In this document: in pieces, positions 1-64,000 of the stretch
Layout of the letters: every line of letters begins with the position of its first letter
How positions within the stretch are numbered: the stretch's first letter is position 1
Sequence record: OR062524
Direction: 5' to 3' (one strand)
Source of the DNA: Escherichia phage vB_EcoM_3A1_SA_NWU
DNA: 64,000 bases
Notes under the pieces: generated by a model
Told to the model about the DNA's origin: nothing
The model's input: only the letters and a program-made list of their open reading frames with translations
Database searches by the model: none
Translations under genes and position numbers: made by a program

Positions 1-1
1 T

Positions 2-109
2 GGAACAGAACGTGGTGTTGATGTGATCAATACTCAACCTGTAGCTAAATCTTCTTCTGAACTGATTAGTCAGAAAGCTGCTGAACTTAAAAAAGCCCAG
101 AAACAATAA
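2..109 (+). CDS. 3' end of an upstream CDS (partial; likely head assembly gene such as scaffold/protease)
   Basis: Open frame from window edge to TAA at 107-109; followed by AGGAGA RBS of next gene; position upstream of decoration/capsid genes. Confidence 0.4.
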   Translation, partial: GTERGVDVINTQPVAKSSSELISQKAAELKKAQKQ

Positions 110-128
110 TCTTAGGAGATTAAATTAA

Positions 129-527
129 ATGGCTAAAGGAATTACTTTATCTAACTCTCGCCAGGAATTCGGACACCTGGTTCTGGGTGGAGTGTTTAGC
201 TCTGACCTTGGACACTGTGTACGTGAAGTTAACCTGGTTAAAACAGCAACCATGAAAATTGGTTCTATCCTGAAAGCTGACAACACTGAAGCTGCTAAAG
301 CTGAAGCTGCCGATGCTGCTAAAGTTCTGATTTGGACTGATGCTCTGTTCGGTATTGATGATGTAGCAGTAGGTGACACTTTCACCGCAGTTGTTGGCGT
401 ACGTGATCTTACTCTGAACCGCTTTGCAGTATACTACAAAGATGGCTCCCTGGTAGATGACGCTGGCGTAGCAGCACTGGAAACACATGATCTGAAACTG
501 ACCGAAAAAGTCGTTTTCACTTCTTAA
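129..527 (+). CDS. head decoration-like protein (lambda gpD-like, putative)
   Basis: 132 aa, Ala/Val-rich, directly upstream of major capsid gene; resemblance in composition to lambda gpD; AGGAGA RBS; high-expression codon usage. Confidence 0.45.
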   Translation: MAKGITLSNSRQEFGHLVLGGVFSSDLGHCVREVNLVKTATMKIGSILKADNTEAAKAEAADAAKVLIWTDALFGIDDVAVGDTFTAVVGVRDLTLNRFAVYYKDGSLVDDAGVAALETHDLKLTEKVVFTS

Positions 528-548
528 TTTTAATAGGAGATTAATATA

Positions 549-1550
549 ATGCCAGCAGTAATTTTAGATCAGGTTGTAGATTTCAGCCCTATGATCGAAC
601 TTCAGGATTCCCCTGATACACTGATTGCCAGCCTGAATCTGTTCAGTGTTGACTATCATTCAACTACCGCTATTGAAATCGGTAAAGAAAAAGCTGAAGA
701 TGCTCTGATCTCCGCTCGTGAGCGTGGTGGTGAGCGTAACTTCCTGACCATGAAAAATCCAGAACTGAAAGCGTTCCGCATTCCGTTCTTCCCTCTGGAT
801 AAAAACATCAAAGCTCAAGATATTCAATCTTTCCGTAGTTTTGCAATGGCAGGAATCAATGACTCTCTGCGCACAGACGCTGAAGTTGTTAACCGCTATA
901 TGTCCCAGATTCTGCGTGACGTAGCAAAAACCAAAGAAAAAATCTTTGCAGAAGCAGTTATGGGTCGTGCCTATAACGGCGTAGGTGGTGCAGCTAACTC
1001 TGCATACAACTGGTATACCGAATGGGGTGCTACCCAGAAATCTGTTGCTGTAGACTTTGCTTCTACCACTGTTTCTCCAGCAGCCACTATCGAACAAGAA
1101 GCTCGTGCTTACATCATCGATACTAAACAAGATGGCTCTACCGCTACCCGTATCGTAGCTCTGTGTTCTCGTGAGTTTTTCGCATCTCTGGTTAACTCTC
1201 CATTTGTTCGCCAGGCATATCAGTATTTCCAGGGAACTCCTAACCTTCTGCGTGACCGCCTTAGCGGTAACATGGATGTTCAGGTGTTCGAATGGAACGG
1301 TGTAACTTACATTGAAGATATCCACGGTAACATCCCTGCTGGTGAAGCATATGTTCTGCCTATGGGTATCGAAGGTATGTTCCAGGCGCACTACGCTCCT
1401 GCGGATACTCCAGAACTGGCTAACACCCAGGCTCGTGAACTGTATACCTTCATGATCAGCCAGCACCGCACTATTCAGCTTCAGTCTGAATTCTCGCTGC
1501 TCGCAGTTAACACCCGTCCAGAACTGGTAGTTAAACTGACTACGGCTTAA
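549..1550 (+). CDS. major capsid protein (lambda gpE-like family, putative)
   Basis: 333 aa; C-terminal region ...LANTQAREL... resembles lambda gpE ...LGNTQARGL...; strong RBS; strong terminator immediately downstream. Confidence 0.65.
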   Translation: MPAVILDQVVDFSPMIELQDSPDTLIASLNLFSVDYHSTTAIEIGKEKAEDALISARERGGERNFLTMKNPELKAFRIPFFPLDKNIKAQDIQSFRSFAMAGINDSLRTDAEVVNRYMSQILRDVAKTKEKIFAEAVMGRAYNGVGGAANSAYNWYTEWGATQKSVAVDFASTTVSPAATIEQEARAYIIDTKQDGSTATRIVALCSREFFASLVNSPFVRQAYQYFQGTPNLLRDRLSGNMDVQVFEWNGVTYIEDIHGNIPAGEAYVLPMGIEGMFQAHYAPADTPELANTQARELYTFMISQHRTIQLQSEFSLLAVNTRPELVVKLTTA

Positions 1551-1570
1551 TAGAACTCTGTTAATATTAG

Positions 1571-1604
1571 AGGCTCGTCCGTGATGGGCGAGCCTTTTCT
1601 GTTT
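1571..1604 (+). terminator. rho-independent terminator after capsid gene
   Basis: Hairpin aggctcgtcc-gtgatg-ggcgagcct followed by ttttctgttt. Confidence 0.6.
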
Positions 1605-1634
1605 ACAATAAGAGTTTACAACGAGGAGATTGAT

Positions 1635-1979
1635 ATGTCAAACCCAGAATTGAAACGTTACTTTAGTTATCACGAAATGATTCGTGATTTCGAATCGCTT
1701 TCACCACTGATCGATGCTGATAAAACATTAGTATCTGCGCCACCAATGTCTTTCTATCTGAAAGATGGTCGTATTGCATTAGGTGGAAACTTCATTCACT
1801 TCCTCACGCGTTTGAGAGAAGAAACAGGTATTCTTGTGCATCCTTTTGCAAGTGAAGAACACATGGGTTACTATCTTGTAAGTTACGAAGACTATGCACC
1901 TGTAAAAATCAAAGAAGAAGTTTTAAAAGTAGAAGCGGTAGACACTCCAGCTAAAAAACGTTCCCTTCGTAAAAAATAA
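1635..1979 (+). CDS. hypothetical head/neck protein
   Basis: Track ORF 1581-1979; start moved to ATG 1635 because GAGGAG RBS precedes it and the 1581 start lies inside the terminator hairpin. Confidence 0.5.
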   Translation: MSNPELKRYFSYHEMIRDFESLSPLIDADKTLVSAPPMSFYLKDGRIALGGNFIHFLTRLREETGILVHPFASEEHMGYYLVSYEDYAPVKIKEEVLKVEAVDTPAKKRSLRKK

Positions 1980-1988
1980 GGTGGGCTT

Positions 1989-2537
1989 ATGCTGAATGCG
2001 GTAGAGTTGGCACCACTGATCCGAATTCTTGTTTATAACCCTTCTCAAGAAGTATTGCCAGATGCAATGCTGATTCAGATCGTCCAAACTTGGATTGATA
2101 TTATAGGGAATGAAGATAAGGATAAGTGTGCAGTATTGTGGAACAGCTTGATTTCTGTTTTAGAGTATTTATGGAACAACGATGTTCTTAACAACAGTAC
2201 TCAAACAGGAGGAGCTATGTCCCGCAGAGAAAAGATGGGTGAAGTCGAAGTTGAAGTTAAATTTAACAACGGTCAAGTCACTTATAAATCTCCGTGGGAA
2301 GATATTTATCATAACTATTTAAATGGTCTTATGGTGATCCCTGGGTGCACGGCAGGACGAGGAGCAACCAGCAAAGTTCTTATTGGCGGTGTGGATGCTC
2401 GTGAGATTGATCGAGTAAACAGCGATCCTAACTCTGTAAATGGTCTTGGTAATGTTGCAAGTGTTGATCGTAATACACGCAACGTTAATTATTTGCGAAA
2501 TTACGGACCTGTTTCTTTTTATCGTAGGGACAAATAA
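1989..2537 (+). CDS. hypothetical head-tail connector/completion protein
   Basis: 182 aa ORF in structural operon between capsid and tail genes. Confidence 0.4.
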   Translation: MLNAVELAPLIRILVYNPSQEVLPDAMLIQIVQTWIDIIGNEDKDKCAVLWNSLISVLEYLWNNDVLNNSTQTGGAMSRREKMGEVEVEVKFNNGQVTYKSPWEDIYHNYLNGLMVIPGCTAGRGATSKVLIGGVDAREIDRVNSDPNSVNGLGNVASVDRNTRNVNYLRNYGPVSFYRRDK

Positions 2538-3025
2538 TGGAAAGTGAGATCTTACCAGGTGACGATACAGATTGGGAAACCATTATCAAAAAGATGATGG
2601 ACCTTGAACAAGTTCAAATCGAAGCTGGTTTTTTAACAAACAAAAGGCATCCTGAATCAGATCTCACTATTCCTGCAATAGCAGCTATTCAACAATATGG
2701 TAATGAAACAAATAACATACCTGCTCGCCCTTTTATAACAGATGGTGCTGTTATCTCACAGAACGATATCGCTAAAAAGATGAAGCAGGTGTTTGCAAAT
2801 TACTTAATGAATAATGTCGGGTTAGCTGTTTTTGAGCCTATAGCGAGAGCCTCTAGAGAAGGAATAGCTCAAGCGATTGCAATGCAACGTTATCGTCCTT
2901 TATCTCCTGTGACAATTAAGATACGACAAGATAAAGGCAACTATTCTAATCATATCTTAATAGATACGGCACACATGATAAATGCAATCGAAACAAAAAT
3001 CACAAAAAGCAAGTCTAAAAAATAA
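2537..3025 (+). CDS. hypothetical head-tail joining protein
   Basis: 162 aa ORF, start overlaps previous stop (ATGA-type coupling). Confidence 0.4.
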   Translation: MESEILPGDDTDWETIIKKMMDLEQVQIEAGFLTNKRHPESDLTIPAIAAIQQYGNETNNIPARPFITDGAVISQNDIAKKMKQVFANYLMNNVGLAVFEPIARASREGIAQAIAMQRYRPLSPVTIKIRQDKGNYSNHILIDTAHMINAIETKITKSKSKK

Positions 3026-3026
3026 C

Positions 3027-3055
3027 TTGCATAAACTTTGTTTTTGATGTATACT
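3027..3055 (+). promoter_or_regulatory. sigma70-like promoter (TTGCAT-17 nt-TATACT)
   Basis: -35 TTGCAT 3027-3032, 17-nt spacer, -10 TATACT 3050-3055, followed by AAGGAG RBS and GTG 3071. Confidence 0.45.
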
Positions 3056-3070
3056 AAAAAGGAGATACAA

Positions 3071-3487
3071 GTGTTACTAGATCAATTTACTCTCCTTGAT
3101 CTAACTGAATATCAAGGTCGTAGACGAGTCTACAAAGAGGCTGTTGGTTCAGTTATTGCTAACTTAGAAAGTAGTGTAGAATATGAACCATTTACTATTG
3201 AAGCTGCAAGCTTACAACCGATATCTGGTAAAACACTGAATGCACTACCTGAAGGTTACAGATCTAAGGCTCAATATAGTTTCTGGACTAAAACAGAAAT
3301 GAGGGGGTTACAACAAGGAACAGAACAGTTATCAGATCAGATATTGATAGATGGTAAATGGTATTCTGTTTATTCCCTTAAAGATTGGACCAGAACATCT
3401 TTCTTAGTCCATCATCACTGTGTTGCAATATTAGACGATCAAAACAACTCCTGGTCTTATGGAACAGAAGGAGGAAACTTTGGCTAA
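3071..3487 (+). CDS. hypothetical structural protein
   Basis: Track ORF 3038-3487; preferred start GTG 3071 (AAGGAG RBS 6 nt upstream, downstream of putative -10). Confidence 0.45.
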   Translation: MLLDQFTLLDLTEYQGRRRVYKEAVGSVIANLESSVEYEPFTIEAASLQPISGKTLNALPEGYRSKAQYSFWTKTEMRGLQQGTEQLSDQILIDGKWYSVYSLKDWTRTSFLVHHHCVAILDDQNNSWSYGTEGGNFG

Positions 3488-4118
3488 TATTTACCAACAA
3501 ATAGAAGCATACGAAAATGCCATCTACTTAAATATAGGTGGCTTCCTTCAAGAATTAGTGGGGTTGCCAGTCTATGTTATGGATAAGCCATTCATTAAAC
3601 CGGATACTCCTTACCTAGCACTACGTATTATCACTTCCAGCGATTCTGGAGGTTGGTCTTACCGAAGTTCTATTCAAAATGATATGTATTCCTACGAGAT
3701 GGATAATACCTACGAGATTGAACTTGTAGCCTATCGTGGAAGACCTACCACTTTGATGAGCTATGTTCTGGCTGCTCTCCGTGGTGCAGAGGAATTAAAA
3801 TACAAACATCTCTATTCTAAAGGTCTTGGTTTTTTAGGAGCCTCTAATATAGCTCAAGCCAATACAATTGTAGACGGAGATAAGACTGAATTAAGAGCGC
3901 GTATGGTTATGACGTTCAACACTCGTATGAGTATTGAAGATATTGCTACTACACCAATAGAAGCAATCAACATGCACATCCGTTCATTCAGAGATAGTTA
4001 CAATGATCCTATCCCTTTAGATTTAATTCTAAACAGGGTTTATGCAATTACTTTGGTTCCAGGCGAATACTCGTCAGTCAATCAAAATGGATCATTATTT
4101 AACAACCCTACCGAATAA
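3459..4118 (+). CDS. hypothetical tail-proximal protein
   Basis: 219 aa ORF; alternative TTG start at 3480 just after a GGAGG motif. Confidence 0.45.
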   Translation: MEQKEETLANIYQQIEAYENAIYLNIGGFLQELVGLPVYVMDKPFIKPDTPYLALRIITSSDSGGWSYRSSIQNDMYSYEMDNTYEIELVAYRGRPTTLMSYVLAALRGAEELKYKHLYSKGLGFLGASNIAQANTIVDGDKTELRARMVMTFNTRMSIEDIATTPIEAINMHIRSFRDSYNDPIPLDLILNRVYAITLVPGEYSSVNQNGSLFNNPTE

Positions 4119-4152
4119 ACTCATTGGAATTAAGTTTCTAACAGGAGCATAA

Positions 4153-5526
4153 ATGGCAACTTTTCGTGAAAAGGTAGCAACCGTAACTTTACTGTATGGT
4201 GCTACATCAATTCGTGAAACCCAGTTCGATATTCCCCTGATCCTTACAGGTCAGAACGTAACTGGCGAAGCGATTCAATATTACTCTTCTTCCGATGCAC
4301 TTTTGGAAGCAGGTTATGGATTAAATGATCCAGCGTATATTATGGCAGTCAAACTGTTTAATGGTTTGTTCCCACCAGATCAAGTCATGGTTGGTAAGCG
4401 TGAAGTTACAAACTTTACTCTAACTCCAATCGTAGAAGATAGTGCAACTTACACAATTACCATCAAAAATGGTACCAAGAAAAAAGAATTTAAATTCATT
4501 GCTGATGACACTGCAACTGCACAAGAGATTGTAGTTGGTCTGACTGAAATGATCAATGCAGATCTTGTTTATGGCCCACTGTTTACAGTGGCTAACAACG
4601 GCGCTGCAATGACTTTCACTCCAGTAGAAGGTAAGTTTGGTTCTATTGACAGCACAGGTTTCACTCAAGAAACTGTCTATGCTAATGCTATTACGGAAGA
4701 TATTGCTGCTCTGCATGATATTGATAGTAGCTGGTTCTGGACCCTTTCAGATTCCCATGAAACAGAAGATGTTCTAGCTTTGGCTGCATGGGTAGAAGAG
4801 AATGATAAAGTTTACTTCTTCTCTAGCTCTGAACCTGGAATTAAAACGAAAGCAGAAGACAACGTTCTGGAACGACTGAATGACCTCGGTTATAATAACA
4901 CTTGCTTTGCTTTGTGGATGACAGATGCAGATTCTGTATTCCCAGAAGCAGCAGTTGTTGGTGCAATCTGTTCTCGTCAACCTGGTTTGACTACTCTTCA
5001 CGGTAAAACACTGGTAGGTGTAGAGATCGAGAAACTGGATCAGACTTCGGAAAACAATATTGTTCAACAGAACGGTAACATCTATCGTAAAGAGCATGGA
5101 ACTCTGTTCTATCGTGACGGATTGATGGTTAGCGGTTTCTTTGTTGACTATGTTGTTCATGCTTTGTGGTTTAAAGCTCGCACAGAAGAATCACTGTTTA
5201 CACTGTTTAAACAACAGTCTATGCTGGGTGGTGGTGTTCGTGCTACTTCAAACGGTCTGGCTTTGATTCGACAAGCTGTTCTGGCTAACCCGATCCAAGT
5301 AGGTATCCTCAACGGTTCCATCGCTAATGAAGTTGTTACTTCTGAAGAGACTGGTTTGCGTGTCGATCTGAAACCTATAGTTTATATTCCTTCTCGTGCT
5401 GATATGACCGATGCGCAAATCAATGCTCGTCTGGTTGATGGGATGAAGATTGAATATGTTTACGCTGGCTTCTTCCATTACGTTAAAGTTCAGGTCAACG
5501 TCCTGACTAACCGTACTGCAAACTAA
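4153..5526 (+). CDS. tail sheath protein (putative)
   Basis: 457 aa, position immediately before a ~160 aa tube-like gene, chaperone pair and tape measure; AGGAGC RBS. Confidence 0.45.
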   Translation: MATFREKVATVTLLYGATSIRETQFDIPLILTGQNVTGEAIQYYSSSDALLEAGYGLNDPAYIMAVKLFNGLFPPDQVMVGKREVTNFTLTPIVEDSATYTITIKNGTKKKEFKFIADDTATAQEIVVGLTEMINADLVYGPLFTVANNGAAMTFTPVEGKFGSIDSTGFTQETVYANAITEDIAALHDIDSSWFWTLSDSHETEDVLALAAWVEENDKVYFFSSSEPGIKTKAEDNVLERLNDLGYNNTCFALWMTDADSVFPEAAVVGAICSRQPGLTTLHGKTLVGVEIEKLDQTSENNIVQQNGNIYRKEHGTLFYRDGLMVSGFFVDYVVHALWFKARTEESLFTLFKQQSMLGGGVRATSNGLALIRQAVLANPIQVGILNGSIANEVVTSEETGLRVDLKPIVYIPSRADMTDAQINARLVDGMKIEYVYAGFFHYVKVQVNVLTNRTAN

Positions 5527-5555
5527 TACGGCGGGGGGTTAAGCCCCCGTTATCA
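5527..5555 (+). terminator. weak terminator-like hairpin after sheath gene
   Basis: cggcgggggg-ttaa-gcccccg hairpin, poor U-tract. Confidence 0.35.
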
Positions 5556-5573
5556 AAATAAAGAGGATCTATA

Positions 5574-6053
5574 ATGGATAAAATGCTTACTGGCGTAATG
5601 GCCTACGACCCATCTCAAGTTATCCTTTCATTAGGTGGTTGGGAACCGTGGGGTTTTGCGGCTGATACTAAAATCGTTATTGCTAAATCTAACGATATTA
5701 TCAACCCTTACTCAGGGACTGATGGGGACGTTTCATTAGCTTTGAGTCGTAACCGTTTGGGAACACTCACAATGTCTTTGCAACGCACATCTCCAGCTAA
5801 CGAAGTACTTGCAACATATGCACAAACAATGTATTCTACTCGTCAAGTAGCATTCAGTGTTTACTTGGAAGACCCACGTGGCTATTACATTAGCACGATT
5901 GGATGGATTCAAAGTCAGCCTGAAGATACTATTGGCGAAATGATTACAGAGAACCAATGGGTTATTGGTCTTAAAGATGCAAGCCTTCTGCGTAATGAAG
6001 TTGGTGTAGGTTTGAGCACCCTTAACTCAATCTCTGCTCTGACAATTCAATAA
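5574..6053 (+). CDS. tail tube protein (putative)
   Basis: 159 aa, follows sheath-like gene, flanked by terminators; AAGAGGA RBS. Confidence 0.45.
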   Translation: MDKMLTGVMAYDPSQVILSLGGWEPWGFAADTKIVIAKSNDIINPYSGTDGDVSLALSRNRLGTLTMSLQRTSPANEVLATYAQTMYSTRQVAFSVYLEDPRGYYISTIGWIQSQPEDTIGEMITENQWVIGLKDASLLRNEVGVGLSTLNSISALTIQ

Positions 6054-6058
6054 TAAAT

Positions 6059-6082
6059 AAAGGGCAGAAATGCCCTTTTTAT
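6059..6082 (+). terminator. rho-independent terminator after tube gene
   Basis: agggca-gaaa-tgccct followed by ttttt. Confidence 0.6.
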
Positions 6083-6098
6083 CATTAGAGAGGAAAAT

Positions 6099-6581
6099 AT
6101 GTCACAAGAACAAGATAACACAATTCAAAAATATGCTCGACCAGAAGAAGTAGTTGAGATTCCGTTAGATGGAAACAGATCTGTTACTTTCCGTATTATG
6201 AAGTGGAGTCCATCTAAAGTGTTTGACAGGATTCCAGAATTAGGTAGTGTTCTGGTTGTTCCTATGACTATGTATAGCACAGCAACAATGTCCGCAGACG
6301 AAGACCTTGAGTCACGTATTGCTATGGCACTGATCCAACTTTTTGCAGGTTTGGAAGAAAAGAATTTAACTGTCTTTTTGCGTAAAATTTTAGATGAGGT
6401 TTATACTCAAGACGGTTATAACGTTGCAGAAAATTTTGATGAATTATTTATGGCTCACCCAGAACTAGTGTTAGATCTTACGGCTAAAGTTCTGGAGGTA
6501 AACTACGGCCCTTTTTTCAAACGAGGTTTCGGAAAACTGTTCACACAGCTTCAGGCGATGACGAGTTTAGCAGCAAATTAA
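6099..6581 (+). CDS. tail assembly chaperone (upstream frame)
   Basis: 160 aa ORF immediately upstream of tape measure gene; contains slippery heptamer near its 3' end. Confidence 0.55.
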   Translation: MSQEQDNTIQKYARPEEVVEIPLDGNRSVTFRIMKWSPSKVFDRIPELGSVLVVPMTMYSTATMSADEDLESRIAMALIQLFAGLEEKNLTVFLRKILDEVYTQDGYNVAENFDELFMAHPELVLDLTAKVLEVNYGPFFKRGFGKLFTQLQAMTSLAAN

Positions 6582-6847
6582 CACCTGCGATTGAACATGC
6601 TATCGACACAGCAACGAAAACCCTTACTTTGAAGTGGTATGAGGTTATTCTTTGCAAAGTCGTTAAAGATACCTCGGAAACACTGAAAACATTGGATAAC
6701 TACGGTGTAGATTATCTTTTAAAACTATATGAGTATTTAACATACGAAGAGTATGTTGAAGCCATGTATGTTAAAGACACTTCAATAAAGAGAAAACATC
6801 AAAACCAGACAAATAAAATGTCAGATTTGTTTAAGAAACTTGTTTAA
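6488..6847 (+). CDS. tail assembly chaperone -1 frame extension (expressed as frameshift fusion)
   Basis: -1 frame relative to 6099-6581, open 6488-6847, overlaps upstream ORF by 94 nt; classic G/GT-like arrangement before tape measure. Confidence 0.5.
   Translation, partial: SSGGKLRPFFQTRFRKTVHTASGDDEFSSKLTPAIEHAIDTATKTLTLKWYEVILCKVVKDTSETLKTLDNYGVDYLLKLYEYLTYEEYVEAMYVKDTSIKRKHQNQTNKMSDLFKKLV
6512..6518 (+). other. candidate -1 programmed ribosomal frameshift site (T TTT TTC)
   Basis: Heptamer T-TTT-TTC in zero frame of 6099-6581 (codons Pro138-Phe139-Phe140); -1 frame is open from 6488 to 6847. Confidence 0.5.
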
Positions 6848-6867
6848 TCCAACACGAGGAACATACT

Positions 6868-8856
6868 TTGTTAGAAATTAACGCCTCCAAAATTAGTAAC
6901 GTGGTTACGTTTAAGGTGGACAAGAACAGTCTCAAGGAAGCAAAAGATGCCGTGTTGAGTGTTCAGAAGTTTGCAAATAAAATGCAACCCACTATGAACA
7001 TGACCAAGTTTAGACAACAAATGAAAGAGATTGAGCGTGAACTTAAGAAAGCTCAAACTCAAAGTCAAAAACCTATGCGAGCACCTACTCCCGCTGGAGC
7101 GGGTGCTCCTGTAGGAGGATCTGGTAGACCTAGAACTCCTAAAACCCCGCAAGGAAGAGAAGAAGAAAAAGCTCGTAAAGCTGCTGAACGCGAAGCTAAA
7201 GCAGCAGCACGTAGGGAAGATTTAGGTAATCTTCGTTTGCAGAACTTTAACTACAGAGCAAGAGCATTTAGTAAAGCCAGTCCTGGCGCTATGCAAGAAG
7301 CTAGAGATGTTATGGGTAAAGCTGTAGAGCAATACAAAAAGGGTGAAATAACTCTTCAACGTATGAACCAAGCTCTTGCTCACCAGTTGGATGCTTTACG
7401 CAGATCGCATCGTGAAAAGAATGCTGAAATAGAAGACGAGGTTCGCGGTCGTCGCCGTATTCGTAGAGAGTTAGAAGCAGAAGCTAAAATGCGTATACGT
7501 ATGCGAAATCGTGAACTTAGAGATATAGAACGCAACCGTAAGCGTGAATTAGCTCAACAAAAACGTGATCGTGATCGTAGATATGGACAATTAAAAGAAG
7601 GTGCAGCAGGTCTTAATCCACGTATGATTGCATCCTCTTTGATAGGTGCTGGGCTGTTTGCAGGTGGTTCTGTAGTTGGTAACACGTTGATGAATACTAA
7701 CGAAAGAATTAAACTTGTAAGCCGTGGTGCTGAAAACGTTCAGACAAACGCCAACGCTATTTTGGCAATGACAGCTTGGGGTGAACAGAACGGTGTAGAC
7801 TCTGCAAATATTATTAAATCAATAGATAATATTAAAGACGTTCGTGAACGTCTTGGTAATACAGTTTTAGCTGCAAAGTGGAATGAGAAAGAAGGGAAGT
7901 GGAAAGGCGGTGATAATGGCATAACTGACATTATGAACTTGTTTGGATGGAATCCAGAACAGCTTAAACCTTTACAGAACGATCCTTTAGCTTTTATTCA
8001 GGCTACTGTTAATGAAGGTGAGCGTCGAGGTATGAACTCTGCTCAAATCGGGCGACTTCTTGAAAACCTTGGTGATGACCTTATGCACTACCAACGTATG
8101 TTTAGTAAAAACGGCGAAGGGTATAATGAAGTATTGAAAATGCTTCAAAGAACAGGTGCAACATTAACTCAAGAACAAATAGATGCTTCTAAAGAGTTTA
8201 CTCGTTTTGCTGCAACAGTTCAGCTTGTAGGTCAAGGTATGCAGAACCATTTCTTAGAAGGTTTTGTAAAAGCATTACCTAAAGATGATTCTTGGTTGGA
8301 TAACGTTAAAGTGCTAGATCAGTTCGCCAAAGATTTAGGTGAAGAACTCGGTAAGACAACAGTTCAATTAGGAGGTTTTGCTAAAGAATTGGGAGATGGT
8401 TTCGGATCTTTTACCAATTGGCTTAAAGAAACATTCCCAGATACATTCGGAGACAACACAGATCCTAATAAATCTATGGCACAAAAAGCATACGAGGCAA
8501 CGCAAAGTGGAGACAGCAATCCTGTAGCAGATTGGTTGTACAATTTAACAGGTATTGATACACAAGATATTGGTCGTATGTGGAGAGGAGAACAAACAAG
8601 GACACGTGCTTTTGGATTTGGTAATCCTCTTGAAGATTTACGTGAATCAGCCTATACACCTAACGTAAGTTTGGCTCGTAATCAACCTGTTGTTGAGAAT
8701 ACGGTAGCAATACCAAGTGATCTTATCAAAGTTACGATCAGCCCTTCTTCAGAGTTTGGAAATATTCTTGATGCAAGAATTCAAAATAGCGGAAATAGCA
8801 TTTTCCAACGTTTGTCTCTTTCAACTCTAAGTGGACAATCTAACACTGGTGGTTAA
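6868..8856 (+). CDS. tail tape measure protein
   Basis: 662 aa, follows chaperone frameshift pair; highly charged Arg/Glu-rich coiled-coil-like region; TTG start with GAGGA RBS. Confidence 0.7.
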   Translation: MLEINASKISNVVTFKVDKNSLKEAKDAVLSVQKFANKMQPTMNMTKFRQQMKEIERELKKAQTQSQKPMRAPTPAGAGAPVGGSGRPRTPKTPQGREEEKARKAAEREAKAAARREDLGNLRLQNFNYRARAFSKASPGAMQEARDVMGKAVEQYKKGEITLQRMNQALAHQLDALRRSHREKNAEIEDEVRGRRRIRRELEAEAKMRIRMRNRELRDIERNRKRELAQQKRDRDRRYGQLKEGAAGLNPRMIASSLIGAGLFAGGSVVGNTLMNTNERIKLVSRGAENVQTNANAILAMTAWGEQNGVDSANIIKSIDNIKDVRERLGNTVLAAKWNEKEGKWKGGDNGITDIMNLFGWNPEQLKPLQNDPLAFIQATVNEGERRGMNSAQIGRLLENLGDDLMHYQRMFSKNGEGYNEVLKMLQRTGATLTQEQIDASKEFTRFAATVQLVGQGMQNHFLEGFVKALPKDDSWLDNVKVLDQFAKDLGEELGKTTVQLGGFAKELGDGFGSFTNWLKETFPDTFGDNTDPNKSMAQKAYEATQSGDSNPVADWLYNLTGIDTQDIGRMWRGEQTRTRAFGFGNPLEDLRESAYTPNVSLARNQPVVENTVAIPSDLIKVTISPSSEFGNILDARIQNSGNSIFQRLSLSTLSGQSNTGG

Positions 8857-8863
8857 TAAAATA

Positions 8864-8885
8864 CCTCGCTTCGGCGGGGTTTTTT
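8864..8885 (+). terminator. rho-independent terminator after tape measure gene
   Basis: cctcgc-ttcg-gcgggg stem-loop followed by TTTTTT. Confidence 0.6.
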
Positions 8886-8893
8886 CGTTTCCC

Positions 8894-8923
8894 TTGACAC
8901 GAAGTTTCTATATGTGTTACAAT
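8894..8923 (+). promoter_or_regulatory. sigma70-like promoter (TTGACA-18 nt-TACAAT, TG at -15/-14)
   Basis: -35 TTGACA 8894-8899, -10 TACAAT 8918-8923 preceded by TGT. Confidence 0.5.
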
Positions 8924-8933
8924 AATCAATATG

Positions 8934-8956
8934 GGAAGATCTTGCATCTTCCTTTT
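8934..8956 (+). promoter_or_regulatory. promoter-proximal 5' leader hairpin
   Basis: ggaagat-cttgc-atcttcc perfect 7-bp stem then tttt, lies a few nt after predicted transcription start. Confidence 0.4.
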
Positions 8957-8982
8957 GGCATTATCATTACTACGAGGTTATC

Positions 8983-9684
8983 ATGGCAGCAATGACTCCA
9001 CAACAGTCGGTGAGAGCCGTCTATAAGGCAGAACAGGAAATCAACTCTACCGAGAATAAAAATACCTCGGCATCTACTGTAAAGGGTGATAATGGTTTCT
9101 GCATTTTAGCAAGTGTTTATAATAGTTCAAGTGATCAATACATTCAAAACTTTAAAGCAATTACTTTCGATTCGGTCCCTGAAGTAGGTGTAACTCGTGA
9201 GGCAGATGTTACAAGTTTTCCAGTAGAATCAGGATCGGATGTAAGTGACCACGTTCAAATAAAAAACAACAGATTTAAACTTTCAGGTATAATTACCGAA
9301 ACACCAATTCGGCTTATGCGAGATCAATTATACAGTGCAGGTGTAAATGGGGCAAGGATTTCTCAAGCAATAGAATATCTAGATCAAATATTTGAGTCAA
9401 GACAACCAATAGTTCTTTTGACAGAACATAGGACTTTTGAAAATGTTATTCTCAAAGGCTACTCTTATGATTATAAATCTGAATTTGCTATGCAATTTGA
9501 TTTAGAGTTCGAACAAATCCGTCTAGTCTCTAAAGCCACTACTAACGCTATTGCTGTAAAAACAGCACCAAATAAATCGACGGGTGGTGATGTGAAAGGT
9601 CAAGTTGCTTCGAATGGTCCTAAGTCAGATATTACAGTAAGAACTGCTGAAGCTACTAATACCCCAACAAACAACGGAGGTTAA
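8983..9684 (+). CDS. hypothetical tail/baseplate protein
   Basis: 233 aa ORF directly after tape measure; GAGG RBS. Confidence 0.45.
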   Translation: MAAMTPQQSVRAVYKAEQEINSTENKNTSASTVKGDNGFCILASVYNSSSDQYIQNFKAITFDSVPEVGVTREADVTSFPVESGSDVSDHVQIKNNRFKLSGIITETPIRLMRDQLYSAGVNGARISQAIEYLDQIFESRQPIVLLTEHRTFENVILKGYSYDYKSEFAMQFDLEFEQIRLVSKATTNAIAVKTAPNKSTGGDVKGQVASNGPKSDITVRTAEATNTPTNNGG

Positions 9685-9686
9685 TA

Positions 9687-10100
9687 GTGACAACTTATTC
9701 TAAAACAACAAGATCTACAAGTAATACAGGCTACAGTGCAGTTTATCTAGAGGACCATTCTACTTATTTTGCATGGTATCTGAAAACTGAAGAGTATCCT
9801 GATCAAACATATACAGTTACATTGGATGGAGTTGATTATGACATTCGTTTAAGGTGGAACACTAGGGACGAGTCTTGGCAATGTCAGATTGGATTATCTG
9901 GAGATGATCCAAGTATAAGTTTCAAAGTTACAAATGGTTTAGATCTTCTTAAACCTTATAAATATCTTGAAAGTGTGCCAGATGGTCAATTGTATATAGT
10001 AGATACAGTTAAGATTAATGGTCGTCCTGGGTATACAACTACAGGTCGAGATAAACGTTTTGTATTGGTTTATATTGATAACAAACCTAATCAGGCGTAA
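9687..10100 (+). CDS. hypothetical tail/baseplate protein
   Basis: 137 aa ORF in baseplate cluster. Confidence 0.45.
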   Translation: MTTYSKTTRSTSNTGYSAVYLEDHSTYFAWYLKTEEYPDQTYTVTLDGVDYDIRLRWNTRDESWQCQIGLSGDDPSISFKVTNGLDLLKPYKYLESVPDGQLYIVDTVKINGRPGYTTTGRDKRFVLVYIDNKPNQA

Positions 10101-10109
10101 GGAGATAAT

Positions 10110-11120
10110 ATGGCAGAAAGAGAGTATACAAAAGCTCCTGCCCCTAATTTAAACAGGGCATACAAATTATTAATTGGTTCTGCCACAAACACAATACAGA
10201 AGAGAACTAAGAACTCGGCATTTAAATCTACAGTAGATTTGGATACCAAGTTAGGAACAACAGAAAAATCCTCTTCTAATTTGTATTTGTTGCAAGACCA
10301 TCAAATAACCTTCAGTATTAAGAAAGATAATAACAAAGATCCTAACCAAGCAGAGATTGTAGTTTATAACCTTTCGGATGATACTGTTAACTATATAAAC
10401 CGTGGTATCCGAAATAACTTGGCTGTTGCTTTAGCGGTAGGATACGAAGGTGAAGAGTTGGTTATGGTCTTCAAAGGAACTATCCAGTGGGTTAGTGATA
10501 CTTTTGACTCGGTAGACAGGAAAACCACTTTACACTGTTTGGATGGCGGTATTAACATTGCAGAAGCAAGAACAAGCCGCAGTTATCCAAAAGGAACTAA
10601 AATCAAACGTGTTGTGACAGATTTGGTAAAGGATTTAGGAACTACAGAAGGTAATATACACGTAGATAATGATCAAACCTTATCCTCAGCAACAGCTATG
10701 TGTGGAAACACTTCACATTACCTAGAACATATTTGTAAAAGTATTGATCACAATGTGTCAATACAAGATGGATCTGTTTATGTCACTCCTCGTTCACAAA
10801 TGTCTAGTGCACGTAGCGCCTACATTAGCCCTGAAACTGGTCTGATAGGAAGTCCAGAACCATTCCACAACGATATAAAACCTACTAAAAAAGTTACCAA
10901 GTCATCTAAGAAGGCAAAGAAACCTACAGATGGTGTTAAATTCAAATGCCAAATGAATGGTGCAATATTACCAGAAAAAACAATCTGGTTAAAAAGCCGA
11001 GATTATGATGGTCCATTTAAAGTTGTTTCTGTTTCTCACAATGGTGATAAAGAGGGTAAAGAGTGGGTTACTGAAGTGGAGTGTGTATCCGTGTCTGAAA
11101 TAATGACTAAGGAGAAATAA
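10110..11120 (+). CDS. baseplate/tail protein (gpD/Mu P-like position, putative)
   Basis: 336 aa; gene order after tape measure typical of contractile-tail baseplate hub genes. Confidence 0.4.
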   Translation: MAEREYTKAPAPNLNRAYKLLIGSATNTIQKRTKNSAFKSTVDLDTKLGTTEKSSSNLYLLQDHQITFSIKKDNNKDPNQAEIVVYNLSDDTVNYINRGIRNNLAVALAVGYEGEELVMVFKGTIQWVSDTFDSVDRKTTLHCLDGGINIAEARTSRSYPKGTKIKRVVTDLVKDLGTTEGNIHVDNDQTLSSATAMCGNTSHYLEHICKSIDHNVSIQDGSVYVTPRSQMSSARSAYISPETGLIGSPEPFHNDIKPTKKVTKSSKKAKKPTDGVKFKCQMNGAILPEKTIWLKSRDYDGPFKVVSVSHNGDKEGKEWVTEVECVSVSEIMTKEK

Positions 11121-11854
11121 TGGATGCATTAAATTTTGTCACAGCAATGCGTGGCTTAATGACAGAACAATTAGCAGAAGTCCATACAGCCCTGCCAGTC
11201 CGTGTGACTGGCGTTAATTATGGTGCTAAAACTGTCACTTTAGAATCTATTGTTAAAAACACACGATCTAGTGAAGATGAAATAGATTACCCTACTTTTG
11301 AAGATGTTCCTTTTATGGTTAATGGGGGTGGGACAGGAAGAATCTCATTCCCTATTAAAGCTGGCGATTTAGGAACTGTTATATTTTCTGAAAGAGATCC
11401 TTCTAATGCACTGCAAACTAGTGGAGAAACCTCTTCATCATCCACTTTTATGCAGCCTTGTGGATTATACCCTATTTGTTTTATTCCCAAAATAGCTACA
11501 GGAACAGATTCAACAGAAGCTGTAGATTCTGAAAAGGTAGTTATTTCTAATAACAAAAACACGTACGCTTCTTTCGACCCTACAGGTAATATTTCAATAT
11601 GGAATAGTCAAGGGATGAAAATAGATATTACTACCTCTGGTATTACTATTACAGATGGCACAGGGACTTTGGATCTAAAAGGTGGTAATTTAACTTTCAA
11701 AGGCGGCGTGGCAGATATCAATGGTCTTAAAATAGATCAGAACGGTTTGATGACAGATGGTAATGGCATCGGATTCCATACTCACACGCACACGGTTCGT
11801 AACATTCAGAGCGGTAGCTCAAGTGCCGAGTCCTTAAAACCAACAGGAGCCTAA
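11120..11854 (+). CDS. baseplate spike-like protein (putative)
   Basis: 244 aa; position consistent with spike/hub gene; start overlaps previous stop. Confidence 0.35.
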   Translation: MDALNFVTAMRGLMTEQLAEVHTALPVRVTGVNYGAKTVTLESIVKNTRSSEDEIDYPTFEDVPFMVNGGGTGRISFPIKAGDLGTVIFSERDPSNALQTSGETSSSSTFMQPCGLYPICFIPKIATGTDSTEAVDSEKVVISNNKNTYASFDPTGNISIWNSQGMKIDITTSGITITDGTGTLDLKGGNLTFKGGVADINGLKIDQNGLMTDGNGIGFHTHTHTVRNIQSGSSSAESLKPTGA

Positions 11855-11855
11855 C

Positions 11856-12482
11856 ATGGGAATCCCTTTTGACTTAAAACTTGGACCAAACAACGACCTC
11901 ATCATGGATGATGGGGATTTGGTCCTCACTACAACCAGAACAGAAATTGCAGCACAAACTCTTGGGATAACTCTGAACACGTATCGTGGGGAGTGGTTTT
12001 TAAATACTAACTTCGGTGTTCCTTACTTACAAGAGATTATTGGTGTTGCTAGAAAGAAAGATATTGTAGACAGAATATTTTTAGCAGAGATTGCCAAAAA
12101 CGTTTACATAGATACAATAAACAGTTATAAATCTGCTTATGACATGGATCAACGTTATTACTCAATGACAGTTATGGTCACAGTTGGAGCAGATACAGTA
12201 ACATCTATATTCAATACTCAACCTTCTGAAGAGTTTATTTACCCTGAAGCTGGTGAAGACAATGCAGCGATCATTTGTGAAGCTTACAGTATTGTTGAGA
12301 ATTCGAATAGACTTTATCGCTTTATCAACTTTGTTGGTTTGCCACGTGATACCTACTCTACTTGGTGGAATGAATGGTCTACAGAGTCAGCAGTGGAAAG
12401 AATCATGGTTAACGAAAAAGGTGATGCATTAGCTACAAACAATAATTTCGGTATAACAGCTATGACAGGAGTAGAAGAGTAA
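11856..12482 (+). CDS. baseplate protein (putative)
   Basis: 208 aa ORF in baseplate cluster. Confidence 0.35.
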   Translation: MGIPFDLKLGPNNDLIMDDGDLVLTTTRTEIAAQTLGITLNTYRGEWFLNTNFGVPYLQEIIGVARKKDIVDRIFLAEIAKNVYIDTINSYKSAYDMDQRYYSMTVMVTVGADTVTSIFNTQPSEEFIYPEAGEDNAAIICEAYSIVENSNRLYRFINFVGLPRDTYSTWWNEWSTESAVERIMVNEKGDALATNNNFGITAMTGVEE

Positions 12483-12955
12483 TGGCAGATTTAACTACGA
12501 TCAAAATTTCTGATCTTACACAAACAACCTCTGTGTCTGATACAGATTTCTTTGTAACAGATCAGGCTGGAATAACAAAGAAAACTTCTTTGAAAGTGCT
12601 GTTGAGTGGTGCAGGGGTAACTAGAAACCGTCTGAATGCACGGGGAACAGTAACTAGCACCTTGGCATTAGATATTAGTTCGGCAGAATATTTTTCAGCA
12701 ACTTTATCTTCTGCAACGTGCACAATTAGTTTTACTAATATTCCAGTAGCAACAAATGCAGTTTTAAACTTTACTTTAGCTTTGCGTCAAGGAAGTGGTG
12801 CAAATAAAGTCGTATGGCCTTCTTCTGTAAAATGGAGTTTTGGTCGTTCCCCAGTTTTGAGTTATCGTCAAGGTGCAACAGACACTTTTGAGTTTATCAG
12901 TTATGATAATGGAGCAACTTGGACAGGTAGCTTAGTTTTAGCAGGAGTTATTTAA
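12482..12955 (+). CDS. hypothetical baseplate/tail fiber-associated protein
   Basis: 157 aa ORF, ATGA overlap with flanking genes. Confidence 0.4.
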   Translation: MADLTTIKISDLTQTTSVSDTDFFVTDQAGITKKTSLKVLLSGAGVTRNRLNARGTVTSTLALDISSAEYFSATLSSATCTISFTNIPVATNAVLNFTLALRQGSGANKVVWPSSVKWSFGRSPVLSYRQGATDTFEFISYDNGATWTGSLVLAGVI

Positions 12956-15831
12956 TGTCAAGAGTTAAGCACAATATTGACAACACGTTTCAGTTGATTG
13001 AAGGGTTGGTTCAGTTTTTGGAAAGAAATACTGGGCTTACCATAGATCCTACGGTTCAGCATTACATTATCAACCCACAAAACGTATTGGCGAACAACAG
13101 ACACTTTATTAACTGGACAGCGCAGGAAGGGCAACCAAACGGTGACGCTACTACCGAAGGTCAATCTGTGCTTATCACTGGTTTTGCTTATGCATATTTG
13201 GCTACAGGGGATAAAAAATATCTTGAATCTGCCGAGAAGTATTGGCAAGCCTATATAGATCACTTCTTCGGGGGCCAACCTATTCCTGATCCTCCGGCTA
13301 AATATCGTCCCAACTGGATCATCAATGGTAAAGAACCACGTTTAGCACATTACCCTCTCACAGATGATGGGTATCCTACGCACGGTGGGTTCAAAGGTAG
13401 CATGATGACTTGGATTAACGGAAGGACTGTTATTCCTAAAGGTGCGCCACACTGGGGAGAATACTTAGATAAAGCTTGGTTTGCTTTCAATGGTAATCTT
13501 GGTTGGAACTCTGTTAACGCAACAGTGTATGCAACTAACCCAGATGGTTCAACCAACTGGAAAGAATATGGAGATCAGTGGGACGTTGAATGGATTATAG
13601 ACCGTCTAGGACGTAAAGTTGATTGGGATGGTAACATTTTATCTACTGGTCATAGCTTTGCAGAATATGGAACAGTGCAACTTAAAAACGCTTCTGTGAA
13701 CGGTGACTATAAATTCAACTACGCTACATGCAACCCTGTAGAACACGGTGGGTATCTACTTAAACGTAATGAGATGTGGCATAACCGTCCTGTAAACGTT
13801 CCGGTAGAGTTAGGTTATCAAGATAATGCTTCCGATGCTGAAACGTGGTGGTGTGATGCAAACTACTTGATGTATCAGATCACAGGAGAGAGAAAATACT
13901 GGCTTTGCTGGCAATCTTCTTTATTGTTGTGTCAAGACTACTCAAACATCGATATGTTTGATAAATTCTTCCGTAGATCTACGACAGCAATAATTCCTTT
14001 TACAGATGGTATCTCGTATGATTACTCATACCCATCTACAGCAATACCTAAATATTCTCGTGACGAATTAGGATACACAGTAATTCGCCAAGATGTTTCA
14101 GCACAAACAACTCTAGAACAACAGGCAGTTTGGTTCAGAGTAGATCAGAATTCAAAACTGTGTATTGAGTTTCAAGGTGTAGATGATGCAGGGGAAGGTG
14201 TTCTTTTCCGTCCAGAGCTAGAATTAAGCAAAACTAAGAGTGAAACAGACACAGTGACATATCGTTGTGGCTTACCTCTTGGTGCAGCTAATATGACTAA
14301 GATGGATATACCTTTATCTAGTTTTATGCGCACCGAACCTCCTGGAGGTGGTGTATATATTATTGCTGAACCCAGAATTATTGTTGACTGGGGAAGCAAT
14401 ACTGTGATACAATATAAATATGCAACTGGTATTGCTGGGACAAATAGTGATCAGATAGTTTCTGCTAATATGGATTCAGATGGTGGTTTTACTGTTGGGT
14501 TTTGGTTAACACCAACTAAAACAGCCAATTTAAAATCTATTACGTATCGTTCATACACAGATGATTTTAACATCACTATTACGGATTCCGCAGGTTGGAG
14601 ATGGTGGGCCATGTTAGAAAAAACAAATTCTGCATGGGTTACTAAAGCTTTAAGTCCTGCCGATTTCAAATTAAGTACTTGGCAACCTAATCACGAAGAC
14701 ACAGAGGCAAAACCTTCGTCAATAAACCTGACTGCTGTTGATCAGATCAATATTGCATTGGATTCTGAACCTGCAAATGGCTTAACAGGGGCAATCGATT
14801 TTTATTGCGTTAACGATATCCCATCTTTGTATTCTTCAGCCACTGGTGATGATTACACAATGTATTTCAGGGTTACAGTTTCATCTGAAAATCCTTATAC
14901 AGCAAAACTTGGAGATTGTACAATACTGGACTACAAACTTAACAGTTTGAATTATACTCCAGGAATCATTCCATTTTCCAATATCAGTGATCCTAACACA
15001 GCCTTATATGACGGTTGGCGTGGTATTCCTTACCCAGGTTATCAATACCCATCCTTATATTGTTTTAAAGGGAGAGATATTGATTGGGTTCGTATGAACA
15101 ACAGTATAGACTTTTTATATGATTCACAAATGTGGTTTTATAATAAGTTTGCTCCTGTGATGCCTGGACCAATGGCACAAGCTTATGTTTGGGATCGTTG
15201 GGATGCTCATAAATATGGAAACAAAAATGAGTTCACAATGTATCATTGGAACGATAAAGCTTGGGATGGTTATGAAGCACGAGCATTCTTCTGTGCGTGT
15301 CATACGGTATACGAACTAAAGCGACGAGGAGCCGAAGTTCCTGAAAAACTTTTAACAGTTTGTAAAAACTGGATCAACTACCTGAAGTGGTTCCAAGATA
15401 ACAACGAAGGAAGAACACCAACAATATTTTATCCCAACGGAGAAGTGGCTGCGCCTGTAGATGACTTTACAAGTCACATGTCTGCGCTCTTTATGGCGGG
15501 ATGTGCTATAATGGGGATGGCTGGATATGATTCAGAAATCCCTAACATTAAAATAGTAGCAGACCGCTGTTTTGAACTTATTCAGGAAAACTATATTGTT
15601 CTTGGTCCTAATCACGTTATGAATGGTTGTTGGAGTGCTGCTCCTAGACCAGACAGTGATAACGGAGTCTTCTTTGGCTTCCACGCTGGAGAGTTGTTAC
15701 GTGGTTTTGGGTTGTATGCTTTATACAAAAAACTTAATCCCCAAAATGCATTACCTGTTTTGGATTCGAGCAATATTCCTGCACTTACTGTTTTGACAAT
15801 GGCAAACATTAGTGTGGACGTTACCGAGTAA
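12955..15831 (+). CDS. large structural protein of unknown function
   Basis: 958 aa Trp/Tyr-rich ORF inside baseplate cluster; no motif recognised. Confidence 0.5.
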   Translation: MSRVKHNIDNTFQLIEGLVQFLERNTGLTIDPTVQHYIINPQNVLANNRHFINWTAQEGQPNGDATTEGQSVLITGFAYAYLATGDKKYLESAEKYWQAYIDHFFGGQPIPDPPAKYRPNWIINGKEPRLAHYPLTDDGYPTHGGFKGSMMTWINGRTVIPKGAPHWGEYLDKAWFAFNGNLGWNSVNATVYATNPDGSTNWKEYGDQWDVEWIIDRLGRKVDWDGNILSTGHSFAEYGTVQLKNASVNGDYKFNYATCNPVEHGGYLLKRNEMWHNRPVNVPVELGYQDNASDAETWWCDANYLMYQITGERKYWLCWQSSLLLCQDYSNIDMFDKFFRRSTTAIIPFTDGISYDYSYPSTAIPKYSRDELGYTVIRQDVSAQTTLEQQAVWFRVDQNSKLCIEFQGVDDAGEGVLFRPELELSKTKSETDTVTYRCGLPLGAANMTKMDIPLSSFMRTEPPGGGVYIIAEPRIIVDWGSNTVIQYKYATGIAGTNSDQIVSANMDSDGGFTVGFWLTPTKTANLKSITYRSYTDDFNITITDSAGWRWWAMLEKTNSAWVTKALSPADFKLSTWQPNHEDTEAKPSSINLTAVDQINIALDSEPANGLTGAIDFYCVNDIPSLYSSATGDDYTMYFRVTVSSENPYTAKLGDCTILDYKLNSLNYTPGIIPFSNISDPNTALYDGWRGIPYPGYQYPSLYCFKGRDIDWVRMNNSIDFLYDSQMWFYNKFAPVMPGPMAQAYVWDRWDAHKYGNKNEFTMYHWNDKAWDGYEARAFFCACHTVYELKRRGAEVPEKLLTVCKNWINYLKWFQDNNEGRTPTIFYPNGEVAAPVDDFTSHMSALFMAGCAIMGMAGYDSEIPNIKIVADRCFELIQENYIVLGPNHVMNGCWSAAPRPDSDNGVFFGFHAGELLRGFGLYALYKKLNPQNALPVLDSSNIPALTVLTMANISVDVTE

Positions 15832-15839
15832 GGGGTAAA

Positions 15840-17993
15840 ATGAAACAAGCTATATTTACTGTCACGCGAGACAAGAGAGTAAATGCGAGTTCATTTAACT
15901 ACACGACTGTTGACGGAACAGCAGTCGCTGGTAGAGATTATATTGCAAAATCGGGAACACTTGTGTTCCCTGATGATGCTGATTCTGCTACTATTGTGGT
16001 TGAAGTATTTGAACGACCAAAGAACTCAATAGATCTTAACTTCTCCCTCCAAGTTTCAGGGATTAGTCAAAATAACATGATGGTTGAAACAACCATCAAT
16101 TGTATTATAACTACTATCCAAGAAAATACTACTCCAATAACTTGGACTACAAAAGACGTTAAAATGTTCTCTCCTATGTATTGGACAATAGATTCTCAAG
16201 CAACGGAAAGTTGTTCTATTGTATCTCATGGAGACTCTTTTACTGCAAGATTTGTAAACAGAACAACAGCAGGTTTGGCAGGGGTTATCTGGAGTACAGT
16301 TGACAAATATGACCATAAAGGTGTTGGGTATTTGCCTCACACAGATTTAAGTTCAGAGAAACTTTGGTTTAAAATGGAAATTAGTCAAAACATGCCAGGT
16401 TTTAAAGAAGAACCTTTGGTGCCGACTTTGACTGTAACTCTCCTGGATAAAAGTGTTCATTATGTCAGTTTAGGATTCTACGCTTCAGATATTTCAGAAG
16501 ATGGTAAAACAGCCACAATAAAGTTAGATTTTGGTAATATCTTTTCTGGCCCTAATAATGATATTCCTTTGGATATGAGTGCTGTAGATAATATTTTCTT
16601 CTCTTTGATTACAGCAAGGTATGAAGAAATAGAAGAGGTTGTACCTATTGGCAGTCAAGAGGCTTGGTTTACTTTCACTCTTCTTGAACCTACCTCTGGT
16701 TATAGTATGATGAAAGTCAGCAACCTTGTCCAGCCTGAACATGATATTCGCATGTGCACATCTTATGATGATATGTATAACCTGACTCCAGAGAGAGTTA
16801 TTTATAATACATATGCACTAGGTTATCGTGGAATGATTAACCATTACAACGGAATGTCTCACTATTATGAGTTCTCATGGAACGGAACATCTTGGGCTTT
16901 AAATAGATCTGTCTTCCTGAATCCAGCTACAGAAGCTTGGCTAAATAGTTTCCATTCTATAGCGAACGAGAAGGGTTACACAATAATGAACTCTTTAAGT
17001 TTTGAGTTGATGAGCACAGTTTGTCCTGTTGAATGGGTCCAGCATGATTGGAACGATGCTCTTGCAGCAACAGGGTATAAGCCTCCTAGTTACGTGTTGT
17101 CTCCAACTATTGACGAAGGCATGGAATATTTGCAAAATGTTATTAACAAAATAGCATCTATTTCTCAAGCTAACAATATTCCAGTCGTCATTCAAATTGG
17201 TGAACCTTGGTGGTGGTATAATACAGCAAGTAAAATGCCTTGTATATATGATTACACTACCAAACTAGCATTCAATACAGAAACAGGCTTATTTGCACAA
17301 GATGCAGGAACAATAGATAATTATAAAACAGGAACACCGTTTGACGAATACTATGCATTTTTGTCTCGTAAACTAGGATTAAGAGTTACAAAGTTTGCAA
17401 TAGACACTAGAGCAACTTATCCAGGAGCTAAAGTAACATTGCTTCCGTTCTTACCGTCAATTATTGGCAACGGTTTGATGGAGAAAGTTAACTTTCCGTC
17501 TGATTACTACATTCCTGAAACTTTTGATTTTTACTGTTCAGAGTGTTACGACTGGCTTCTGGAAGGTAAAATGATGAAAGCATTCGATGCAATTACCATA
17601 CCACATGAAAAATTAGGTTTTGAGTATTCTGATATTCACTATCTTTCGGGTTTTGTTCCAGATGCTACTCTTGCACCTTTGTATGGCTTCGATCCTGAAT
17701 CAAACTACCGTACGTATCTTTGGAAAATGATTATAGGTAATATAGTGTTGAACGCCAATAAGTTCAATGGGCTTACACAATATATATGGGCCTATCCTCA
17801 AATAATGCATGATTCCATCACGGTAGTTAATTCTCAATCCCAAGTTTTCTATATGGGTAATGTGCCTTTGAATTGTTATTTGCAAGATATCACTCTTAAA
17901 CAAGCAAATGTTGAGATTGCTACCATAAGTGGAATTACATTAGCTACTAAATCTGGAGAAGATTTAGTAACAACACAAAAATTTTATATATAG
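15840..17993 (+). CDS. structural protein with N-terminal Calx-beta-like domain
   Basis: 717 aa; N-terminus ...YTTVDGTAVAGRDYIAKSGTLVFPDDADSATIVVEVFE... matches Calx-beta signature. Confidence 0.55.
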   Translation: MKQAIFTVTRDKRVNASSFNYTTVDGTAVAGRDYIAKSGTLVFPDDADSATIVVEVFERPKNSIDLNFSLQVSGISQNNMMVETTINCIITTIQENTTPITWTTKDVKMFSPMYWTIDSQATESCSIVSHGDSFTARFVNRTTAGLAGVIWSTVDKYDHKGVGYLPHTDLSSEKLWFKMEISQNMPGFKEEPLVPTLTVTLLDKSVHYVSLGFYASDISEDGKTATIKLDFGNIFSGPNNDIPLDMSAVDNIFFSLITARYEEIEEVVPIGSQEAWFTFTLLEPTSGYSMMKVSNLVQPEHDIRMCTSYDDMYNLTPERVIYNTYALGYRGMINHYNGMSHYYEFSWNGTSWALNRSVFLNPATEAWLNSFHSIANEKGYTIMNSLSFELMSTVCPVEWVQHDWNDALAATGYKPPSYVLSPTIDEGMEYLQNVINKIASISQANNIPVVIQIGEPWWWYNTASKMPCIYDYTTKLAFNTETGLFAQDAGTIDNYKTGTPFDEYYAFLSRKLGLRVTKFAIDTRATYPGAKVTLLPFLPSIIGNGLMEKVNFPSDYYIPETFDFYCSECYDWLLEGKMMKAFDAITIPHEKLGFEYSDIHYLSGFVPDATLAPLYGFDPESNYRTYLWKMIIGNIVLNANKFNGLTQYIWAYPQIMHDSITVVNSQSQVFYMGNVPLNCYLQDITLKQANVEIATISGITLATKSGEDLVTTQKFYI

Positions 17994-18001
17994 GAGTAAA
18001 A

Positions 18002-19858
18002 ATGTCAACTACAATTACTAATTTACCCGAAACATCAAAAGTTAATGATTCTGATTACCTGGTTTTAGACCAACCTGATAAGACTGTTAAAAGCACAGTT
18101 TCCAACTTTCTTACTGACACTGGGGTGGTTTTAGCCACCCAGTTGAAAGATACAGATGGAGCAGATTTAATAGGACATAGAAACGCTACGGTTGGCACTA
18201 CTCTGGATTCAATTGCAGTCCACTCAGATCAATTTTCTACTATTCAGGAATGGGCATCATACCCAGCAAAGCACAAAACTTTAGCAGGCGGAACATATAC
18301 TCTGGACTCTACTCTTAGTGTGGAATGTGAATCACTGACCACTGAGGGTGTAGTCACTATAAATGCTTCTGGTTCATTCATCGCTATGTACTTTGGTACA
18401 AATCAGCGAGATTTACTAACCACTATTAGCTCTAATATTTCAAAAGGAATAACCAGTCTCTCTGTTGATGGTGTTCAGGAAGGAGATACTCTATGCTTTT
18501 ATAATCCTTCGGATTTTTCATGGTCTGGATACCGTAATTATTATCGTAGTGGAGAGTTTGTTAAGGTTGTTAGGTATTCGAATGGGATTGCATACTTCAA
18601 TGGGGGAACTAAAGCCGAATACCCATCAGGAACTCAAGTTTATAAACTAAAAACAAAAAAAGTTTCTGTCAGTGGGACTTTTATATTTAATTTTCCTTCA
18701 TATGATAAAACCGCCATGGGCATGCAATTCGAGCAGATAGCTGATAGTAACTTTGACAATCTCGTTGTCACATCTCACACTGCACCTTATGCTGCTCAGT
18801 TTAAACGTTGTTTCAATCTTACTGGCAAGGGAATGCGTCTTACACAGGAGTCTCCTTCTGTAAGTTTTGGCTTAGAATATGGCTGCTATATCTGCAATAG
18901 CCAGAATATTGATTTTGAAGGTATATTCTGTGCGGAGCGACACGCAGTAACTGTGACTGGTAATAATGAAATTTGCGGTATTGTTAACCGATCTATTAGT
19001 GTTAACGCCAGTGGTGGAGGTGCAATCATGACTACTGGACAGGGTGGGGTAGCGGCAGCAGACTGGCACGGAAACACCGAGAAGTGTAGGTATGGTGGAT
19101 ATATTCAGGGTCTTGCTTGTGGGGGTTCTAAAAACAGTGCATCTGGTGCCCATATTGACCACATACCTAATACTCCGGCATGGCCTAACATACTTGCTAC
19201 GGAACTGAAATCAATAGAGTTTGATTTAAGTGATATCCATGTTACCGGGGTGGGTGATCCATCTTCAGTGAACAGAGGTTGTATTGACTTTGGTGGTAAC
19301 TCTACCGCATTCGGAACTAATACCGTAGATCCTGGAACGCTGAACCTTTCGGGGGCCGTTATTGATTCTCCTGCAAGCGTATTGATTGAGATAAGAAACA
19401 GGGGTTCAGTAGCTGCTCACACCATAAATCTTAATGGAGTTACCGCCAATGCAGAGAGCGGTAAGCACACAGTCAGGATTGCGCCGGTTGGGGATGGTAT
19501 TTCTCCTTCAGATGTTTACATGGCAGGGTTTAAGATGCCTGCTGGTAGTATCTCACAGATAAACAATTTAGCATCAGTAAACGTACATGGGGTGTCCAAA
19601 AAAGGTAGATCTTCTATAACCATACCAAGTGGGTCCAGTTCTGCGGAGTTAACTATTCCTCTCGATTCTACTGTACTTGGTGCACCGAAATCGGTTCAAT
19701 TCAACCAGTCTGGTCTTGTTCCAGCATCGCAAGCAAGGGTTGTATTCTCTGAACGGACTTCGTCATCAACCGAGTTACGGGTTATCGTGGCGACAGCTAA
19801 CGGCAATACACTCTCAGCGGACCTTACTATACCGTTCTCATGGCGTGCAGATTGGTAA
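18002..19858 (+). CDS. tail spike/fiber-like protein (putative)
   Basis: 618 aa, Gly/Ser/Thr/Asn-rich repetitive beta-strand-like sequence. Confidence 0.4.
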   Translation: MSTTITNLPETSKVNDSDYLVLDQPDKTVKSTVSNFLTDTGVVLATQLKDTDGADLIGHRNATVGTTLDSIAVHSDQFSTIQEWASYPAKHKTLAGGTYTLDSTLSVECESLTTEGVVTINASGSFIAMYFGTNQRDLLTTISSNISKGITSLSVDGVQEGDTLCFYNPSDFSWSGYRNYYRSGEFVKVVRYSNGIAYFNGGTKAEYPSGTQVYKLKTKKVSVSGTFIFNFPSYDKTAMGMQFEQIADSNFDNLVVTSHTAPYAAQFKRCFNLTGKGMRLTQESPSVSFGLEYGCYICNSQNIDFEGIFCAERHAVTVTGNNEICGIVNRSISVNASGGGAIMTTGQGGVAAADWHGNTEKCRYGGYIQGLACGGSKNSASGAHIDHIPNTPAWPNILATELKSIEFDLSDIHVTGVGDPSSVNRGCIDFGGNSTAFGTNTVDPGTLNLSGAVIDSPASVLIEIRNRGSVAAHTINLNGVTANAESGKHTVRIAPVGDGISPSDVYMAGFKMPAGSISQINNLASVNVHGVSKKGRSSITIPSGSSSAELTIPLDSTVLGAPKSVQFNQSGLVPASQARVVFSERTSSSTELRVIVATANGNTLSADLTIPFSWRADW

Positions 19859-19877
19859 ATATTTATACTAAAAACTA

Positions 19878-19900
19878 AGGCCTCAAACTGGGCCTTTATT
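19878..19900 (+). terminator. terminator-like hairpin
   Basis: aggcc-tcaaactg-ggcct followed by ttatttat. Confidence 0.4.
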
Positions 19901-19927
19901 TATACATATAAGTAAGGAGAACGCACC

Positions 19928-20170
19928 ATGAGAAAGTTTTTAATCGGAATGTTTTGTACTTATCCAAACAACAAAATCAGTTCTACTAAAGTGTGGAACG
20001 CACTGGGAATGCTAACCATGACAGGCATGTTTATCTTTTTAGGAATAGAAAAAGAAATTCCTGAATGGATGGGTTGGGCTTTTGTTTTCATGATAACCCC
20101 TTCTCGCCTCATGAAAAATCTTATTGATTTACGTTGGGGCAGATCACAATCTACCAAAGAGGATGACTAA
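19928..20170 (+). CDS. small membrane protein (two hydrophobic segments)
   Basis: 80 aa; hydrophobic stretches WNALGMLTMTGMFIFLGI and WMGWAFVFMITP, charged C-terminus; AAGGAG RBS; stop overlaps next start. Confidence 0.45.
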   Translation: MRKFLIGMFCTYPNNKISSTKVWNALGMLTMTGMFIFLGIEKEIPEWMGWAFVFMITPSRLMKNLIDLRWGRSQSTKEDD

Positions 20171-21657
20171 TGGACGAATATGGTTTGACAGATGCGGGAT
20201 TTGTAATCCCGACTTTTGACGATGTTCTAAACAATTATATGACAGCAGTAAAAAACACATTTGGTGCAGATGCAGCCACTTCGGAAGATACTGTGATCGG
20301 ACAACTGTTTAGAATAATTGCATACACAGATTATACATTGTGGGAAGGTATGCAAGGTGTTTATAATACTCAAACACTGGATGGTGCAGAAGGTATTTAT
20401 CTTGACGAAATCTTTTCTAAACGCGGTTTCTATCGAGCAGGGGCAGCAGCAAGTACAGGTTATGCCTATGTTAAGAGTAATAACAAAGCAGCTTGGACTT
20501 ATGAGTTAGGCACGGATATTTACTTCAACTCTGATAGTGATATGAACTACTATGTTAGCACACCAACTATGTTGAATGCTAAGATTGCAGCTTATCAAAT
20601 CTCTCGTGCTAATGCAACTGCTACAGGTGTTCCAAATATTACTTTTTATGCACAAAGTGCGGTAGACGGAGGACTAAACAGTAAAACACTTGCACCTGGT
20701 TCTTCTACATTTATAACAGATCTTGAAACTTTTATCAAGGCGAATTTAACAGAAGCTGATCGTAGTCTTGTATTTTCTGATTCGGGTAACTTATCAGTTG
20801 GTTTTACTTCTTTAACCAGTGATACGCCAGTGGGACTGGTAACTCCCATTAAATTTTATGCTAGTGTTCCGGTTGGAACCAAGTGGAGTGAGATTCCGGT
20901 AGTTGCAGCAGAGAAAGGATACAATCCTGTTGGTGTGGAGTCTATTACAGGGATATCTTCTACCTTTACAGGTTATCTTGACAGTGGTAACTTCTATTCA
21001 TTTTCTCCTGGTCGAGATGTTGAGACAGACGCAGAATTCCGCTCTCGTTTCAATGACAACGTTGATGAAGCTAACGCAGGGACACGAGCAGCTATTGTGA
21101 AAGCTCTGCTACTTACAGATGGTGTTACTAAGGTGAAGATTTATGATAACCCTACGTTACATGATCAAGAACATGCTCCAGCTATGACTTTCCAGACTAT
21201 AGTTTATGGAGGGAGTGCTGAAGAAGTTGCTGAAGTTATTTACAAAACTAAACCAATCAACAGTTTGACACATGGAACAACCAACATAACTGTTACAACA
21301 GAAGACGGAGGACAAGAAATTATTCGTTTTTCTCCTGGTGCTTCTGCTACGTATTCCGTAAAACTTGTTTATCAAACTGTCAACGGAACAACTTTAAGTG
21401 GAACAGAAAAACAAAACATCGTAGAAGCTTTACAAAACCTGCAAGCTTACTTTGAGTTAGGTTCTTCAGTAACGAACGATCAAATCAAAGGTGTTATTTA
21501 TGCAGCACTTGCTTTTGGACGCTTGACTTCTCTTCGTGTTTATGTTAAACTTAATACTGAGGATGACAGTAAATATACAGAGAATAATATAGTTCCTGCT
21601 TATAATGTTGTCCCTTCTTTTGACCTTGATAACATTTCTTACGAGTATGGAGTGTAA
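20170..21657 (+). CDS. baseplate J-like protein (putative)
   Basis: 495 aa; size and position upstream of I-like and fiber genes. Confidence 0.4.
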   Translation: MDEYGLTDAGFVIPTFDDVLNNYMTAVKNTFGADAATSEDTVIGQLFRIIAYTDYTLWEGMQGVYNTQTLDGAEGIYLDEIFSKRGFYRAGAAASTGYAYVKSNNKAAWTYELGTDIYFNSDSDMNYYVSTPTMLNAKIAAYQISRANATATGVPNITFYAQSAVDGGLNSKTLAPGSSTFITDLETFIKANLTEADRSLVFSDSGNLSVGFTSLTSDTPVGLVTPIKFYASVPVGTKWSEIPVVAAEKGYNPVGVESITGISSTFTGYLDSGNFYSFSPGRDVETDAEFRSRFNDNVDEANAGTRAAIVKALLLTDGVTKVKIYDNPTLHDQEHAPAMTFQTIVYGGSAEEVAEVIYKTKPINSLTHGTTNITVTTEDGGQEIIRFSPGASATYSVKLVYQTVNGTTLSGTEKQNIVEALQNLQAYFELGSSVTNDQIKGVIYAALAFGRLTSLRVYVKLNTEDDSKYTENNIVPAYNVVPSFDLDNISYEYGV

Positions 21658-21659
21658 AA

Positions 21660-22289
21660 ATGGCAGTGAGTGTTGACCATGTAACAACTTGGGCCAGTAT
21701 CAATGAAGATGTTAAAAACCTTCTGATTGAAGATTTTAAATCTTCTCCTAACATTGTCAAGCTCCTCTACATCGTATCCAGTGAAAAGCAAAAGATAGAT
21801 CAGGCAATGATCTATCTTGCTAAACACCGCTTGATCTCTACAGCCACAGGCAAATACTTAGATATTCTAGGGGAAGAAATGGGGATCGAACGTAATGGCT
21901 CTGATGATGAAGAGTATAGAACAATATTAAAAATCAGGGCTTACCGCGTAGCCTCATCGGGGACTCGTGGTGACATAATTGATATCTTCGCCCGTTTCAC
22001 AGGAACAGAACGTGAAACGCTTAATACTTACGTAGGTTTGAATAAAACCTTCGATGTGTTTTTCTACAACCTGTGTCTTCAATCTGATCAAGCTTTAGAG
22101 CAGTTGCTAAGTGTTTTCCCTATTATTAGTAGCTACCGTCTTGGAGCAAAAGCAGGATCAGCTTTTGGTTTTAGTTCTTATTATGCTACCAAACCGCCTC
22201 ATGGTATTGGTGGTTTAGGTTCCCTGTACATGGAATCTACTGGGGATGAAACAGGACGCATGTGTACGCTTCTCAAGCAAATAGATTAA
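21660..22289 (+). CDS. baseplate/tail protein (gpI-like position, putative)
   Basis: 209 aa ORF between J-like gene and tail fiber gene. Confidence 0.4.
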   Translation: MAVSVDHVTTWASINEDVKNLLIEDFKSSPNIVKLLYIVSSEKQKIDQAMIYLAKHRLISTATGKYLDILGEEMGIERNGSDDEEYRTILKIRAYRVASSGTRGDIIDIFARFTGTERETLNTYVGLNKTFDVFFYNLCLQSDQALEQLLSVFPIISSYRLGAKAGSAFGFSSYYATKPPHGIGGLGSLYMESTGDETGRMCTLLKQID

Positions 22290-22298
22290 GGAGTTTAA

Positions 22299-23360
22299 AT
22301 GGCGAAGCCAATATATTATCCTGACTGGGCTACACAAACTGTAACGCTCCCAGGAACTTTAAACACAAACAAAATTAGACCTAAAGAAACCATCCGCACA
22401 GTTGGTATGGATTATGGTCAAATCATGACTTGCGAAGAAATGAACTGGATTCTTAATAATATCGGTTTATGGATTCGCTATTTGGTGGATGACTTTCTTC
22501 CAACTTTACCTGATACTTACTTGCCTTTAGTTGGAACTAAGATTACAATGGCAGGTGATGCTACTGGTGAGGCTACTTGGAATGGTAATAAAGAAGTTAC
22601 TTTATCTATCCAAGTTCAAGATAACAGTCATAATCACTTGTCGGCAAACATTACAGATGCCACTAGTTCAACAGTAACACCAAACGTGTTGGTAAAACGT
22701 GATGCGGGTGGTGCTATTTATGGTGGTGATGTTTATGTTAACGGTACTTCCACAACAGATCCTGCGACACTGTTTTTCAAAAACTTTGCAGGACAAACTA
22801 ATGGTGAGATTTCTGCCGAATACCAAAGTGGAGGTCAGCTTTATATTTATCGTAGAAATCCTAGCACAGGTAGTGTATCAGCAGGTGTTCGTTTATATGA
22901 TGCAGGTTATGTTCTAATAGACAGTCCAAGATCAAACAGTGGACAAGATACTTCTAACGGAAATGCTTTAGTTCGCTTAGATTATCTGAATTCTCGTTTG
23001 ACTTCTCTTCAGAACACATTGCAGACGAATATTAATACTGTTCAAAACAACCTGAATAGTGTTAACAGCAACCTCTCTTCCCGTATAAACAATGTAGAAA
23101 GTAATCATCAAAGTCAGATTACAAACAACTACAATTATGCTAACGGAACCTTTGTAAGAGATATTCGTTACACTAGCCAAGGTGTGTATTATCCACCAGG
23201 GAACGAAGTTTCTTGGACTTATATCTGTTCTTCTGGTTATGTTCTTTCTGGTATTATTGTCCAGGAAACAGGGCGTAGTTCTGCGGATAACATCGGTGGG
23301 GTTTATTTCAAACGCCTCCAGCGCAACGTTAACGGAAACTGGTACGATATCGGAGGCTAA
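22299..23360 (+). CDS. tail fiber protein
   Basis: 353 aa; Asn/Gln-rich coiled region (NTLQTNINTVQNNLNSVNSNLSSRINNVESN), Gly/Tyr-rich C-terminus. Confidence 0.55.
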   Translation: MAKPIYYPDWATQTVTLPGTLNTNKIRPKETIRTVGMDYGQIMTCEEMNWILNNIGLWIRYLVDDFLPTLPDTYLPLVGTKITMAGDATGEATWNGNKEVTLSIQVQDNSHNHLSANITDATSSTVTPNVLVKRDAGGAIYGGDVYVNGTSTTDPATLFFKNFAGQTNGEISAEYQSGGQLYIYRRNPSTGSVSAGVRLYDAGYVLIDSPRSNSGQDTSNGNALVRLDYLNSRLTSLQNTLQTNINTVQNNLNSVNSNLSSRINNVESNHQSQITNNYNYANGTFVRDIRYTSQGVYYPPGNEVSWTYICSSGYVLSGIIVQETGRSSADNIGGVYFKRLQRNVNGNWYDIGG

Positions 23361-23906
23361 ATGATATTTACAAATTTTAAAAGATATATTCCCGAAGATC
23401 CCGAACTAAAAGAATTGGTAGAAGTAGAGAACATTCTTTTTCTTCGTTGCGATCAAGGTTACGATTGGTATGATTTACGTAGCACAGGATTCAATAACGA
23501 TAAAATGAAAGTCGTTTTTGACGATCAAAATCGTATTGTGTTTTGGAACACTGATCCTACATTACTTTGCCCTGAAGATCTTTCTATAGCACAAGTGGAC
23601 TTTAATATAGACACTTTTGAGGATATTAGAAACAAGGTTCTGGATTTAGAAACTTTGACTCTTAAGGATAAAGAGTATTCCCGTGAAGAGTTGATGACAC
23701 AAGCTAGTGCAAAAATTCGCTCTTTACAAGAAACAGCGGTAGCACTTATAACACCTTTACAGTATGCTAAAGATTTAGAAATGGCTACTGAAGATGAATT
23801 AGCTTATCTTAAAAATCTTCAAGTTTATGTGGTTAAACTAAACCGTGTTCCGCTTCAAAAAGACTATCCTTACACTATAGATTGGCCTACATTACCAACG
23901 GAATAA
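23361..23906 (+). CDS. tail fiber assembly/chaperone protein (putative)
   Basis: 181 aa ORF immediately after fiber gene, ATGA-coupled. Confidence 0.4.
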   Translation: MIFTNFKRYIPEDPELKELVEVENILFLRCDQGYDWYDLRSTGFNNDKMKVVFDDQNRIVFWNTDPTLLCPEDLSIAQVDFNIDTFEDIRNKVLDLETLTLKDKEYSREELMTQASAKIRSLQETAVALITPLQYAKDLEMATEDELAYLKNLQVYVVKLNRVPLQKDYPYTIDWPTLPTE

Positions 23907-23915
23907 GGGATCATT

Positions 23916-24251
23916 ATGGAATTTCAAGAAGCATGGGGACTTGCAAAGGATGCAATAATCCCTTTAATCGGAGTCATCTGGTTCTTTTTCAAACAAAAAA
24001 TGGATAAATTCGGCTCTGATCTTGAGGAAATGGAGGAGAAAAGTCGAGAGCTAGAGAAGAAGTTGGTCTTTGTTGAATCAACTTATGCAACTAAAGCCGA
24101 ACTTACCCAGATGCTAAATCAAATTAACTCTACATTAATGGCAAATAATAACACTCTTGAGCAAAAAATTGAAAAGATTATGGACCTCAAGAATGCGACT
24201 ATCCAAATGATGCTAGATGACATAGTTAAACGTACACAGAATAAGGGGTAA
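23916..24251 (+). CDS. membrane-anchored coiled-coil protein
   Basis: 111 aa; N-terminal hydrophobic segment AIIPLIGVIWFFF then charged helical region. Confidence 0.4.
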   Translation: MEFQEAWGLAKDAIIPLIGVIWFFFKQKMDKFGSDLEEMEEKSRELEKKLVFVESTYATKAELTQMLNQINSTLMANNNTLEQKIEKIMDLKNATIQMMLDDIVKRTQNKG

Positions 24252-24254
24252 TTA

Positions 24255-27200
24255 ATGGCAACATTCCCAACGTATCCAGCAACGTCTCTTGAACAGGGCG
24301 TAGATCTGGTTATTTTCTCGTCCAATCAACTTCATGATGTTATTAATGGAAGTGCGACAGAAAGTATTGAGACAGAATCAGGGTTGATACCAACCCTGAG
24401 AAAAGCCCTTGTTGATAACTTTTTCTTTAAAAGCCCATTGGATTGGGCGCAAGGCACAAATGAAACGGTTTTTAACCAACTACGTTATTTTCAGAATGGG
24501 GTATTGAGCGGTTATTATTATGCTCCTAATGCTACATTGGTAAACCCAATCCCTATGCAAGGTACTCCAGTAGGAGATAACAACTGGGTATTGTGGGGAT
24601 TGAAGACAGAACAATTGGCAACAGAAGTCACACCTTGGGTATATTCTGGTGCAACTGGTTATGAAACAGTAATCAGTCCTCCTTACATCTTTGATAGTGC
24701 TATTGTTACGATCAATGGTGTTATTCAGGTTCTGGGGGAAGCTTTCCGTATAGAAGATAGTAAGATCATCTTATCTGAACCTTTGGGACACGATCCTGCA
24801 ACAGGACTGCCAAACAAGCTTTTCGCTTATATTGGTAAAATCGTAGCTTCAGCAGATACAGATCCTAATCTAGAGAACCGTCTTGTTAGTTTAGAAACAA
24901 AAACGGAAGAACTAACAGAAAGCATGGATAAAGTCCCTCTGCAAACTATTGCTCGTAAATATGGTTTGTTAGATGATGAGGTGGCTTACGCAACAGCAGG
25001 TCAATCGTTAACAGGGATTAAAGCTCTGTATGATCCGGTAGCACAGTCTTCCTACACATTACCTCCTAACATCACAGGAACTTTAACATCTTTGTCTGTT
25101 TCTGGAGTAATGACTTATTCTGGAGGGTCTGTAGATCTTTCTGCACTAGCTGTTGAACGTGGACAGTTTGTCCATTTGCCTACAAGCTTTGGTAATAACG
25201 TAACTCTGACAGCTAAAAATCAGACGATTGGACGTGGTGCTGGTCGTTATCGTTGGGCTGGAAGTTTACCAAAAAGTATTTTGGCCTCCGATACATTGGA
25301 GACAAGCGGTGGATTAGGTCCAAATGCATGGGTTCTGACCAATACAGAAGGACTGTTAACCCCTCGTGGTGGAACATACAACGATTTATTCGATGTTGTC
25401 TACTTATCAGAATTTGCTAACAACACAACAACATATACCACACCAGAAGCAGCTTTCCAGGCGGCACTGTTAGCAGCAAAAGCTTCGAAAAGCAAGATTC
25501 TCGATGCTTACGGTTGCGATATGACTTTCACGACAAGCTCTTTTGATATTCAAGGTATCACTTTGCGTGGGGGTGTGTTCCGTGGTCAACGCGACTATCG
25601 TGTGCAAAATGCTACAGTAGAAGGCACAACTTTCCGTAACTCTCGTGTTATGTATTGGGGTGGTGCTGTGCGCATGTTCGATTGTTTGTGGGACGGTGCT
25701 CCTCGCGCAGGTCAAGTTGGTAGCTTGGTATTCCAAGGCAACCCAATATCAGGTACTTTTGAAATTGATAACTGTACTTTTAAAAATGGGTTGTATGGCA
25801 TCCTTCAACAAGGAACAGGGGAACCAGTAACACGTGGTGTCTTCCGTAACCTTACCTTCATGGACATGCAAGGTGATGCAATAGAACTGAACGTCATCAA
25901 TAAACATTATGACGATGGTTGTGTGATTGAGAATATTTACCTGTCTAATATCGATGGGACTAACGCTCCTATTCCTCTGTCCAACTGGGGTATCGGTATC
26001 GGTGTAGCTGGTAAAGGACCATATGGTTACGGAATCCCTGATGATCAATATTGCAAGAATATTACAATTCGTAACGTTTTTGCAAAACGTTGTCGTCAGA
26101 TTGTCCACGTAGAAGTTGGTCGTAATATCTCTATCGAAAACATTCATGGCGATCCAGACCAGACCGTATCTGTTGGGACAGGTTTGGCAACTGGCGCAGT
26201 TGTAATGTATGGAAGTAAAGATTTTACGATTGACGGTGTTTACGGAGAGCCTAAAACAGACGGTAGCACACTTGCAAGTAATATCCGTATGATTTATTTG
26301 GAGTGGGGAACTAATGCAGTTCTGGACGAAGAGGGTAATCCGGTAGTTCCGGCACAGGGTAGACCTTCAAACCCATGCTTTAACTATTCTGTTCGTAACA
26401 TTCACACCAAAACTGGGCGTGTTTTTGCGGGAGTTTCCGCTGGGCCAGGTTATGAAAACAGAGTTAGCTTTGAAAATATTCGTTGCGCTGCATTGCAGTT
26501 GTTCGGTATAGCTTCTTGGCTTTCAATGTCTAACATCACCTGTAATATCTTCGATTGTGTTGGTCAACCTGAATCTGGTCCAGGAACATTTTATGATGGA
26601 TTCTTCCGTAGAGAAAAATCTGTTCTTGAAATGGTTAACGTAAACTGTTACCCAGATGGCAAGACGATGGTTACTGGTCGTCCACAGTGGAGCCGTTGCC
26701 GTTACTCGGATATTCATCGTGTCAACTGTAATGTTGAAGCTAATATGTATACCAATATCGCAGGTGGTATTGGAGCTATTGTAGGGACAACGGGCAAAGT
26801 TTATTACTTAGAGCCTAATCCTAGTCGAAACATTGACGGAATGCATTTCCCAACAGGGAAAGAGTTTGACAAAGGTGATATGATAGTCAAGGCGGATAAT
26901 ACGTTCTTCCTTGTAACAACAAGTGGGGCATATATTCCAGATATCCCAGCTTTCGGTATTCGAGCTACACAGGCAGGAGATACCTTCCTGACACAGAACT
27001 TGACTCCTAACGGGACAGCAACAAATGCTTCTTGGTTGTATCATTACCCTCTGTCAGCAGGGACACGTATTCGTATTCCTGGTGCTGGCGTAGGTGGAGC
27101 AGATTTGGACACAGTTATTACTCGTGCACCTTATCAAGATAATGATACGTGGACTAACCCAGTTAAAATAGACATTGCAGATCCAATTGTAACGCCTACA

Positions 27201-27308
27201 AGTGCTGGAGTTAGAATTAAAACCATACCTAATGATTCCAGTAATGTTTCTGTAGGTAATACTGCGGTTATTCGCCCAACGCCAGTAGTAGATGTGCCAA
27301 CAACCTAA
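24255..27308 (+). CDS. tailspike protein with beta-helix-like repeats (putative depolymerase)
   Basis: 1017 aa; repeated N-x-[ST]/hydrophobic rungs (e.g. NITIRNVFAKRCRQIVHVEVGRNISIENIHG) typical of right-handed beta-helix. Confidence 0.55.
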   Translation: MATFPTYPATSLEQGVDLVIFSSNQLHDVINGSATESIETESGLIPTLRKALVDNFFFKSPLDWAQGTNETVFNQLRYFQNGVLSGYYYAPNATLVNPIPMQGTPVGDNNWVLWGLKTEQLATEVTPWVYSGATGYETVISPPYIFDSAIVTINGVIQVLGEAFRIEDSKIILSEPLGHDPATGLPNKLFAYIGKIVASADTDPNLENRLVSLETKTEELTESMDKVPLQTIARKYGLLDDEVAYATAGQSLTGIKALYDPVAQSSYTLPPNITGTLTSLSVSGVMTYSGGSVDLSALAVERGQFVHLPTSFGNNVTLTAKNQTIGRGAGRYRWAGSLPKSILASDTLETSGGLGPNAWVLTNTEGLLTPRGGTYNDLFDVVYLSEFANNTTTYTTPEAAFQAALLAAKASKSKILDAYGCDMTFTTSSFDIQGITLRGGVFRGQRDYRVQNATVEGTTFRNSRVMYWGGAVRMFDCLWDGAPRAGQVGSLVFQGNPISGTFEIDNCTFKNGLYGILQQGTGEPVTRGVFRNLTFMDMQGDAIELNVINKHYDDGCVIENIYLSNIDGTNAPIPLSNWGIGIGVAGKGPYGYGIPDDQYCKNITIRNVFAKRCRQIVHVEVGRNISIENIHGDPDQTVSVGTGLATGAVVMYGSKDFTIDGVYGEPKTDGSTLASNIRMIYLEWGTNAVLDEEGNPVVPAQGRPSNPCFNYSVRNIHTKTGRVFAGVSAGPGYENRVSFENIRCAALQLFGIASWLSMSNITCNIFDCVGQPESGPGTFYDGFFRREKSVLEMVNVNCYPDGKTMVTGRPQWSRCRYSDIHRVNCNVEANMYTNIAGGIGAIVGTTGKVYYLEPNPSRNIDGMHFPTGKEFDKGDMIVKADNTFFLVTTSGAYIPDIPAFGIRATQAGDTFLTQNLTPNGTATNASWLYHYPLSAGTRIRIPGAGVGGADLDTVITRAPYQDNDTWTNPVKIDIADPIVTPTSAGVRIKTIPNDSSNVSVGNTAVIRPTPVVDVPTT

Positions 27309-27313
27309 TGGAA

Positions 27314-27343
27314 TAGAGGGGGAATCCCCCCCCCTCTTCTTCC
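27314..27343 (+). terminator. terminator-like GC hairpin
   Basis: agaggggg-aat-cccccccctct palindrome after tailspike stop. Confidence 0.45.
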
Positions 27344-27373
27344 AATAGAATGGTCTAATGATAGGAGAGATAA

Positions 27374-29398
27374 ATGAATTTAACAAGACCTAATAGTGCG
27401 ATAGCCGATCTGGTAGAAGCTACTTATCGAAAACGTCGCAGCTTTGAGGCAGGTTTTACATTACGTAATTCCCGTGAAGTTTTGCTGTTAGCAGCAGAAG
27501 GGAATTATTACCAATGGAAAGGAACTTTTCCTAAAGTAGTTCCAGCAAACTCTACGCCAGCCACCACAGGTGGTATTTCTTCCCTTGCATGGCAAAGTGT
27601 TGGGACCGCTGATGATATAGCAATTATCAATGCCAAGTTTACGGCAATGCAGCAACAAATTGATGATCTGTCGGAAACAATACCTGAAGCTGGTAAATCG
27701 GCTTATCAGATCGCACTTGATAATGGTTTTGTTGGAACAGAAGCACAATGGCTTGCCTCTTTGAAAGGGGATACTGGTGCTCAACTCAATATTAAAGGAT
27801 CATTAGCAAGCACTAGTGAACTACCATCCACAGGTAACGTTGCAGGGGATGGTTATATCGTAGGCGATGTAATCTACGCTTGGGATGGTTCTGTTTGGAA
27901 ACTTATTTCTTCTCTTGGACCAGAAGGTAAATCAGCTTACGAGGTATGGTTGGCAGATGGTAATACAGGATCTGTTTATGATTTTCTTACCTCTATAAAA
28001 GGTGATAAAGGCGATGTTGGTCCTACAGGGCCACAGGGAGCACCTGGTGTTAACGCCAACGGTTTTGATTATCGTGGAGATTTGCCTTCTACAAGTAACT
28101 TACCACAACCTAACTCTGAAAACGTAAGCCAAGCTTATTCTATCAGTGGTAATCTTTATGTCTCTAATGGGACAGCTTGGGTCAACATGGGTAATATTGT
28201 TGGTCCTCAAGGTCCACAAGGTGAGGCAGGTAAAGACGGTCTAGATGGAACAGATGGAGATGAAGGGAAATCTGCATATCAAAGTTGGCTGGATGCTGGT
28301 AATGAAGGGACAGAAGTAGATTTTATTGCCTCGCTTAAAGGTCCAAAAGGAGACAAGGGTGATCAAGGAGAGCGAGGTCCACAAGGCGAATTAGGTCCAC
28401 AAGGACCAGTAGGCGCAACAGGATCAGGCTTAGAGATTATCGGGGTTCTGAACAGCGAAGCTGAACTTCCTCCGACTGGAGAAGTAGGTGATGCATATAA
28501 AATTAATAATGATTTGTATGTTTGGGTCCAAGATGCTACGGAATGGATGAATGTTGGCAGTCTCGGAGGAACATCAATTACAGCTAAAGGTCATGTTCCG
28601 AACAGTGAAGCTCTCCCTGTTTACAATAACTATGGTGATGCTTACTTAACTGAAGACACTAGTAATCTTTACATCTATACCTACGATCAAGACACCAATT
28701 CCGCATCTTTTGTTGACATGGGAAGTATTAAAGGCGACAAAGGTGAAAAAGGGGATAAAGGAGATAAGGGTGATCCTGGAACAAACGGAACCAACGGTAC
28801 TGATGGGACCAACGGTAAGGACGGCGCACAGTGGTTTGTAGCAACAACTAATCCAGTCGCAGGAGACGGTGTTATCAATGATTACGCCTTCAATACTACC
28901 ACTGGAGCAGTGTTTAAGAAAACAGATTCTTCTACGTGGACACTTATAGGAACTCTTCCTAGTATACCAGAAGCCCCTCAAGACGGCTTGACGTATGGTC
29001 GTTCTGATGGAAACTGGATCGAAATATCAGGATCAGATCCTACGGAAGCTATAACACCAACTAGAGTTACAGCAGGTTTCATGGAACTTGAAACAACTAC
29101 TGCCAACTCTGGAGCATCTTGGACTCCTTCTGGAACTTCCAATATGTATGTTGTTACAGTAACTGACGCTCTGACAGTTGGAGCATGGCCTGGTGTCACT
29201 GGCTCTACAAAACCTAAAGCGTTTTCAGCAATGATTTATTTGATTCAAGATACAACGGGACACACGGTTACACTAGATGCGTCTTATGGAGCACTAAATG
29301 ATACAGAAATAGCAACTACTGCTAACGCAGTAACAATTTTGCAATTAACGTATCCTGGTGTGGGTGATATCGTGGACATGGTTGTTGTAACACGGTAA
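27374..29398 (+). CDS. tail fiber protein with collagen-like Gly-X-Y tracts and phage tail fibre repeats
   Basis: 674 aa; GPTGPQGAPG, GPQGPQGEAGKDGLDGTDGDEG, GDKGEKGDKGDKGDPGTNGTNGTDGTNGKDG; three copies of GKSAYxxxLxxGxxGxxxxFxxSLKG. Confidence 0.7.
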   Translation: MNLTRPNSAIADLVEATYRKRRSFEAGFTLRNSREVLLLAAEGNYYQWKGTFPKVVPANSTPATTGGISSLAWQSVGTADDIAIINAKFTAMQQQIDDLSETIPEAGKSAYQIALDNGFVGTEAQWLASLKGDTGAQLNIKGSLASTSELPSTGNVAGDGYIVGDVIYAWDGSVWKLISSLGPEGKSAYEVWLADGNTGSVYDFLTSIKGDKGDVGPTGPQGAPGVNANGFDYRGDLPSTSNLPQPNSENVSQAYSISGNLYVSNGTAWVNMGNIVGPQGPQGEAGKDGLDGTDGDEGKSAYQSWLDAGNEGTEVDFIASLKGPKGDKGDQGERGPQGELGPQGPVGATGSGLEIIGVLNSEAELPPTGEVGDAYKINNDLYVWVQDATEWMNVGSLGGTSITAKGHVPNSEALPVYNNYGDAYLTEDTSNLYIYTYDQDTNSASFVDMGSIKGDKGEKGDKGDKGDPGTNGTNGTDGTNGKDGAQWFVATTNPVAGDGVINDYAFNTTTGAVFKKTDSSTWTLIGTLPSIPEAPQDGLTYGRSDGNWIEISGSDPTEAITPTRVTAGFMELETTTANSGASWTPSGTSNMYVVTVTDALTVGAWPGVTGSTKPKAFSAMIYLIQDTTGHTVTLDASYGALNDTEIATTANAVTILQLTYPGVGDIVDMVVVTR

Positions 29399-29401
29399 CA
29401 G

Positions 29402-29426
29402 AAGCCCCGAAAGGGGCTTTCTTTTT
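29402..29426 (+). terminator. rho-independent terminator
   Basis: aagcccc-gaaa-ggggctt followed by tcttttt. Confidence 0.55.
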
Positions 29427-29439
29427 ATGGAGGGTTTAA

Positions 29440-32115
29440 ATGTTTCCAATTCCAATATTTACTATTATGACCAGCACTGGTGTCGTTCCTCTGCCAGCAG
29501 GTATTGTTAAAAAAGTAATCACTTTAGATTACCCAGATAATGCTGGTAATTCTAACAGCAGTTTAGCAATTTTGCTTAATGATGGTAGATTGTTTACTCA
29601 AGGCGCAAACCTTTTTGGTGAGATTGCAGATGGAACTCGTAGTGCACGATTCAATAATTTCCACTTAGCTTCTACTGTAGTAGCGGACGTGTTTACCGCA
29701 GATCGTTGTTTTGTTATTAAAACTAACAGTGGGGGATGGCAATATTCAGGATTGACAGCAGGATTGGTAGGATCTATAGCAGCAGGTGGTACGGACGCAT
29801 GTGTAACTACTTGGACCAGCTTTCCATCTGTAATAACAGGGACTATCTCTTTAGCTAATCTTAAAGAGGTTAAGGGAGGATATAACAACACTCTCTGGTT
29901 AATGAATAGTGGTGTTCTTTATGGATCAGGTCAAAACACAGTAGGTAGTTTAGGTGCAAGTACTACTAACGAAGTTTCTACTCCTCGTCAGATAACAAGT
30001 GCAGCAGTTGCTTTTGATGCAGGTTACAACCAATGCTCTTATGTCAACAATGTGGGAACCTTGCGTGTTTGTGGAGCTAGTAAAGGTTTAGCAGGTAATA
30101 ATAACACAACAACAGCTTTTGTCAATGCCAAGATATCCGCTACTGAAACAGTGTATGTCAAAGATTACATCAATACAGTTTCCCAGACAATAGTTGTAGG
30201 AGATACCTCCGGTGGCACGGGTGCAGTAAACTACTTATATGTTAGATCTAATACAGAAACAACCTACACTAAACTGGATACCTTTGCAGCAGGTTTCTCA
30301 ACATGGAAATTTCCACCAAGCCGCCACTCTTTTTTCGTTGGGATCAATAATTCCTTGTGGGCGATTGGTAAGAACTACACTGCAAACTTAGGTTTGGGGT
30401 ATGATTCTGCGAGCGGAGATCCACTTCAAGTGGGAAAACCAGTTAAACCTGAAGGAGTGGGTTCCTGGGATATAAACAAGCTCACAAGCGTTCATACGCT
30501 GAATATGGATGTTACTAACCAATTAGGTTATCAAGGAACCTTTTTCGTTTATAATGGAGATATGTATTATTCCGGTATTTGGAAAGATGGAAAAGCCTCG
30601 TATCTGTTCAATAGTGGTCTAAACTATAATAAATTCACACCAATAGCAAGCTCCGTGATTACGGGTGATATTCTGGCAACTGGCTTAACTACGGATTCTT
30701 TAGGAATTTGTATTGTAGGTGGAACTAAACAGTTGACACATTCTGTTAGCCCAGAAGGAGGTAAACTTTTCAATATTAAATATACTTCTTCTGCCCCTGC
30801 AAACATGACAATATCGTCTACTGGTTTAATGACTTTCCATGCAGAAGGTGGTTTTGATGCAGGTATGACAGCCTTAAACGCTGAAGGAACAACTTTATCA
30901 GATACCTCTGGAGGATATGCTTCAACATTGAGTGTTTACACCCCTAGCTTATCTGCGATGGATGTAGGAACAACACAAACAATGGTAGCAGAAATAACGC
31001 CAACAGGAGCAGCAAGCTTACCTGGCATGGTTGTTGAGTATTTCTCTAATGACCCTACGGTAGCAACAGTTGACCCCGTTACAGGCGTTATTACAGCGGT
31101 TGCTGATGGAGGTTGTCGTATCGGTTGTAGAGCAACTTATCAAGGTGTGGTAACTGCCGAAGATAGTTCTTATCTCACAGTGAATGCTGTGGTGATTGTG
31201 ATGGATTATGATTTGACGCAAGAAACTATTCCGGCGGATGTAAAGGTCAACAGGAGTAACCGTTATGCCAGGGCTTCTGGAGATATCCTTGTACCTACAG
31301 AGAGTTCTGCTCCCGTAGCACCTTTAGAATATGTTGGTACAACTCCACAAGGTAGACGTGTTGTAGCAGCCAACCGTACACATATCTTTATCAACAATAA
31401 CTTGACAACAGCTTCCCCGTGGTTGAAGACGAACTTGACAGTCACAGCATCAACAATCAACTCTCCGGTTGGAACTACGGCTAACACTTACAAGTTAACA
31501 CCTTCTACAACTTCAGGACAACATATTTTATCAGCAGTGAATACAGCTTCTGATATTACAGCAGGTAAGCACTGGGCGGCATCCGTATTCTTGAAGCCAG
31601 ATGGGATCACTAAAGTGAAACTCAAATTGACTTCAGGAGATGAGATTAACGAAGGGACTTATGATCTTGTAGCTGGAACATTTACAGGTGCAGATGCAAA
31701 CATAATCGATATGGGGAATGGTTGGTATCGTGTAATTCTACACAAAGTGACAGTTGCCAAACAAGCATCTATAACCTATGAGATTATAGCTTTGAATGCA
31801 AGTGGATCAGACACTTTCGCAGGAGATGGTACGGCAGGTCTTATTGCTTGGGTTCCACAGCTTGAGATGGGTGATATGACAAATCCAGTTTGGGCGGGGA
31901 CACCATTTGTTTGTTCTTATGCACGAGACACTACCAGTGCTGTTACCTTCACTATTCCTAAGAATGGACATACTGGCGTGGACATTTACCACACTGATGG
32001 TACTGTGCAACGAGAGGTCTTCACTGGTACAGCTACAACTTGGATGTTGACGTTCACCGCCGCAAGTGCGGATTGGGGATCGAAGTTCATTACAGGTTTG
32101 AAATATTACGACTAA
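29440..32115 (+). CDS. tail fiber/receptor-binding protein with Ig-like (Big_2-type) region
   Basis: 891 aa; segment ...DPTVATVDPVTGVITAVADGGCRIGCRATYQGV... resembles bacterial Ig-like group 2 domain. Confidence 0.5.
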   Translation: MFPIPIFTIMTSTGVVPLPAGIVKKVITLDYPDNAGNSNSSLAILLNDGRLFTQGANLFGEIADGTRSARFNNFHLASTVVADVFTADRCFVIKTNSGGWQYSGLTAGLVGSIAAGGTDACVTTWTSFPSVITGTISLANLKEVKGGYNNTLWLMNSGVLYGSGQNTVGSLGASTTNEVSTPRQITSAAVAFDAGYNQCSYVNNVGTLRVCGASKGLAGNNNTTTAFVNAKISATETVYVKDYINTVSQTIVVGDTSGGTGAVNYLYVRSNTETTYTKLDTFAAGFSTWKFPPSRHSFFVGINNSLWAIGKNYTANLGLGYDSASGDPLQVGKPVKPEGVGSWDINKLTSVHTLNMDVTNQLGYQGTFFVYNGDMYYSGIWKDGKASYLFNSGLNYNKFTPIASSVITGDILATGLTTDSLGICIVGGTKQLTHSVSPEGGKLFNIKYTSSAPANMTISSTGLMTFHAEGGFDAGMTALNAEGTTLSDTSGGYASTLSVYTPSLSAMDVGTTQTMVAEITPTGAASLPGMVVEYFSNDPTVATVDPVTGVITAVADGGCRIGCRATYQGVVTAEDSSYLTVNAVVIVMDYDLTQETIPADVKVNRSNRYARASGDILVPTESSAPVAPLEYVGTTPQGRRVVAANRTHIFINNNLTTASPWLKTNLTVTASTINSPVGTTANTYKLTPSTTSGQHILSAVNTASDITAGKHWAASVFLKPDGITKVKLKLTSGDEINEGTYDLVAGTFTGADANIIDMGNGWYRVILHKVTVAKQASITYEIIALNASGSDTFAGDGTAGLIAWVPQLEMGDMTNPVWAGTPFVCSYARDTTSAVTFTIPKNGHTGVDIYHTDGTVQREVFTGTATTWMLTFTAASADWGSKFITGLKYYD

Positions 32116-32151
32116 TAAAAAAGGGAACCCGCAAAGGTTCCCTTTTCTTTT
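32116..32151. terminator. bidirectional terminator at convergent junction
   Basis: aaaaaa-gggaacc-cgcaaa-ggttccc-ttttctttt between plus-strand fiber stop (32115) and minus-strand SSB stop (32179). Confidence 0.65.
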
Positions 32152-32178
32152 ATAAAAACTCTTTATAAATCAATAAGA

Positions 32179-33066
32179 TCAGAATGGAATATCATCGTCG
32201 AAGTCCATTGGAGGTTCTTCTTGATTGCTTGGAGTTGGTTCTGGTTGTGGTTCAGGTTTCTTAACTTCTTTCTTCTCTTCTTTCTTAGGTTGTTCTGCGG
32301 AACCACGAATGGCAGCAGCAACTTTATCAGACAGAGCCAGAACTTTACGAGCAGAATCAATCAAATCTTCTACAGATACAGTCTTAATGGTATGGTCTTT
32401 ACAAGCATTTAGGATAGCGTGACCAACAGATGCCCCAAGATCATAATCATTAATATCAACGCCACGAGATTCAGCAATTTCCGATTTCAGCGTGACAGTT
32501 GCAGATTGAACAACCCCAGCGATATCGAAAGCATCGCCTTTAACACCATTACGAATCAGTTCCAGTGCACCATTTACTGCGTGACCAGTTTCCAGACCTA
32601 CAGTATCACGTTTTTTATAGGACTGCTTAGGAGCAGCATCGTTGGAACCTTTATTGCCAGAGGATTTGTTAGACTTCTGAACACCATCGGTAGACAATAC
32701 TGTAATACGAGATTTTTTAGTATTGTAGTAAGTTTTACCGCCTTTATTATCAACGCGATCAATATCAATACTTACTTCTACACCTTTTTCAATAGTGATC
32801 CAATTATCACCTTCTTTGACTTGCAGGTTTTCATAACCTTCTTTCAGTTCAATGTCACCAAGAGAAATCCAAACACCTTTCTCATCTGGTTTAGCACCTT
32901 TCTCTTTCAGAACAAGAGAAGCTCGGTGAGTTGAAACAATCGTTTTTCCTTCCCAATGGAAAGTTTTAGGTTCAGCGAATTTATCCAGTTTAACGTAGTC
33001 TACGATACCAGTTGCATAAGTTACGGTTTTGCCTTTACGATCAGTTTCAGTATTAATTACGGACAT
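32179..33066 (-). CDS. ssb: single-stranded DNA-binding protein with E. coli SSB-type C-terminal tip
   Basis: 295 aa; acidic/Pro-rich linker; C-terminus ...EEPPMDFDDDIPF matches the E. coli SSB tail tip; GAGGAG RBS. Confidence 0.6.
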   Translation of the reverse strand: MSVINTETDRKGKTVTYATGIVDYVKLDKFAEPKTFHWEGKTIVSTHRASLVLKEKGAKPDEKGVWISLGDIELKEGYENLQVKEGDNWITIEKGVEVSIDIDRVDNKGGKTYYNTKKSRITVLSTDGVQKSNKSSGNKGSNDAAPKQSYKKRDTVGLETGHAVNGALELIRNGVKGDAFDIAGVVQSATVTLKSEIAESRGVDINDYDLGASVGHAILNACKDHTIKTVSVEDLIDSARKVLALSDKVAAAIRGSAEQPKKEEKKEVKKPEPQPEPTPSNQEEPPMDFDDDIPF

Positions 33067-33082
33067 TATTATCTCCTCTACA

Positions 33083-33475
33083 TTACATTAATTTTGCACA
33101 GAAAGAGCGGAGTCTTTCCATATCATCTTGCTCTAACAGGTATTTACCTTTACCTATTCCAACTCCAATTTCACCATTAGGAAAATGAACTATTTGCACT
33201 GGGAAACCTCCGAGTTTAATTGTGGCAGCTTTGCCTTCTTCGTCTATAACGTTTCGGATTGTATCTTGCAGTGAAATGAATTCTTTGTTTGTAACAGTGG
33301 TTTCAATTATTTCAGATGTTTCGACACGAGCAGTTAGCTTCTTGTTTCCACCTTGAATAACCAAAATTTGAAAATAAAAAGAGTTGTCAAGACCTACAAC
33401 ATTTTTCTCAACTAGTGTCAAACTGGTATAGTTTCCATAAACAGTTTCAACAGCTATCTTAGAACGTTCAGTCAT
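33083..33475 (-). CDS. hypothetical protein
   Basis: 130 aa ORF in replication operon. Confidence 0.45.
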   Translation of the reverse strand: MTERSKIAVETVYGNYTSLTLVEKNVVGLDNSFYFQILVIQGGNKKLTARVETSEIIETTVTNKEFISLQDTIRNVIDEEGKAATIKLGGFPVQIVHFPNGEIGVGIGKGKYLLEQDDMERLRSFCAKLM

Positions 33476-33520
33476 TGAATGCTATCCTATCATAAAATGT
33501 TTAATATTGTCAAGCTTTAA

Positions 33521-34114
33521 TTACCAAGGAATATCATCTTCTTCCAATCTGGTATCTACTTGAGGTGGACGTGGAACCTTAACCTCTTTCACAAAACGAA
33601 GATATGGGAAACGTGTAGCAATTTTAATAACATGTTTGGCATCTTCTCTAACATCTTTGTGCAAGAAGCAGATCCCTGTTTCCAAGGTTGTTTCAAAATC
33701 TTTAGAATAATAACAGTCCTTCCCATCAAATGCAGCCTGGCAGATGGACAGATCGAACTCATTTAGAAAGGTTGTCATTACGCTTGGTTCCATAATCATA
33801 AGGTTGCAAAGCTGACCATCACGTTCAAACTCAAAAACGTGTTTAAGACCAGTAACACCTTCATAATTGTCAGAAGCCTCTTTGTTTCCTAGTTTACGAA
33901 TATTGGTTCCCATTAAAGCAGATGCAATTAATCCTTGTATTTGTTCTTCAGTCCGATGTGCAGGAAGGGATGTATAGAAATCCAGATCACGTCCAGCAAT
34001 ATCAAGAATACGCCAATCACGAACAGCACCGCCAGCCAAGACAGAATTAGGATCAGCGATCTTTAATACGGTAAGAATTTCTTTGGCAATATTGATTTGT
34101 TTTGATTTAGTCAT
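33521..34114 (-). CDS. nucleotidyltransferase (CCA-adding enzyme/poly(A) polymerase head-domain-like) with SSB-tip-like C-terminus
   Basis: 197 aa; motif LAGGAVRDWRILDIAGRDLDF (GG...DxD, GGAVRD as in tRNA nucleotidyltransferases); ends ...LEEDDIPW. Confidence 0.55.
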   Translation of the reverse strand: MTKSKQINIAKEILTVLKIADPNSVLAGGAVRDWRILDIAGRDLDFYTSLPAHRTEEQIQGLIASALMGTNIRKLGNKEASDNYEGVTGLKHVFEFERDGQLCNLMIMEPSVMTTFLNEFDLSICQAAFDGKDCYYSKDFETTLETGICFLHKDVREDAKHVIKIATRFPYLRFVKEVKVPRPPQVDTRLEEDDIPW

Positions 34115-34325
34115 TGATACGCTCCACAGTTACTTTTACAACATCGTCCATATTAATCTCATCCCCCAAGACCTCAATAACACCTTCCTCATAAAGTCGA
34201 GCACATTCTTCCCACACTTCAGCTTCCGTCATTCCACCTGCAATCTTATTTGCAAGACCTTTAATAACATCTTCATTTTGTTCATCAACAAGAATTGAAA
34301 CATTAAAGCTCACTAATTTACGCAT
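34107..34325 (-). CDS. hypothetical small protein
   Basis: 72 aa; AAGGAG RBS. Confidence 0.45.
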   Translation of the reverse strand: MRKLVSFNVSILVDEQNEDVIKGLANKIAGGMTEAEVWEECARLYEEGVIEVLGDEINMDDVVKVTVERIND

Positions 34326-34335
34326 TGTTTTCTCC

Positions 34336-34488
34336 TTATACTTCTAAACGGAAAGTTTCTTTAGATACAAAATCGTATCCACCTTTTTCAAGCCAATCAT
34401 TGTAAACCTCATCGGCTTGAGACTCTATCATAAAATACCGAGTGGTAACTTCGTCTCCGACAATACGCACAATTTTATAGCAAATCAT
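34336..34488 (-). CDS. hypothetical small protein (50 aa, not in ORF track)
   Basis: Manual translation MICYKIVRIVGDEVTTRYFMIESQADEVYNDWLEKGGYDFVSKETFRLEV; stop sits in RBS of next gene. Confidence 0.3.
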   Translation of the reverse strand: MICYKIVRIVGDEVTTRYFMIESQADEVYNDWLEKGGYDFVSKETFRLEV

Positions 34489-34502
34489 GATACCATTCCC
34501 CA

Positions 34503-34694
34503 TTAATCTTCCTCCAGATCAATTTCATTATAACAATGTATGCAGAAACCATCATTGTGCATATGTTGTTCATAAGACATATCTTTACCACAAGACCAAC
34601 AACGGATATCCCCATCGTCCCATTCACGTTCTTCTTCACCTTCAAATTCATCTGGTAGGTAAGGCATACCAAGACAATCTAAATCGTAACTCAT
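34503..34694 (-). CDS. zinc-ribbon-like small protein
   Basis: Track ORF 34503-34799 trimmed to ATG 34694 (AGGAGA RBS); Cys pairs CWSCG...CIHCYN. Confidence 0.45.
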   Translation of the reverse strand: MSYDLDCLGMPYLPDEFEGEEEREWDDGDIRCWSCGKDMSYEQHMHNDGFCIHCYNEIDLEED

Positions 34695-34707
34695 ATCTTC
34701 TCCTATA

Positions 34708-34725
34708 AAGGGGCAGAAGCCCCTT
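34708..34725 (-). other. intercistronic GC-rich hairpin after polymerase gene
   Basis: aaggggc-agaa-gcccctt between polymerase stop and next RBS; no long U-tract. Confidence 0.35.
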
Positions 34726-34743
34726 ATAAAACAATACGTTAGA

Positions 34744-37341
34744 TCAGTGACAACTGGCCCAGGAATTCCCCACATCATATCCAGCAGTAAGCTGAACATT
34801 AAGATTGTAAAATTCTCCAGCCTTAGTAACAGCTAAAGCAGCAAGTTCTCCTGCTCGACTATAGGCTGTAAACCATCCACCTTTGGGAGATTCATGAATG
34901 TTAGCCCAAATTTGTCCCGTCTCTTTTTCCTTATTATGCTTCCATTCTTCAACTTTAGCAAGGCATTCTTTATCAATTTTCTTTTGTTCTTCAGGATCGT
35001 CTACTTTCTTCCAACCTAACGATTCAGGTGAAAACCATTTGAATTCTACAAGGTTACGAGAAACTTCAAGCTGGGCTTCATCGTGATATGCGATCATTTG
35101 TTGCACGAAGTCTTTATTCTTCCAGTCATCTTTAAAGAAGTCAACACTTAGTCCTTCTTCTTCGATCATGTCGTCATAAATAACCATTGCACGTTTAGCA
35201 CAGATAACCCCACCACTTTGGAACAGAGAGTTAAGAATCGCGTGAGCAGAACGAGTAGGAACCTTACGACCGTCAATACCCAAAACATATTGTTTACCAG
35301 TCTTAACCCAGAAATCGTTTAAACGTTCTTTAAGACGCGCCAATGGGAATGCAGCTTCCCAGAAAGCATCGAACACCAATTGACCTGTAAACTTATCGCT
35401 ACCAATTGTTTTAGCAACCTTGTCGGCTTGTGCACCATAGGTAATACCATACTTAACAGATTTAGCAGGACTACGTTCAAATTTACGTCCAATAGTTTCA
35501 GTGATACGTTTTGCCATCATTGTGTGAACATCATTAGGTTTCTCTAACAGCAGAGCGTTACAATATTCGTGTGGCTCCGGCTCGTACCGCCAACAGTAGT
35601 GTGATTCAATTTTTGCTTCCAAAGAGTCGAAGTCGTAGCCGATCTGGAAGTATTTAGGAACCTCTACACCAAACAAGTTACGCATCTCCCATCCAAACAA
35701 AGATGTGACACGAGGAATATTAGCTACAGATCTATGCTTCATACGAGAGGTTGCAGCATCACATGTAGCGGCTGGTGTAGGAATACGCCCATCCGCCCTT
35801 ACTGCGGCTAAGAAACCTTTATCGTATTCTTGATCTTCTTCGTCTTCTTCCCAATCAGCACCGCCACCTAAAATAGAGTTCCTACGATGCTTATACGTTA
35901 AGTATTCTACAATCTGTGTAGCATAAGGGAATTTCTCACCCAAAGCTTGCAGGTTAGGACAGATTTCTTTTTCCTGACCTTTGGTAAAACATGGGTTAGT
36001 CAATACTTTAAGACCGCGACCTTTACCTTTTGCTATACGCTCTTGAATCTTCCTTTCCAAGGTTTCCGGTGTGCACTCCAGATGATCACAACGGTCCTGA
36101 CAAAAATTAGAAGATAGAGTTTGCTCAACGTAAGCTCGAATACCTTTCTGAAGTTCTTCCTCGCTCTTTTTAATCTTGGTGCCAGATTTAAGAGTCAAGT
36201 CTTTATCTTTATATTCAGACGGTACCCAACCTAATCCTACAAGCCAGTTTTTAATATGGGTTGTATCGTTCAATGTTGCAGGGATGTTAGGATCACACAG
36301 AGGCTCATCTGCTGCAACTGGCAGTTTCCACTCTTTCCCCAACATAACTAACCACCAATCGCCATCCCTCTCTTCCAAATGACCATCATGTTTCTTAGCA
36401 AAATTGATCATATGGTTAGTTGGCTCTAAGTTCTTTTTAATTTGCAACTTAGGTGGAATAAAAGCTTTAAGATAACCTTTTGTTGCTGGTTTAGGTGGCA
36501 AAATAGGCTCAACGAGTAAACGAAGACGCTCCATTTCTGCATCCAAAAAAGCAAGGTTCTCTTCTGCTTGTTTCATGTTAAAAGCAAACCCACGGTGTTC
36601 CTGGCGTGTAATAATGTCTGCTACACGTTGTTCAAGTTCAAATGGACCTTCCCATTTATCATAATCACCCCATTCTTCCATAAGGTAATTATATACGCTC
36701 GTATTGGCTTTGTTGTCATAGATACAGTAATAAAGCATATCCGCAGCAAAAGTCTTAAATCGATCTTCTTCTGGAATCTCTTTACGGAAATCTATTTTTA
36801 CATCACCACCTGCTTTTCGAGAAAGTGCTGCCAAGCTATGTCCTGATTTGCCCTCAATCTTTCGATCTGGGTTTAACACTTTACTCAAAATCAAGGAGTC
36901 AATAAGTTTTACCTTATTTTTGCCCCACGTATTATATTTAACACTGTAATCTAATCCATAAAACAGTTTTGTAGCCAACCAGTCGTAGTTGATACCGTTG
37001 TGAGCCACAGCCATTTCAACCAGATATTCAGGCTTGTCTTTAAAATAACCTTCATGATTAATAAAATCTGGGAAATCTTTTAGTTGAAAATGTGTGTAAT
37101 CTTGCGCCACATACTCTTTAAGAACATATGTGTATTTACCATCTGACTCTTCATAAGGACGCCCATCAAAGATGTATTTAGGGCCATCGTGGAAAGCTAT
37201 TATTTCTCCTGTTTCATGGTTCTCTAAGACAATACAGTGCATTTGAAATGTGTCTTTGAGACGATAAGGACTAGCTAAATAATCAATAGTGTCATTATTC
37301 AACAATCCGTTTGCTTCAATATCCCATGTAAACTTACTCAC
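34744..37341 (-). CDS. DNA polymerase, family A (with 3'-5' exonuclease region)
   Basis: 865 aa; family A motifs incl. ...MIAYHDEAQLEV... (motif C HDE), ...KYGITYGA...; GTG start with AGGAGG RBS. Confidence 0.85.
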   Translation of the reverse strand: MSKFTWDIEANGLLNNDTIDYLASPYRLKDTFQMHCIVLENHETGEIIAFHDGPKYIFDGRPYEESDGKYTYVLKEYVAQDYTHFQLKDFPDFINHEGYFKDKPEYLVEMAVAHNGINYDWLATKLFYGLDYSVKYNTWGKNKVKLIDSLILSKVLNPDRKIEGKSGHSLAALSRKAGGDVKIDFRKEIPEEDRFKTFAADMLYYCIYDNKANTSVYNYLMEEWGDYDKWEGPFELEQRVADIITRQEHRGFAFNMKQAEENLAFLDAEMERLRLLVEPILPPKPATKGYLKAFIPPKLQIKKNLEPTNHMINFAKKHDGHLEERDGDWWLVMLGKEWKLPVAADEPLCDPNIPATLNDTTHIKNWLVGLGWVPSEYKDKDLTLKSGTKIKKSEEELQKGIRAYVEQTLSSNFCQDRCDHLECTPETLERKIQERIAKGKGRGLKVLTNPCFTKGQEKEICPNLQALGEKFPYATQIVEYLTYKHRRNSILGGGADWEEDEEDQEYDKGFLAAVRADGRIPTPAATCDAATSRMKHRSVANIPRVTSLFGWEMRNLFGVEVPKYFQIGYDFDSLEAKIESHYCWRYEPEPHEYCNALLLEKPNDVHTMMAKRITETIGRKFERSPAKSVKYGITYGAQADKVAKTIGSDKFTGQLVFDAFWEAAFPLARLKERLNDFWVKTGKQYVLGIDGRKVPTRSAHAILNSLFQSGGVICAKRAMVIYDDMIEEEGLSVDFFKDDWKNKDFVQQMIAYHDEAQLEVSRNLVEFKWFSPESLGWKKVDDPEEQKKIDKECLAKVEEWKHNKEKETGQIWANIHESPKGGWFTAYSRAGELAALAVTKAGEFYNLNVQLTAGYDVGNSWASCH

Positions 37342-38135
37342 TATTCCTCCTTTCTAATGTTCTCCAGAACCCACTGAAGTTCTTTTAAACTTAAGCTTCT
37401 TACTCCCGCAGTTTTACTAGCTTCAGCTTTAAGTAACGGGTAAGCCTCAATGATACGTGTTTTAAGATCAGAAGTCAAGGCTTTTAAAAAGTAGGTAGAT
37501 GCTTCAGATAAAGAATCTTCTTCTGATAACACTTTACCTGCACTTGCTCCCGCTCTCCTAACGGCTATGTCGTAGTCTTTACTGTTGCCTAATACGAATA
37601 GTCGATTTTCTCCTAAAACAACGGGAGAACGCTTCTCGTTGCGTTTAATCCATATCTGGAATACACAAGGAACATCCCAAGGTTCTCCATGAAGAATAAA
37701 AGATCCTTTTGGACATTCTTCTTCGTAAAGAAGATGCATGTGGGGATTTAGTTTGTGTGCAAAAAAGATTTTTTGAAATGTGCGAGGCAAGATAAAACAA
37801 ATACCACCTTCGTTATCCAACATTTCAGCACAATGGTTAAAGAACTTAATGGCAAGACTGGCATTTTTTCCAAACGGAGGATTACCGACAAAAGCAGTTA
37901 CACTACCAACAGACTCAACAGATTGAGCTAAAAAATCTGCCTCAATACAATCTTCAAACTTAGGGTCAATATCAAAAGAAGTTATGTTTTTAAAACAAGA
38001 AGAGAAAGCTCCTTCTCCCGCAGATGGTTCTACGTAGTTAGCTTCCTCTCCAAAAATTTCTTTGATCTTATCACATAAGAACCCCGCATAGGCGGGGTTA
38101 GTGTAATATTGATCAAGTGTATTCAACTTGCTCAA
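37341..38135 (-). CDS. SAM-dependent methyltransferase, probable DNA N6-adenine/N4-cytosine type
   Basis: 264 aa; motif I VEPSAGEGAF and motif IV NPPF; TTG start with AAGGAGG RBS. Confidence 0.55.
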   Translation of the reverse strand: MSKLNTLDQYYTNPAYAGFLCDKIKEIFGEEANYVEPSAGEGAFSSCFKNITSFDIDPKFEDCIEADFLAQSVESVGSVTAFVGNPPFGKNASLAIKFFNHCAEMLDNEGGICFILPRTFQKIFFAHKLNPHMHLLYEEECPKGSFILHGEPWDVPCVFQIWIKRNEKRSPVVLGENRLFVLGNSKDYDIAVRRAGASAGKVLSEEDSLSEASTYFLKALTSDLKTRIIEAYPLLKAEASKTAGVRSLSLKELQWVLENIRKEE

Positions 38136-38144
38136 TAGTCCTCC

Positions 38145-38576
38145 TTAGTTGTTAGCGAACTCAATAGTGAGGTCAACTTTACCATCGTCAGAAATAACCA
38201 TGTTTTTGGTATTTTTAAAGATGATATCTACTTTACCTTCACTTACACGACAGAATGCGACACCATCTGCAACTTTATCGATATAATATTTGTAAGAAAG
38301 AATACCCACTTTACTACGACCAGCACCTTTTGTGAAAGAAGGGCTTACATCGAAACGGAAACCTTTAGAAGAAACAACACGGTAAGAACGTCCAGTTGGA
38401 AGATGTTCAATAACAGAGACATTGTTCTCAACAACTTTTACAGCAAACTCTTCAGGATGATCCTCAACAATCATATGTGGGATGGCAAATGCCAACGCTT
38501 GTTTGTGTTTAATAACACCAGCACCCAGAGCACCAGCAGCTTTAACTTTTGCATTCAGATCGATTGTCATACGCAT
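38145..38576 (-). CDS. hypothetical protein
   Basis: 143 aa ORF with AGAGGAGAAG RBS, first gene after promoter. Confidence 0.45.
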   Translation of the reverse strand: MRMTIDLNAKVKAAGALGAGVIKHKQALAFAIPHMIVEDHPEEFAVKVVENNVSVIEHLPTGRSYRVVSSKGFRFDVSPSFTKGAGRSKVGILSYKYYIDKVADGVAFCRVSEGKVDIIFKNTKNMVISDDGKVDLTIEFANN

Positions 38577-38609
38577 TTTTACTTCTCCTCTTGTTTGGTT
38601 GATGAGACA

Positions 38610-38638
38610 AGTATAAGTCCCTTCCGTAAAGTTGTCAA
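38610..38638 (-). promoter_or_regulatory. sigma70-like promoter (TTGACA-17 nt-TATACT) on minus strand
   Basis: Minus-strand reading cctgTTGACA-17nt-TATACT; -35 at 38633-38638, -10 at 38610-38615. Confidence 0.55.
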
Positions 38639-38648
38639 CAGGTATTTT

Positions 38649-38670
38649 TAATAAAAGGGCCGAAGCCCTT
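38649..38670 (-). terminator. terminator-like hairpin after primase-helicase
   Basis: Minus strand: AAGGGC-TTCG-GCCCTT then TTATT, overlapping the stop codon. Confidence 0.45.
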
Positions 38671-40447
38671 AATAGTTGCTATCCGTAGGCAAATTAGCAG
38701 GATTGTTGAAATACTGCTCTTTGTCATGCAGGGTTGCAGTTCTAATGTCATAGTAAAACTGCCCTGCCGGACCAGTTTCCGAGAACTCACGGTTTTTTAG
38801 GATAAAACAATGAGTCGTATTGCGTTCTACAGGGTCTTCAGCGGCTTTATCTCGTTCCAAAGCCAAGGTAATACCAGCACCTTTAGCCAAGAAACTACTA
38901 CCCATTGCATCGTCCTCTGTTAAGTGTTCATTGCCACCATTAGCCGATTTCTTAACGTGTGAGATGACGATAATAGTTATAGCATACTCTTTCATGATGC
39001 GCTTCAACCATGTTGCTAACTCTTCCTGGGCTTGAACATCCATACCAGAAAGCAAATCAGAATAAGGGTCGATAACAAGAATTGTTACTCCAAAATAGAT
39101 GATCATCTCCAAAACTTTTTCTTTGATAGACTCCACATCTGCTCCACGATCATCACACACATAAAAACGTGGTGATCCATCTTCTCTTTCGTAAAAATCT
39201 AGGATTTTTTCTTTATTCTCTTCCAAGATTTGAAATTTCTCTTCCGGTGTTTTCCTGTGTAGAGGAATATGCAGGAACGAGGACAACAGGTTACGAGAAT
39301 ATTTCTTATAAGTTGCTTCCAAGGATAAAATGCCTAGGGTATGTTCTGGGTGCGCAACAATAATATGTTTGGTGATCTCGTTCACCATCAAAGTTTTACC
39401 GATACTGGTCTTTGCCAGGATGACTGTAATCTCTTCCTCTACTAAACCACCACCCAGCATATTTGCAGCAACACGCATAAAAGGAGGCAAGGTAATCATC
39501 TTGGATTCCAAGCATTCTAATGCAGCTTCATACAAGACATTAGAAGCATAAACACCTGCTGGGGTGTATAGACGAGCACTCCAAAAAGCTTTTACGAAAT
39601 CTTTTGCACGACCTTCTTCCAGATACTGATTGGCATCCTTAAGATCCATCTGCATACGGTAGACTTTGTTACGAGGCAGCACCTTAACAATATTTTCAAA
39701 TGCCTCATTACCTGCTTTGTCATTATCCATGCAAACAATAATCTTCTTAAATTTTTCAAAGAAAGGGTATTGTGCCTGAACTTGTTTATACATACTGGTT
39801 TCACCAGTTGTGCCACTAACTACTGCTGGAAGTTCATATTTGTTGTCCAAGTTTTCAGACAGCATTTGATAAGCTGCCAGAGCATCGTGTTCACCACCTG
39901 TAATTACCACAGTATGAGAACGGTCTGCAAAACGAATTTGTCCAAAAAGATCTACATCTTTACCTACTTGACCAATAGGTTTACTGAAATCTTTAGGATG
40001 AATACGACGCTTAAAACCAACCAATTCTTTACCGATGGTAGTCGGATATAAACAACTTTCTACTACCATCTGATCCCCTTCCTGACGGTATTCATAACGA
40101 ACACCATAGAAAGATGAAACTTTTTCTTTAATGCCTCGATAACCACGTGGGTTGGTTGATGTTTCTTGAACAATTTTACGATGAATCTGTTTATTAAATT
40201 CCGAACCCACAATCTCCTCCTCTTCTTCTAAAACTTCACCATTTTCTCGTAACCATTCTACGCTAGGAATAGTGTATTCACACGCAAAGCACTTAGCACC
40301 TTTATGCTCTCCATTAGAATCTAATCCATAAACCATTAGGTTATTACGAGAGCGATCCTTGCCATTTTTCATGCAGCGCGGACAACCTGTATGCCCTTCC
40401 TTGCTAAGATCAACATCAAATCCATATTTAGTTATAATGTGCGACAC
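38669..40447 (-). CDS. bifunctional DNA primase/helicase (T7 gp4-like)
   Basis: 592 aa; N-terminal zinc finger CPRCMKNG...CFACE, central TOPRIM-like region, C-terminal Walker A LAKTSIGKT; GTG start. Confidence 0.8.
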   Translation of the reverse strand: MSHIITKYGFDVDLSKEGHTGCPRCMKNGKDRSRNNLMVYGLDSNGEHKGAKCFACEYTIPSVEWLRENGEVLEEEEEIVGSEFNKQIHRKIVQETSTNPRGYRGIKEKVSSFYGVRYEYRQEGDQMVVESCLYPTTIGKELVGFKRRIHPKDFSKPIGQVGKDVDLFGQIRFADRSHTVVITGGEHDALAAYQMLSENLDNKYELPAVVSGTTGETSMYKQVQAQYPFFEKFKKIIVCMDNDKAGNEAFENIVKVLPRNKVYRMQMDLKDANQYLEEGRAKDFVKAFWSARLYTPAGVYASNVLYEAALECLESKMITLPPFMRVAANMLGGGLVEEEITVILAKTSIGKTLMVNEITKHIIVAHPEHTLGILSLEATYKKYSRNLLSSFLHIPLHRKTPEEKFQILEENKEKILDFYEREDGSPRFYVCDDRGADVESIKEKVLEMIIYFGVTILVIDPYSDLLSGMDVQAQEELATWLKRIMKEYAITIIVISHVKKSANGGNEHLTEDDAMGSSFLAKGAGITLALERDKAAEDPVERNTTHCFILKNREFSETGPAGQFYYDIRTATLHDKEQYFNNPANLPTDSNY

Positions 40448-40459
40448 TTTGTTCTCCTG

Positions 40460-40738
40460 TTAAAATGGTTCGTTAGTCTCCATCATATATTCTGCTTCTA
40501 GTTCTTCCATGTGCTTTCTAAATTGGAAAGCAATTTCTGCTACAGTTACATTTAAATCTTTTTCAAAAACTTCTGTAGATCCTTCATAAAAACGAATACC
40601 GTCAATTAAAAGCCCTCCGTGGTAATCCCAATCGCTTTCACGAGAAAGTGGATTAGGTTCTTCATAATAGTAATCCACCTCCACAACCAAGGCTTTCCCG
40701 TTACGAGTGGTGTATTCAAAATCAAAAGTGTTAATCAT
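40460..40738 (-). CDS. hypothetical protein
   Basis: 92 aa ORF, TAATG-coupled. Confidence 0.45.
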   Translation of the reverse strand: MINTFDFEYTTRNGKALVVEVDYYYEEPNPLSRESDWDYHGGLLIDGIRFYEGSTEVFEKDLNVTVAEIAFQFRKHMEELEAEYMMETNEPF

Positions 40739-41682
40739 TATAGCTCCTCAAATAAAAGTCTACGACGCTCATTCAACACATCAATGTGATAATGAGTCCT
40801 GACATACTTAGCTAATGCTAATCCTTTCTCCATGCAAACATCGGGAGCACTTAATAAGTATTCCGTAATATCTTTCCACTCGGAAAGTGTTTCAGCAAAG
40901 AATAACAAATCTTTAAACTCTTGCGTATGATAATTCTCACGAGGAGAGCAGATTAAAGGTAAACCCTTAGCACCTGCCTCAAGAATTTTAAGATTGCTTT
41001 TTGCATTATTAAACACGTTATCGACCAATGGTGCAAGACTGATTTGATGACCATCGTAAGATTCCATGTAGTTGGCATATGGTCTTACACCTTCATAAAC
41101 ACTAGTTGGTGCTACATTTTCTCTAATTACAGACCATTCACGACTACTTAAAACTTCAGAATCCCTACGAAAACCACATATTGTAAGATCTTTACCAAAA
41201 TCGGGCAAGATAGCCAAATCTTGTTTATGTGTTTCACTTCCAGCCCAGACTAATGGAGTTTTGGAGTAGCGATCACGGGTCAACACAAATTGACCTTCAT
41301 CATAAGGAAGTCCATTAGGGATTATGTGCACATTATCATTGTATTGTGAAAGTTCAACTTGCAAGGCAGGTGTCGTAGTTGTAACAAGATCACTGTGCTC
41401 TAAAAACCATTTTAAATGTTCACGAATACCTGATTCAAAAATACCTTCTAACATGTGTCCTTTTGGAATAACTAAAGAGTCATCCAAATCCATAACCATT
41501 TTAAAGCCCAGGTTTTTAAGGGCTAAAAAGCCCTCTTTACCTTTTGTTGGCACTCCGTTAAAAACGAAAACGTTGTGTTTAGGTTGTGAAGAGAACTGCC
41601 TTGAGTAAGGCAGCACTACCCTATGGAAATCGCAGACACTATAATTGATTCCGTTACGATTGTCAAGAATTATTTGTCCCAT
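40738..41682 (-). CDS. glycosyltransferase, GT-B fold (GT4-like), paralog 2
   Basis: 314 aa; C-terminal motif NLKILEAGAKGLPLICS; paralogous to 41690-42637. Confidence 0.6.
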   Translation of the reverse strand: MGQIILDNRNGINYSVCDFHRVVLPYSRQFSSQPKHNVFVFNGVPTKGKEGFLALKNLGFKMVMDLDDSLVIPKGHMLEGIFESGIREHLKWFLEHSDLVTTTTPALQVELSQYNDNVHIIPNGLPYDEGQFVLTRDRYSKTPLVWAGSETHKQDLAILPDFGKDLTICGFRRDSEVLSSREWSVIRENVAPTSVYEGVRPYANYMESYDGHQISLAPLVDNVFNNAKSNLKILEAGAKGLPLICSPRENYHTQEFKDLLFFAETLSEWKDITEYLLSAPDVCMEKGLALAKYVRTHYHIDVLNERRRLLFEEL

Positions 41683-41689
41683 ACTTCAC

Positions 41690-42637
41690 CTACAAACTTT
41701 CAATAACCTGGCGTCGCAACTCGTTTGCATCTGCCAGATTATAATGTGTTCGAACATGTTCAGCCAAGAACAAGCCACGATCTTCCCGATAGTTTGGATT
41801 GCGAAGAAGCTTAACAATTTCGTAATGCCATTCTGCTTTATTCTCTGCGTAAGCAACAGCGTGAGCATCTACAGGGTTAAAATAAGGTAATACCTTAGAA
41901 CAAACAATTGGAATACCTTTTGCTCCAGCTTCCAGGATTTTGAGATTACTTTTACAATTATTAAAATCATTATCTACCAAAGGAGCTATAGCAATAGCAT
42001 GACTTTCGTAAACACTCATGTAATTATCTAAATCTTTTACGGCGGCTTTATATTTGGCATTTGGTAAATTTCTGCGAATCTTAATCCACTCTTGTCCCGT
42101 GATGCTTTGTGATGCTTCATATCCCGCAATAGTAAGAAGTTCATCATCGAAAGTATTAGAGACTAGTCGTAAGTCTGGTTCGTGACTAGCACCGCCAGCC
42201 CATACAACAGGGGTACCGGATGAACGATCATTTGACAAAGTGAATTGTCCGCTATCAAAAGGAAGTGCATTTCGGATCACAACAACATTCCTATTTAAGT
42301 GACGGATCTTATATGCTAAATATTCCGTAGTCACAATAACCACATCAGCAAGCTTAACCATAGCTACAATAGCATGAGTGTTTGACTCGTATAGACTTGC
42401 TAAATAATGTTCTGGATTAAGTTGGTAGAAATCATCTAAATCTACAACAATCTTAACACCTTGACGTTTCAAAGATAAAACGTATTCTGCACCTTTAGAA
42501 TGAATACGGTTAAACACGACAACATCTTTCTTAGGCTGAAAATTATTGTTGTTAAATGGTATAACAATACGATGATAATCACAACCACTGTGAGGTTTTG
42601 CATCAATTTTCAGTTTAGTCCATTTTTTATTTGACAT
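41690..42637 (-). CDS. glycosyltransferase, GT-B fold (GT4-like), paralog 1
   Basis: Track ORF 41690-42676 trimmed to ATG 42637 (MSNKK..., GAGGAGG upstream); motif NLKILEAGAKGIPIVCS. Confidence 0.6.
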   Translation of the reverse strand: MSNKKWTKLKIDAKPHSGCDYHRIVIPFNNNNFQPKKDVVVFNRIHSKGAEYVLSLKRQGVKIVVDLDDFYQLNPEHYLASLYESNTHAIVAMVKLADVVIVTTEYLAYKIRHLNRNVVVIRNALPFDSGQFTLSNDRSSGTPVVWAGGASHEPDLRLVSNTFDDELLTIAGYEASQSITGQEWIKIRRNLPNAKYKAAVKDLDNYMSVYESHAIAIAPLVDNDFNNCKSNLKILEAGAKGIPIVCSKVLPYFNPVDAHAVAYAENKAEWHYEIVKLLRNPNYREDRGLFLAEHVRTHYNLADANELRRQVIESL

Positions 42638-43310
42638 GTGCCAGTGCCTCCTCATAAGAAATTCGGATTTTCCCATTTTTAATATCTTCTAAAGACGCTT
42701 TATATTCTTCCCAGTTAATGCCAATAGCAGCTTCTTTCTCTTCTTTTGTCAGATTAGCAAAAGGCATAGGATTGTTTCCAAAAACATCGTCTGGGTGGAT
42801 ATAAGCCATGATACGAAGTGGACAAGGTATTGCCTGAATACCCTGATTCAAACCAGCAGCTTTCAAACGGTGTACCCATTCAGCATCTTCAAAACCATAG
42901 CCGTGAGTGTAAGGGCGGAAATAACCCATCTTCTCAACAACGGCACGAGAATACATTGCAAATTGACACATTGCAAGTTCCCAGAGAATAACTTCTCCTT
43001 TACTCCCAACAACTTTATCTTTGAAATACTCCGGCATACCAAAGAAATCCCATCTTCCAGAGACAGCTTGATCTACAAAATATGTTTCCCATCCCTCCAT
43101 GATTGGGTAGCAATCGTCGTCAAAAATAAACCAATAATCATAACCTTCTTCATAAAACTGGTGCATAAGTTCATTCCTGGCGTAAGCTACACCTTTACGA
43201 TCTGGATCGTTGAATACTCGAAAATCTGCATGTGGATCTGTTACAAGATAGTCTTTAAGTGGACGGACACCTACAGTGATAACACCCACTCCGATTTTAA
43301 TATTTTCCAT
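42627..43310 (-). CDS. glycosyltransferase, GT-A fold (family 2-like)
   Basis: 227 aa; N-terminal Rossmann-like VGVITVG, DxD motif YWFIFDDDCYP, later GYGFEDAEW. Confidence 0.55.
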   Translation of the reverse strand: MENIKIGVGVITVGVRPLKDYLVTDPHADFRVFNDPDRKGVAYARNELMHQFYEEGYDYWFIFDDDCYPIMEGWETYFVDQAVSGRWDFFGMPEYFKDKVVGSKGEVILWELAMCQFAMYSRAVVEKMGYFRPYTHGYGFEDAEWVHRLKAAGLNQGIQAIPCPLRIMAYIHPDDVFGNNPMPFANLTKEEKEAAIGINWEEYKASLEDIKNGKIRISYEEALAHVK

Positions 43311-43318
43311 TTTCTCTC

Positions 43319-43882
43319 CTAGATAGTTTTACTGTGATCGTGACAGTGTAATAAATGATGTATAGACCGTTGAGGATTTGTTTGACCTAATCTATAAATG
43401 TGAAACAGATACATTCCCCGCATCAATCCTAACCTCTTTCCTTTTTCATGTAAAGTGCGAGAGAAAATTAGGTCGAATTGGATAGATTTTTCTTCGAAAG
43501 GAATTTCATTCCACAATGATTTTCTAAAAAGCAAAAAGAAACCTGCCAGAGGTGTTCCGAAAGGAACTTCTTCAACACTCACTTTATGATATTCTCTTGC
43601 AATCTTAGCATATTCTATATGGTTTAGAATATCTGGATCATCGTTAATTTGGTTAGAGAAAAGCTGATAACCACTACCTAACCTGTTACAAGTTGCACCT
43701 ATTACATCAAAAGGCGGGTTTGACATAACAAGCTCTTCAAGCATAGATGGTTGATCAGGCAGGAGGAACATTGTATCGGTATCTCTTAAGCACACCCAAC
43801 TATCATCTGGAAGAACGGCAATAGCTTCATTGATAGCCTTGCCGATATTTCCTGTCAGATAGGGAGTAATATAATAAATCAT
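43319..43882 (-). CDS. putative nucleotide-sugar transferase (GT-A-like)
   Basis: 187 aa; YYITPY...LPDDSWVCLRDTDTMF (DxD-type motif). Confidence 0.4.
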   Translation of the reverse strand: MIYYITPYLTGNIGKAINEAIAVLPDDSWVCLRDTDTMFLLPDQPSMLEELVMSNPPFDVIGATCNRLGSGYQLFSNQINDDPDILNHIEYAKIAREYHKVSVEEVPFGTPLAGFFLLFRKSLWNEIPFEEKSIQFDLIFSRTLHEKGKRLGLMRGMYLFHIYRLGQTNPQRSIHHLLHCHDHSKTI

Positions 43883-43898
43883 TCTCCCCTCCGTTATA

Positions 43899-44090
43899 TT
43901 AACTGTCAGCTACAATCCCACGTTTAATCATTTCTTGTTGGATCTGGATCACACGATCTCGTGCTTCCATATATTCTTTAAAAGATTCTTGGAGATGATC
44001 ACGAGCTACATCCCGTAGTTTAATCAGTTTGTCGTTTGTCACTTCTTGAAGAGAGATCTCGCCAGTTTCATTGGTCCCAAGCGTTTTCAT
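43899..44090 (-). CDS. hypothetical small protein
   Basis: 63 aa; strong AAGGAGG RBS. Confidence 0.45.
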   Translation of the reverse strand: MKTLGTNETGEISLQEVTNDKLIKLRDVARDHLQESFKEYMEARDRVIQIQQEMIKRGIVADS

Positions 44091-44298
44091 TTACAACCTC
44101 CTTAATAGCTACTGCACAGTTCTTACAAATACATTGACCTTTGTTCTTAGAAATTTCAATGTAAGGTTCATTTTCGTTTTCTCCGCGTCGTGAGTCGTAT
44201 ATTACTGTATTGAAGCAGACAACGCAAATGTTTTTAATAACGACATATTTTTGCACTTTCTGTTTAGTGCGAAAATTGACTTCAATGACTTCTCCCAT
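44068..44298 (-). CDS. zinc-ribbon-like small protein
   Basis: Track ORF trimmed to ATG 44298 (MGEVIEVNF..., GGGGAG RBS); CVVC...CICKNC. Confidence 0.4.
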   Translation of the reverse strand: MGEVIEVNFRTKQKVQKYVVIKNICVVCFNTVIYDSRRGENENEPYIEISKNKGQCICKNCAVAIKEVVNENAWDQ

Positions 44299-44582
44299 CA
44301 ATGAATCTCCCCTAAAATGTTGTTTTGAGACATTACTGCGGAGCATTCTACAGCATCATGAGTCCTTGCAAAACGCTCCCACAACACAGCATCTACTTTA
44401 AGAACCATACAAGGATAAATACTGTCGTTGATCATGTCAATGCTATATTTATCTACATCCTTTTCATCTTCCATAAACAAAGTAGCGTATGCTTCTAAAT
44501 GCTTACGGGTGTAGTATACATCCTCTTCAGTAAGACCGACAACCAGGTAACTTGCTACAACAACAGTATTATCTTCTTGCAT
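44298..44582 (-). CDS. hypothetical protein
   Basis: Track ORF 44298-44645 trimmed to ATG 44582 (MQEDNTVVV..., AGGGGAG RBS). Confidence 0.4.
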   Translation of the reverse strand: MQEDNTVVVASYLVVGLTEEDVYYTRKHLEAYATLFMEDEKDVDKYSIDMINDSIYPCMVLKVDAVLWERFARTHDAVECSAVMSQNNILGEIH

Positions 44583-44583
44583 T

Positions 44584-45105
44584 TTAACTCCCCTTTGGTA
44601 GATAGAAACCATGCACTTTATCTCGATAAACAAGACGCATATCACGTTCCCAGTGTGTCTTTATATTCCGTTTCTTGAAGTATAGAGCACCTTTAGTAAC
44701 ATCTAAAACAGACCGCAATTCAGGAAAATGTTTCTCTAAATAAAGTAAACGCTCCGCTATTGCTTTTGCTTCCTGCCACTTATCTTTCTCTGTTACGTTA
44801 AAAGTTTTCGCATATGAGAATTGCCCTTTCTGGAACAAGACTCCTCTAACTGTGTTAGGGAAGTAGGTATCATTTCTTCTGTTGATTACCACATTCCCAA
44901 CGGCATTCATTCCTTTTTTACCCAGACCGCGACCTTCTGCGTAAATTGCACAAGCTAATAGAATTTTATCATTATATTGCTTTGTACATTTGTGAACTAC
45001 TTTAGCGGTTTTTACGTTTGCAGCTTCGGCTTTCGCCACAACAGGTGTAAATGTAAAAGCAGTTAAGGATAGTAACGCAACTGTTACAAAGTTTTTTATC
45101 AGCAA
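44584..45105 (-). CDS. secreted cell wall hydrolase (SleB/CwlJ-like Hydrolase_2 family; candidate endolysin)
   Basis: 173 aa; N-terminal signal-like VTVALLSLTAFTFTPVVAKA; motif AIYAEGRG...AVGNVVINRRNDTYFPNTVRGVLFQKGQFS; TTG start with AGGAGG RBS. Confidence 0.6.
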   Translation of the reverse strand: MLIKNFVTVALLSLTAFTFTPVVAKAEAANVKTAKVVHKCTKQYNDKILLACAIYAEGRGLGKKGMNAVGNVVINRRNDTYFPNTVRGVLFQKGQFSYAKTFNVTEKDKWQEAKAIAERLLYLEKHFPELRSVLDVTKGALYFKKRNIKTHWERDMRLVYRDKVHGFYLPKGS

Positions 45106-45137
45106 ATTTTGCCTCCTTTTTAAGTTAACGAATTTCT

Positions 45138-45166
45138 AGTATAACACGATAGAGGCTTTATTGCAA
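45138..45166 (-). promoter_or_regulatory. sigma70-like promoter (TTGCAA-17 nt-TATACT) on minus strand
   Basis: -35 at 45161-45166 (palindromic TTGCAA), -10 at 45138-45143; strong RBS and hydrolase start follow. Confidence 0.5.
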
Positions 45167-45186
45167 GAGGGGGATTTCTCCCCCTC
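45167..45186 (-). other. GC hairpin abutting promoter -35 (after TerD)
   Basis: gaggggg-atttct-ccccctc between TerD stop and hydrolase promoter; no U-tract. Confidence 0.4.
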
Positions 45187-45204
45187 AAAATCATTTGTTA
45201 ATTA

Positions 45205-45807
45205 TTATGGACATTCATACCATTCTTTTTTACCACCGAAGGCCATCACTACATCACAAATATCCAGACCAGCTTTACCTACACCATATGCTTTCAGCTT
45301 CCATTCCCCATCTTCACGAACCAGGGAAGCCACGTGGCAGATTGTGTTGCCAGCTACTTCAGGAGCCAGGAAGTCAAAATCCAGAATTTCCACATTGCGC
45401 TCGGAATCGAAGATTTTAAGCATACCTTCAGAAGCATGACCAAAACGTTTCAGACCTGTATCATCATCAATGGTCAGAACAAAGGCAATCTCTTGTGCAT
45501 CAGGAGAGATTTTAGCCAGAGTAATATCAATCTGCTCCATGCTGCCAGTTCCATCACGAACATCGTCACCAGCGAAGGTAGAACGTTCAGGATCAAACTT
45601 GTTAGCATAGCAAACCAGATGACGTGCAGACAGCATTTCAGGATTGCCAGCGGCATTGTGACGACAAACCAGTGCACTTACATCCAGATCCAGTTTAGAA
45701 TCAGATTTCCAAGAGAATTCCAGGCGCAGTTCTTTCAGAGCCGGAGCAACTTTCTTCAGGGAAATTTTTTCGCTAGAGCCTTTTTTCAGGGAAATTTTAT
45801 CAGTCAT
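45205..45807 (-). CDS. terD: TerD-family protein (tellurium resistance TerD-like)
   Basis: 200 aa; N-terminus MTDKISLKKGSSEKISLKK..., DLDVSALV, C-terminal DGEWKLKAYGVGKAGL closely matching TerD DGEWKFRAVGQGYAGGL. Confidence 0.8.
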   Translation of the reverse strand: MTDKISLKKGSSEKISLKKVAPALKELRLEFSWKSDSKLDLDVSALVCRHNAAGNPEMLSARHLVCYANKFDPERSTFAGDDVRDGTGSMEQIDITLAKISPDAQEIAFVLTIDDDTGLKRFGHASEGMLKIFDSERNVEILDFDFLAPEVAGNTICHVASLVREDGEWKLKAYGVGKAGLDICDVVMAFGGKKEWYECP

Positions 45808-45822
45808 CTTTTGTCTCCTCTA

Positions 45823-46092
45823 TTATTTAAGTGTAATACCAGTTACAGTCAATTCTACTTCCAAAAGCTTAGATGTGTTTTGGATTGATACTAATTGTGC
45901 ATGATGGTTTAGTTCTACAGCAGAATAATCATTTTCCCCATCATCTACTTTTAAATAAACAATGATTTCACTAAGGTCTAAACCATTTTCGTCAAATGCA
46001 TTTTCATAGACGAAAGTATCTCCTACATCCAAATCTTTAATGGTAAGGCATCGTTTATTTACTTTTTGCTCATCAATTTCGAAGTTTAACAC
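45823..46092 (-). CDS. small conserved protein, paralog B of 47114-47392
   Basis: 89 aa; aligns with paralog A (FEIDEQK.../DLDVGDTFVYENAFDENGLD.../EVELTVTGITLK); GTG start with AGGAGG RBS. Confidence 0.5.
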   Translation of the reverse strand: MLNFEIDEQKVNKRCLTIKDLDVGDTFVYENAFDENGLDLSEIIVYLKVDDGENDYSAVELNHHAQLVSIQNTSKLLEVELTVTGITLK

Positions 46093-46321
46093 TTCTTCCT
46101 CCTAATGTTATCTCCGGTTTGTATATACGAAGAATTATAGCATTTTCATTTTCTTTGTCAACCCATTCTTCATAATCAGGCCATACATGAATCTCTACTC
46201 TACTTACAATATCTTCCATTCGCACAGTCCCAATGAAATACTCTTTGAGACTGCGCATAATGAAAGCTTCTCTCTCGCGCCAATAATTTTCTATGACTTG
46301 AGAGGCAAGCTCGTCGATCAT
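46073..46321 (-). CDS. hypothetical small protein
   Basis: 82 aa ORF between vWA gene and paralog B. Confidence 0.4.
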   Translation of the reverse strand: MIDELASQVIENYWREREAFIMRSLKEYFIGTVRMEDIVSRVEIHVWPDYEEWVDKENENAIILRIYKPEITLGGRSVKLRN

Positions 46322-47112
46322 TTTTTAGCACCTACTTTAACAACCCACTCTCCGAACTCTTCAGATAAGAGTTTGTCATAAAGCTCTGAATCTGTCAAGT
46401 CTAAATCTTTAATGCCAATAAAACCAACATTATCATAAGCATTTGCCAGTTCTTTCAGGAAGCCAAACTTCTCATTACCAACGCCAACCATGAACCAATA
46501 AATAGGTTTATTCTTATTCTCTTCGATAAGACGACGAACAGCACTAGGATCACCATTCTCACCATCCGTCTGGAAGAATACAACACCAGGGGTAACGTCA
46601 GCACCTGGTTCAGATACAGCTACAACTTTTTCACGCTCTACAGACACTGTTTCAGTTTTACCAAGCAGACGATTAAAGAAGCCTTTCTTTGGAGCCTCCT
46701 CTTGTACCACTTGTTTAGTGGTAATATATTTAGTAACAGTGCCAAAATACTCATCGTAGATATCCGCCATTACAGGGGCGTAATTTGTTCCACCTCCGAT
46801 ACGAACATTACGCATACATTTACCAACATAATCATCGTAAACGTCTGCTGTTGCTGGAGTAAGCTCTTGAGAACTCGTATTGAAGGCCCACATATCAATT
46901 TGTTCATTATCGTCGAACAGCATACCAAAAGGAAGCAGTTTACCTACAAAATCACTCACTACCCCACTAGAATATAGACCATGCATACTACCAGAAATGT
47001 CTAGAGCACATGCTACACGAAGAACAATCTTACCTTCATTCAGGTTCTTATTCTTTTTCAGAGAGAAAGCAAGGTTTTCTTGACGTTTTTTCAGGCTGAT
47101 TTTCTCGGACAT
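46318..47112 (-). CDS. von Willebrand factor A domain protein (TerY-like)
   Basis: 264 aa; MIDAS motif ALDISGSM; TerD-like N-terminal ISLKK repeats; within Ter-type cluster. Confidence 0.65.
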   Translation of the reverse strand: MSEKISLKKRQENLAFSLKKNKNLNEGKIVLRVACALDISGSMHGLYSSGVVSDFVGKLLPFGMLFDDNEQIDMWAFNTSSQELTPATADVYDDYVGKCMRNVRIGGGTNYAPVMADIYDEYFGTVTKYITTKQVVQEEAPKKGFFNRLLGKTETVSVEREKVVAVSEPGADVTPGVVFFQTDGENGDPSAVRRLIEENKNKPIYWFMVGVGNEKFGFLKELANAYDNVGFIGIKDLDLTDSELYDKLLSEEFGEWVVKVGAKK

Positions 47113-47113
47113 A

Positions 47114-47392
47114 TTATTTCTCCTTCTTAAGTGTAATATTGGTAACTTCTAAATCTACTTCCACCATATTTGTATCTGGTGGGATGCAATGAGTATAGCC
47201 TCGTTGTGCTAGTGATCCATTAATACAAATCGCACTGTTTGTGGAATTTTTAATGAACACCAAGTTACGGTAGGTATCCAACCCTGCGTCTTCATAGGCA
47301 TCATAATACATGAATGTGGCCCCTATGCCAAGATCTTCGAAAGCAATAGGTAAATCCTGACACTTTTCTTCTTGAATATTGAATCTAAACAC
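47114..47392 (-). CDS. small conserved protein, paralog A
   Basis: Track ORF 47114-47458 trimmed to GTG 47392 (GAGGAGG RBS) where homology to paralog B begins. Confidence 0.45.
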   Translation of the reverse strand: MFRFNIQEEKCQDLPIAFEDLGIGATFMYYDAYEDAGLDTYRNLVFIKNSTNSAICINGSLAQRGYTHCIPPDTNMVEVDLEVTNITLKKEK

Positions 47393-47948
47393 GCATACCT
47401 CCTCTACCAATTTTGAAGCCCAAATCGTAAGCTTCCTTAGTGATCTTTTGTAACTCACTTATAGGAAGTGTTACAAGAGGATCATCTTCTTCAATTTCCA
47501 TCTTGTCATCTTCTGTTTCAATGAGAGTATTATGCACTTTGTGATAAGGGTTGTCAACACGTTTAAACTTATTCTTTTCTGTGCTGAAAAAACAATCTGG
47601 ATCTTCTTCACCATCGCCCCAACCTTGATTAGGATCTCCGTCAGATTGTTCTGTAGGGATTTCACCTGTAAAATACTCTTCCAGCACCATAGCAATACCG
47701 TCCCTTGGATTTGAGGAATGCATTAAATCACAAACCTTACCCCAATCCATAGCCCATTCGAACCGTTCACGAACGCCGTTTTCATCCTCCTTTCCAGAGA
47801 AAACACAACCATAACTATCATAGTTGCCATACATCTCTTCAATAACAACACCGTCCTTCAAAAGAAAGAGGTAGCAAGGTGATCCGTCGAAAGAAGTAGA
47901 AAGGGCAGCTTTGCCCGATTCTTTGCACAAAAAGCTAAAACAACCCAT
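47385..47948 (-). CDS. hypothetical acidic protein
   Basis: 187 aa, Asp/Glu-rich. Confidence 0.45.
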   Translation of the reverse strand: MGCFSFLCKESGKAALSTSFDGSPCYLFLLKDGVVIEEMYGNYDSYGCVFSGKEDENGVRERFEWAMDWGKVCDLMHSSNPRDGIAMVLEEYFTGEIPTEQSDGDPNQGWGDGEEDPDCFFSTEKNKFKRVDNPYHKVHNTLIETEDDKMEIEEDDPLVTLPISELQKITKEAYDLGFKIGRGGMRV

Positions 47949-48145
47949 TACAAACCCTCCTTCAGATTATCAAGAGCTACAGTGGTTTCACAAAATTCTC
48001 CATACGCTTTATGATGTTCTAGAAAAGCTTCAGGTCCACCCCAATCATTATCTTGTGTATTCCAACCATCAATAAAAGCATCTTCAATGATTGTGATCAG
48101 TTCCTGTCGAGTCAACGTAATGGTATCAGGTTTTGGATTATGCAT
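47948..48145 (-). CDS. hypothetical small protein
   Basis: 65 aa, ATGA-coupled. Confidence 0.4.
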   Translation of the reverse strand: MHNPKPDTITLTRQELITIIEDAFIDGWNTQDNDWGGPEAFLEHHKAYGEFCETTVALDNLKEGL

Positions 48146-48311
48146 CTTCTTTCTCCTCTAAAATATGAAACCCATAGCTACAATAGTCCTGAAAGGTTTC
48201 GTGTGCAAGATCTTCTATATCCTCTTGAGACATATCATCTTCAATTTCGATATCCACAACCTCATTGCATCCACACCAAGCAGTTTCAATATTCACTCGT
48301 AAAGTTTTCAT
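48138..48311 (-). CDS. hypothetical small acidic protein (57 aa, not in ORF track)
   Basis: Manual translation MKTLRVNIETAWCGCNEVVDIEIEDD...; ATG overlaps upstream stop, fills a 160-nt gap. Confidence 0.35.
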   Translation of the reverse strand: MKTLRVNIETAWCGCNEVVDIEIEDDMSQEDIEDLAHETFQDYCSYGFHILEEKEDA

Positions 48312-48514
48312 TCTTCTTCCTCATTAAAGTCCACATCAGAAATAACTTTAAATCTACCAAAGTTACGACAACCTTCATAGATATATCCATCACGACAAGC
48401 TGCAAAAATATCTGGAGTTTGTAGCTGGGTCATTGGGGCAAAGCGTTTCTCTTCGTCATAACGAACACCTATTTCTCCGGCTTGTTCGTCAAGCATGTAT
48501 ACACGGATTCTCAT
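48308..48514 (-). CDS. hypothetical small protein
   Basis: 68 aa, ATGA-coupled to TelA-like gene. Confidence 0.4.
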   Translation of the reverse strand: MRIRVYMLDEQAGEIGVRYDEEKRFAPMTQLQTPDIFAACRDGYIYEGCRNFGRFKVISDVDFNEEEE

Positions 48515-49623
48515 TTACCCAACCCCTTCTTAACAGCGTCAACCATCCCATCTTCGAGAGATTGAACTTCATTGATGTAATCAACACGGGCAGCACGGGC
48601 TTCCGTATTGATGCGGTTAGTTTCTTCCAACATTCTAACCAAGTTTTCCTGATCGTGACGCAGAGTTTCAATATCCAACACTTGACGGTTAGCCAGTGCT
48701 GCTGCTTCGATCTGATTCTGTGTGGCAAGATCGCTACCCAGTTTAATTGCCAGGTTAAATTCATCAAGAACGTTATTCTGTGTCTCTGCGGCTTTCATTT
48801 GACGTAAGCTCTCAATATACATTGAGAAGTTAGCAGAGTAAGCAGGAATAACATTATTTACTATGTTACGCGCAGATCGCATTAAGCTTGCAGAAACTTT
48901 TTGCATACCTTGTACACGCGGTCCCATTTGGACACACAGTAGGCGCAACGCCTTTAAATCTGCAATACGAATCTCCAGGAGATCCAAAGTATCTCGGATC
49001 ACTTGTCGCTGTTCTACGGCATCTTCTGGAAGAGCAGCCAAAGCTTGTTCTTCTTTTTCATAGGTTGCTGTTAGAAGCTGCATATCTCGGTTCAAACTTG
49101 CAGCATATTGTCCAATAGCTTGGTGTAGCTTTTCAAGATATACCAAGGAATCTTCTTCTTTGCGAATATCCATTTGAAGGTTCTTTACCAACTCTTCAAT
49201 ACGGTTATTAACATTATCAAACTCCCCAAACAGGTCTTCTTTCATACCCATAACTTTTTTAATGAGTTTAGTAATACCCTTGCTTTGTTTAATAGAGTTT
49301 GGATCAAGTTGTTTTGCCTGTTTAATCAAAGCTGTGAGTCGTTCACTCATCTGATCGCCTTGATTACTACGTTGATGTTTTAACACCTCGGCATTCAAGG
49401 AACGCAAGGTTGTTCCTGCCTCTGCCCCGATTTCTTCGATCTCTTGCCTGGTCATAGAAGGCAAAGCTGGGACTTCTTGCGGTGCGGCTGGTGCATAAAC
49501 AGGACTGGCATCTAACACGCTTGGAGCGAATACAGATTTACTTGCATCTGTTGTTGCAGCAAATACGCTCATTTCAGGCTTCTTCTGACCACCAGTAGCT
49601 GCTTTTAAAAATGGACTTGTCAT
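48511..49623 (-). CDS. telA: TelA-like protein (toxic anion resistance family, putative)
   Basis: 370 aa, long helical protein of TelA/KlaA size class sitting between TerC and TerD/vWA genes; assignment by architecture and context. Confidence 0.5.
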   Translation of the reverse strand: MTSPFLKAATGGQKKPEMSVFAATTDASKSVFAPSVLDASPVYAPAAPQEVPALPSMTRQEIEEIGAEAGTTLRSLNAEVLKHQRSNQGDQMSERLTALIKQAKQLDPNSIKQSKGITKLIKKVMGMKEDLFGEFDNVNNRIEELVKNLQMDIRKEEDSLVYLEKLHQAIGQYAASLNRDMQLLTATYEKEEQALAALPEDAVEQRQVIRDTLDLLEIRIADLKALRLLCVQMGPRVQGMQKVSASLMRSARNIVNNVIPAYSANFSMYIESLRQMKAAETQNNVLDEFNLAIKLGSDLATQNQIEAAALANRQVLDIETLRHDQENLVRMLEETNRINTEARAARVDYINEVQSLEDGMVDAVKKGLGK

Positions 49624-50210
49624 TCTTCATTCTCCTCTTCTGCATCTCTTATATATGGTGAAACACCGTACTCTTTAGCTACTTTAACCCAATCGTCCCA
49701 TTTATACAACCATAATTTTCCTTCGGTCCCTTCTTTATCTGATTTCAACCACATATTAGGTTGCTTACCTGGGTACATGCGATTAGGTTTACGATTATAA
49801 CCTCTAACACATCTTGTCGCAAACCTATCTACCAGAACAAGAACATATTTATATTCGTGGTTCAACGGCTCTTTGGAAGTGGCTTTAGGATTAGCCCCTA
49901 ATTCTGCTGCCAGTTTTTGCCAATGAGCACCGTGCCTACTAAACTTACCCATACAACCATCAATAGCATGAGCAATTTCGTGCTTCATTGTATCCACGAT
50001 CATATCTCTTGTAGAGTTCTTATGCAAGTGCCAATTTACAACAACAATTTTATCTCGGTAGTTGCACCAACCGAAAGAGTTATTCACTTTGTTTCTAACG
50101 CAAGCTTTATATCCCGCTTCACGTAACATGTTGTAGTAAACAGGAAAATCTTCTTTTATTTCCTGCATCACTTCCCACCACAAGAGTTGCAAGTCTCTCT
50201 CGGTATACAT
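49620..50210 (-). CDS. Zn-dependent metallohydrolase (SprT/YgjP-like HExxH...HGxxW motif)
   Basis: 196 aa; motif MKHEIAHAIDGCMGKFSRHGAHW. Confidence 0.5.
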   Translation of the reverse strand: MYTERDLQLLWWEVMQEIKEDFPVYYNMLREAGYKACVRNKVNNSFGWCNYRDKIVVVNWHLHKNSTRDMIVDTMKHEIAHAIDGCMGKFSRHGAHWQKLAAELGANPKATSKEPLNHEYKYVLVLVDRFATRCVRGYNRKPNRMYPGKQPNMWLKSDKEGTEGKLWLYKWDDWVKVAKEYGVSPYIRDAEEENEE

Positions 50211-50213
50211 AAC

Positions 50214-50807
50214 TTACACCTTAAAAGTGAAATGTGTGGTAGTGACTTCAAAATCAGAGCCAGATAAACGTGCACTGAAATCTGAAATATTTGTAATTAA
50301 AAAGCTTTTATGCATACCTAACACAGCCACGCTTTCAATATCTTCTACTAACATTTCAATCATGTTAGAAACATGGCTGAACGTATAGTTTTGTTTTTTG
50401 ATGGTGTAGAAAGAAAGACTCCCACCTGCTGTATAAGATACCTCTTCAAAATCTTTAATCGTATATTGTGTGCCATCAGTAAAGAAAATGGTAGCTTTAT
50501 TAGTAGCACGTTTCTTGTTTTTTGGTCCTTTTTTACGTTTACTGCGAGTAGGCAAACCGTTTGGGAACACCGTAGCTACAAATTCTTCAGGGGAAACCTC
50601 CTTACCGAAATCATAACCGTAAGAAACAGCGTCTATAAACTCGTCGTCTTCATTTTTAAAATAATGAAAATAGGGCCAATTTGAGAGATTATCAAGCATC
50701 TTATGCTCATCCACAGCAGAGAACGTATCTCTCAAAGCACGTGTGATTTGTAAAGCATTAGGCAAACTTTTAACACCTGTAATGGAAGTACGAATAGAAA
50801 TTGTCAT
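50214..50807 (-). CDS. hypothetical protein
   Basis: 197 aa; AAGGAGAA RBS. Confidence 0.45.
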   Translation of the reverse strand: MTISIRTSITGVKSLPNALQITRALRDTFSAVDEHKMLDNLSNWPYFHYFKNEDDEFIDAVSYGYDFGKEVSPEEFVATVFPNGLPTRSKRKKGPKNKKRATNKATIFFTDGTQYTIKDFEEVSYTAGGSLSFYTIKKQNYTFSHVSNMIEMLVEDIESVAVLGMHKSFLITNISDFSARLSGSDFEVTTTHFTFKV

Positions 50808-50821
50808 TGTTTTTCTCCTTA

Positions 50822-51259
50822 TTAACGTCGCTTGCTACGAGATGAACTCTTTTTACTTAAAGGGCTATTGTAAGATTTACGAGTTGTATAGCTACTATTT
50901 GTTTTAAAAGTTTGTCTCGGCTTTTCATAAGTTTTTATCTCTTGTTTAGGCTTACCATAAAAATTAGTTTTCGGTTTAGGTGCATTATAATGCTTATTAA
51001 TAATCGTTCTGTTATCGTTATAATCCCCACTGCTACGATTACTACCGCCACTCATCATATGCCCTAACAACATACCTGTAGCAAACTCACCAACACCGCT
51101 ACTACTAGAACCGCCACCATTGTTGATAATAGTTGTATCTCCGTCAGATCCTTGTTGAGCGTATTGTTGAGGAGGTTGTTGGTATTGTGCAGGATTTGTT
51201 TCATCCTCGCAAGCTGTTAAAAAGATACAACCAATTAAAATCAGGGCTAGTTTTTTCAT
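50822..51259 (-). CDS. lipoprotein with glycine-rich (glycine-zipper-like) region
   Basis: Track ORF trimmed to MKKLALILIGCIFLTAC (signal peptide + lipobox LTAC, GAGGAA RBS); Gly/Ser-rich core, basic C-terminus. Confidence 0.6.
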   Translation of the reverse strand: MKKLALILIGCIFLTACEDETNPAQYQQPPQQYAQQGSDGDTTIINNGGGSSSSGVGEFATGMLLGHMMSGGSNRSSGDYNDNRTIINKHYNAPKPKTNFYGKPKQEIKTYEKPRQTFKTNSSYTTRKSYNSPLSKKSSSRSKRR

Positions 51260-51446
51260 ATTTGCTTTCCTCGTTTTGGCTATTAATACATCTGTGTTTG
51301 AAATCTCCAGAGAAGCAATAAAGTTGCTCTCCATCTCGGTATAAACTCACTTTACTGCCGTTGATTACGCTTGTCAATACAAAAATTACAACAAACAACC
51401 CTATTGCAAAACAGATATTTTCAAACACAACCAACAAGTATTTCAT
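51201..51446 (-). CDS. small membrane protein
   Basis: 81 aa; N-terminal hydrophobic helix FAIGLFVVIFVLTSVI; ATGA-coupled; 3' end overlaps lipoprotein start by 59 nt in another frame. Confidence 0.4.
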   Translation of the reverse strand: MKYLLVVFENICFAIGLFVVIFVLTSVINGSKVSLYRDGEQLYCFSGDFKHRCINSQNEESKYEKTSPDFNWLYLFNSLRG

Positions 51447-51793
51447 TTTAAAAATACCTCATCATCAGTTTCATTATCCCAGAAGAACAAATCCCAACCA
51501 TTTGGATCGTTCCATTTGGCTGCTGGAGAAGTCCATATTTGTTCGATATCAATATTCAAAACTTCACCGTTTCGTTTTGAAACAGCTTTAGTTAATTCCC
51601 AACGAGATACAGGCTCTACTTCTCCTGAACCACTTCCACAACAAGCTACAACATTAGGAGGCAAATTAATTGGATCTTTGGTCACAATCATAACGCTTAC
51701 CCCAGGGTAAACTTTTGAAAGATAATCTGAAATGTAATCCACACTACCAGATAAATCCCAAACAAGTTCTTGAATTTCATCAAAATTACTCAT
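51443..51793 (-). CDS. hypothetical protein
   Basis: 116 aa; AGGAGAG RBS right after terminator hairpin. Confidence 0.45.
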   Translation of the reverse strand: MSNFDEIQELVWDLSGSVDYISDYLSKVYPGVSVMIVTKDPINLPPNVVACCGSGSGEVEPVSRWELTKAVSKRNGEVLNIDIEQIWTSPAAKWNDPNGWDLFFWDNETDDEVFLK

Positions 51794-51805
51794 AAGTCTC
51801 TCCTA

Positions 51806-51829
51806 TAAAATAGCCTCCCGAAGGAGGCT
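51806..51829 (-). terminator. rho-independent terminator after TerC gene
   Basis: Minus strand AGCCTCC-TTCG-GGAGGCT then TTTTAT. Confidence 0.5.
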
Positions 51830-51835
51830 TATCTA

Positions 51836-52810
51836 TTAAACAGTGGCTTCTTCTTTTTCAGGAAAGATAAAGCTTGCAATAACACCAAGAGCTAATGTGC
51901 CCAGAACAATCATCAGACTTACGTTAGGGGAAATATCATGCGGGAGGAATGACCACTTGGCATGAAGTGTTTCACCGAACGGGTGATACATAAGTTTAGC
52001 ACCGACAAACACCAGAACCACAGCAACCGCTTTCTCTAAGTGAACCAGATATTTCACAGCTACACTTAACACAAAGAAAAGTGCACGTAAACCAAGAACA
52101 GCCATCAGCATTGCAGAATAAACTAGCAGAGGTTCTTGTGTCACACCGATCACAGCCGGAACTGAATCAAAAGAGAAGACAATATCTGTAAGCTCAATAA
52201 CAAACACACAAAGAAGAGCAGGAGTTGCATATTTAATACCATTCTTAATGGTGATGAACTTTTCACCATCCAGTGCATTGTGCACAGGCAGAACTTTACC
52301 TACTAAACGAACAGCCCAATGTTTAGAGTAATCAATATCCTCTTCTTCGTCACCACCTTTGATGATAGCCACGGCAGACCAAGCTACAATCAAACCGAAC
52401 AACACTTGGACCGACCAATGAAGGTTAAACAAAGCGGTCCCTGCTGCAACAAAAATACCTCGGAAGACAATGGCTCCTGCAATCCCCCAAAGTAGAATCT
52501 TATGTTGGAGATGTGTGCTCTTAATTCCAAAGCTTGCAAAAATTGCCATGAACACCATTAGGTTATCTACAGAAAGACTCTTTTCCAACACATAGCCACT
52601 TAGGAAAAGCGCGGCAAACTCTTTACCATGTTCTACCCAAATGAATGCGTAATATCCTAAAGCTAAAGCAATCCAAAAAACAGACCAAAGCAAAGCAGAT
52701 TTAATTCCAATTTCTTTATTCTCTTTATGACCAAAGAAATCGATACCAATAGACAATGCCAAAATACCAACTAAAACAACTACATCAATGATTGGGAAAC
52801 CAAGTTGCAT
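51836..52810 (-). CDS. terC: TerC-family integral membrane protein
   Basis: 324 aa, multiple hydrophobic helices, conserved SLSVDN motif, acidic loop GGDEEEDIDYS; AAGGAG RBS. Confidence 0.75.
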   Translation of the reverse strand: MQLGFPIIDVVVLVGILALSIGIDFFGHKENKEIGIKSALLWSVFWIALALGYYAFIWVEHGKEFAALFLSGYVLEKSLSVDNLMVFMAIFASFGIKSTHLQHKILLWGIAGAIVFRGIFVAAGTALFNLHWSVQVLFGLIVAWSAVAIIKGGDEEEDIDYSKHWAVRLVGKVLPVHNALDGEKFITIKNGIKYATPALLCVFVIELTDIVFSFDSVPAVIGVTQEPLLVYSAMLMAVLGLRALFFVLSVAVKYLVHLEKAVAVVLVFVGAKLMYHPFGETLHAKWSFLPHDISPNVSLMIVLGTLALGVIASFIFPEKEEATV

Positions 52811-52829
52811 TATTTTCTCCTTTCTCTTT

Positions 52830-52848
52830 GCGGGGAACCACTCCCCGC
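52830..52848 (-). promoter_or_regulatory. 5' leader hairpin upstream of TerC
   Basis: gcgggg-aaccact-ccccgc between predicted start site and RBS. Confidence 0.4.
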
Positions 52849-52860
52849 CTCATGTGATAC

Positions 52861-52888
52861 ATCTTACTCTTTTTTAAAACCTTGTCAA
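52861..52888 (-). promoter_or_regulatory. sigma70-like promoter (TTGACA-16 nt-TAAGAT) for TerC unit
   Basis: Minus strand gtgTTGACA-16nt-TAAGAT; -35 at 52883-52888, -10 at 52861-52866. Confidence 0.45.
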
Positions 52889-52891
52889 CAC

Positions 52892-53113
52892 TTATTTTGA
52901 AGAACTGGAGGAAAAGATTCCACGCAGCACTGCCATAATGAACGCTACGCACACCACGGTCCAGAATGTAACAGGAACAGTGATATCTGTGTGACCCATC
53001 ATTTCAACAACGTAGTTGTAAGCCAGCAGCAGAAGCCACGCTGGAATCATACTGATCAGGAAAGCCAGAACAAACACGATAACTACTGCCAGAACACCTG
53101 CAACAACACCCAT
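52892..53113 (-). CDS. small membrane protein (two hydrophobic helices)
   Basis: 73 aa, almost entirely hydrophobic; GAGGAG RBS. Confidence 0.5.
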   Translation of the reverse strand: MGVVAGVLAVVIVFVLAFLISMIPAWLLLLAYNYVVEMMGHTDITVPVTFWTVVCVAFIMAVLRGIFSSSSSK

Positions 53114-53126
53114 ATTATTTCTCCTC

Positions 53127-53609
53127 TTAAAGTTTATAAATAGTCACATCGTGACCTGCTTTTACTAAAGTTTCTTCAATCATCACTTCGATGATAGCCC
53201 AATTACCTCCTGCCAACCCTGCTCCAATCATAGGTAAACCAATCTTATGTTCGGCAGATGTGTTCACCCATTTGTGGAGATCCTTTGCCATAGCCTCAAG
53301 AGCATCATACAGGGCATCATAGTCCAACTGACGACCTTTACCGTTATACCCGTAACGGTACTGTCCGTATAGGTTATAAACCAGTGGGTCAGACACCTCC
53401 TCCGGCACCCCTAAACTAAAAGAACCCAGCTTACTTTGATCACCTGCGGCTGTGTCCAAGTCGGCTGCATATGCATAAGGAAATGCTCGTTTAATTTGCG
53501 GAGCAATCCCTGCACCCATATTACACATACAGTTACAACAGTGGGCTATAACGTTCACTTCCCCATTCTTCGCTGCATCGATCAGATTCCCAGTAACAAC
53601 CTTCAACAT
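53127..53609 (-). CDS. macro domain protein (ADP-ribose binding/processing, putative)
   Basis: 160 aa; N-terminal VVTGNLIDAAKNGEVNVIAHCCNCMCNMGAGIA and C-terminal IGLPMIGAGLAGGNW resemble macro domain boxes; AAGGAGG RBS. Confidence 0.5.
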   Translation of the reverse strand: MLKVVTGNLIDAAKNGEVNVIAHCCNCMCNMGAGIAPQIKRAFPYAYAADLDTAAGDQSKLGSFSLGVPEEVSDPLVYNLYGQYRYGYNGKGRQLDYDALYDALEAMAKDLHKWVNTSAEHKIGLPMIGAGLAGGNWAIIEVMIEETLVKAGHDVTIYKL

Positions 53610-53618
53610 TTTTCCTCC

Positions 53619-54446
53619 TTACAGAATATGTTGTTTTGTGTAACGATCCAAGAACTCAAAGTTTTCAGCATACTTTGCAATTCGATTGTAGCCTTCAGCT
53701 AAACAGCCGAAGAAAAGTTGTTCCACATAGTAGTGTGGCAATTGGCTAAGAATGATTTTGAAGTCTTCATGATTTTGGCCCATAAGATACTTAATAGGAC
53801 GAACAAGACACTGTGCATCACATTCTTCATTAATCATTTTAACAAACGCTTCTGGTGTATTAATATAGTTAAAATTCAGCTTAGCTTCGGTATCTGCTTG
53901 ATTACCTTCATATTTTGCAAAATACAAGAAGTAAACATCATTTTTAACTTGATTTTCATCAAGAATCTCAATCAGTTTGTCTTCATGAGTTCCAGTGATA
54001 TTTACATCATCAATGAACACAAGCTTCTTATCACCCCAGAATTCTTTGTTGCAGTAGAATGTATCCCCATCAATAAGTTTCTTACGACTAGCTTTATCCA
54101 AGAAACCATAATCGTTGATATAGCTAACTTTACGATGAATAATATCCAGTTCTGCTGAACGACCTTGATCATATTGTGCTTGCAACATATTAAAGTAATT
54201 AATAAAATGATCTGTCATCATTGTTGCAGCATTATGCACATGGTTATAAGGAGAAGGAATGATAACAAATTGTTCCCCAATATGTTTCATTGCTACTTGA
54301 GCAAAAAACTGAAGTGCCAATTCTTTACCCATACGACGCGCAGCTTGGTTACTACCAAATTTCAATTTTGAATAATCTTTGATATCAAAAGTAGCAGTTT
54401 CCAGGGCATCAAATTTATTTGCAAAAATTTGAGTTTGATTACGCAT
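53619..54446 (-). CDS. phosphoribosyltransferase-type protein (type I PRTase motif)
   Basis: 275 aa; PRPP-binding-loop-like motif KKLVFIDDVNITGTHEDKL. Confidence 0.55.
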   Translation of the reverse strand: MRNQTQIFANKFDALETATFDIKDYSKLKFGSNQAARRMGKELALQFFAQVAMKHIGEQFVIIPSPYNHVHNAATMMTDHFINYFNMLQAQYDQGRSAELDIIHRKVSYINDYGFLDKASRKKLIDGDTFYCNKEFWGDKKLVFIDDVNITGTHEDKLIEILDENQVKNDVYFLYFAKYEGNQADTEAKLNFNYINTPEAFVKMINEECDAQCLVRPIKYLMGQNHEDFKIILSQLPHYYVEQLFFGCLAEGYNRIAKYAENFEFLDRYTKQHIL

Positions 54447-55095
54447 TTACAATTTCTCCTCTTTTAAGTTTCTCTAGTAAGTCGTTAGGGTTCTTAATAT
54501 AACAGAAGTTAATCCCTATGTCAACACATTTACCATCAAATTCTTCGCTGTCCCCAACATGTAAAATCTCTTCAGCCTTCAAAGGAATGCTTGAATATGT
54601 GGCGGTCCTAACAAAGAATCTAGGATCTGGTTTACACAACAGATGTTCGTCTGAAAAATGCATAAATTCAAAACAATTCCAACTATCGAACATACAAGCA
54701 CGACGCAAAATATCCCCAGATATAAAATTAGTATTGCTTTTAATACTAAGATCATATTTACCAGACAAGTATAGCAAACAAACTGGCAAATCTAAAGCAA
54801 TATGTGGAGGAAATTTAAGAAACCACTGTTCGCACTCAAAACGCATTTGTGCAGATTCTACAGGGGTTAAACCTATTTTTCTTCCCAACATATTCCATGC
54901 ATATGCCACACCTTCTGCACACCCATTTAGTGCAGCATTATCCATAATTTCTTTGGCATCTTTATATGCTTCTTTTGCGGCACGTTCAGACATTCTACCA
55001 TATGTCGCAATAGTGTGCGTACGTGCGTCTGCATAGTTTTGATTGGCAGAAATAAGAGTGTTCCATACATCAAAAGAGATATGTTTTATTGTCAT
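54439..55095 (-). CDS. HAD-superfamily hydrolase (putative phosphatase)
   Basis: Track ORF trimmed to ATG 55095 (MTIKHISFDVWNTLI..., 1 nt after upstream stop); motif I FDVWNTL, motif IV-like HVGDSEEFD. Confidence 0.5.
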   Translation of the reverse strand: MTIKHISFDVWNTLISANQNYADARTHTIATYGRMSERAAKEAYKDAKEIMDNAALNGCAEGVAYAWNMLGRKIGLTPVESAQMRFECEQWFLKFPPHIALDLPVCLLYLSGKYDLSIKSNTNFISGDILRRACMFDSWNCFEFMHFSDEHLLCKPDPRFFVRTATYSSIPLKAEEILHVGDSEEFDGKCVDIGINFCYIKNPNDLLEKLKRGEIVNA

Positions 55096-55096
55096 A

Positions 55097-55702
55097 TTAA
55101 GCCCACCACGCATCAAGATTTAAGTTACTGTCTACCACAACTTGTTCTATGTGGTAGCCTTTTATCTGTATCCCACTGTTCAAGAGCATATCATACGCTT
55201 CATTGAAACGCAACTTATCTTCTGCGGAATATAAACGAGCATTATAAAATCGGTAATCAATTTCTTCAGCATTAGAAGAAATACGGAAGAAGTTTGTTTC
55301 TACTTCGGGATCACTTGCTGAAGTCTTAATGTGAACTTCTCCATAATTTTCTTTACTTAGATCCATGAAAAGAACACAGGCAACATGTTTAAACATTCGT
55401 TCCAGTTTGTAACGAACAACATTGAAACCTGCATTCTCAAGTTTTTCTACACACTGCAACATTAAAGTAGTGTCGAGATCGCTTTGATACTTTGTTAACA
55501 TACGATCACGTTGAGACTTTGTATCCCGATGTAAATCAATTGTTGTGCATTTGGCACCAATAATCTTAGCTGCTTTCATCAACTCTTCAGAACTAACGTT
55601 AGATAAAGTAAGATGAAAATGGGCTTTCCACACTTTTTTAGCAGGGACACCAAAAGATTTATCCCCACTATTCGGCATGTTGACTACTACACTATGTTGC
55701 AT
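55097..55702 (-). CDS. hypothetical protein
   Basis: 201 aa; single HxTx-like motif AHFHLTLS; GAGGAG RBS. Confidence 0.45.
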   Translation of the reverse strand: MQHSVVVNMPNSGDKSFGVPAKKVWKAHFHLTLSNVSSEELMKAAKIIGAKCTTIDLHRDTKSQRDRMLTKYQSDLDTTLMLQCVEKLENAGFNVVRYKLERMFKHVACVLFMDLSKENYGEVHIKTSASDPEVETNFFRISSNAEEIDYRFYNARLYSAEDKLRFNEAYDMLLNSGIQIKGYHIEQVVVDSNLNLDAWWA

Positions 55703-55717
55703 TACTTATCTCCTCAC

Positions 55718-55909
55718 TTAAAATGGAAGTCTTTGAAGTTCATCTCCTCCGATATCAAGTAATTTAGCAACATCTCGATCAGAAAGCAACTCTTTTCTTT
55801 GTAAAATATCCACAAGGGTTGCAAGAATGTCCTTAACGTCCCGATCACTGTTCTTCAACAGTTCTCCTGCCGTCCCTACTCTATCTCCTACAGCAAAATA
55901 TGTAACCAT
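55718..55909 (-). CDS. hypothetical small protein
   Basis: Track ORF 55718-55942 trimmed to ATG 55909 (AGGAGG RBS). Confidence 0.4.
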   Translation of the reverse strand: MVTYFAVGDRVGTAGELLKNSDRDVKDILATLVDILQRKELLSDRDVAKLLDIGGDELQRLPF

Positions 55910-55922
55910 GAAACCTCCTAAG

Positions 55923-56393
55923 TTAATCTGATTGCCAACCACTTGCCGTTTTGGTCCATAATCTTTGATTATCTGACCCTCTGAAAGGTTTTGTAGTTGG
56001 ATTGTTTATTTCATACTTTCCGTCTACAATAATGTCAACAAGATTTTTAATATATAAAGGCACTTCCTCAAAAGTATATCCTGTATACACCATTATATCT
56101 TTGCTTGACCCATAAACGTCTCTAACCTTTTCTATAAGGCTTTTAACATTGTAAATATTCTGCGGATCTAATGGTTCTCCTCCTAAAATTGTTAAACCTT
56201 TTACAAACGGTCTTGACAAATCTTTTAAAACTTGCTCTACATTTTCGTGAGTAAACGGTTCCCCGTAAGAATAAGACCAGGCTTTCTGGTTAAAACAGCC
56301 ACGACAACCGTGGCTACAACCACTAACCCAGAGGGAGCACCTAACTCCCTCACCATTAATAAGATCTACAGGTTCATATCCTGCAAAATTCAA
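55923..56393 (-). CDS. nrdG: anaerobic ribonucleotide reductase activating protein (radical SAM)
   Basis: 156 aa; CSLWVSGCSHGCRGCFN cysteine cluster; TTG start overlapping NrdD stop. Confidence 0.8.
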   Translation of the reverse strand: MNFAGYEPVDLINGEGVRCSLWVSGCSHGCRGCFNQKAWSYSYGEPFTHENVEQVLKDLSRPFVKGLTILGGEPLDPQNIYNVKSLIEKVRDVYGSSKDIMVYTGYTFEEVPLYIKNLVDIIVDGKYEINNPTTKPFRGSDNQRLWTKTASGWQSD

Positions 56394-58204
56394 AGATGTT
56401 TCTCCCTTTGCAAAACTTCCTGCATTTTACCTTTGTTATAAGGCCGTGAATTAGGAGCAGAAAGATACCCTGATACACGTCTAACTACAGAAATAGTTTC
56501 TTCTTCATGGTTGCCACAATCAGGGCACTCAAACCCTTTAGCCGTTGCCTTAAATTCTCCATGAAAACCACACTTAAAGCATTGATCCACGGGCTGATTA
56601 ATACCAAAATAGTGAATATGTTCATAAGCGTAGTCTACTAAAGTCTCCAAAGCTTCTAAGTTATTCTTTAAGTTTGGTGTTTCGACATAACTTATGTTAC
56701 CACCATTACTAATCTGTGCAAAACCTGCTTCATAATCCCATTTTTCAAAAGGATTTGTTACCAACCATACAGGTTGATGAAAAGAGTTAGTAAGATAATC
56801 TCTTTCTACCAGACCTGGATATTTTTCATTTAAAGCTGTTGCAAACTTATAACACAAGGATTCTGCTGGAGTTCCATAGAGACTAAATGCCAGCTTAGAT
56901 CGCTCTTTAAACACAGCACACACATCTTTCATATGTTGCAGAATGTTTTTACCTAGCTCCTTTTTATCTTTTTCTTCTGGATAAAGGATTTCCAAAGCTT
57001 CAGCAAGACCTACATAACCAATACTAATAGAAGCATAACCATCTTCAAACAAAACACCAATTTCATCGTTGGCATTTAAACGCGCTAAAGCCCCTTCCAT
57101 GAAAAGAATAGGGTTTTCAGATGCTTTGGTATGTCTAATACGGTTTACACGTAACATGTGAGCATCGTAGGCTATCTCCATATGTTTATTAAGGAGGTCG
57201 GTGAAAGATTCTCCTTTACTTCTCGCTTCCGCAGCAATCAAAGGCAAGTTGATAGAAACTACTCCAAGGTTGAATCGTCCATCATATTTTTCTCCTTGTT
57301 CGGTGGCATAGTACGACAAAAAGGAACGACAACCCATACTCGTAACAGTACCATCTGCTGATCCCGTAACTTCTTTGTTCAAAGGAACAGAAATAAAATC
57401 TGGATAAATGCGATCAGCACAACATGCCAAAGCTTGTTGCTTAAGGTCATAGTTAGGATCACTAGGTTTCATGTTAACACCTTCTTGTAAAAAGAAAATA
57501 ACTTTAGGGAATACAGGTGTTACATGATCTTTGCCTAGACCATTACTATGCACTTTAAGATAGTTAGCTGTGATCATTCTGCCAAAAACAGAGGTATCCA
57601 GACCCATACTGATTGTAATAAAAGGAGATTGTCCATTTACACTCATTAAAGTATTAACCTGATACAAGAGAGTTTGCATAGCATCATATACATCTTGTTC
57701 GGTCATTTCTAGGGCTTCTTTCCTTGCATAACAACCGTAGCGACGTTTAGTTATCTCCATGTTTTTAAGGAAACTAGCTTCAACATAAGGACTAAGACCT
57801 TTATCAATGTGCGCACACGTCTGACCTCCATACTGACTGGAGGCAACAGCTTGAATGATTTGAGTTAGCACTGTAGTAGCTACTCCAATAGATTTTGGTT
57901 TTTCTATCTGTGCAGCACCGATCTTAAAACCATTCTCTAACATATCTTGATAATTAACAAGACAACAGTTTGTAAGAGGAGAGAGTAGGTAATCCAAGTC
58001 GTGAATATGTCCAAAACCTTCTGTATGCCATTCTGACAAGTTTTTTGGCAGTATCTGTGTCATTGCCATATGTTTGCTTAAAATCCCCGCCAAGAGATCC
58101 CTGTGCGTGTTAACGAGGTGGGAAGGTTTGTTTGCATTCTCTCTAGTGTATGTTTCTGAAGTGCGATCTAAAAAAGAAAAAACATCTTGGTACAAATCTT
58201 TCAT
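56390..58204 (-). CDS. nrdD: anaerobic ribonucleoside-triphosphate reductase
   Basis: 604 aa; C-terminal Zn ribbon CFKCGFHGEF...CPDCGNHEE and glycyl-radical motif RVSGYL. Confidence 0.85.
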   Translation of the reverse strand: MKDLYQDVFSFLDRTSETYTRENANKPSHLVNTHRDLLAGILSKHMAMTQILPKNLSEWHTEGFGHIHDLDYLLSPLTNCCLVNYQDMLENGFKIGAAQIEKPKSIGVATTVLTQIIQAVASSQYGGQTCAHIDKGLSPYVEASFLKNMEITKRRYGCYARKEALEMTEQDVYDAMQTLLYQVNTLMSVNGQSPFITISMGLDTSVFGRMITANYLKVHSNGLGKDHVTPVFPKVIFFLQEGVNMKPSDPNYDLKQQALACCADRIYPDFISVPLNKEVTGSADGTVTSMGCRSFLSYYATEQGEKYDGRFNLGVVSINLPLIAAEARSKGESFTDLLNKHMEIAYDAHMLRVNRIRHTKASENPILFMEGALARLNANDEIGVLFEDGYASISIGYVGLAEALEILYPEEKDKKELGKNILQHMKDVCAVFKERSKLAFSLYGTPAESLCYKFATALNEKYPGLVERDYLTNSFHQPVWLVTNPFEKWDYEAGFAQISNGGNISYVETPNLKNNLEALETLVDYAYEHIHYFGINQPVDQCFKCGFHGEFKATAKGFECPDCGNHEEETISVVRRVSGYLSAPNSRPYNKGKMQEVLQREKHL

Positions 58205-58274
58205 TATTAATCCTTATTTTGTGAGTAGAACTATTATTCTACCTCTTTCAACCGAAAAAAGCTTTGAGGGAAAT

Positions 58275-58297
58275 CAAAAAAGGCGCAAAGTGCGCCT
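58275..58297 (-). terminator. rho-independent terminator upstream of NrdD unit
   Basis: Minus strand AGGCGC-ACTTT-GCGCCT followed by TTTTTT. Confidence 0.65.
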
Positions 58298-58304
58298 TTA
58301 AGTT

Positions 58305-59654
58305 TTATCGTTTGGAGAGGAATTGTCTTCCCATGATCTTACCATTCTTTACAGCGGTCCCATCATGTCCATTATAATCCCAAGTTCCGTCGATATTACG
58401 CAAGAAGCTATCACGAACAGTGTAGGCTTTACCGTTCTCTACTTTACTTTCTTCCACAATGATCGCCATAACAAGCTTATTTTCAATTTCGGTAGTAACC
58501 GATTCTTTGATACCCTCTGTAACTTCACGATCATATTGGATATAAACTCGCTCCTCAGTCACTTGCACGTCTACCACATTTTTAAATGTGTAGGTCTGTT
58601 GTGTAGTGTAGAGGACACGAACGACACTCTTCTTACCTACTGGCGGCTTCTGACGACGTTTGCGGTAACGTGGAGACGGGTTAAGTTTAATATAGCCTAC
58701 AATGTCTGATCCATCTCCAGAGTGGCTCCAATAAAGTGTCTCTGCCAACAAACCTTTTCCTTGGTCCCCATTTCGAAAAAGAACATCAACAGGACCATCA
58801 CAAGGGCGTTTACCTCCGATGTGGGCTTGGTATTTTGCTGTTCTTGGGATAACAAAATATTCTTCAATCTGCCATTCACTATCGTATTTCTCCCATTCAA
58901 AGTGGTTGGCTTTGCATACTTCTAAAACACCATTTTTGTAACGGACTTGAACAAAGTCCTCACAAGGTTGAATACCTGTATTAGGAATATAGGTAGGCTC
59001 TGTGTCTTCTGGTTCAAAAGTCTCTTTTTGTTGTTCCACATCTTCCACTTTTCTTACATGCTTAGTATAAAACATATCTTTAAACTCCTGTGCTTCAACC
59101 TCAACTGCAAATTCATGTTCTCTGACCGCCGGAGGCACAAGACTTCCACACTCAAGATGTAGAGCATCCAGACCTGCCATTTTATCGTAAAAGATAACTT
59201 TTCGATACTTCTTACCGTCTTCTGGAATAGCAGGGTCTACTCGTTTAAGACGGGAAGCATCGCTTTTAGTCCAAAAACTCTTCCCTGTTGTATTATTGAA
59301 AGTAGTAATCATTTCTCCAATTTCTTCTTCAGAAAGGTTACTAGTGTCTGTGTAAACATCTTCAATTTTTAGCATTTTAGTTTTCTTAAAAATTAAATCT
59401 AGCATTGCATCTCCTGTAAAACGTAGTTCATTATCTCCTACTGTCGGCTCTCCATTAAATTCATCGGTCCCGACTGTGTGACAGATGTATGGAAAATTTG
59501 TGCAACCGTGTAAAAGAGCATATTGTCCTGTAAGTTTAGGATCTGTCTCTTTAGTCCAACCATATGCAATCTCAATAGCTTTGCAAAGCCTATCGAACAA
59601 GCCCCGATTGTTTGCCGCTGTTACCAAATCTTGCTTATGTGCATATACATTCAT
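58305..59654 (-). CDS. hypothetical protein (449 aa)
   Basis: Long ORF with good coding bias; no recognisable motif. Confidence 0.5.
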   Translation of the reverse strand: MNVYAHKQDLVTAANNRGLFDRLCKAIEIAYGWTKETDPKLTGQYALLHGCTNFPYICHTVGTDEFNGEPTVGDNELRFTGDAMLDLIFKKTKMLKIEDVYTDTSNLSEEEIGEMITTFNNTTGKSFWTKSDASRLKRVDPAIPEDGKKYRKVIFYDKMAGLDALHLECGSLVPPAVREHEFAVEVEAQEFKDMFYTKHVRKVEDVEQQKETFEPEDTEPTYIPNTGIQPCEDFVQVRYKNGVLEVCKANHFEWEKYDSEWQIEEYFVIPRTAKYQAHIGGKRPCDGPVDVLFRNGDQGKGLLAETLYWSHSGDGSDIVGYIKLNPSPRYRKRRQKPPVGKKSVVRVLYTTQQTYTFKNVVDVQVTEERVYIQYDREVTEGIKESVTTEIENKLVMAIIVEESKVENGKAYTVRDSFLRNIDGTWDYNGHDGTAVKNGKIMGRQFLSKR

Positions 59655-60205
59655 AATAACCCTCCTCGTTTTATTGCAATAGATGCCCTAGGCTCTGCGA
59701 TACCAGTGGCGTATAAATATGGATGACCTTGTGGAGAAGTTCTCATCCCAAACGAACCTAATTCTAACCCATACATATCTTCCACGTCAAGACCAATATC
59801 TGTCTCTATGATTTGAGTTTGAACTTTGTAATACGTCCAAAAGAAATAGCGCATAGTTTCGGCATATTCTTTGACGGACGCTCCTGGATAAAACTCAATA
59901 ATTTCCAACTTTAAGAAAATGTTAAAATGAGCATCATCCAATTCTTCTTCTGTTCGGTAGCAAGGTGTTAGAGCCATATAAGGATGATCTGTTGAAAATT
60001 CAAACCCATCTTTCTCCATCTGGAGGAAAGACTGCTCTGCACTGGCTACGTAGAACTTACCATTAGGATGCCCCAAGGGGCGATCCTCTTTACCTTCTGG
60101 TAATGTATATGCAAGGATATCCGCATCTACAAGATAAGGGACTTCCAACATCTCCGCAAATCGCCCGTAGTAATCAATAGCTTGAGCAATAACAGCTACG
60201 TTCAT
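59651..60205 (-). CDS. hypothetical protein (184 aa)
   Basis: ATGA-coupled ORF; no confident motif. Confidence 0.45.
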   Translation of the reverse strand: MNVAVIAQAIDYYGRFAEMLEVPYLVDADILAYTLPEGKEDRPLGHPNGKFYVASAEQSFLQMEKDGFEFSTDHPYMALTPCYRTEEELDDAHFNIFLKLEIIEFYPGASVKEYAETMRYFFWTYYKVQTQIIETDIGLDVEDMYGLELGSFGMRTSPQGHPYLYATGIAEPRASIAIKRGGLL

Positions 60206-60453
60206 GATCTTCCTCCTGTGCGGAAAGCGCGTTTAGTAATGTTGGACATAATGATTAAATCTTGTAAAGTCATATCTGGGAACTGTTGTTCTAAAACTCC
60301 CTCAACAGCACCTATAATATCTGACAATTCAACAAGTTGCATTATTTTGCAATCTTGCGCAACAGCATCAAAAAGTTCTTCTACTTCCTCTTTAATCTTT
60401 TCTATGCTGCCGTAAGGTTGTTTCTTAATGTCTGTTATGTGATACCCTGCCAT
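60202..60453 (-). CDS. small helical protein (possible MazG-like NTP pyrophosphohydrolase)
   Basis: 83 aa; acidic EEVEEL...ELSDII pattern loosely like MazG EExxE/ExxD metal-binding helices. Confidence 0.3.
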   Translation of the reverse strand: MAGYHITDIKKQPYGSIEKIKEEVEELFDAVAQDCKIMQLVELSDIIGAVEGVLEQQFPDMTLQDLIIMSNITKRAFRTGGRS

Positions 60454-62046
60454 TTAACGATCCTCTCTGATTTGATTAATCTTACGAGCAAGGGCAGCTA
60501 TAAGCTTATCTTCTTCAGATACAGGAGCCGTGCTCTTACCTAAACGATGCATGTCTAAAATCTCTTGAACAGTTCGGTTCCATTGTAGACATTTAATACA
60601 ACGTGTATGTGCAACATACAGAAGATTTCGTTCTGATTCTTCAAGACCTACCCACTCACCCTTCTTATCATAATTGGAAGGGAAGTCATTTGCAACAATA
60701 ACCTGATCCCATTCCAAACCTTTTGATTTGTGGGCTGTGGTTAAAGTAACTTTAGCCGTTGGAGAGTTACGGTGCATACGTAAAGTGTATGCAATATTAT
60801 TAGCTTTACCAGAAACAACAATGTTTAAAAGTCGTTTTGCATCAGGATCTGATTCTGCACACTCTACAAATTCTTCCCAAGAAGTGTAAGGGAGAACCGT
60901 CTCATGCTTAACTTTGTCCAAATCACCTCTACGTAAAGCATTAACACTATCAACCATAGAAATGAAATCTTTGGTATCTACGTTAATAATAATCTCTTCT
61001 CCGTTAGCGATTCGGTCCATAGCTTCGAGCAACAGAGTCAAATTCTTACGGAAAATAATGGTGTAAGGTTTACTATAATCTACCACATCAGAATGAAAAC
61101 TTCCAGTGACAGTATCATAACCTTTGCCTACCAGCGGATGCTTCAGAGGTGAACGATCAGAAAGGATCGCATTAGCAATGTCCGCAACTTTAGGACCAAA
61201 GCGAAAACAAGCTGTCAGAGGCAACTCAACCCCATATGTAGCCGTTTGCTTCATCATGTTCTGGCTTCCACGGAACTGATAAATACTCTGAAATTCATCA
61301 CCCACAACAACAATACGTTTAGCCGATTTAGCATTACGAAGGATAGACAGGAATGCAGGGTTAACATCCTGGAATTCATCTCCAAAAATAATATCGTATC
61401 CTAAATCTTCTTTGCTCAATTCAAAGAGTTTCACATAGGTGTCATGAGTCATAATGGTTTCTGATTTAGGATCAATACGCTCACGCCAAAGTTGCTTCGC
61501 ATATTTAACAACTTCGTTAATAAGTTTTTGTTCGTTGATGTTTTTACGTTTTAGGTCTGACATGTGCACTTTAGGAAAATGTTTATGTCCGATATGTTCA
61601 TCGTCAGAAAACTCATATTTAGCTAAAGTTTGTTTTACCATTAACCCGATCATTGCACGAGTCAGTAGCACTTTACCATTCTTATCGATCAAGTTCTGAA
61701 TCTTGAATTTCTTGGCAATCTCACTACCAGTTCCAGCTACGTTAACATATTGACCTTCTGGACGAGATAATTTGTGTCGAAGGTTTTGTGGAAGACGCTG
61801 GTAACAGATTGAATGTAGCGTTCGGCACATAACATTAGGCGGCATTTTACGTCGAGCTTCCTCTGCCATACTTTTGTTAAACGCCAAGTATAGAATACTA
61901 TCATTTGTGCCATTAGCCAACATATACAGTGTTGACGTTTTACCTGATCCAGATTTAGCTTGAATTGTAACGAAACGATTTTCTTGATACCCACTTTCAA
62001 TAGCATATTGTTCATCGGTAGGTGTAAAACTCAATTGTGTAGACAC
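60454..62046 (-). CDS. superfamily 1 DNA helicase (UvrD/PcrA-like)
   Basis: 530 aa; motif I QAKSGSGKTS, motif II IIFGDEFQD, motif III VVGDEFQSIYQFRG; GTG start. Confidence 0.75.
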   Translation of the reverse strand: MSTQLSFTPTDEQYAIESGYQENRFVTIQAKSGSGKTSTLYMLANGTNDSILYLAFNKSMAEEARRKMPPNVMCRTLHSICYQRLPQNLRHKLSRPEGQYVNVAGTGSEIAKKFKIQNLIDKNGKVLLTRAMIGLMVKQTLAKYEFSDDEHIGHKHFPKVHMSDLKRKNINEQKLINEVVKYAKQLWRERIDPKSETIMTHDTYVKLFELSKEDLGYDIIFGDEFQDVNPAFLSILRNAKSAKRIVVVGDEFQSIYQFRGSQNMMKQTATYGVELPLTACFRFGPKVADIANAILSDRSPLKHPLVGKGYDTVTGSFHSDVVDYSKPYTIIFRKNLTLLLEAMDRIANGEEIIINVDTKDFISMVDSVNALRRGDLDKVKHETVLPYTSWEEFVECAESDPDAKRLLNIVVSGKANNIAYTLRMHRNSPTAKVTLTTAHKSKGLEWDQVIVANDFPSNYDKKGEWVGLEESERNLLYVAHTRCIKCLQWNRTVQEILDMHRLGKSTAPVSEEDKLIAALARKINQIREDR

Positions 62047-62060
62047 GTATTTCTCCTCTC

Positions 62061-62570
62061 TTAATAAAAACTCTTGACAATCCTCATCATTTCCTTAGCT
62101 CTGCTGGCGTAAGGTTCTTTTAGATTAGGTGGCAAATGTGCATTAATGTATCCCATTTGTTTTTCCCATGTCCACTTATCTTTAAATCTTGGCATGGTGT
62201 CTCCTGCTAAACTGTTTTCTTTTCGTGTTTGAATAATCCAATTGCATGGAAAATGCACACCACCTTTACGGAAGGGAATATAATGTCCCAATGTGAATGC
62301 CTTATTGTTCTTTAAACGTCCAGCTAAATTAAGATTAACAATAAGACTACGAAACACGTAGTATTGATAAAGATTGTCAACAGTATATACAGAGTAGTAT
62401 GCTCTAAGTGCATTATCTCTACTAAGATTACCAACATCCAAACTGCACCAGTTTAAATTACTTGGATCGTAGTTGTGATTATCAATCCATTCTTCTCTTT
62501 CCTCAAATTCTGCATTAACAGCAGACTGCCCTGCTGTAGATACAAAAAGAGAATTTGCATCAAAGAACAT
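62061..62570 (-). CDS. hypothetical protein
   Basis: Track ORF 62061-62576; ATG 62570 preferred (AAGGGGGAG 5 nt upstream). Confidence 0.45.
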   Translation of the reverse strand: MFFDANSLFVSTAGQSAVNAEFEEREEWIDNHNYDPSNLNWCSLDVGNLSRDNALRAYYSVYTVDNLYQYYVFRSLIVNLNLAGRLKNNKAFTLGHYIPFRKGGVHFPCNWIIQTRKENSLAGDTMPRFKDKWTWEKQMGYINAHLPPNLKEPYASRAKEMMRIVKSFY

Positions 62571-62583
62571 ACTCACTCCCCCT

Positions 62584-62937
62584 TTAGTTTACATCGTTTA
62601 GAGCATTACCAATCTTTAAGATAATAACATCATTAAGAGCTTCTTCTCCATTAAGGCCAGAGAAAGCAGGAGTAACGAAAGTTACCATATAATAATGGTC
62701 TTCTTGTAGGATTGCGATAACGCCGTCTAGTTTAACATCTCCTGTGAAACGAAAAACTTTCAACTTTTGTTCTAAAGGAAGATCTCCTTCAACATTTAAA
62801 ACCATATCTCCGACACCAAACTTTTCTGCCCCGATGTAGATGTAAGCTTGGTCCTCTTTTTTATGATAATACAATGTTGCTTGTTTGTCTTGTAGTGTTG
62901 TGATACCAAACACATCTACATCAATAATATTTTTCAA
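62584..62937 (-). CDS. hypothetical protein
   Basis: Track ORF 62584-62994 trimmed to TTG 62937 (GGGAGGAG RBS, TTGA overlap with upstream stop). Confidence 0.4.
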   Translation of the reverse strand: MKNIIDVDVFGITTLQDKQATLYYHKKEDQAYIYIGAEKFGVGDMVLNVEGDLPLEQKLKVFRFTGDVKLDGVIAILQEDHYYMVTFVTPAFSGLNGEEALNDVIILKIGNALNDVN

Positions 62938-63302
62938 AAATTCTCCTCCCAAATCCAATAATTGTCTACATAAGTAGGATGCCTTTTGTCCCACTCTTTT
63001 CTAGCCCAAGCCACGGCTGCTATCAATACATCTCCATGACAAGGTTGAGGGGAGCAGAAGCAAACTAAATCTTTCCCTTCTAGCTCTAATAAATCTTCAA
63101 GAGTGATCTTACCACAACGAATTTGCTCCCACAACCACTCTTTATACCTTTGTATAGTTGATCCTCGTGGTTCATCATCTTTTAACTTAAAAGGGTTTGC
63201 AAACTTGGAGGCTTTTAGTCCCATGTGTGGCATTGCTCTACCAATATAAACAGCACCTTCTGGGATTGTTTTGCCTAAATGGTAAAAGTTTAATACCTTC
63301 AT
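62934..63302 (-). CDS. DUF4326-like protein
   Basis: 122 aa; motif GR...SKFANPF...YKEWL...LEGKDLVCFCSPQPCHGDVL matches DUF4326 signature. Confidence 0.6.
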   Translation of the reverse strand: MKVLNFYHLGKTIPEGAVYIGRAMPHMGLKASKFANPFKLKDDEPRGSTIQRYKEWLWEQIRCGKITLEDLLELEGKDLVCFCSPQPCHGDVLIAAVAWARKEWDKRHPTYVDNYWIWEENF

Positions 63303-63303
63303 A

Positions 63304-63666
63304 TTAACCTAAACACATACGTGCGATCAGACCTTGAATTAGTTTATCTGCTTCTTCTCGATCATAGTCGGTATCTTCTATACCACCATCTTCGTCACGA
63401 TAAACTTTACCTTCCAGGTACCCAGCATCGATCAAACCAATAATCAAATCGAACTGCCAACAAGAATTACCGAAAGGACGTTTTCCACTGAAACTGTCTT
63501 CTTCTTCCCAAAGTGTAGAGAGCAGTCGTCTGAAATATTCACGCACAGTAACAGTGCCAAGATCATCGTCTTCAAAAACAACATCTAAAGCATCTGGTTC
63601 AGCTTTATCTACAACAGGCACATAACGTTGACCATTAATAACAACATCTACAATCGTTTCTCTCAT
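63304..63666 (-). CDS. hypothetical acidic protein
   Basis: 120 aa ORF. Confidence 0.45.
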   Translation of the reverse strand: MRETIVDVVINGQRYVPVVDKAEPDALDVVFEDDDLGTVTVREYFRRLLSTLWEEEDSFSGKRPFGNSCWQFDLIIGLIDAGYLEGKVYRDEDGGIEDTDYDREEADKLIQGLIARMCLG

Positions 63667-64000
63667 TTTTCCTCCTTCTTGTATTCTAAGAACATGTCAA
63701 CTTCATAAGCTGCCCGTTCATTAAATTTACTAGGATCTACTAAAATAAAAAGTTGTTTATTTATATCTTGAAACTCTTTTACTACAATGTAAAGGTGTTT
63801 CTTACAAGAGAAGCCTGTTGCTTGATAAGCATCGCCCCAATCATCCACACCTTTTAATGTTTCTACATACTTACATTTTATTTTATCTTTACCGTCTTGG
63901 TAAAGTGCTTCACCTCCGAACCATGTGAAGAATTTAGTGCGATCTGCCCCAACCTTAAAGCCGTCACGAGCAAAAACACCAGTAGAGGCTAATAACAGCA
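63663..64000 (-). CDS. hypothetical protein, 5'-truncated by window edge
   Basis: Frame of the 61-aa track ORF stays open upstream to the window end (...ASTGVFARDGFKVGADRTKFFTWFGGEALYQDGKDKIKCKYVETLKGVDDWGD...). Confidence 0.45.
   Translation of the reverse strand, partial: LLLASTGVFARDGFKVGADRTKFFTWFGGEALYQDGKDKIKCKYVETLKGVDDWGDAYQATGFSCKKHLYIVVKEFQDINKQLFILVDPSKFNERAAYEVDMFLEYKKEEK

Follow-up and report, generated by a model that had tools for sequence, protein, structure and literature searches.

The DNA analysed here, a stretch of 64,000 nucleotides (hereafter the window) from Escherichia phage vB_EcoM_3A1_SA_NWU (sequence record OR062524), carries a group of Ter-type genes between 45.2 and 52.9 kb. 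This raises the questions of what the group consists of, whether it is unexpected in a lytic-type phage and what it might do during infection. The window belongs to a phAPEC8-like (Phapecoctavirus) E. coli phage. It is nearly certain that the block is a conserved early-region Ter module common to phAPEC8-like and phi92-like coliphages, and equally so that this module is made up of a TerC/Alx-type inner-membrane cation-transporter-like protein, a helical TelA, a TerF-type vWA protein and a single divergent TerD beta-sandwich.

Gene content of the Ter block

All the sequence features listed in a first-pass annotation were recovered on the minus strand where it had placed them. Profile-HMM searches supported its family assignments apart from the vWA subtype, as Pfam backs TerD, TelA, TerC and a vWA protein with E-values far past chance. 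The features are as follows.

45168..45185, minus: hairpin AGGGGGA-GAAA-TCCCCCT with a weak T tract, directly past the TerD stop codon (read from the sequence)
45205..45807, minus: TerD-domain protein, 200 aa (Pfam PF02342 TerD, 3.2e-28; PDB 2KXT, Klebsiella TerD, 1.5e-15)
45823..46092, minus: 89-aa protein, no assigned function (phrog_11278, 7e-45)
46073..46321, minus: 82-aa protein, no assigned function (phrog_22387 only)
46134..46161, minus: perfect sigma70 consensus promoter TTGACA-16-TG-TATAAT ahead of the 89-aa gene and TerD (12/12 matches, extended -10)
46318..47112, minus: 264-aa vWA protein, TerF-C-terminal type, MIDAS site intact (PF10138 vWA-TerF-like, 1.7e-37)
47114..47392, minus: 92-aa protein, GTG start, paralogue of the 89-aa protein (phrog_11278; BLASTP)
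47385..47948, minus: 187-aa protein, no assigned function (phrog_14928)
47948..48514, minus: variable segment with three small ORFs (65, 57 and 68 aa)
48511..49623, minus: TelA-family protein, 370 aa, all-helical (PF05816, 3.8e-33)
49620..50210, minus: SprT-like HExxH (HEIAH) metalloprotease-like protein, 196 aa (PF10263, 4.2e-9)
50214..50807, minus: 197-aa protein, no assigned function (phrog_27550)
50822..51259, minus: probable lipoprotein, if the start is at MKKLALILIGCIFLTAC (signal peptide and lipobox visible in the translated sequence)
51349..51377, minus: sigma70-like promoter TTGACA-17-TAAAGT ahead of the lipoprotein gene (promoter scan)
51443..51793, minus: 116-aa protein, no assigned function (phrog_27498 only)
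51812..51829, minus: terminator-like hairpin AGCCUCC-UUCG-GGAGGCU followed by AUUUUAU, 7 nt past the TerC stop codon (dG -14.4 kcal/mol, z -3.7)
51836..52810, minus: TerC/Alx-family inner-membrane protein, 324 aa (PF03741, 3e-40; TIGR03718 Alx/TerC, 319 bits against a cut-off of 246)
52830..52848, minus: hairpin GCGGGGA-GUGGU-UCCCCGC in the 5' leader, past the -10 box and ahead of the ribosome-binding site (dG -14.3 kcal/mol, z -3.65)
52861..52888, minus: sigma70-like promoter TTGACA-16-TAAGAT for TerC (promoter scan)
52892..53113, minus: 73-aa hydrophobic (membrane) protein (translation)

TerD contains the DGEWKLKAYGVGKAGL motif and the ISLKK repeats on which its identification had been based, and is 81-86% identical to its phi92 and Klebsiella phage orthologues. 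The loop that canonically binds Ca, GDNRTGEGDGDDE, has decayed here to AGDDVRDGTGSMEQ, with DLDVSA kept; given the erosion of this acidic loop in this clade, a Ca-sensing role cannot be taken for granted. In both phi92 and the Klebsiella phage, a hairpin is likewise positioned after TerD and a sigma70-like promoter lies between the vWA and TerD genes. The two proteins of about 90 residues are paralogues, as had been proposed (BLASTP 1e-13, 31% identity; shared phrog_11278). The start of the 92-aa protein was taken from the phAPEC8 annotation, and its phi92 orthologue (62% identity) is encoded immediately upstream of the vWA gene. The 82-aa protein had no Pfam match, and tblastn matched neither it nor the 116-aa protein to anything in phi92 or in the Klebsiella relative.

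The vWA protein had been described as TerY-like, with a MIDAS motif and a TerD-like N-terminus. Its MIDAS residues (D38-x-S40-x-S42, T109 and D183) are invariant in an alignment of eight sequences including plasmid TerF, and its N-terminus (MSEKISLKK...FSLKK) resembles that of TerD (MTDKISLKK...ISLKK), but the domain is of the TerF type (PF10138, 130 bits). A TerY-type vWA was rejected, the generic VWA profile scoring 17.5 bits, under its cut-off, and no PADLOC TerY-P model matching. In plasmid TerF an [IV]SLxK motif likewise precedes the vWA domain, and over the C-terminal half of that plasmid protein the phage vWA protein shows 28% identity. The 187-aa protein is 76% identical to its phi92 version and gave no tblastn match in the Klebsiella relative. 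The three small ORFs had nothing above cut-off in Pfam, and over their segment the identity to phAPEC8 falls to 52-76%, with an indel. Small lineage-specific genes are scattered among those of the module.

The AlphaFold2 model of TelA is a long helical bundle (pLDDT 71.5) for which structure comparison returned no specific fold match; the protein is 74-78% identical to its phi92 and Klebsiella phage versions. The HExxH protein noted earlier is SprT-like, and its gene overlaps the TelA start by 4 nt. It is 49% identical to its counterpart in the Klebsiella relative and gave no tblastn match in phi92, and the similarity of the 197-aa protein to phi92 and the Klebsiella relative is only partial. 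Assuming a start at MKKLALILIGCIFLTAC, the 50822..51259 product is probably a lipoprotein; the PHROG alignment of this ORF begins at residue 22, and a signal peptide is predicted for phi92 gp180. Equivalents of the promoter ahead of this gene are found in phi92 (6322) and the Klebsiella phage (5888).

TerC contains the expected SLSVDN motif and is 71-89% identical to the phi92 and Klebsiella orthologues and 48-50% identical to plasmid TerC. The proposal that it has a promoter, a leader hairpin and a terminator of its own held, as all three are present and are retained in two other genera, where the leader stems differ in sequence, as does the phi92 terminator stem. The TerC promoter coincides with one that MEME predicts in phAPEC8 and that is annotated there. 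Overall, promoter hits were not enriched in the scan (40 found compared to 32.7 +/- 7.0 in shuffles), and support for this promoter therefore comes from its conservation in phi92 and the Klebsiella phage; the promoters reported here are consensus matches, not mapped transcription start sites. The leader hairpin, which matched no Rfam family, has counterparts at the same position in phi92 (GCGGAGGA-UUG-UCCUCCGC) and the Klebsiella phage (AAGAGGGGG-AUAGG-CUCCCUCUU). At the terminator site, phi92 has AAGCCCC-UUCG-GGGGCUU and the stem of the Klebsiella phage is identical to that of the window. The gene for the 73-aa membrane protein is always upstream of TerC, and is syntenic in phi92 and the Klebsiella phage (57-63% identity).

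Conservation of the module and prior knowledge

The cluster had been considered unexpected in a lytic-type phage. This view does not stand, as more than 50 Phapecoctavirus genomes in GenBank match the block at 97-99% identity, and several of these records already label its genes as tellurite resistance, TerC, TerD, TelA(-like) or VWA. In phi92 and Klebsiella relatives the block is syntenic, and the phi92 record from 2012 names three of its genes. Phage Ter systems, including the PRTase and HAD pair considered below, were described by Iyer et al. 2021 and read as superinfection exclusion; phage-borne Ter genes have also been noted for phiKp34, phiPsa374 and phi92-like phages of a therapeutic cocktail. 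The cluster is thus not new: it is conserved, annotated in dozens of published relatives and mentioned in the literature. It is a known feature of a described genus, but one characterised by annotation and not by experiment, our literature search having found no experimental study of a phage Ter gene.

Three genus-level lineages share the order HAD, PRTase_3, Macro, 73-aa membrane protein, TerC, lipoprotein, TelA, vWA, TerD, SleB, and each of them has sigma70-like promoters ahead of TerC, of TerD and of the lipoprotein gene. Differences from phAPEC8 across the four Ter genes amount to 63.5 synonymous and 7.5 non-synonymous (dN/dS 0-0.05), and compared to phi92 and the Klebsiella phage the dN/dS of these genes is 0.03-0.15. 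Purifying selection on the Ter genes is strong, and their promoters are of the early type. Unrelated lytic phages, namely phiPsa374 and Caulobacter jumbo phages (CcrBL9), also have this core of four genes, as do contigs L009 and L010. The surroundings of the module are envelope-themed, with the lipoprotein, the 73-aa membrane protein and a SleB-type wall hydrolase.

Comparison with plasmid ter operons and the HAD-PRTase_3 pair

The phage genes had also been taken for a complete ter set. The R478-type plasmid locus comprises terZ, terA, a gene at the terB position, terC, a gene at the terD position, terE and terF, alongside PRTase_2+TRSP, ATPgrasp_Ter and a gene labelled citrate lyase subunit beta. 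By contrast, no TerB, TerA, TerZ or TerE was detected among the 26 ORFs scanned in or beside the block, and ATP-grasp, CitE and TRSP, the rest of the plasmid biosynthetic module, were not found at the phage locus, so the set is not complete. Two further genes lie 0.8 kb upstream of TerC, at 53.6-55.1 kb, the PRTase_3 gene falling outside the block as first delimited.

53619..54446, minus: PRTase_3 (ComF-like phosphoribosyltransferase), 275 aa, Ter-linked biosynthetic gene (PF15610, 4.4e-41)
54439..55095, minus: HAD-superfamily hydrolase, 218 aa (weak Pfam Hydrolase match; NCBIfam HAD IA subfamilies)

The HAD gene is always directly upstream of PRTase_3, an order kept in 7 other phages or contigs. 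The pair also occurs in several phages without Ter genes nearby, and its link to Ter is therefore not obligatory.

Possible functions of the module

The roles initially suggested for the cluster (exclusion, envelope or metal stress, a small metabolite) coincide with those already proposed in the literature. Our best guess, held with low confidence, is that the module is an early envelope-protection or exclusion device. Shortly after the DNA enters, host sigma70 RNA polymerase would transcribe the Ter genes from several dedicated promoters, TerC being monocistronic, stabilised by its 5' hairpin and closed by a separate terminator. The products would gather at the inner membrane, TerC within it and TelA, the vWA protein and TerD on its cytoplasmic face. 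This assembly would keep the membrane of the infected cell sealed and energised against pore-forming or depolarising insults, such as DNA injection by a secondary phage, colicins that form pores and possibly abortive-infection effectors aimed at the membrane. A nucleoside-like ligand, of the kind suggested for Ter systems in bacteria, may come from the HAD-PRTase_3 pair. This reading draws on the family assignments, gene order, selection, promoters and hairpins described above, on the occurrence of the four-gene core in unrelated lytic phages, on the envelope-themed surroundings, on antitoxin-like genes (encoding a DarG-like Macro protein and an AbiEi-like protein) that lie on either side of the HAD-PRTase pair, and on the proposal of Iyer et al. 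2021 that phage Ter systems exclude superinfecting phages. In B. subtilis, envelope-stress regulons include the yceCDEFGH operon (three TerD, TerC and a TelA-like gene). Klebsiella TerC has been found necessary to tolerate the membrane-active polymyxin B and cetylpyridinium chloride, and not for metal or ROS stress. Such membrane protection parallels the phenotypes of plasmid ter operons; the R478 ter cluster is reported to confer phage inhibition and colicin resistance (Whelan 1995, as cited in a later paper). However, the plasmid operon giving these Phi and Pac phenotypes has TerB and extra TerD paralogues, neither of which is in the phage module, and no PADLOC defence model matched TerD, vWA, TelA or TerC. 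The eroded TerD loop, the lack of a specific TelA fold match and the non-obligatory HAD-PRTase_3 link also speak against protection.

A rather unlikely alternative is that the module serves metal homeostasis, TerC being an exporter of Mn2+, Zn2+ or Ca2+ or a metal chaperone and TerD and the vWA MIDAS its cytoplasmic metal-binding partners, so that divalent cations would be tuned to serve metalloenzymes of the phage or the metal loading of exported proteins during infection. The placement of TerC in the TIGR03718 'TerC/Alx family metal homeostasis' subfamily, the invariant MIDAS residues and the nearby genes for an anaerobic ribonucleotide reductase (NrdD/NrdG) and for a wall hydrolase are compatible with this, as are published accounts of Alx as a Mn exporter, of the TerC-family protein MeeY as a metal chaperone and of Klebsiella TerC aiding zinc resistance. 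Yet the TerC leader, of about 50 nt with a single hairpin, contains no yybP-ykoY Mn riboswitch (Rfam), the acidic metal loop of TerD is eroded, and Klebsiella TerC was dispensable under metal stress in one study. Metal homeostasis also leaves unexplained why TelA and vWA always accompany TerC in phages.

It is distinctly unlikely that the active principle is a molecule and not membrane sealing, with HAD and PRTase_3 making a nucleoside-like compound from PRPP and an unknown base that acts as a signal or interferes with host nucleotide or NAD metabolism, the Ter proteins sensing, effecting or exporting it. This would fit the HAD-PRTase_3 order, strictly retained in phages of E. coli, Klebsiella, Xanthomonas and Rhizobium as well as in three metagenomic contigs, the intact PRPP motif VFIDDVNITGT (read from the translation) and the position of PRTase_3 directly beside TerC, TerD and vWA-TerF genes in the phage-like contigs L009 and L010. 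Iyer et al. 2021 assigned Ter signal biosynthesis to this pair, and NAD-salvage neighbours occur in two cases (NMNAT/Nudix in L006, PnuC and AAA_28 in L010). On the other hand, besides the phages with the pair and no Ter genes nearby, the phiPsa374 stretch examined has the Ter core without PRTase_3, no Pseudomonas phages are among the named PRTase_3 matches, and the plasmid-module partners ATP-grasp, CitE and TRSP are absent. Moreover, motif I of the HAD protein invariantly reads DxWxT where phosphatases have DxDxT, so that a scheme of PRTase followed by phosphatase is not secure.

Finally, it is very improbable that the genes are host-benefit cargo, giving tellurite or xenobiotic tolerance to cells that carry the phage in a carrier or pseudolysogenic state with no role in the lytic cycle: Iyer et al. 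2021 raise xenobiotic resistance in pseudolysogeny as an additional possibility and GenBank records use 'tellurite resistance' labels, but the genes are embedded among early and replication functions and each has a promoter of its own, TerB is absent, the phiPsa374 authors think such a subset unlikely to confer tellurite resistance, and dN/dS of 0-0.15 over three genera of strictly lytic-type myoviruses argues for a phage-fitness role.

The Ter cluster and its conservation in Stephanstirmvirinae

The Ter cluster of vB_EcoM_3A1_SA_NWU (45205-52888, minus strand) is already known and annotated in a described phage subfamily, and belongs to a published class of phage Ter systems. Over its full length, more than 50 GenBank genomes of phAPEC8-like myoviruses (genus Phapecoctavirus, subfamily Stephanstirmvirinae) match it with 97-99% nucleotide identity. 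Of 99 matching records in all, 61 cover 80% or more of the query; vB_EcoM_10C3_SA_NWU comes closest (98.9%). The same cluster is carried by phAPEC8 (gp200-gp218), phi92 (gp171-gp187) and other Stephanstirmvirinae, and the phi92 record gives TerC, TelA and TerD putative names as tellurium, toxic-anion and stress proteins. The first-pass annotation, made from the sequence alone, was therefore wrong to regard the cluster as unexpected in such a phage, since both its annotation and the phage Ter class were already public; what it had observed was accurate. The main features are the following.

45205-45807, minus strand: TerD (Pfam PF02342, 3.2e-28; PDB 2KXT, the solved Klebsiella TerD structure, 1.5e-15)
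46318-47112, minus strand: vWA protein of the TerF C-terminal type (PF10138, 'vWA found in TerF C terminus', 1.7e-37)
48511-49623, minus strand: TelA (PF05816, 3.8e-33; 115 bits against a cut-off of 30)
51836-52810, minus strand: TerC (PF03741, 3e-40; Alx/TerC subfamily TIGR03718, 319 bits against a cut-off of 246)
52888-52861, minus strand: TerC promoter, TTGACA-16-TAAGAT, coinciding with the promoter already annotated in the phAPEC8 record
53619-55095, minus strand: PRTase_3 (4.4e-41) with a HAD hydrolase gene immediately upstream, outside the interval that the first-pass annotation had assigned to the cluster

The Pfam profile searches thus confirmed the four Ter assignments. The genes of the block all lie on the minus strand, flanked by the gene of a SleB-type wall hydrolase and the anaerobic ribonucleotide reductase genes NrdD and NrdG. 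The pair of paralogous proteins of about 90 aa reported earlier was recovered (89 and 92 aa, 1e-13, same PHROG), the HExxH protein proved to be SprT-like (4e-9, Pfam), and the remaining ORFs, described as orphans, matched only PHROGs without assigned function.

Comparison by tblastn with phi92 and Klebsiella phage phi1_175008, which belong to two other genera, revealed a common gene order: 74-aa protein, HAD, PRTase_3, Macro-domain protein, 73-aa membrane protein, TerC, lipoprotein, part of a 197-aa protein, TelA, 65-aa protein, vWA, TerD and SleB. The Ter proteins are 66-89% identical to those of these two phages. The 187-aa and ~90-aa genes are common to phi92 only, and the SprT-like and 201-aa genes to the Klebsiella relative only. 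The lineage of the window differs in minor respects, with genes of 82 and 89 aa between vWA and TerD and without the 200-aa gene (phi92 gp171) found 3' of TerD in phi92 and the Klebsiella phage.

Purifying selection on the four Ter genes is strong. Compared with phAPEC8, they show 63.5 synonymous and 7.5 non-synonymous differences (dN/dS 0-0.05); across the two other genera, dN/dS is 0.03-0.15, with dS saturated. Against phAPEC8, nucleotide identity falls to 52-81% in the genes for Macro and HAD and in three small ORFs (47.9-48.6 kb), within a background of 96-100%, and the Macro and HAD alleles of the window differ from those of phAPEC8. The divergent segments are 47900-48600 (small ORFs downstream of TelA), 53090-53690 (Macro gene) and 54590-55190 (the HAD gene in its 5' half, together with the 3' end of the neighbouring 201-aa gene), and look like mosaic replacement sites, or hot spots of allele replacement.

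Promoters and hairpins of the Ter genes

The promoter, leader hairpin and terminator proposed for TerC were all found again, and both hairpins are kept in the relatives. The TerC promoter is followed by the hairpin GCGGGGA-GUGGU-UCCCCGC (dG -14.3 kcal/mol, z -3.65) and then by a ribosome-binding site. In phi92 and the Klebsiella relative, a sigma70-like promoter occupies the same place upstream of TerC, and a leader hairpin of very different sequence is found at the same position (GCGGAGGA-UUG-UCCUCCGC, dG -15.0 kcal/mol, in phi92; AAGAGGGGG-AUAGG-CUCCCUCUU, dG -13.4 kcal/mol, in the Klebsiella relative). Hairpins of unlike sequence at one position in three lineages indicate that the structure is conserved and not the sequence, and the most economical reading is that the TerC leader forms an mRNA-stabilising 5' stem-loop. 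The UUCG-loop terminator hairpin 3' of TerC is also kept, with compensating changes in phi92. Among 20 promoter matches of the TTGAC[A/T] type in the window, the only leader folds comparable to that of TerC are at 41666 (-13.9 kcal/mol), 18008 (-13.0) and 1641 (-14.5).

A riboswitch upstream of TerC was ruled out, as the leader is a single hairpin without Rfam match. At gathering thresholds, Rfam gave no match in the whole window, including to the yybP-ykoY Mn2+ riboswitch, and an E-value scan of 52700-53200 returned chance-level matches only.

TerD and the lipoprotein gene likewise have sigma70-like promoters of their own in all three lineages, and a hairpin lies 3' of TerD in each of them. 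The TerD-proximal promoter (46161-46134, minus strand) is a perfect sigma70 consensus with an extended -10 element (TTGACA-16-TG-TATAAT). It is located within the 82-aa coding sequence, 42 nt upstream of the start of the 89-aa gene. Since the promoter scan overall showed no enrichment over shuffled sequence, it is the conservation of position that carries the argument for these promoters.

Relationship to phage, plasmid and chromosomal Ter systems

Phage Ter systems were described as comprising TerD, TerC, TerF-vWA and TelA, with a PRTase and a HAD in addition in vB_AbaM_ME3 (Iyer et al. 2021). Each component of this abbreviated system is found in the window, namely TerD, TerC, TelA and a TerF-type vWA protein with a MIDAS motif, as is the optional PRTase and HAD pair for signal biosynthesis. 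The same four-family core characterises the abbreviated operons of phiPsa374-like phages, Caulobacter jumbo phages, phiKp34 and vB_AbaM_ME3 (Iyer et al. 2021; Frampton et al. 2014); we confirmed by Pfam TelA, vWA-TerF, TerD and TerC or its DUF475 relative in phiPsa374 (Otagovirus) and Caulobacter phage CcrBL9, the TerC relative of CcrBL9 being of the DUF475 type. These operons are nevertheless distant, with 22-28% identity for TelA, and TerC and TerD undetected by tblastn. They also form compact four-gene blocks, whereas in the window 13 other ORFs and several promoters are interspersed with the core genes, which span 7.6 kb. Homologues of TelA were present in 224 phage records and those of PRTase_3 in 156. 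'Certain other related smaller tailed phages' were mentioned as carriers by Iyer et al. (2021), who proposed a role in competition with superinfecting phages, together with xenobiotic tolerance during pseudolysogeny. The phiKp34 and phiPsa374 papers reported the same Ter subset and called its function unknown, an analysis of the Intesti cocktail in 2015 flagged phi92-like genes for TerD and TelA, and papers on Phapecoctavirus isolates leave the Ter genes undiscussed or merely list 'tellurite resistance'. A literature search covering full text and genus papers yielded no experimental work on Ter genes of phages.

An R478-type plasmid locus contains terZ, terA, a gene at the terB position, terC, a gene at the terD position, terE and terF, together with genes for PRTase_2+TRSP, ATPgrasp_Ter, a protein annotated as citrate lyase subunit beta and a HAD-like protein. 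Phage TerC is 48-50% identical to plasmid TerC proteins (48.5% for that of Enterobacter plasmid AP022275, which carries an R478-type terZABCDEF operon), the C-terminal half of plasmid TerF matches the phage vWA protein (28% identity, 2.6e-18), plasmid TerZ and phage TerD share 24% identity, and a PRTase and a HAD-like enzyme lie nearby in both systems. Contrary to the first-pass annotation, the phage set is not 'complete': TerB is encoded by none of the 26 ORFs examined within the block or next to it; TerA, TerZ and TerE are likewise lacking, and a single TerD-domain protein stands against the several R478-type paralogues (TerZ, TerA, TerD, TerE and the TerF N-terminus). Conversely, TelA belongs to the phage cluster and not to the R478-type operon. 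In place of the plasmid biosynthetic module (PRTase_2+TRSP, ATPgrasp_Ter, CitE-like and HAD-like), the phage has PRTase_3 and HAD only, without ATPgrasp_Ter and CitE. Equivalence of the phage and plasmid PRTase and HAD enzymes was rejected, as they belong to different Pfam families and show no tblastn similarity.

The MIDAS motif and TerD-like N-terminus attributed to the vWA protein were both verified. An alignment with seven relatives, one of them plasmid TerF, shows no variation at D38, S40, S42, T109 and D183, and the N-terminus (MSEKISLKK...FSLKK) repeats the start of TerD. In plasmid TerF, too, the vWA domain is preceded by the [IV]SLxK motif, which therefore belongs to the TerF-type module; of TerD, the phage protein has only this N-terminal motif of about 20 aa and lacks the N-terminal TerD domain of plasmid TerF. 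Its earlier label, TerY-like, should be replaced by TerF-type: the generic VWA profile scored 17.5 bits, below cut-off, a TerY-P defence system was rejected, as PADLOC gave no such match for the vWA protein or its neighbours, and neither TerY-P kinase nor PP2C phosphatase was detected among the scanned ORFs. PADLOC gave no match to any catalogued defence system for TerD, vWA, TelA or TerC. In this vWA subfamily, an insertion of about 50 residues (residues about 120-175) separates the MIDAS Thr and Asp segments; within this insertion lies a KKGFF...GK motif, loosely common to other phage vWA-TerF proteins and missing from plasmid TerF.

In TerD of this phage clade, the canonical R478-type Ca2+-binding loop is not found. 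The acidic loop is largely lost (GDNRTGEGDGDDE becoming AG[D/E/A]DVRDG[T/V]G[S/Q/E]MEQ), being shorter than the canonical GDN(R/L)TG(E/A)GDGDDE and having three acidic positions replaced; the DLD[V/A]SA motif is kept. Phage TerC falls in the same subfamily (TIGR03718, 'R_switched_Alx') as E. coli Alx and riboswitch-controlled TerC-family proteins, from which it differs by a short one-hairpin leader without yybP-ykoY riboswitch and a constitutive-looking sigma70 promoter.

Among bacterial operons, B. subtilis yceCDEFGH joins a TelA-family protein with TerD- and TerC-family proteins and belongs to envelope-stress regulons, and RK2 kilA (klaA-klaB-telB) joins a TelA-family protein with membrane partners. 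To our knowledge, neither includes a vWA-TerF protein or a PRTase-HAD pair. Both are chromosomal or plasmid-borne and stress-regulated, unlike the phage-early cluster.

Neighbouring genes and possible roles of the module

The Ter module is set among antitoxin-like genes. The 160-aa Macro-domain protein (53127-53609, minus strand) matched DarG antitoxin models (PADLOC 4.8e-12; NCBIfam 4e-11, far below the equivalog cut-off), and may be a phage de-ADP-ribosylase countering DarT-type toxins. phiPsa374 also has a Macro gene (40% identity), at about 3 kb from its Ter genes. The 201-aa protein (55097-55702, minus strand), which has no Pfam match, 76% identity with its counterpart in the Klebsiella relative and none in phi92, matched two PADLOC 'AbiEi' antitoxin models near full length (4.7e-13 and 4.4e-12); this similarity suggests an antitoxin mimic. 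A PDB sequence search with the 201-aa protein, vWA, TelA and PRTase_3 gave no significant match. A probable lipoprotein is encoded at 50822-51259 (minus strand; MKKLALILIGCIFLTAC, a Gly/Ser-rich middle and a very basic C-terminus), and the position of its sigma70-like promoter (51377-51349) is kept in phi92 and the Klebsiella relative. As a class, lipoproteins of phages often serve as exclusion factors.

The reading that we tentatively prefer is that the Ter module serves in envelope protection and exclusion. Early in infection, the Ter products would cooperate at the inner membrane, preventing its leakage and depolarisation by the DNA of incoming phages, pore-forming colicins or abortive-infection effectors that act on the membrane. 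R478-type ter operons are characterised by tellurite resistance, phage inhibition (Phi) and resistance to pore-forming colicins (Pac). This reading draws on the latter two phenotypes (Whelan 1995, as cited in the phiKp34 paper), on the membrane-stress tolerance phenotype of Klebsiella TerC, and on the envelope-themed (lipoprotein, membrane protein, wall hydrolase) and antitoxin-like (DarG-like Macro, AbiEi-like) neighbours. The absence of TerB, the eroded metal loop of TerD and the lack of a defence-model match count against it. A role of the module in metal homeostasis would be unlikely.

A system centred on a metabolite and driven by the HAD-PRTase_3 pair appears less probable still. HAD followed by PRTase_3 recurs as an invariant pair of genes, both in metagenomic contigs and in phages infecting E. 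coli, Klebsiella, Xanthomonas and Rhizobium. Two more phage-like contigs (L009 and L010) carry the pair directly beside TerC, TerD and vWA-TerF; elsewhere it occurs without nearby Ter genes and twice adjoins NAD-salvage genes. The 389-402-aa proteins beside TerC in L009 and L010 gave an hhalign probability below 1% with TelA. PRTase_3 keeps its PRPP-binding motif. In the alignment of HAD orthologues, motif I of the HAD protein (54439-55095, minus strand) reads DxWxT in all eight sequences, compared with DxDxT in phosphatases; Trp replaces the general acid/base Asp, the other HAD motifs being intact, and the enzyme may thus not be an ordinary phosphatase. Near the pair or Ter genes are found NMNAT/Nudix in a Rhizobium phage (L006, 6283-6855), PnuC and AAA_28 in metagenomic contig L010 (12029-13612), and NAMPT with a Prs-like kinase in phiPsa374 (L003, 1-3594). 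These NAD-related neighbours hint at a pyridine base as a possible substrate of the PRTase. That the module is cargo of benefit to the host is very improbable.

Within envelope protection and exclusion, a narrower and more doubtful proposal is that TerC, TelA, the TerF-type vWA protein and TerD with HAD-PRTase_3 constitute a compact, early-expressed inner-membrane device for protection or counter-defence, which would block DNA entry of rival phages and neutralise membrane-depolarising abortive-infection effectors or colicins. If true in a K-12-infecting phi92-like or phAPEC8-like phage, it would give the Ter protein family its first mechanistic role, the physiological function of Ter proteins in bacteria being still called unknown in recent papers. 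As a discovery, the cluster adds little: it is present in public phage genomes, and reviews of phage Ter systems exist. It is useful rather as a model, a minimal four-protein version of Ter in coliphages under strong purifying selection. Genes labelled 'tellurite resistance' get flagged in the screening of therapeutic phage cocktails, so that their function bears on safety assessments in phage therapy. The interest, which is modest, lies in the functional question and in the availability of K-12-infecting relatives: several were isolated on E. coli K-12 (e.g. anhysbys, nieznany, muut and JohannJBalmer), which makes deletion and complementation tests feasible.

It should also be mentioned that two ORFs downstream of the block (42627-43882, minus strand) correspond to phi92 genes annotated with glycosyltransferase folds.

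Follow-up and report, generated by a model that had tools for sequence, protein, structure and literature searches.

In 2012, Anantharaman, Iyer and Aravind reportedly described a biosynthetic module of a phosphoribosyltransferase (PRTase) and a HAD enzyme in the Ter (tellurite-resistance) stress-response and anti-phage systems, and the small molecule made by these enzymes has been predicted since then. PRTases are combined with phosphatases for nucleoside assembly elsewhere, namely in toyocamycin biosynthesis (ToyH/ToyI) and alpha-ribazole synthesis (CobT/CobC), where a free base and PRPP (or NaMN) give a ribosyl-5′-phosphate that is dephosphorylated to the nucleoside. The PRTase and HAD enzymes have also been described as forming the arm of Ter systems that synthesises nucleoside/nucleotide derivatives, an arm that was reported in jumbo phages and in related smaller phages (Iyer et al. 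2021, PMC7824862). In the literature we found no experimental report of PRPP-dependent ribosyl transfer leading to a nucleoside-like metabolite in these systems. Two macro domain proteins are relevant as well: SCO6735, which removes ADP-ribose linked to thymidine in DNA (PMC9411070), and the phage protein AdfM, which counters DarTG2 (PMC13309987).

Organisation of the locus

The analysed stretch of DNA, here called the window, comprises 64 kb of a Phapecoctavirus (phAPEC8-like E. coli myovirus). The four ORFs noted in the sequence-only reading are real and are located on the minus strand, as are the neighbouring genes described in this section. They encode, in the direction of transcription, a 201-aa protein of an uncharacterised family (55097..55702; phrog_22504), a HAD-superfamily hydrolase (54439..55095), a 275-aa PRTase_3 protein (53619..54446) and a 160-aa macro domain protein (53127..53609). 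The quoted strings LVFIDDVNITGTHE, FDVWNTL and GDSEEFD were each found in the translations. The genes are indeed tightly packed, with junctions of 1 nt, an 8-nt overlap and 9 nt. The TAA of the 201-aa gene is followed by a single T and then by the ATG of the HAD gene, the HAD stop and the PRTase start overlap within ATGCGTAA, and the PRTase stop is separated by GGAGGAAAA from the ATG of the macro gene. Read from a TTG, the HAD ORF covers 54439-55116 (225 aa), and read from the ATG at 55095 it encodes 218 aa. This ATG is the likelier start, because it fits both the PHROG alignment and the GenBank annotation of phage SF1-1.

TerC lies downstream of the macro gene, as had been noted, with the gene for a 73-aa predicted membrane protein in between (52892..53113; phrog_16065, 4.9e-41), which holds this same place in all Stephanstirmvirinae-like loci. 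The TerC-family integral membrane protein (51836..52810; PF03741, 3e-40) is followed by an SprT-like metalloprotease gene (49620-50210; PF10263, 4.2e-9) that overlaps TelA (48511-49623; PF05816, 3.8e-33), then by a vWA-TerF-like gene (46318-47112; PF10138, 1.7e-37) and TerD (45205-45807; PF02342, 3.2e-28), with small ORFs between the last two. Upstream of the 201-aa gene, a 74-aa ORF (55718-55942), NrdG (55923-56393) and NrdD (56390-58204) were identified from their ORFs and the annotation of the homologous SF1-1 region.

A hairpin scan of the minus strand yielded only two strong terminator-like hairpins. One is located 5′ of NrdD (58299-58279). The other lies just 3′ of TerC (51829-51812), has a 7-bp stem with five GC pairs and a T-rich tail, and is the probable end of the transcription unit. 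Since the two hairpins enclose the genes for NrdD, NrdG, the 74-aa ORF, the 201-aa protein, HAD, PRTase_3, macro, the 73-aa protein and TerC, co-transcription is plausible and the block may be regarded as one putative transcription unit. Sites resembling sigma-70 promoters were no commoner than in shuffled sequence, and promoters were therefore not counted as evidence. The block is kept in 70 phage records (at least 80% coverage), which rules out a chance arrangement. No copy of the interval was found in complete E. coli genomes.

The HAD–PRTase_3 pair and its Ter neighbourhood

The PRTase matches PF15610 (PRTase_3) with an E-value of 4.4e-41 (141.5 bits, cut-off 28.7), covering 250 of the 264 profile positions. 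It has a ComF-like type I PRTase fold, followed by a C-terminal helical domain, and harbours the PRPP-binding loop (acidic-acidic-x-x-x-T-G-x-T). The type I loop recognised in the sequence-only reading thus belongs to a genuine type I PRTase, from a family that was defined from Ter neighbourhoods. Fold and PRPP loop are intact and invariant, which does not point to a non-catalytic fold.

The HAD protein matches phrog_14393 (1e-119), the NCBIfam models DREG-2/CTE7/HAD type II and HAD-IA (partial), and the structure PDB 2om6 (1.2e-5). The match to Pfam Hydrolase PF00702 (1.4e-3, 19.5 bits) stays under the gathering cut-off of 26.4, and HAD homologues at other loci do have precomputed PF00702 matches. 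Motif I reads D-V-W-N-T (D-x-W-x-T): the nucleophile Asp is present, and the canonical DxDx(T/V) is absent, with the general acid/base Asp at +2 replaced by Trp. Among 45 HAD partners of PRTase_3, this position is Trp in 44 and Tyr in one, and motifs II (SN[TS]), III (KP) and IV (GDxxxxD) are conserved. The assignment as a HAD-type hydrolase is borne out by motifs II-IV and phrog_14393, with a deviating motif I. A role as a plain 5′-nucleotidase is uncertain, because the Asp+2 acid/base is lacking and the protein scores below the Pfam cut-off.

A HAD gene adjoins PRTase_3 in 46 of 47 loci, which span Stephanstirmvirinae, other phage-like contigs, jumbo phages, Rhizobium/Ensifer replicons, Bacteroidales, Actinobacteria and a Peribacteria MAG. 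The two genes form an obligate pair, and of the four genes only they make up a conserved unit. In the window, the pair is accompanied by a full Ter core of TerC, TelA, vWA-TerF-like and TerD, 0.8-8 kb downstream. Ter genes are also found at most 10 kb from the pair in six unrelated phage-like contigs and in all five non-rhizobial bacterial loci. At the level of phage records, 156 contain PRTase_3 and 145 contain TerD, and the counts per genus nearly coincide. The pair was also found with no detectable Ter gene within 10 kb, in 14 rhizobial loci, a Rhizobium-phage locus (no Rhizobium phages are among the TerD genus counts listed) and several jumbo-phage loci, there amid RNA-repair genes. Its dependence on Ter is therefore not obligatory, and Ter clusters surround the pair in many but not all cases.

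The loci without Ter genes raise the question whether Ter proximity is incidental here and the pair forms a Ter-independent module of nucleotide or RNA metabolism, for base salvage or detoxification, manipulation of the PRPP pool, or RNA repair. In rhizobial replicons its neighbours are aminotransferase genes and the gene for a LysE-type exporter; in XaC1 and the jumbo contig L040 they are genes for RNA ligase, 2H-SAK, a CCA-adding enzyme and NUDIX. In the window, the genes for the anaerobic ribonucleotide reductase NrdDG belong to the same putative operon as the pair. We nevertheless consider this explanation unlikely: phages and bacteria that are phylogenetically far apart repeatedly have Ter genes next to the pair, PRTase_3 and TerD nearly coincide at the genome level in phage records, and PF15610 itself stems from Ter contexts. 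Together with the HAD partner and the Ter core of the window, these data agree with the earlier proposal that PRTase plus HAD is the signature of a Ter-associated nucleoside-like-metabolite module. The pair is thus of an already described, bioinformatically predicted kind, and represents a new member in an E. coli phage.

The macro domain protein and the 201-aa protein

The sequence-only reading had also described the third gene product as macro domain-like. The match to PF01661 is above the cut-off, albeit borderline (9.6e-5; 22.8 bits against 22), and phrog_335 was matched at 3.7e-57. Matching structures are SCO6735 (5e3b, 3.4e-13), the macro domain of Thermus aquaticus DarG (5m31/5m3e, 3e-7), BT1257 (7.7e-9), TARG1 (5e-6) and Poa1p (1e-5), and the DarG models of NCBIfam (4e-11) and PADLOC (4.8e-12) were hit as well. 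The NCBIfam DarG hit reaches 42.7 bits against a cut-off of 250 and is confined to the N-terminal part of the model; full DarG has a DarT-binding C-terminal domain, which the 160-aa protein lacks. All this confirms the macro domain and places it, by sequence, in the ALC1/TARG1-like class of the SCO6735/DarG2 type, as a candidate ADP-ribosyl (DNA) glycohydrolase.

The phage orthologues retain the residues H23, N26 and Q83 as well as the GAGLAGG loop. The catalytic Lys of DarG (K80), TARG1 (K84) and AdfM (K78) is absent. The aligned position is taken by Gln83, as in SCO6735, in which the corresponding Gln85 is essential, while SCO6735 Lys34 is replaced by Ala33 in the phage protein. Like AdfM, the phage macro domain is encoded by a stand-alone gene in a virulent phage. 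Because its sequence is of the SCO6735/DarG2 type, it is a candidate for an anti-DarT factor like AdfM, and would in that role stand for a second kind of such macro-domain factors, based on Gln instead of Lys.

The macro domain had been proposed to add a further step to the pathway of the pair. In its fullest form, PRTase, HAD and macro (and possibly the 201-aa protein) would act one after the other on a single metabolite, either a ribose-phosphate or an ADP-ribose-like compound, and the macro domain would bind, deacylate or dephosphorylate the product. The 9-nt PRTase–macro spacing with its GGAGG Shine-Dalgarno sequence is in line with such a pathway, and an ADP-ribose-1''-phosphate phosphatase, Poa1p, belongs to the same macro class. 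The macro gene stays next to the pair in Phapecoctavirus and Justusliebigvirus, and also in a third lineage with 63% PRTase identity. In a rearranged contig (L039), a macro gene is situated upstream of the pair at a distance of 0.9 kb, and Ter genes are missing within 8 kb; two jumbo-phage loci have a macro gene 6-7.5 kb from the pair. However, the macro gene is a neighbour of the pair only in Stephanstirmvirinae-like phages and the one rearranged relative; in most lineages, and in the remaining phage and bacterial loci with a HAD–PRTase_3 pair, it is missing next to that pair, which argues against a conserved third step. As the lineages that retain it are related, the adjacency can be explained by inherited synteny. 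Moreover, its best matches are macromolecular DNA-ADP-ribose hydrolases, no enzyme of the operon produces ADP-ribose or acyl-ADP-ribose, and the closest characterised relatives, SCO6735 and DarG2, strip ADP-ribose from DNA thymidine, pointing to a stand-alone counter-defence role. One integrated pathway therefore seems doubtful to us. The arrangement in L039 hints at a functional link between macro and pair, and is treated as incidental in the reading that we prefer.

The 201-aa protein travels independently of the HAD–PRTase_3 pair. Its family is absent from Justusliebigvirus, where HAD–PRTase–macro persists, and is present in 110 Rheinheimera phages, a genus missing among the PRTase_3 matches. 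Two His are invariant in the family and are joined by a Lys/Arg/Glu/Asp constellation, on a scaffold of the tandem ferredoxin-like type. A relative adjoins Acb1 in contig L026, and in several proteins the domain is fused to NUDIX. In a T4-like contig, an HD_4 fusion of this domain shows translational coupling to a NAD kinase gene, near genes for Nampt and NUDIX. These contexts suggest that the 201-aa gene probably has a nucleotide-centred function of its own, as an accessory or anti-defence gene.

Searches for relatives returned no match of the 201-aa protein to any solved structure, no named relatives of the family in a profile search of a large protein database, and no homologue of one GC-rich family member in a plasmid collection. 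On the other hand, PADLOC models labelled 'AbiEi' matched the window protein (PDLC02277, 4.7e-13; PDLC02279, 4.4e-12), and all 28 family members tested matched both models over their full length (best 3.7e-55). Unlike AbiEi, the protein has no Pfam AbiEi domain and no winged helix or HTH in its predicted model, which begins with a beta-strand, and an AbiEii nucleotidyltransferase is not adjacent to any member examined in the window and related loci. The label may reflect automated model building. A 2H phosphoesterase was considered and rejected, as the two H-x-T/S motifs on an internally duplicated bilobed fold were not found. The cREC domain, which was reported to be fused to NUDIX in phages (PMC9503650), was also rejected: cREC is Rossmannoid with two Asp, whereas the 201-aa domain is antiparallel alpha+beta with two His. 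The family thus stands as a widespread, structurally unplaced phage protein with a strong nucleotide-conflict context.

The fusions of this domain to NUDIX and HD_4 and its coupling to NAD kinase near Nampt, together with the ADP-ribose-type ligands bound by macro domains, would fit another suggestion of the sequence-only reading, a NARP-like phage route that rebuilds NAD+ or ADP-ribose derivatives against NAD-depleting immunity. Nicotinamide and nicotinate PRTases (Nampt/NadV) and Namat are type II enzymes, whereas the PRTase studied here is type I and ComF-like. Homologues of Nampt (searched by tblastn with a phage Nampt), NAD kinase, Acb1 and NADAR were not detected in the 64-kb window. A weak NUDIX-like tblastn match at 25.2-25.6 kb is spurious and lies inside a 1017-aa tail-fibre-like ORF. 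Furthermore, the conserved partners of the pair are Ter proteins, not NAD enzymes. With a type I PRTase and no Nampt or NAD kinase homologue in the window, the NAD+ route is not supported and we regard it as very improbable. The locus shares with the phage NAD+ reconstitution pathways (Nampt/Nmnat; Adps/Namat) a phage-encoded phosphoribosyl chemistry in a conflict setting. It differs from them in the PRTase superfamily and in having no NAD genes in the window and no Nmnat-type adenylyltransferase or PRPP-synthetase-like (Adps) domain in the four genes or their neighbours.

Proposed function and comparison with known systems

Gene anatomy, folds, motifs and co-occurrence statistics were established directly, and from these we infer the substrates and product of the pair, its link to the Ter proteins and both anti-defence roles. 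With moderate confidence, we interpret the interval as the enzymatic end of a phage-borne Ter system that is conserved in Stephanstirmvirinae, in which HAD–PRTase_3 is the functional unit and the macro and 201-aa proteins are separate anti-defence add-ons. PRTase_3 would join a base-like nucleophile to PRPP, giving a ribosyl-5′-phosphate adduct. The translationally coupled HAD would process this phospho-intermediate, most simply by removal of the 5′-phosphate, to a nucleoside-like small molecule. This molecule presumably acts with or on the membrane-associated TerD, vWA-TerF, TelA and TerC proteins, for superinfection exclusion or for the control of membrane and metal stress during infection. 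Most likely, the macro protein is an orphan antitoxin resembling AdfM and removes DarT-type ADP-ribose from DNA. The 201-aa protein would take no part in the core pathway either and belongs to a phage family tied to conflicts around nucleotides, NAD and ADP-ribose. Of the sequence-only reading, the observation itself and the Ter-type PRTase–HAD module are retained, whereas the macro domain as a conserved step and NAD+ rebuilding are not.

A more speculative and less probable variant sees the operon as a compact phage 'nucleotide-warfare' unit. Here the pair would make a diffusible nucleoside-like signal or antimetabolite and would be flanked by two enzymes that erase nucleotide-based marks of host immunity. 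The 201-aa protein, alone or fused to NUDIX or HD, would then be a new enzyme family that destroys a nucleotide-derived immune messenger or reverses a nucleotidyl modification.

With respect to the Ter-associated enzymatic end favoured above, the phage version trims the biosynthetic arm to two translationally coupled genes, carried by virulent E. coli phages that are easily grown and edited. The BASEL collection includes close relatives of the same subfamily, such as Bas61 EmilieFrey. The question of the metabolite can therefore be tested directly, by deletion and metabolomics.

The two-step chemistry proposed for the phage pair is that of ToyH/ToyI and CobT/CobC, a likeness of reaction logic, and the phage HAD differs from these systems by its Trp at Asp+2. 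The closest resemblance is to the Ter-associated module described in 2012 and 2021. Both share the PF15610 PRTase family, the HAD partner and the neighbours TerC, TerD, TelA and vWA-TerF, and the predicted logic is the same, with PRPP-dependent ribosylation followed by a phosphoesterase step to a nucleoside-like metabolite. Unlike that module, the phage version is minimal, with no ATP-grasp, TIM-barrel lyase, extra PRTase paralogue or TerB seen in the cluster, and it is joined to NrdDG upstream and extended by the macro and 201-aa add-ons.

Gene order and transcription of the region

The source of the window is a Phapecoctavirus, a phAPEC8-like E. coli myovirus of ~150 kb. The stretch 51800-56400 was matched by 76 phage records, with a coverage of at least 80% in 70 of them, and the closest record was that of Shigella phage SF1-1 (95.9% identity). 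A search of 5,426 complete E. coli genomes gave no copy. This part of the window has genes on the minus strand only. In order of transcription, they encode NrdD (56390-58204), NrdG (55923-56393), a 74-aa ORF (55718-55942), a 201-aa protein (55097-55702), a HAD hydrolase (54439-55095, or 55116 with a TTG start), a PRTase (53619-54446), a macro domain protein (53127-53609), a 73-aa membrane protein (52892-53113), TerC (51836-52810), an SprT-like protein (49620-50210), TelA (48511-49623), a vWA-TerF-like protein (46318-47112) and TerD (45205-45807). Several small unknown ORFs fill the intervals between TerC and the SprT-like gene and between TelA and TerD.

We read the junctions directly in the sequence. 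The TAA of the 201-aa gene is separated by one T from the ATG of HAD, the HAD stop overlaps the PRTase start (ATGCGTAA), and the TAA of the PRTase gene is followed by GGAGGAAAA and the ATG of the macro gene. The only strong terminator-like hairpins on the minus strand, at 58299-58279 and 51829-51812, flank NrdD through TerC. ORFs, junctions and bracketing hairpins thus confirm the tightly coupled genes described in the sequence-only reading, whereas the co-transcription it assumed is a plausible prediction, here for NrdD to TerC.

Within the HAD gene, ~50 nt ahead of the PRTase start, lies a near-consensus sigma-70-like site (54496-54524, minus strand; TTGACA-17-TATATT with TG, 11/12), and a 10/12 site is present at 52861-52888 (minus strand) in the 81-nt gap preceding TerC. 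Both may be due to chance, since the total of such sites did not exceed that of shuffled sequences. The GC skew changes sign near 32 kb (~30000-34000), from positive to negative, where plus-strand genes (tail-fibre-like ORFs, 22-27 kb) give way to the minus-strand block harbouring the pair. Just downstream of the endolysin/TerD region, four successive minus-strand ORFs (40738-43882) resemble glycosyltransferases, with a possible role in DNA or cell-surface modification; two of the four fall in the SF1-1 stretch and are annotated as glycosyltransferases there.

The HAD-PRTase_3 pair

Homologues of the PRTase are unusually conserved between Stephanstirmvirinae, jumbo phages and metagenomic contigs (45-66% identity), and the PRPP loop D-D-x-x-I-T-G-T-H-E is invariant among them, as are several further motifs. 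The proposed type I PRTase was therefore borne out, with no sign of a non-catalytic fold. The sequence-only reading had also considered that this enzyme might rebuild NAD+ or ADP-ribose derivatives. This is not supported, because the fold is type I, the partners are Ter genes and tblastn searches with phage Nampt, NadM-like NUDIX, NAD kinase, Acb1 and NADAR found nothing real in the window. Links to NAD or ADP-ribose are confined to the macro domain and the family of the 201-aa protein, as probable erasers and not as rebuilders.

Three phage records (H26, H43 and H102) were noted. The PRTase of the Acinetobacter phage ABPW7 record is 98.2% identical to that of the window, and this record is near-identical to E. 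coli phages at the locus. The Campylobacter phage A145 record is likewise near-identical to E. coli phages there, with identity and score equal to those of E. coli Justusliebigvirus records. The host labels of ABPW7 and A145 may be unreliable.

The Pfam match of the HAD protein is weak (19.5 bits, under the cut-off). Its proposed identity as a HAD-type hydrolase held up through PHROG (1e-119), NCBIfam HAD-IA models and PDB entry 2om6, with which it shares the FDVWNTL motif. Motifs I-IV are conserved in the family, but motif I (near 55050-55070) reads D-x-W-x-T: in place of Asp+2, which acts as general acid/base in HAD phosphatases, 44 of 45 HAD partners have Trp and one has Tyr, across every lineage. 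Haloacid dehalogenases likewise have no Asp general acid/base at this position. The reaction may therefore not be that of a plain phosphomonoesterase, and we infer a simple "5'-nucleotidase" step only with this qualification.

We tabulated 47 PRTase_3-encoding loci, drawn from GenBank records of phages, contigs of IMG/VR and of metagenomes, and GTDB genomes. HAD directly adjoins PRTase_3 in 46 of these, the sole unpaired locus being a second, degenerate PRTase_3 copy on a Rhizobium plasmid. The pair is obligate and clearly a functional unit.

The macro domain and 201-aa genes

By its sequence, the macro domain is assigned to the ALC1/TARG1-like class. Its best solved relatives are S. coelicolor SCO6735 (5e3b, 3.4e-13), BT1257 (2fg1, 7.7e-9), the T. 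aquaticus DarG macrodomain (5m31/5m3e, 3e-7), TARG1 (4j5r, 5e-6) and Poa1p (6lfu, 1e-5). DarG models matched with 4e-11 (NCBIfam, far under the full-length cut-off) and 4.8e-12 (PADLOC). Where DarG and TARG1 have a catalytic Lys, the macro domain has Gln83, which corresponds to Gln85 of SCO6735. Mutating Gln85 abolishes the activity of SCO6735, which strips thymidine-linked ADP-ribose off DNA and protects against DarT (PMC9411070). Phage orthologues conserve His23, Asn26 and the G-x-G-L-A-G-G loop. Another phage macrodomain, AdfM, counters DarTG2 (PMC13309987).

A distance of 1 kb or less between a macro gene and the pair is restricted to Phapecoctavirus, Justusliebigvirus, a third related lineage and the rearranged contig L039. 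In two jumbo loci a macro gene is located 6-7.5 kb away, and elsewhere none is present. The macro domain proposed as third step of the module is thus real and linked to the pair in a few lineages, but missing beside it in the others. L039 (macro-89aa-HAD-PRTase-117aa-HD) has a macro gene near the pair and, within 8 kb, no Ter gene; because of this contig a pathway in which PRTase, HAD and macro domain act in sequence on one metabolite stays alive, although we consider it unlikely. We read the macro gene as a candidate independent counter-defence gene, better described as an SCO6735/DarG2-type gene whose synteny is limited to a single phage subfamily.

The 201-aa protein had no sequence match in Pfam, NCBIfam or the PDB, and a PDB sequence search yielded no solved relative of its family. 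Searching 1.84 billion representatives with an HMM, we found at least 251 relatives, including several N-terminal NUDIX fusions (~340 aa), an HD_4 fusion (P0168) and an HTH fusion. Ten polar residues are invariant in both broad family alignments (H30, in an H-x-T motif, R97, K99, E101, E122, H124, S142, E186, D191 and D197), and conservation reaches at least 90% for K51 and N144. Such a pattern fits an enzyme or a tight binder of a phospho-ligand. Each of the 28 family members tested was matched by PADLOC's two "AbiEi" models (best match 3.7e-55), but none of the contexts examined showed the features that define AbiEi, namely an AbiEii partner and a winged helix at the N-terminus.

The contexts of this family are independent of the pair. 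For instance, 110 Rheinheimera Barba phages carry the gene in their early region without PRTase_3. On L026, a 110-kb phage contig, a homologue and the start of an Acb1 gene overlap (10001-11021), with a NADAR gene nearby. On L036, a T4-like contig, the HD_4-fused domain overlaps a translationally coupled NAD kinase gene (7274-9125), with Nampt and a NUDIX gene at a distance of a few kb. Justusliebigvirus phages have no 201-aa gene and an AAA ATPase takes its slot, as if accessory genes had been swapped at a fixed position. In Escherichia phage EmilieFrey (Bas61; L030, 6784-7944), a 386-aa AAA/STAND-like ATPase and two small ORFs occupy the NrdG-HAD interval. A 75%-identical 201-aa gene is present in Pseudomonas phage PsgM04F. 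With caution, we describe the family as uncharacterised, mostly carried by phages and nucleotide-centred, with a plausible anti-defence role.

The genes of the proposed three-gene module are real, but are regrouped here as the obligate HAD-PRTase_3 pair, a separate macro gene and an independent gene of an unplaced family.

Linkage to Ter genes

TerC, TelA, vWA-TerF-like and TerD all lie within 8 kb in the window. Ter genes were also found within 10 kb of the pair in six phage-like contigs outside Stephanstirmvirinae (L003, L004, L046 and L050-L052) and in all five bacterial loci that are not rhizobial (three from Bacteroidota, one from a Peribacteria MAG and one from Pedococcus). Within this distance there were none in 14 Rhizobium/Ensifer loci, Rhizobium phages, CcrColossus (a local result only) or XaC1-like jumbo phages, where the pair has RNA ligase, 2H-SAK, CCA-adding enzyme and NUDIX genes as neighbours. 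Across whole genomes, phage records with PRTase_3 (n=156) and those with TerD (n=145) have nearly parallel genus breakdowns, with the exception of Rhizobium phages.

In Ensifer aridi (L010, 3000-9000) and other rhizobial loci, the pair stands beside PLP-dependent aminotransferase-like genes and a LysE-type exporter, neighbours identified by N-terminal sequence resemblance only. Together with the lack of Ter genes, this suggests a tie to a secreted small molecule.

Several other ORFs accompany the Ter genes. The vWA-TerF-like gene is flanked by mutually paralogous ORFs of 114 aa (47114-47458) and 89 aa (45823-46092; ~31-33% identity), neither with a Pfam family match, and this duplication is retained in related phages. 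A Cys-rich 187-aa ORF (47385-47948), also lacking a Pfam family match, has a 29%-identical homologue on the unrelated contig L026 (15687-16151), close to NADAR and the 201-aa homologue with a few genes in between. The gene for the SprT-like zinc metalloprotease, which has an HEIAH motif, overlaps the TelA start by 4 nt; it is syntenic in Phapecoctavirus-like loci L001, L002, L043 and L044, and no homologue was detected in Justusliebigvirus loci L030, L041 and L045.

Our literature search found no report of experimental metabolite identification for Ter-associated PRTase/HAD. A minimal, genetically tractable Ter biosynthetic arm could reveal this metabolite at last, and the 201-aa family adds to the interest of the locus. 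The pair belongs to a phage Ter system of a kind already known from comparative genomics, and for these two genes the sequence-only reading had named the right literature. PRTases and HAD phosphoesterases have been listed as the nucleoside/nucleotide-derivative biosynthesis arm of Ter systems, which occur, complete or abbreviated, in jumbo and certain related smaller tailed phages and for which a role against superinfecting phages has been proposed (Iyer et al. 2021, PMC7824862). Our linkage counts agree with this published view.
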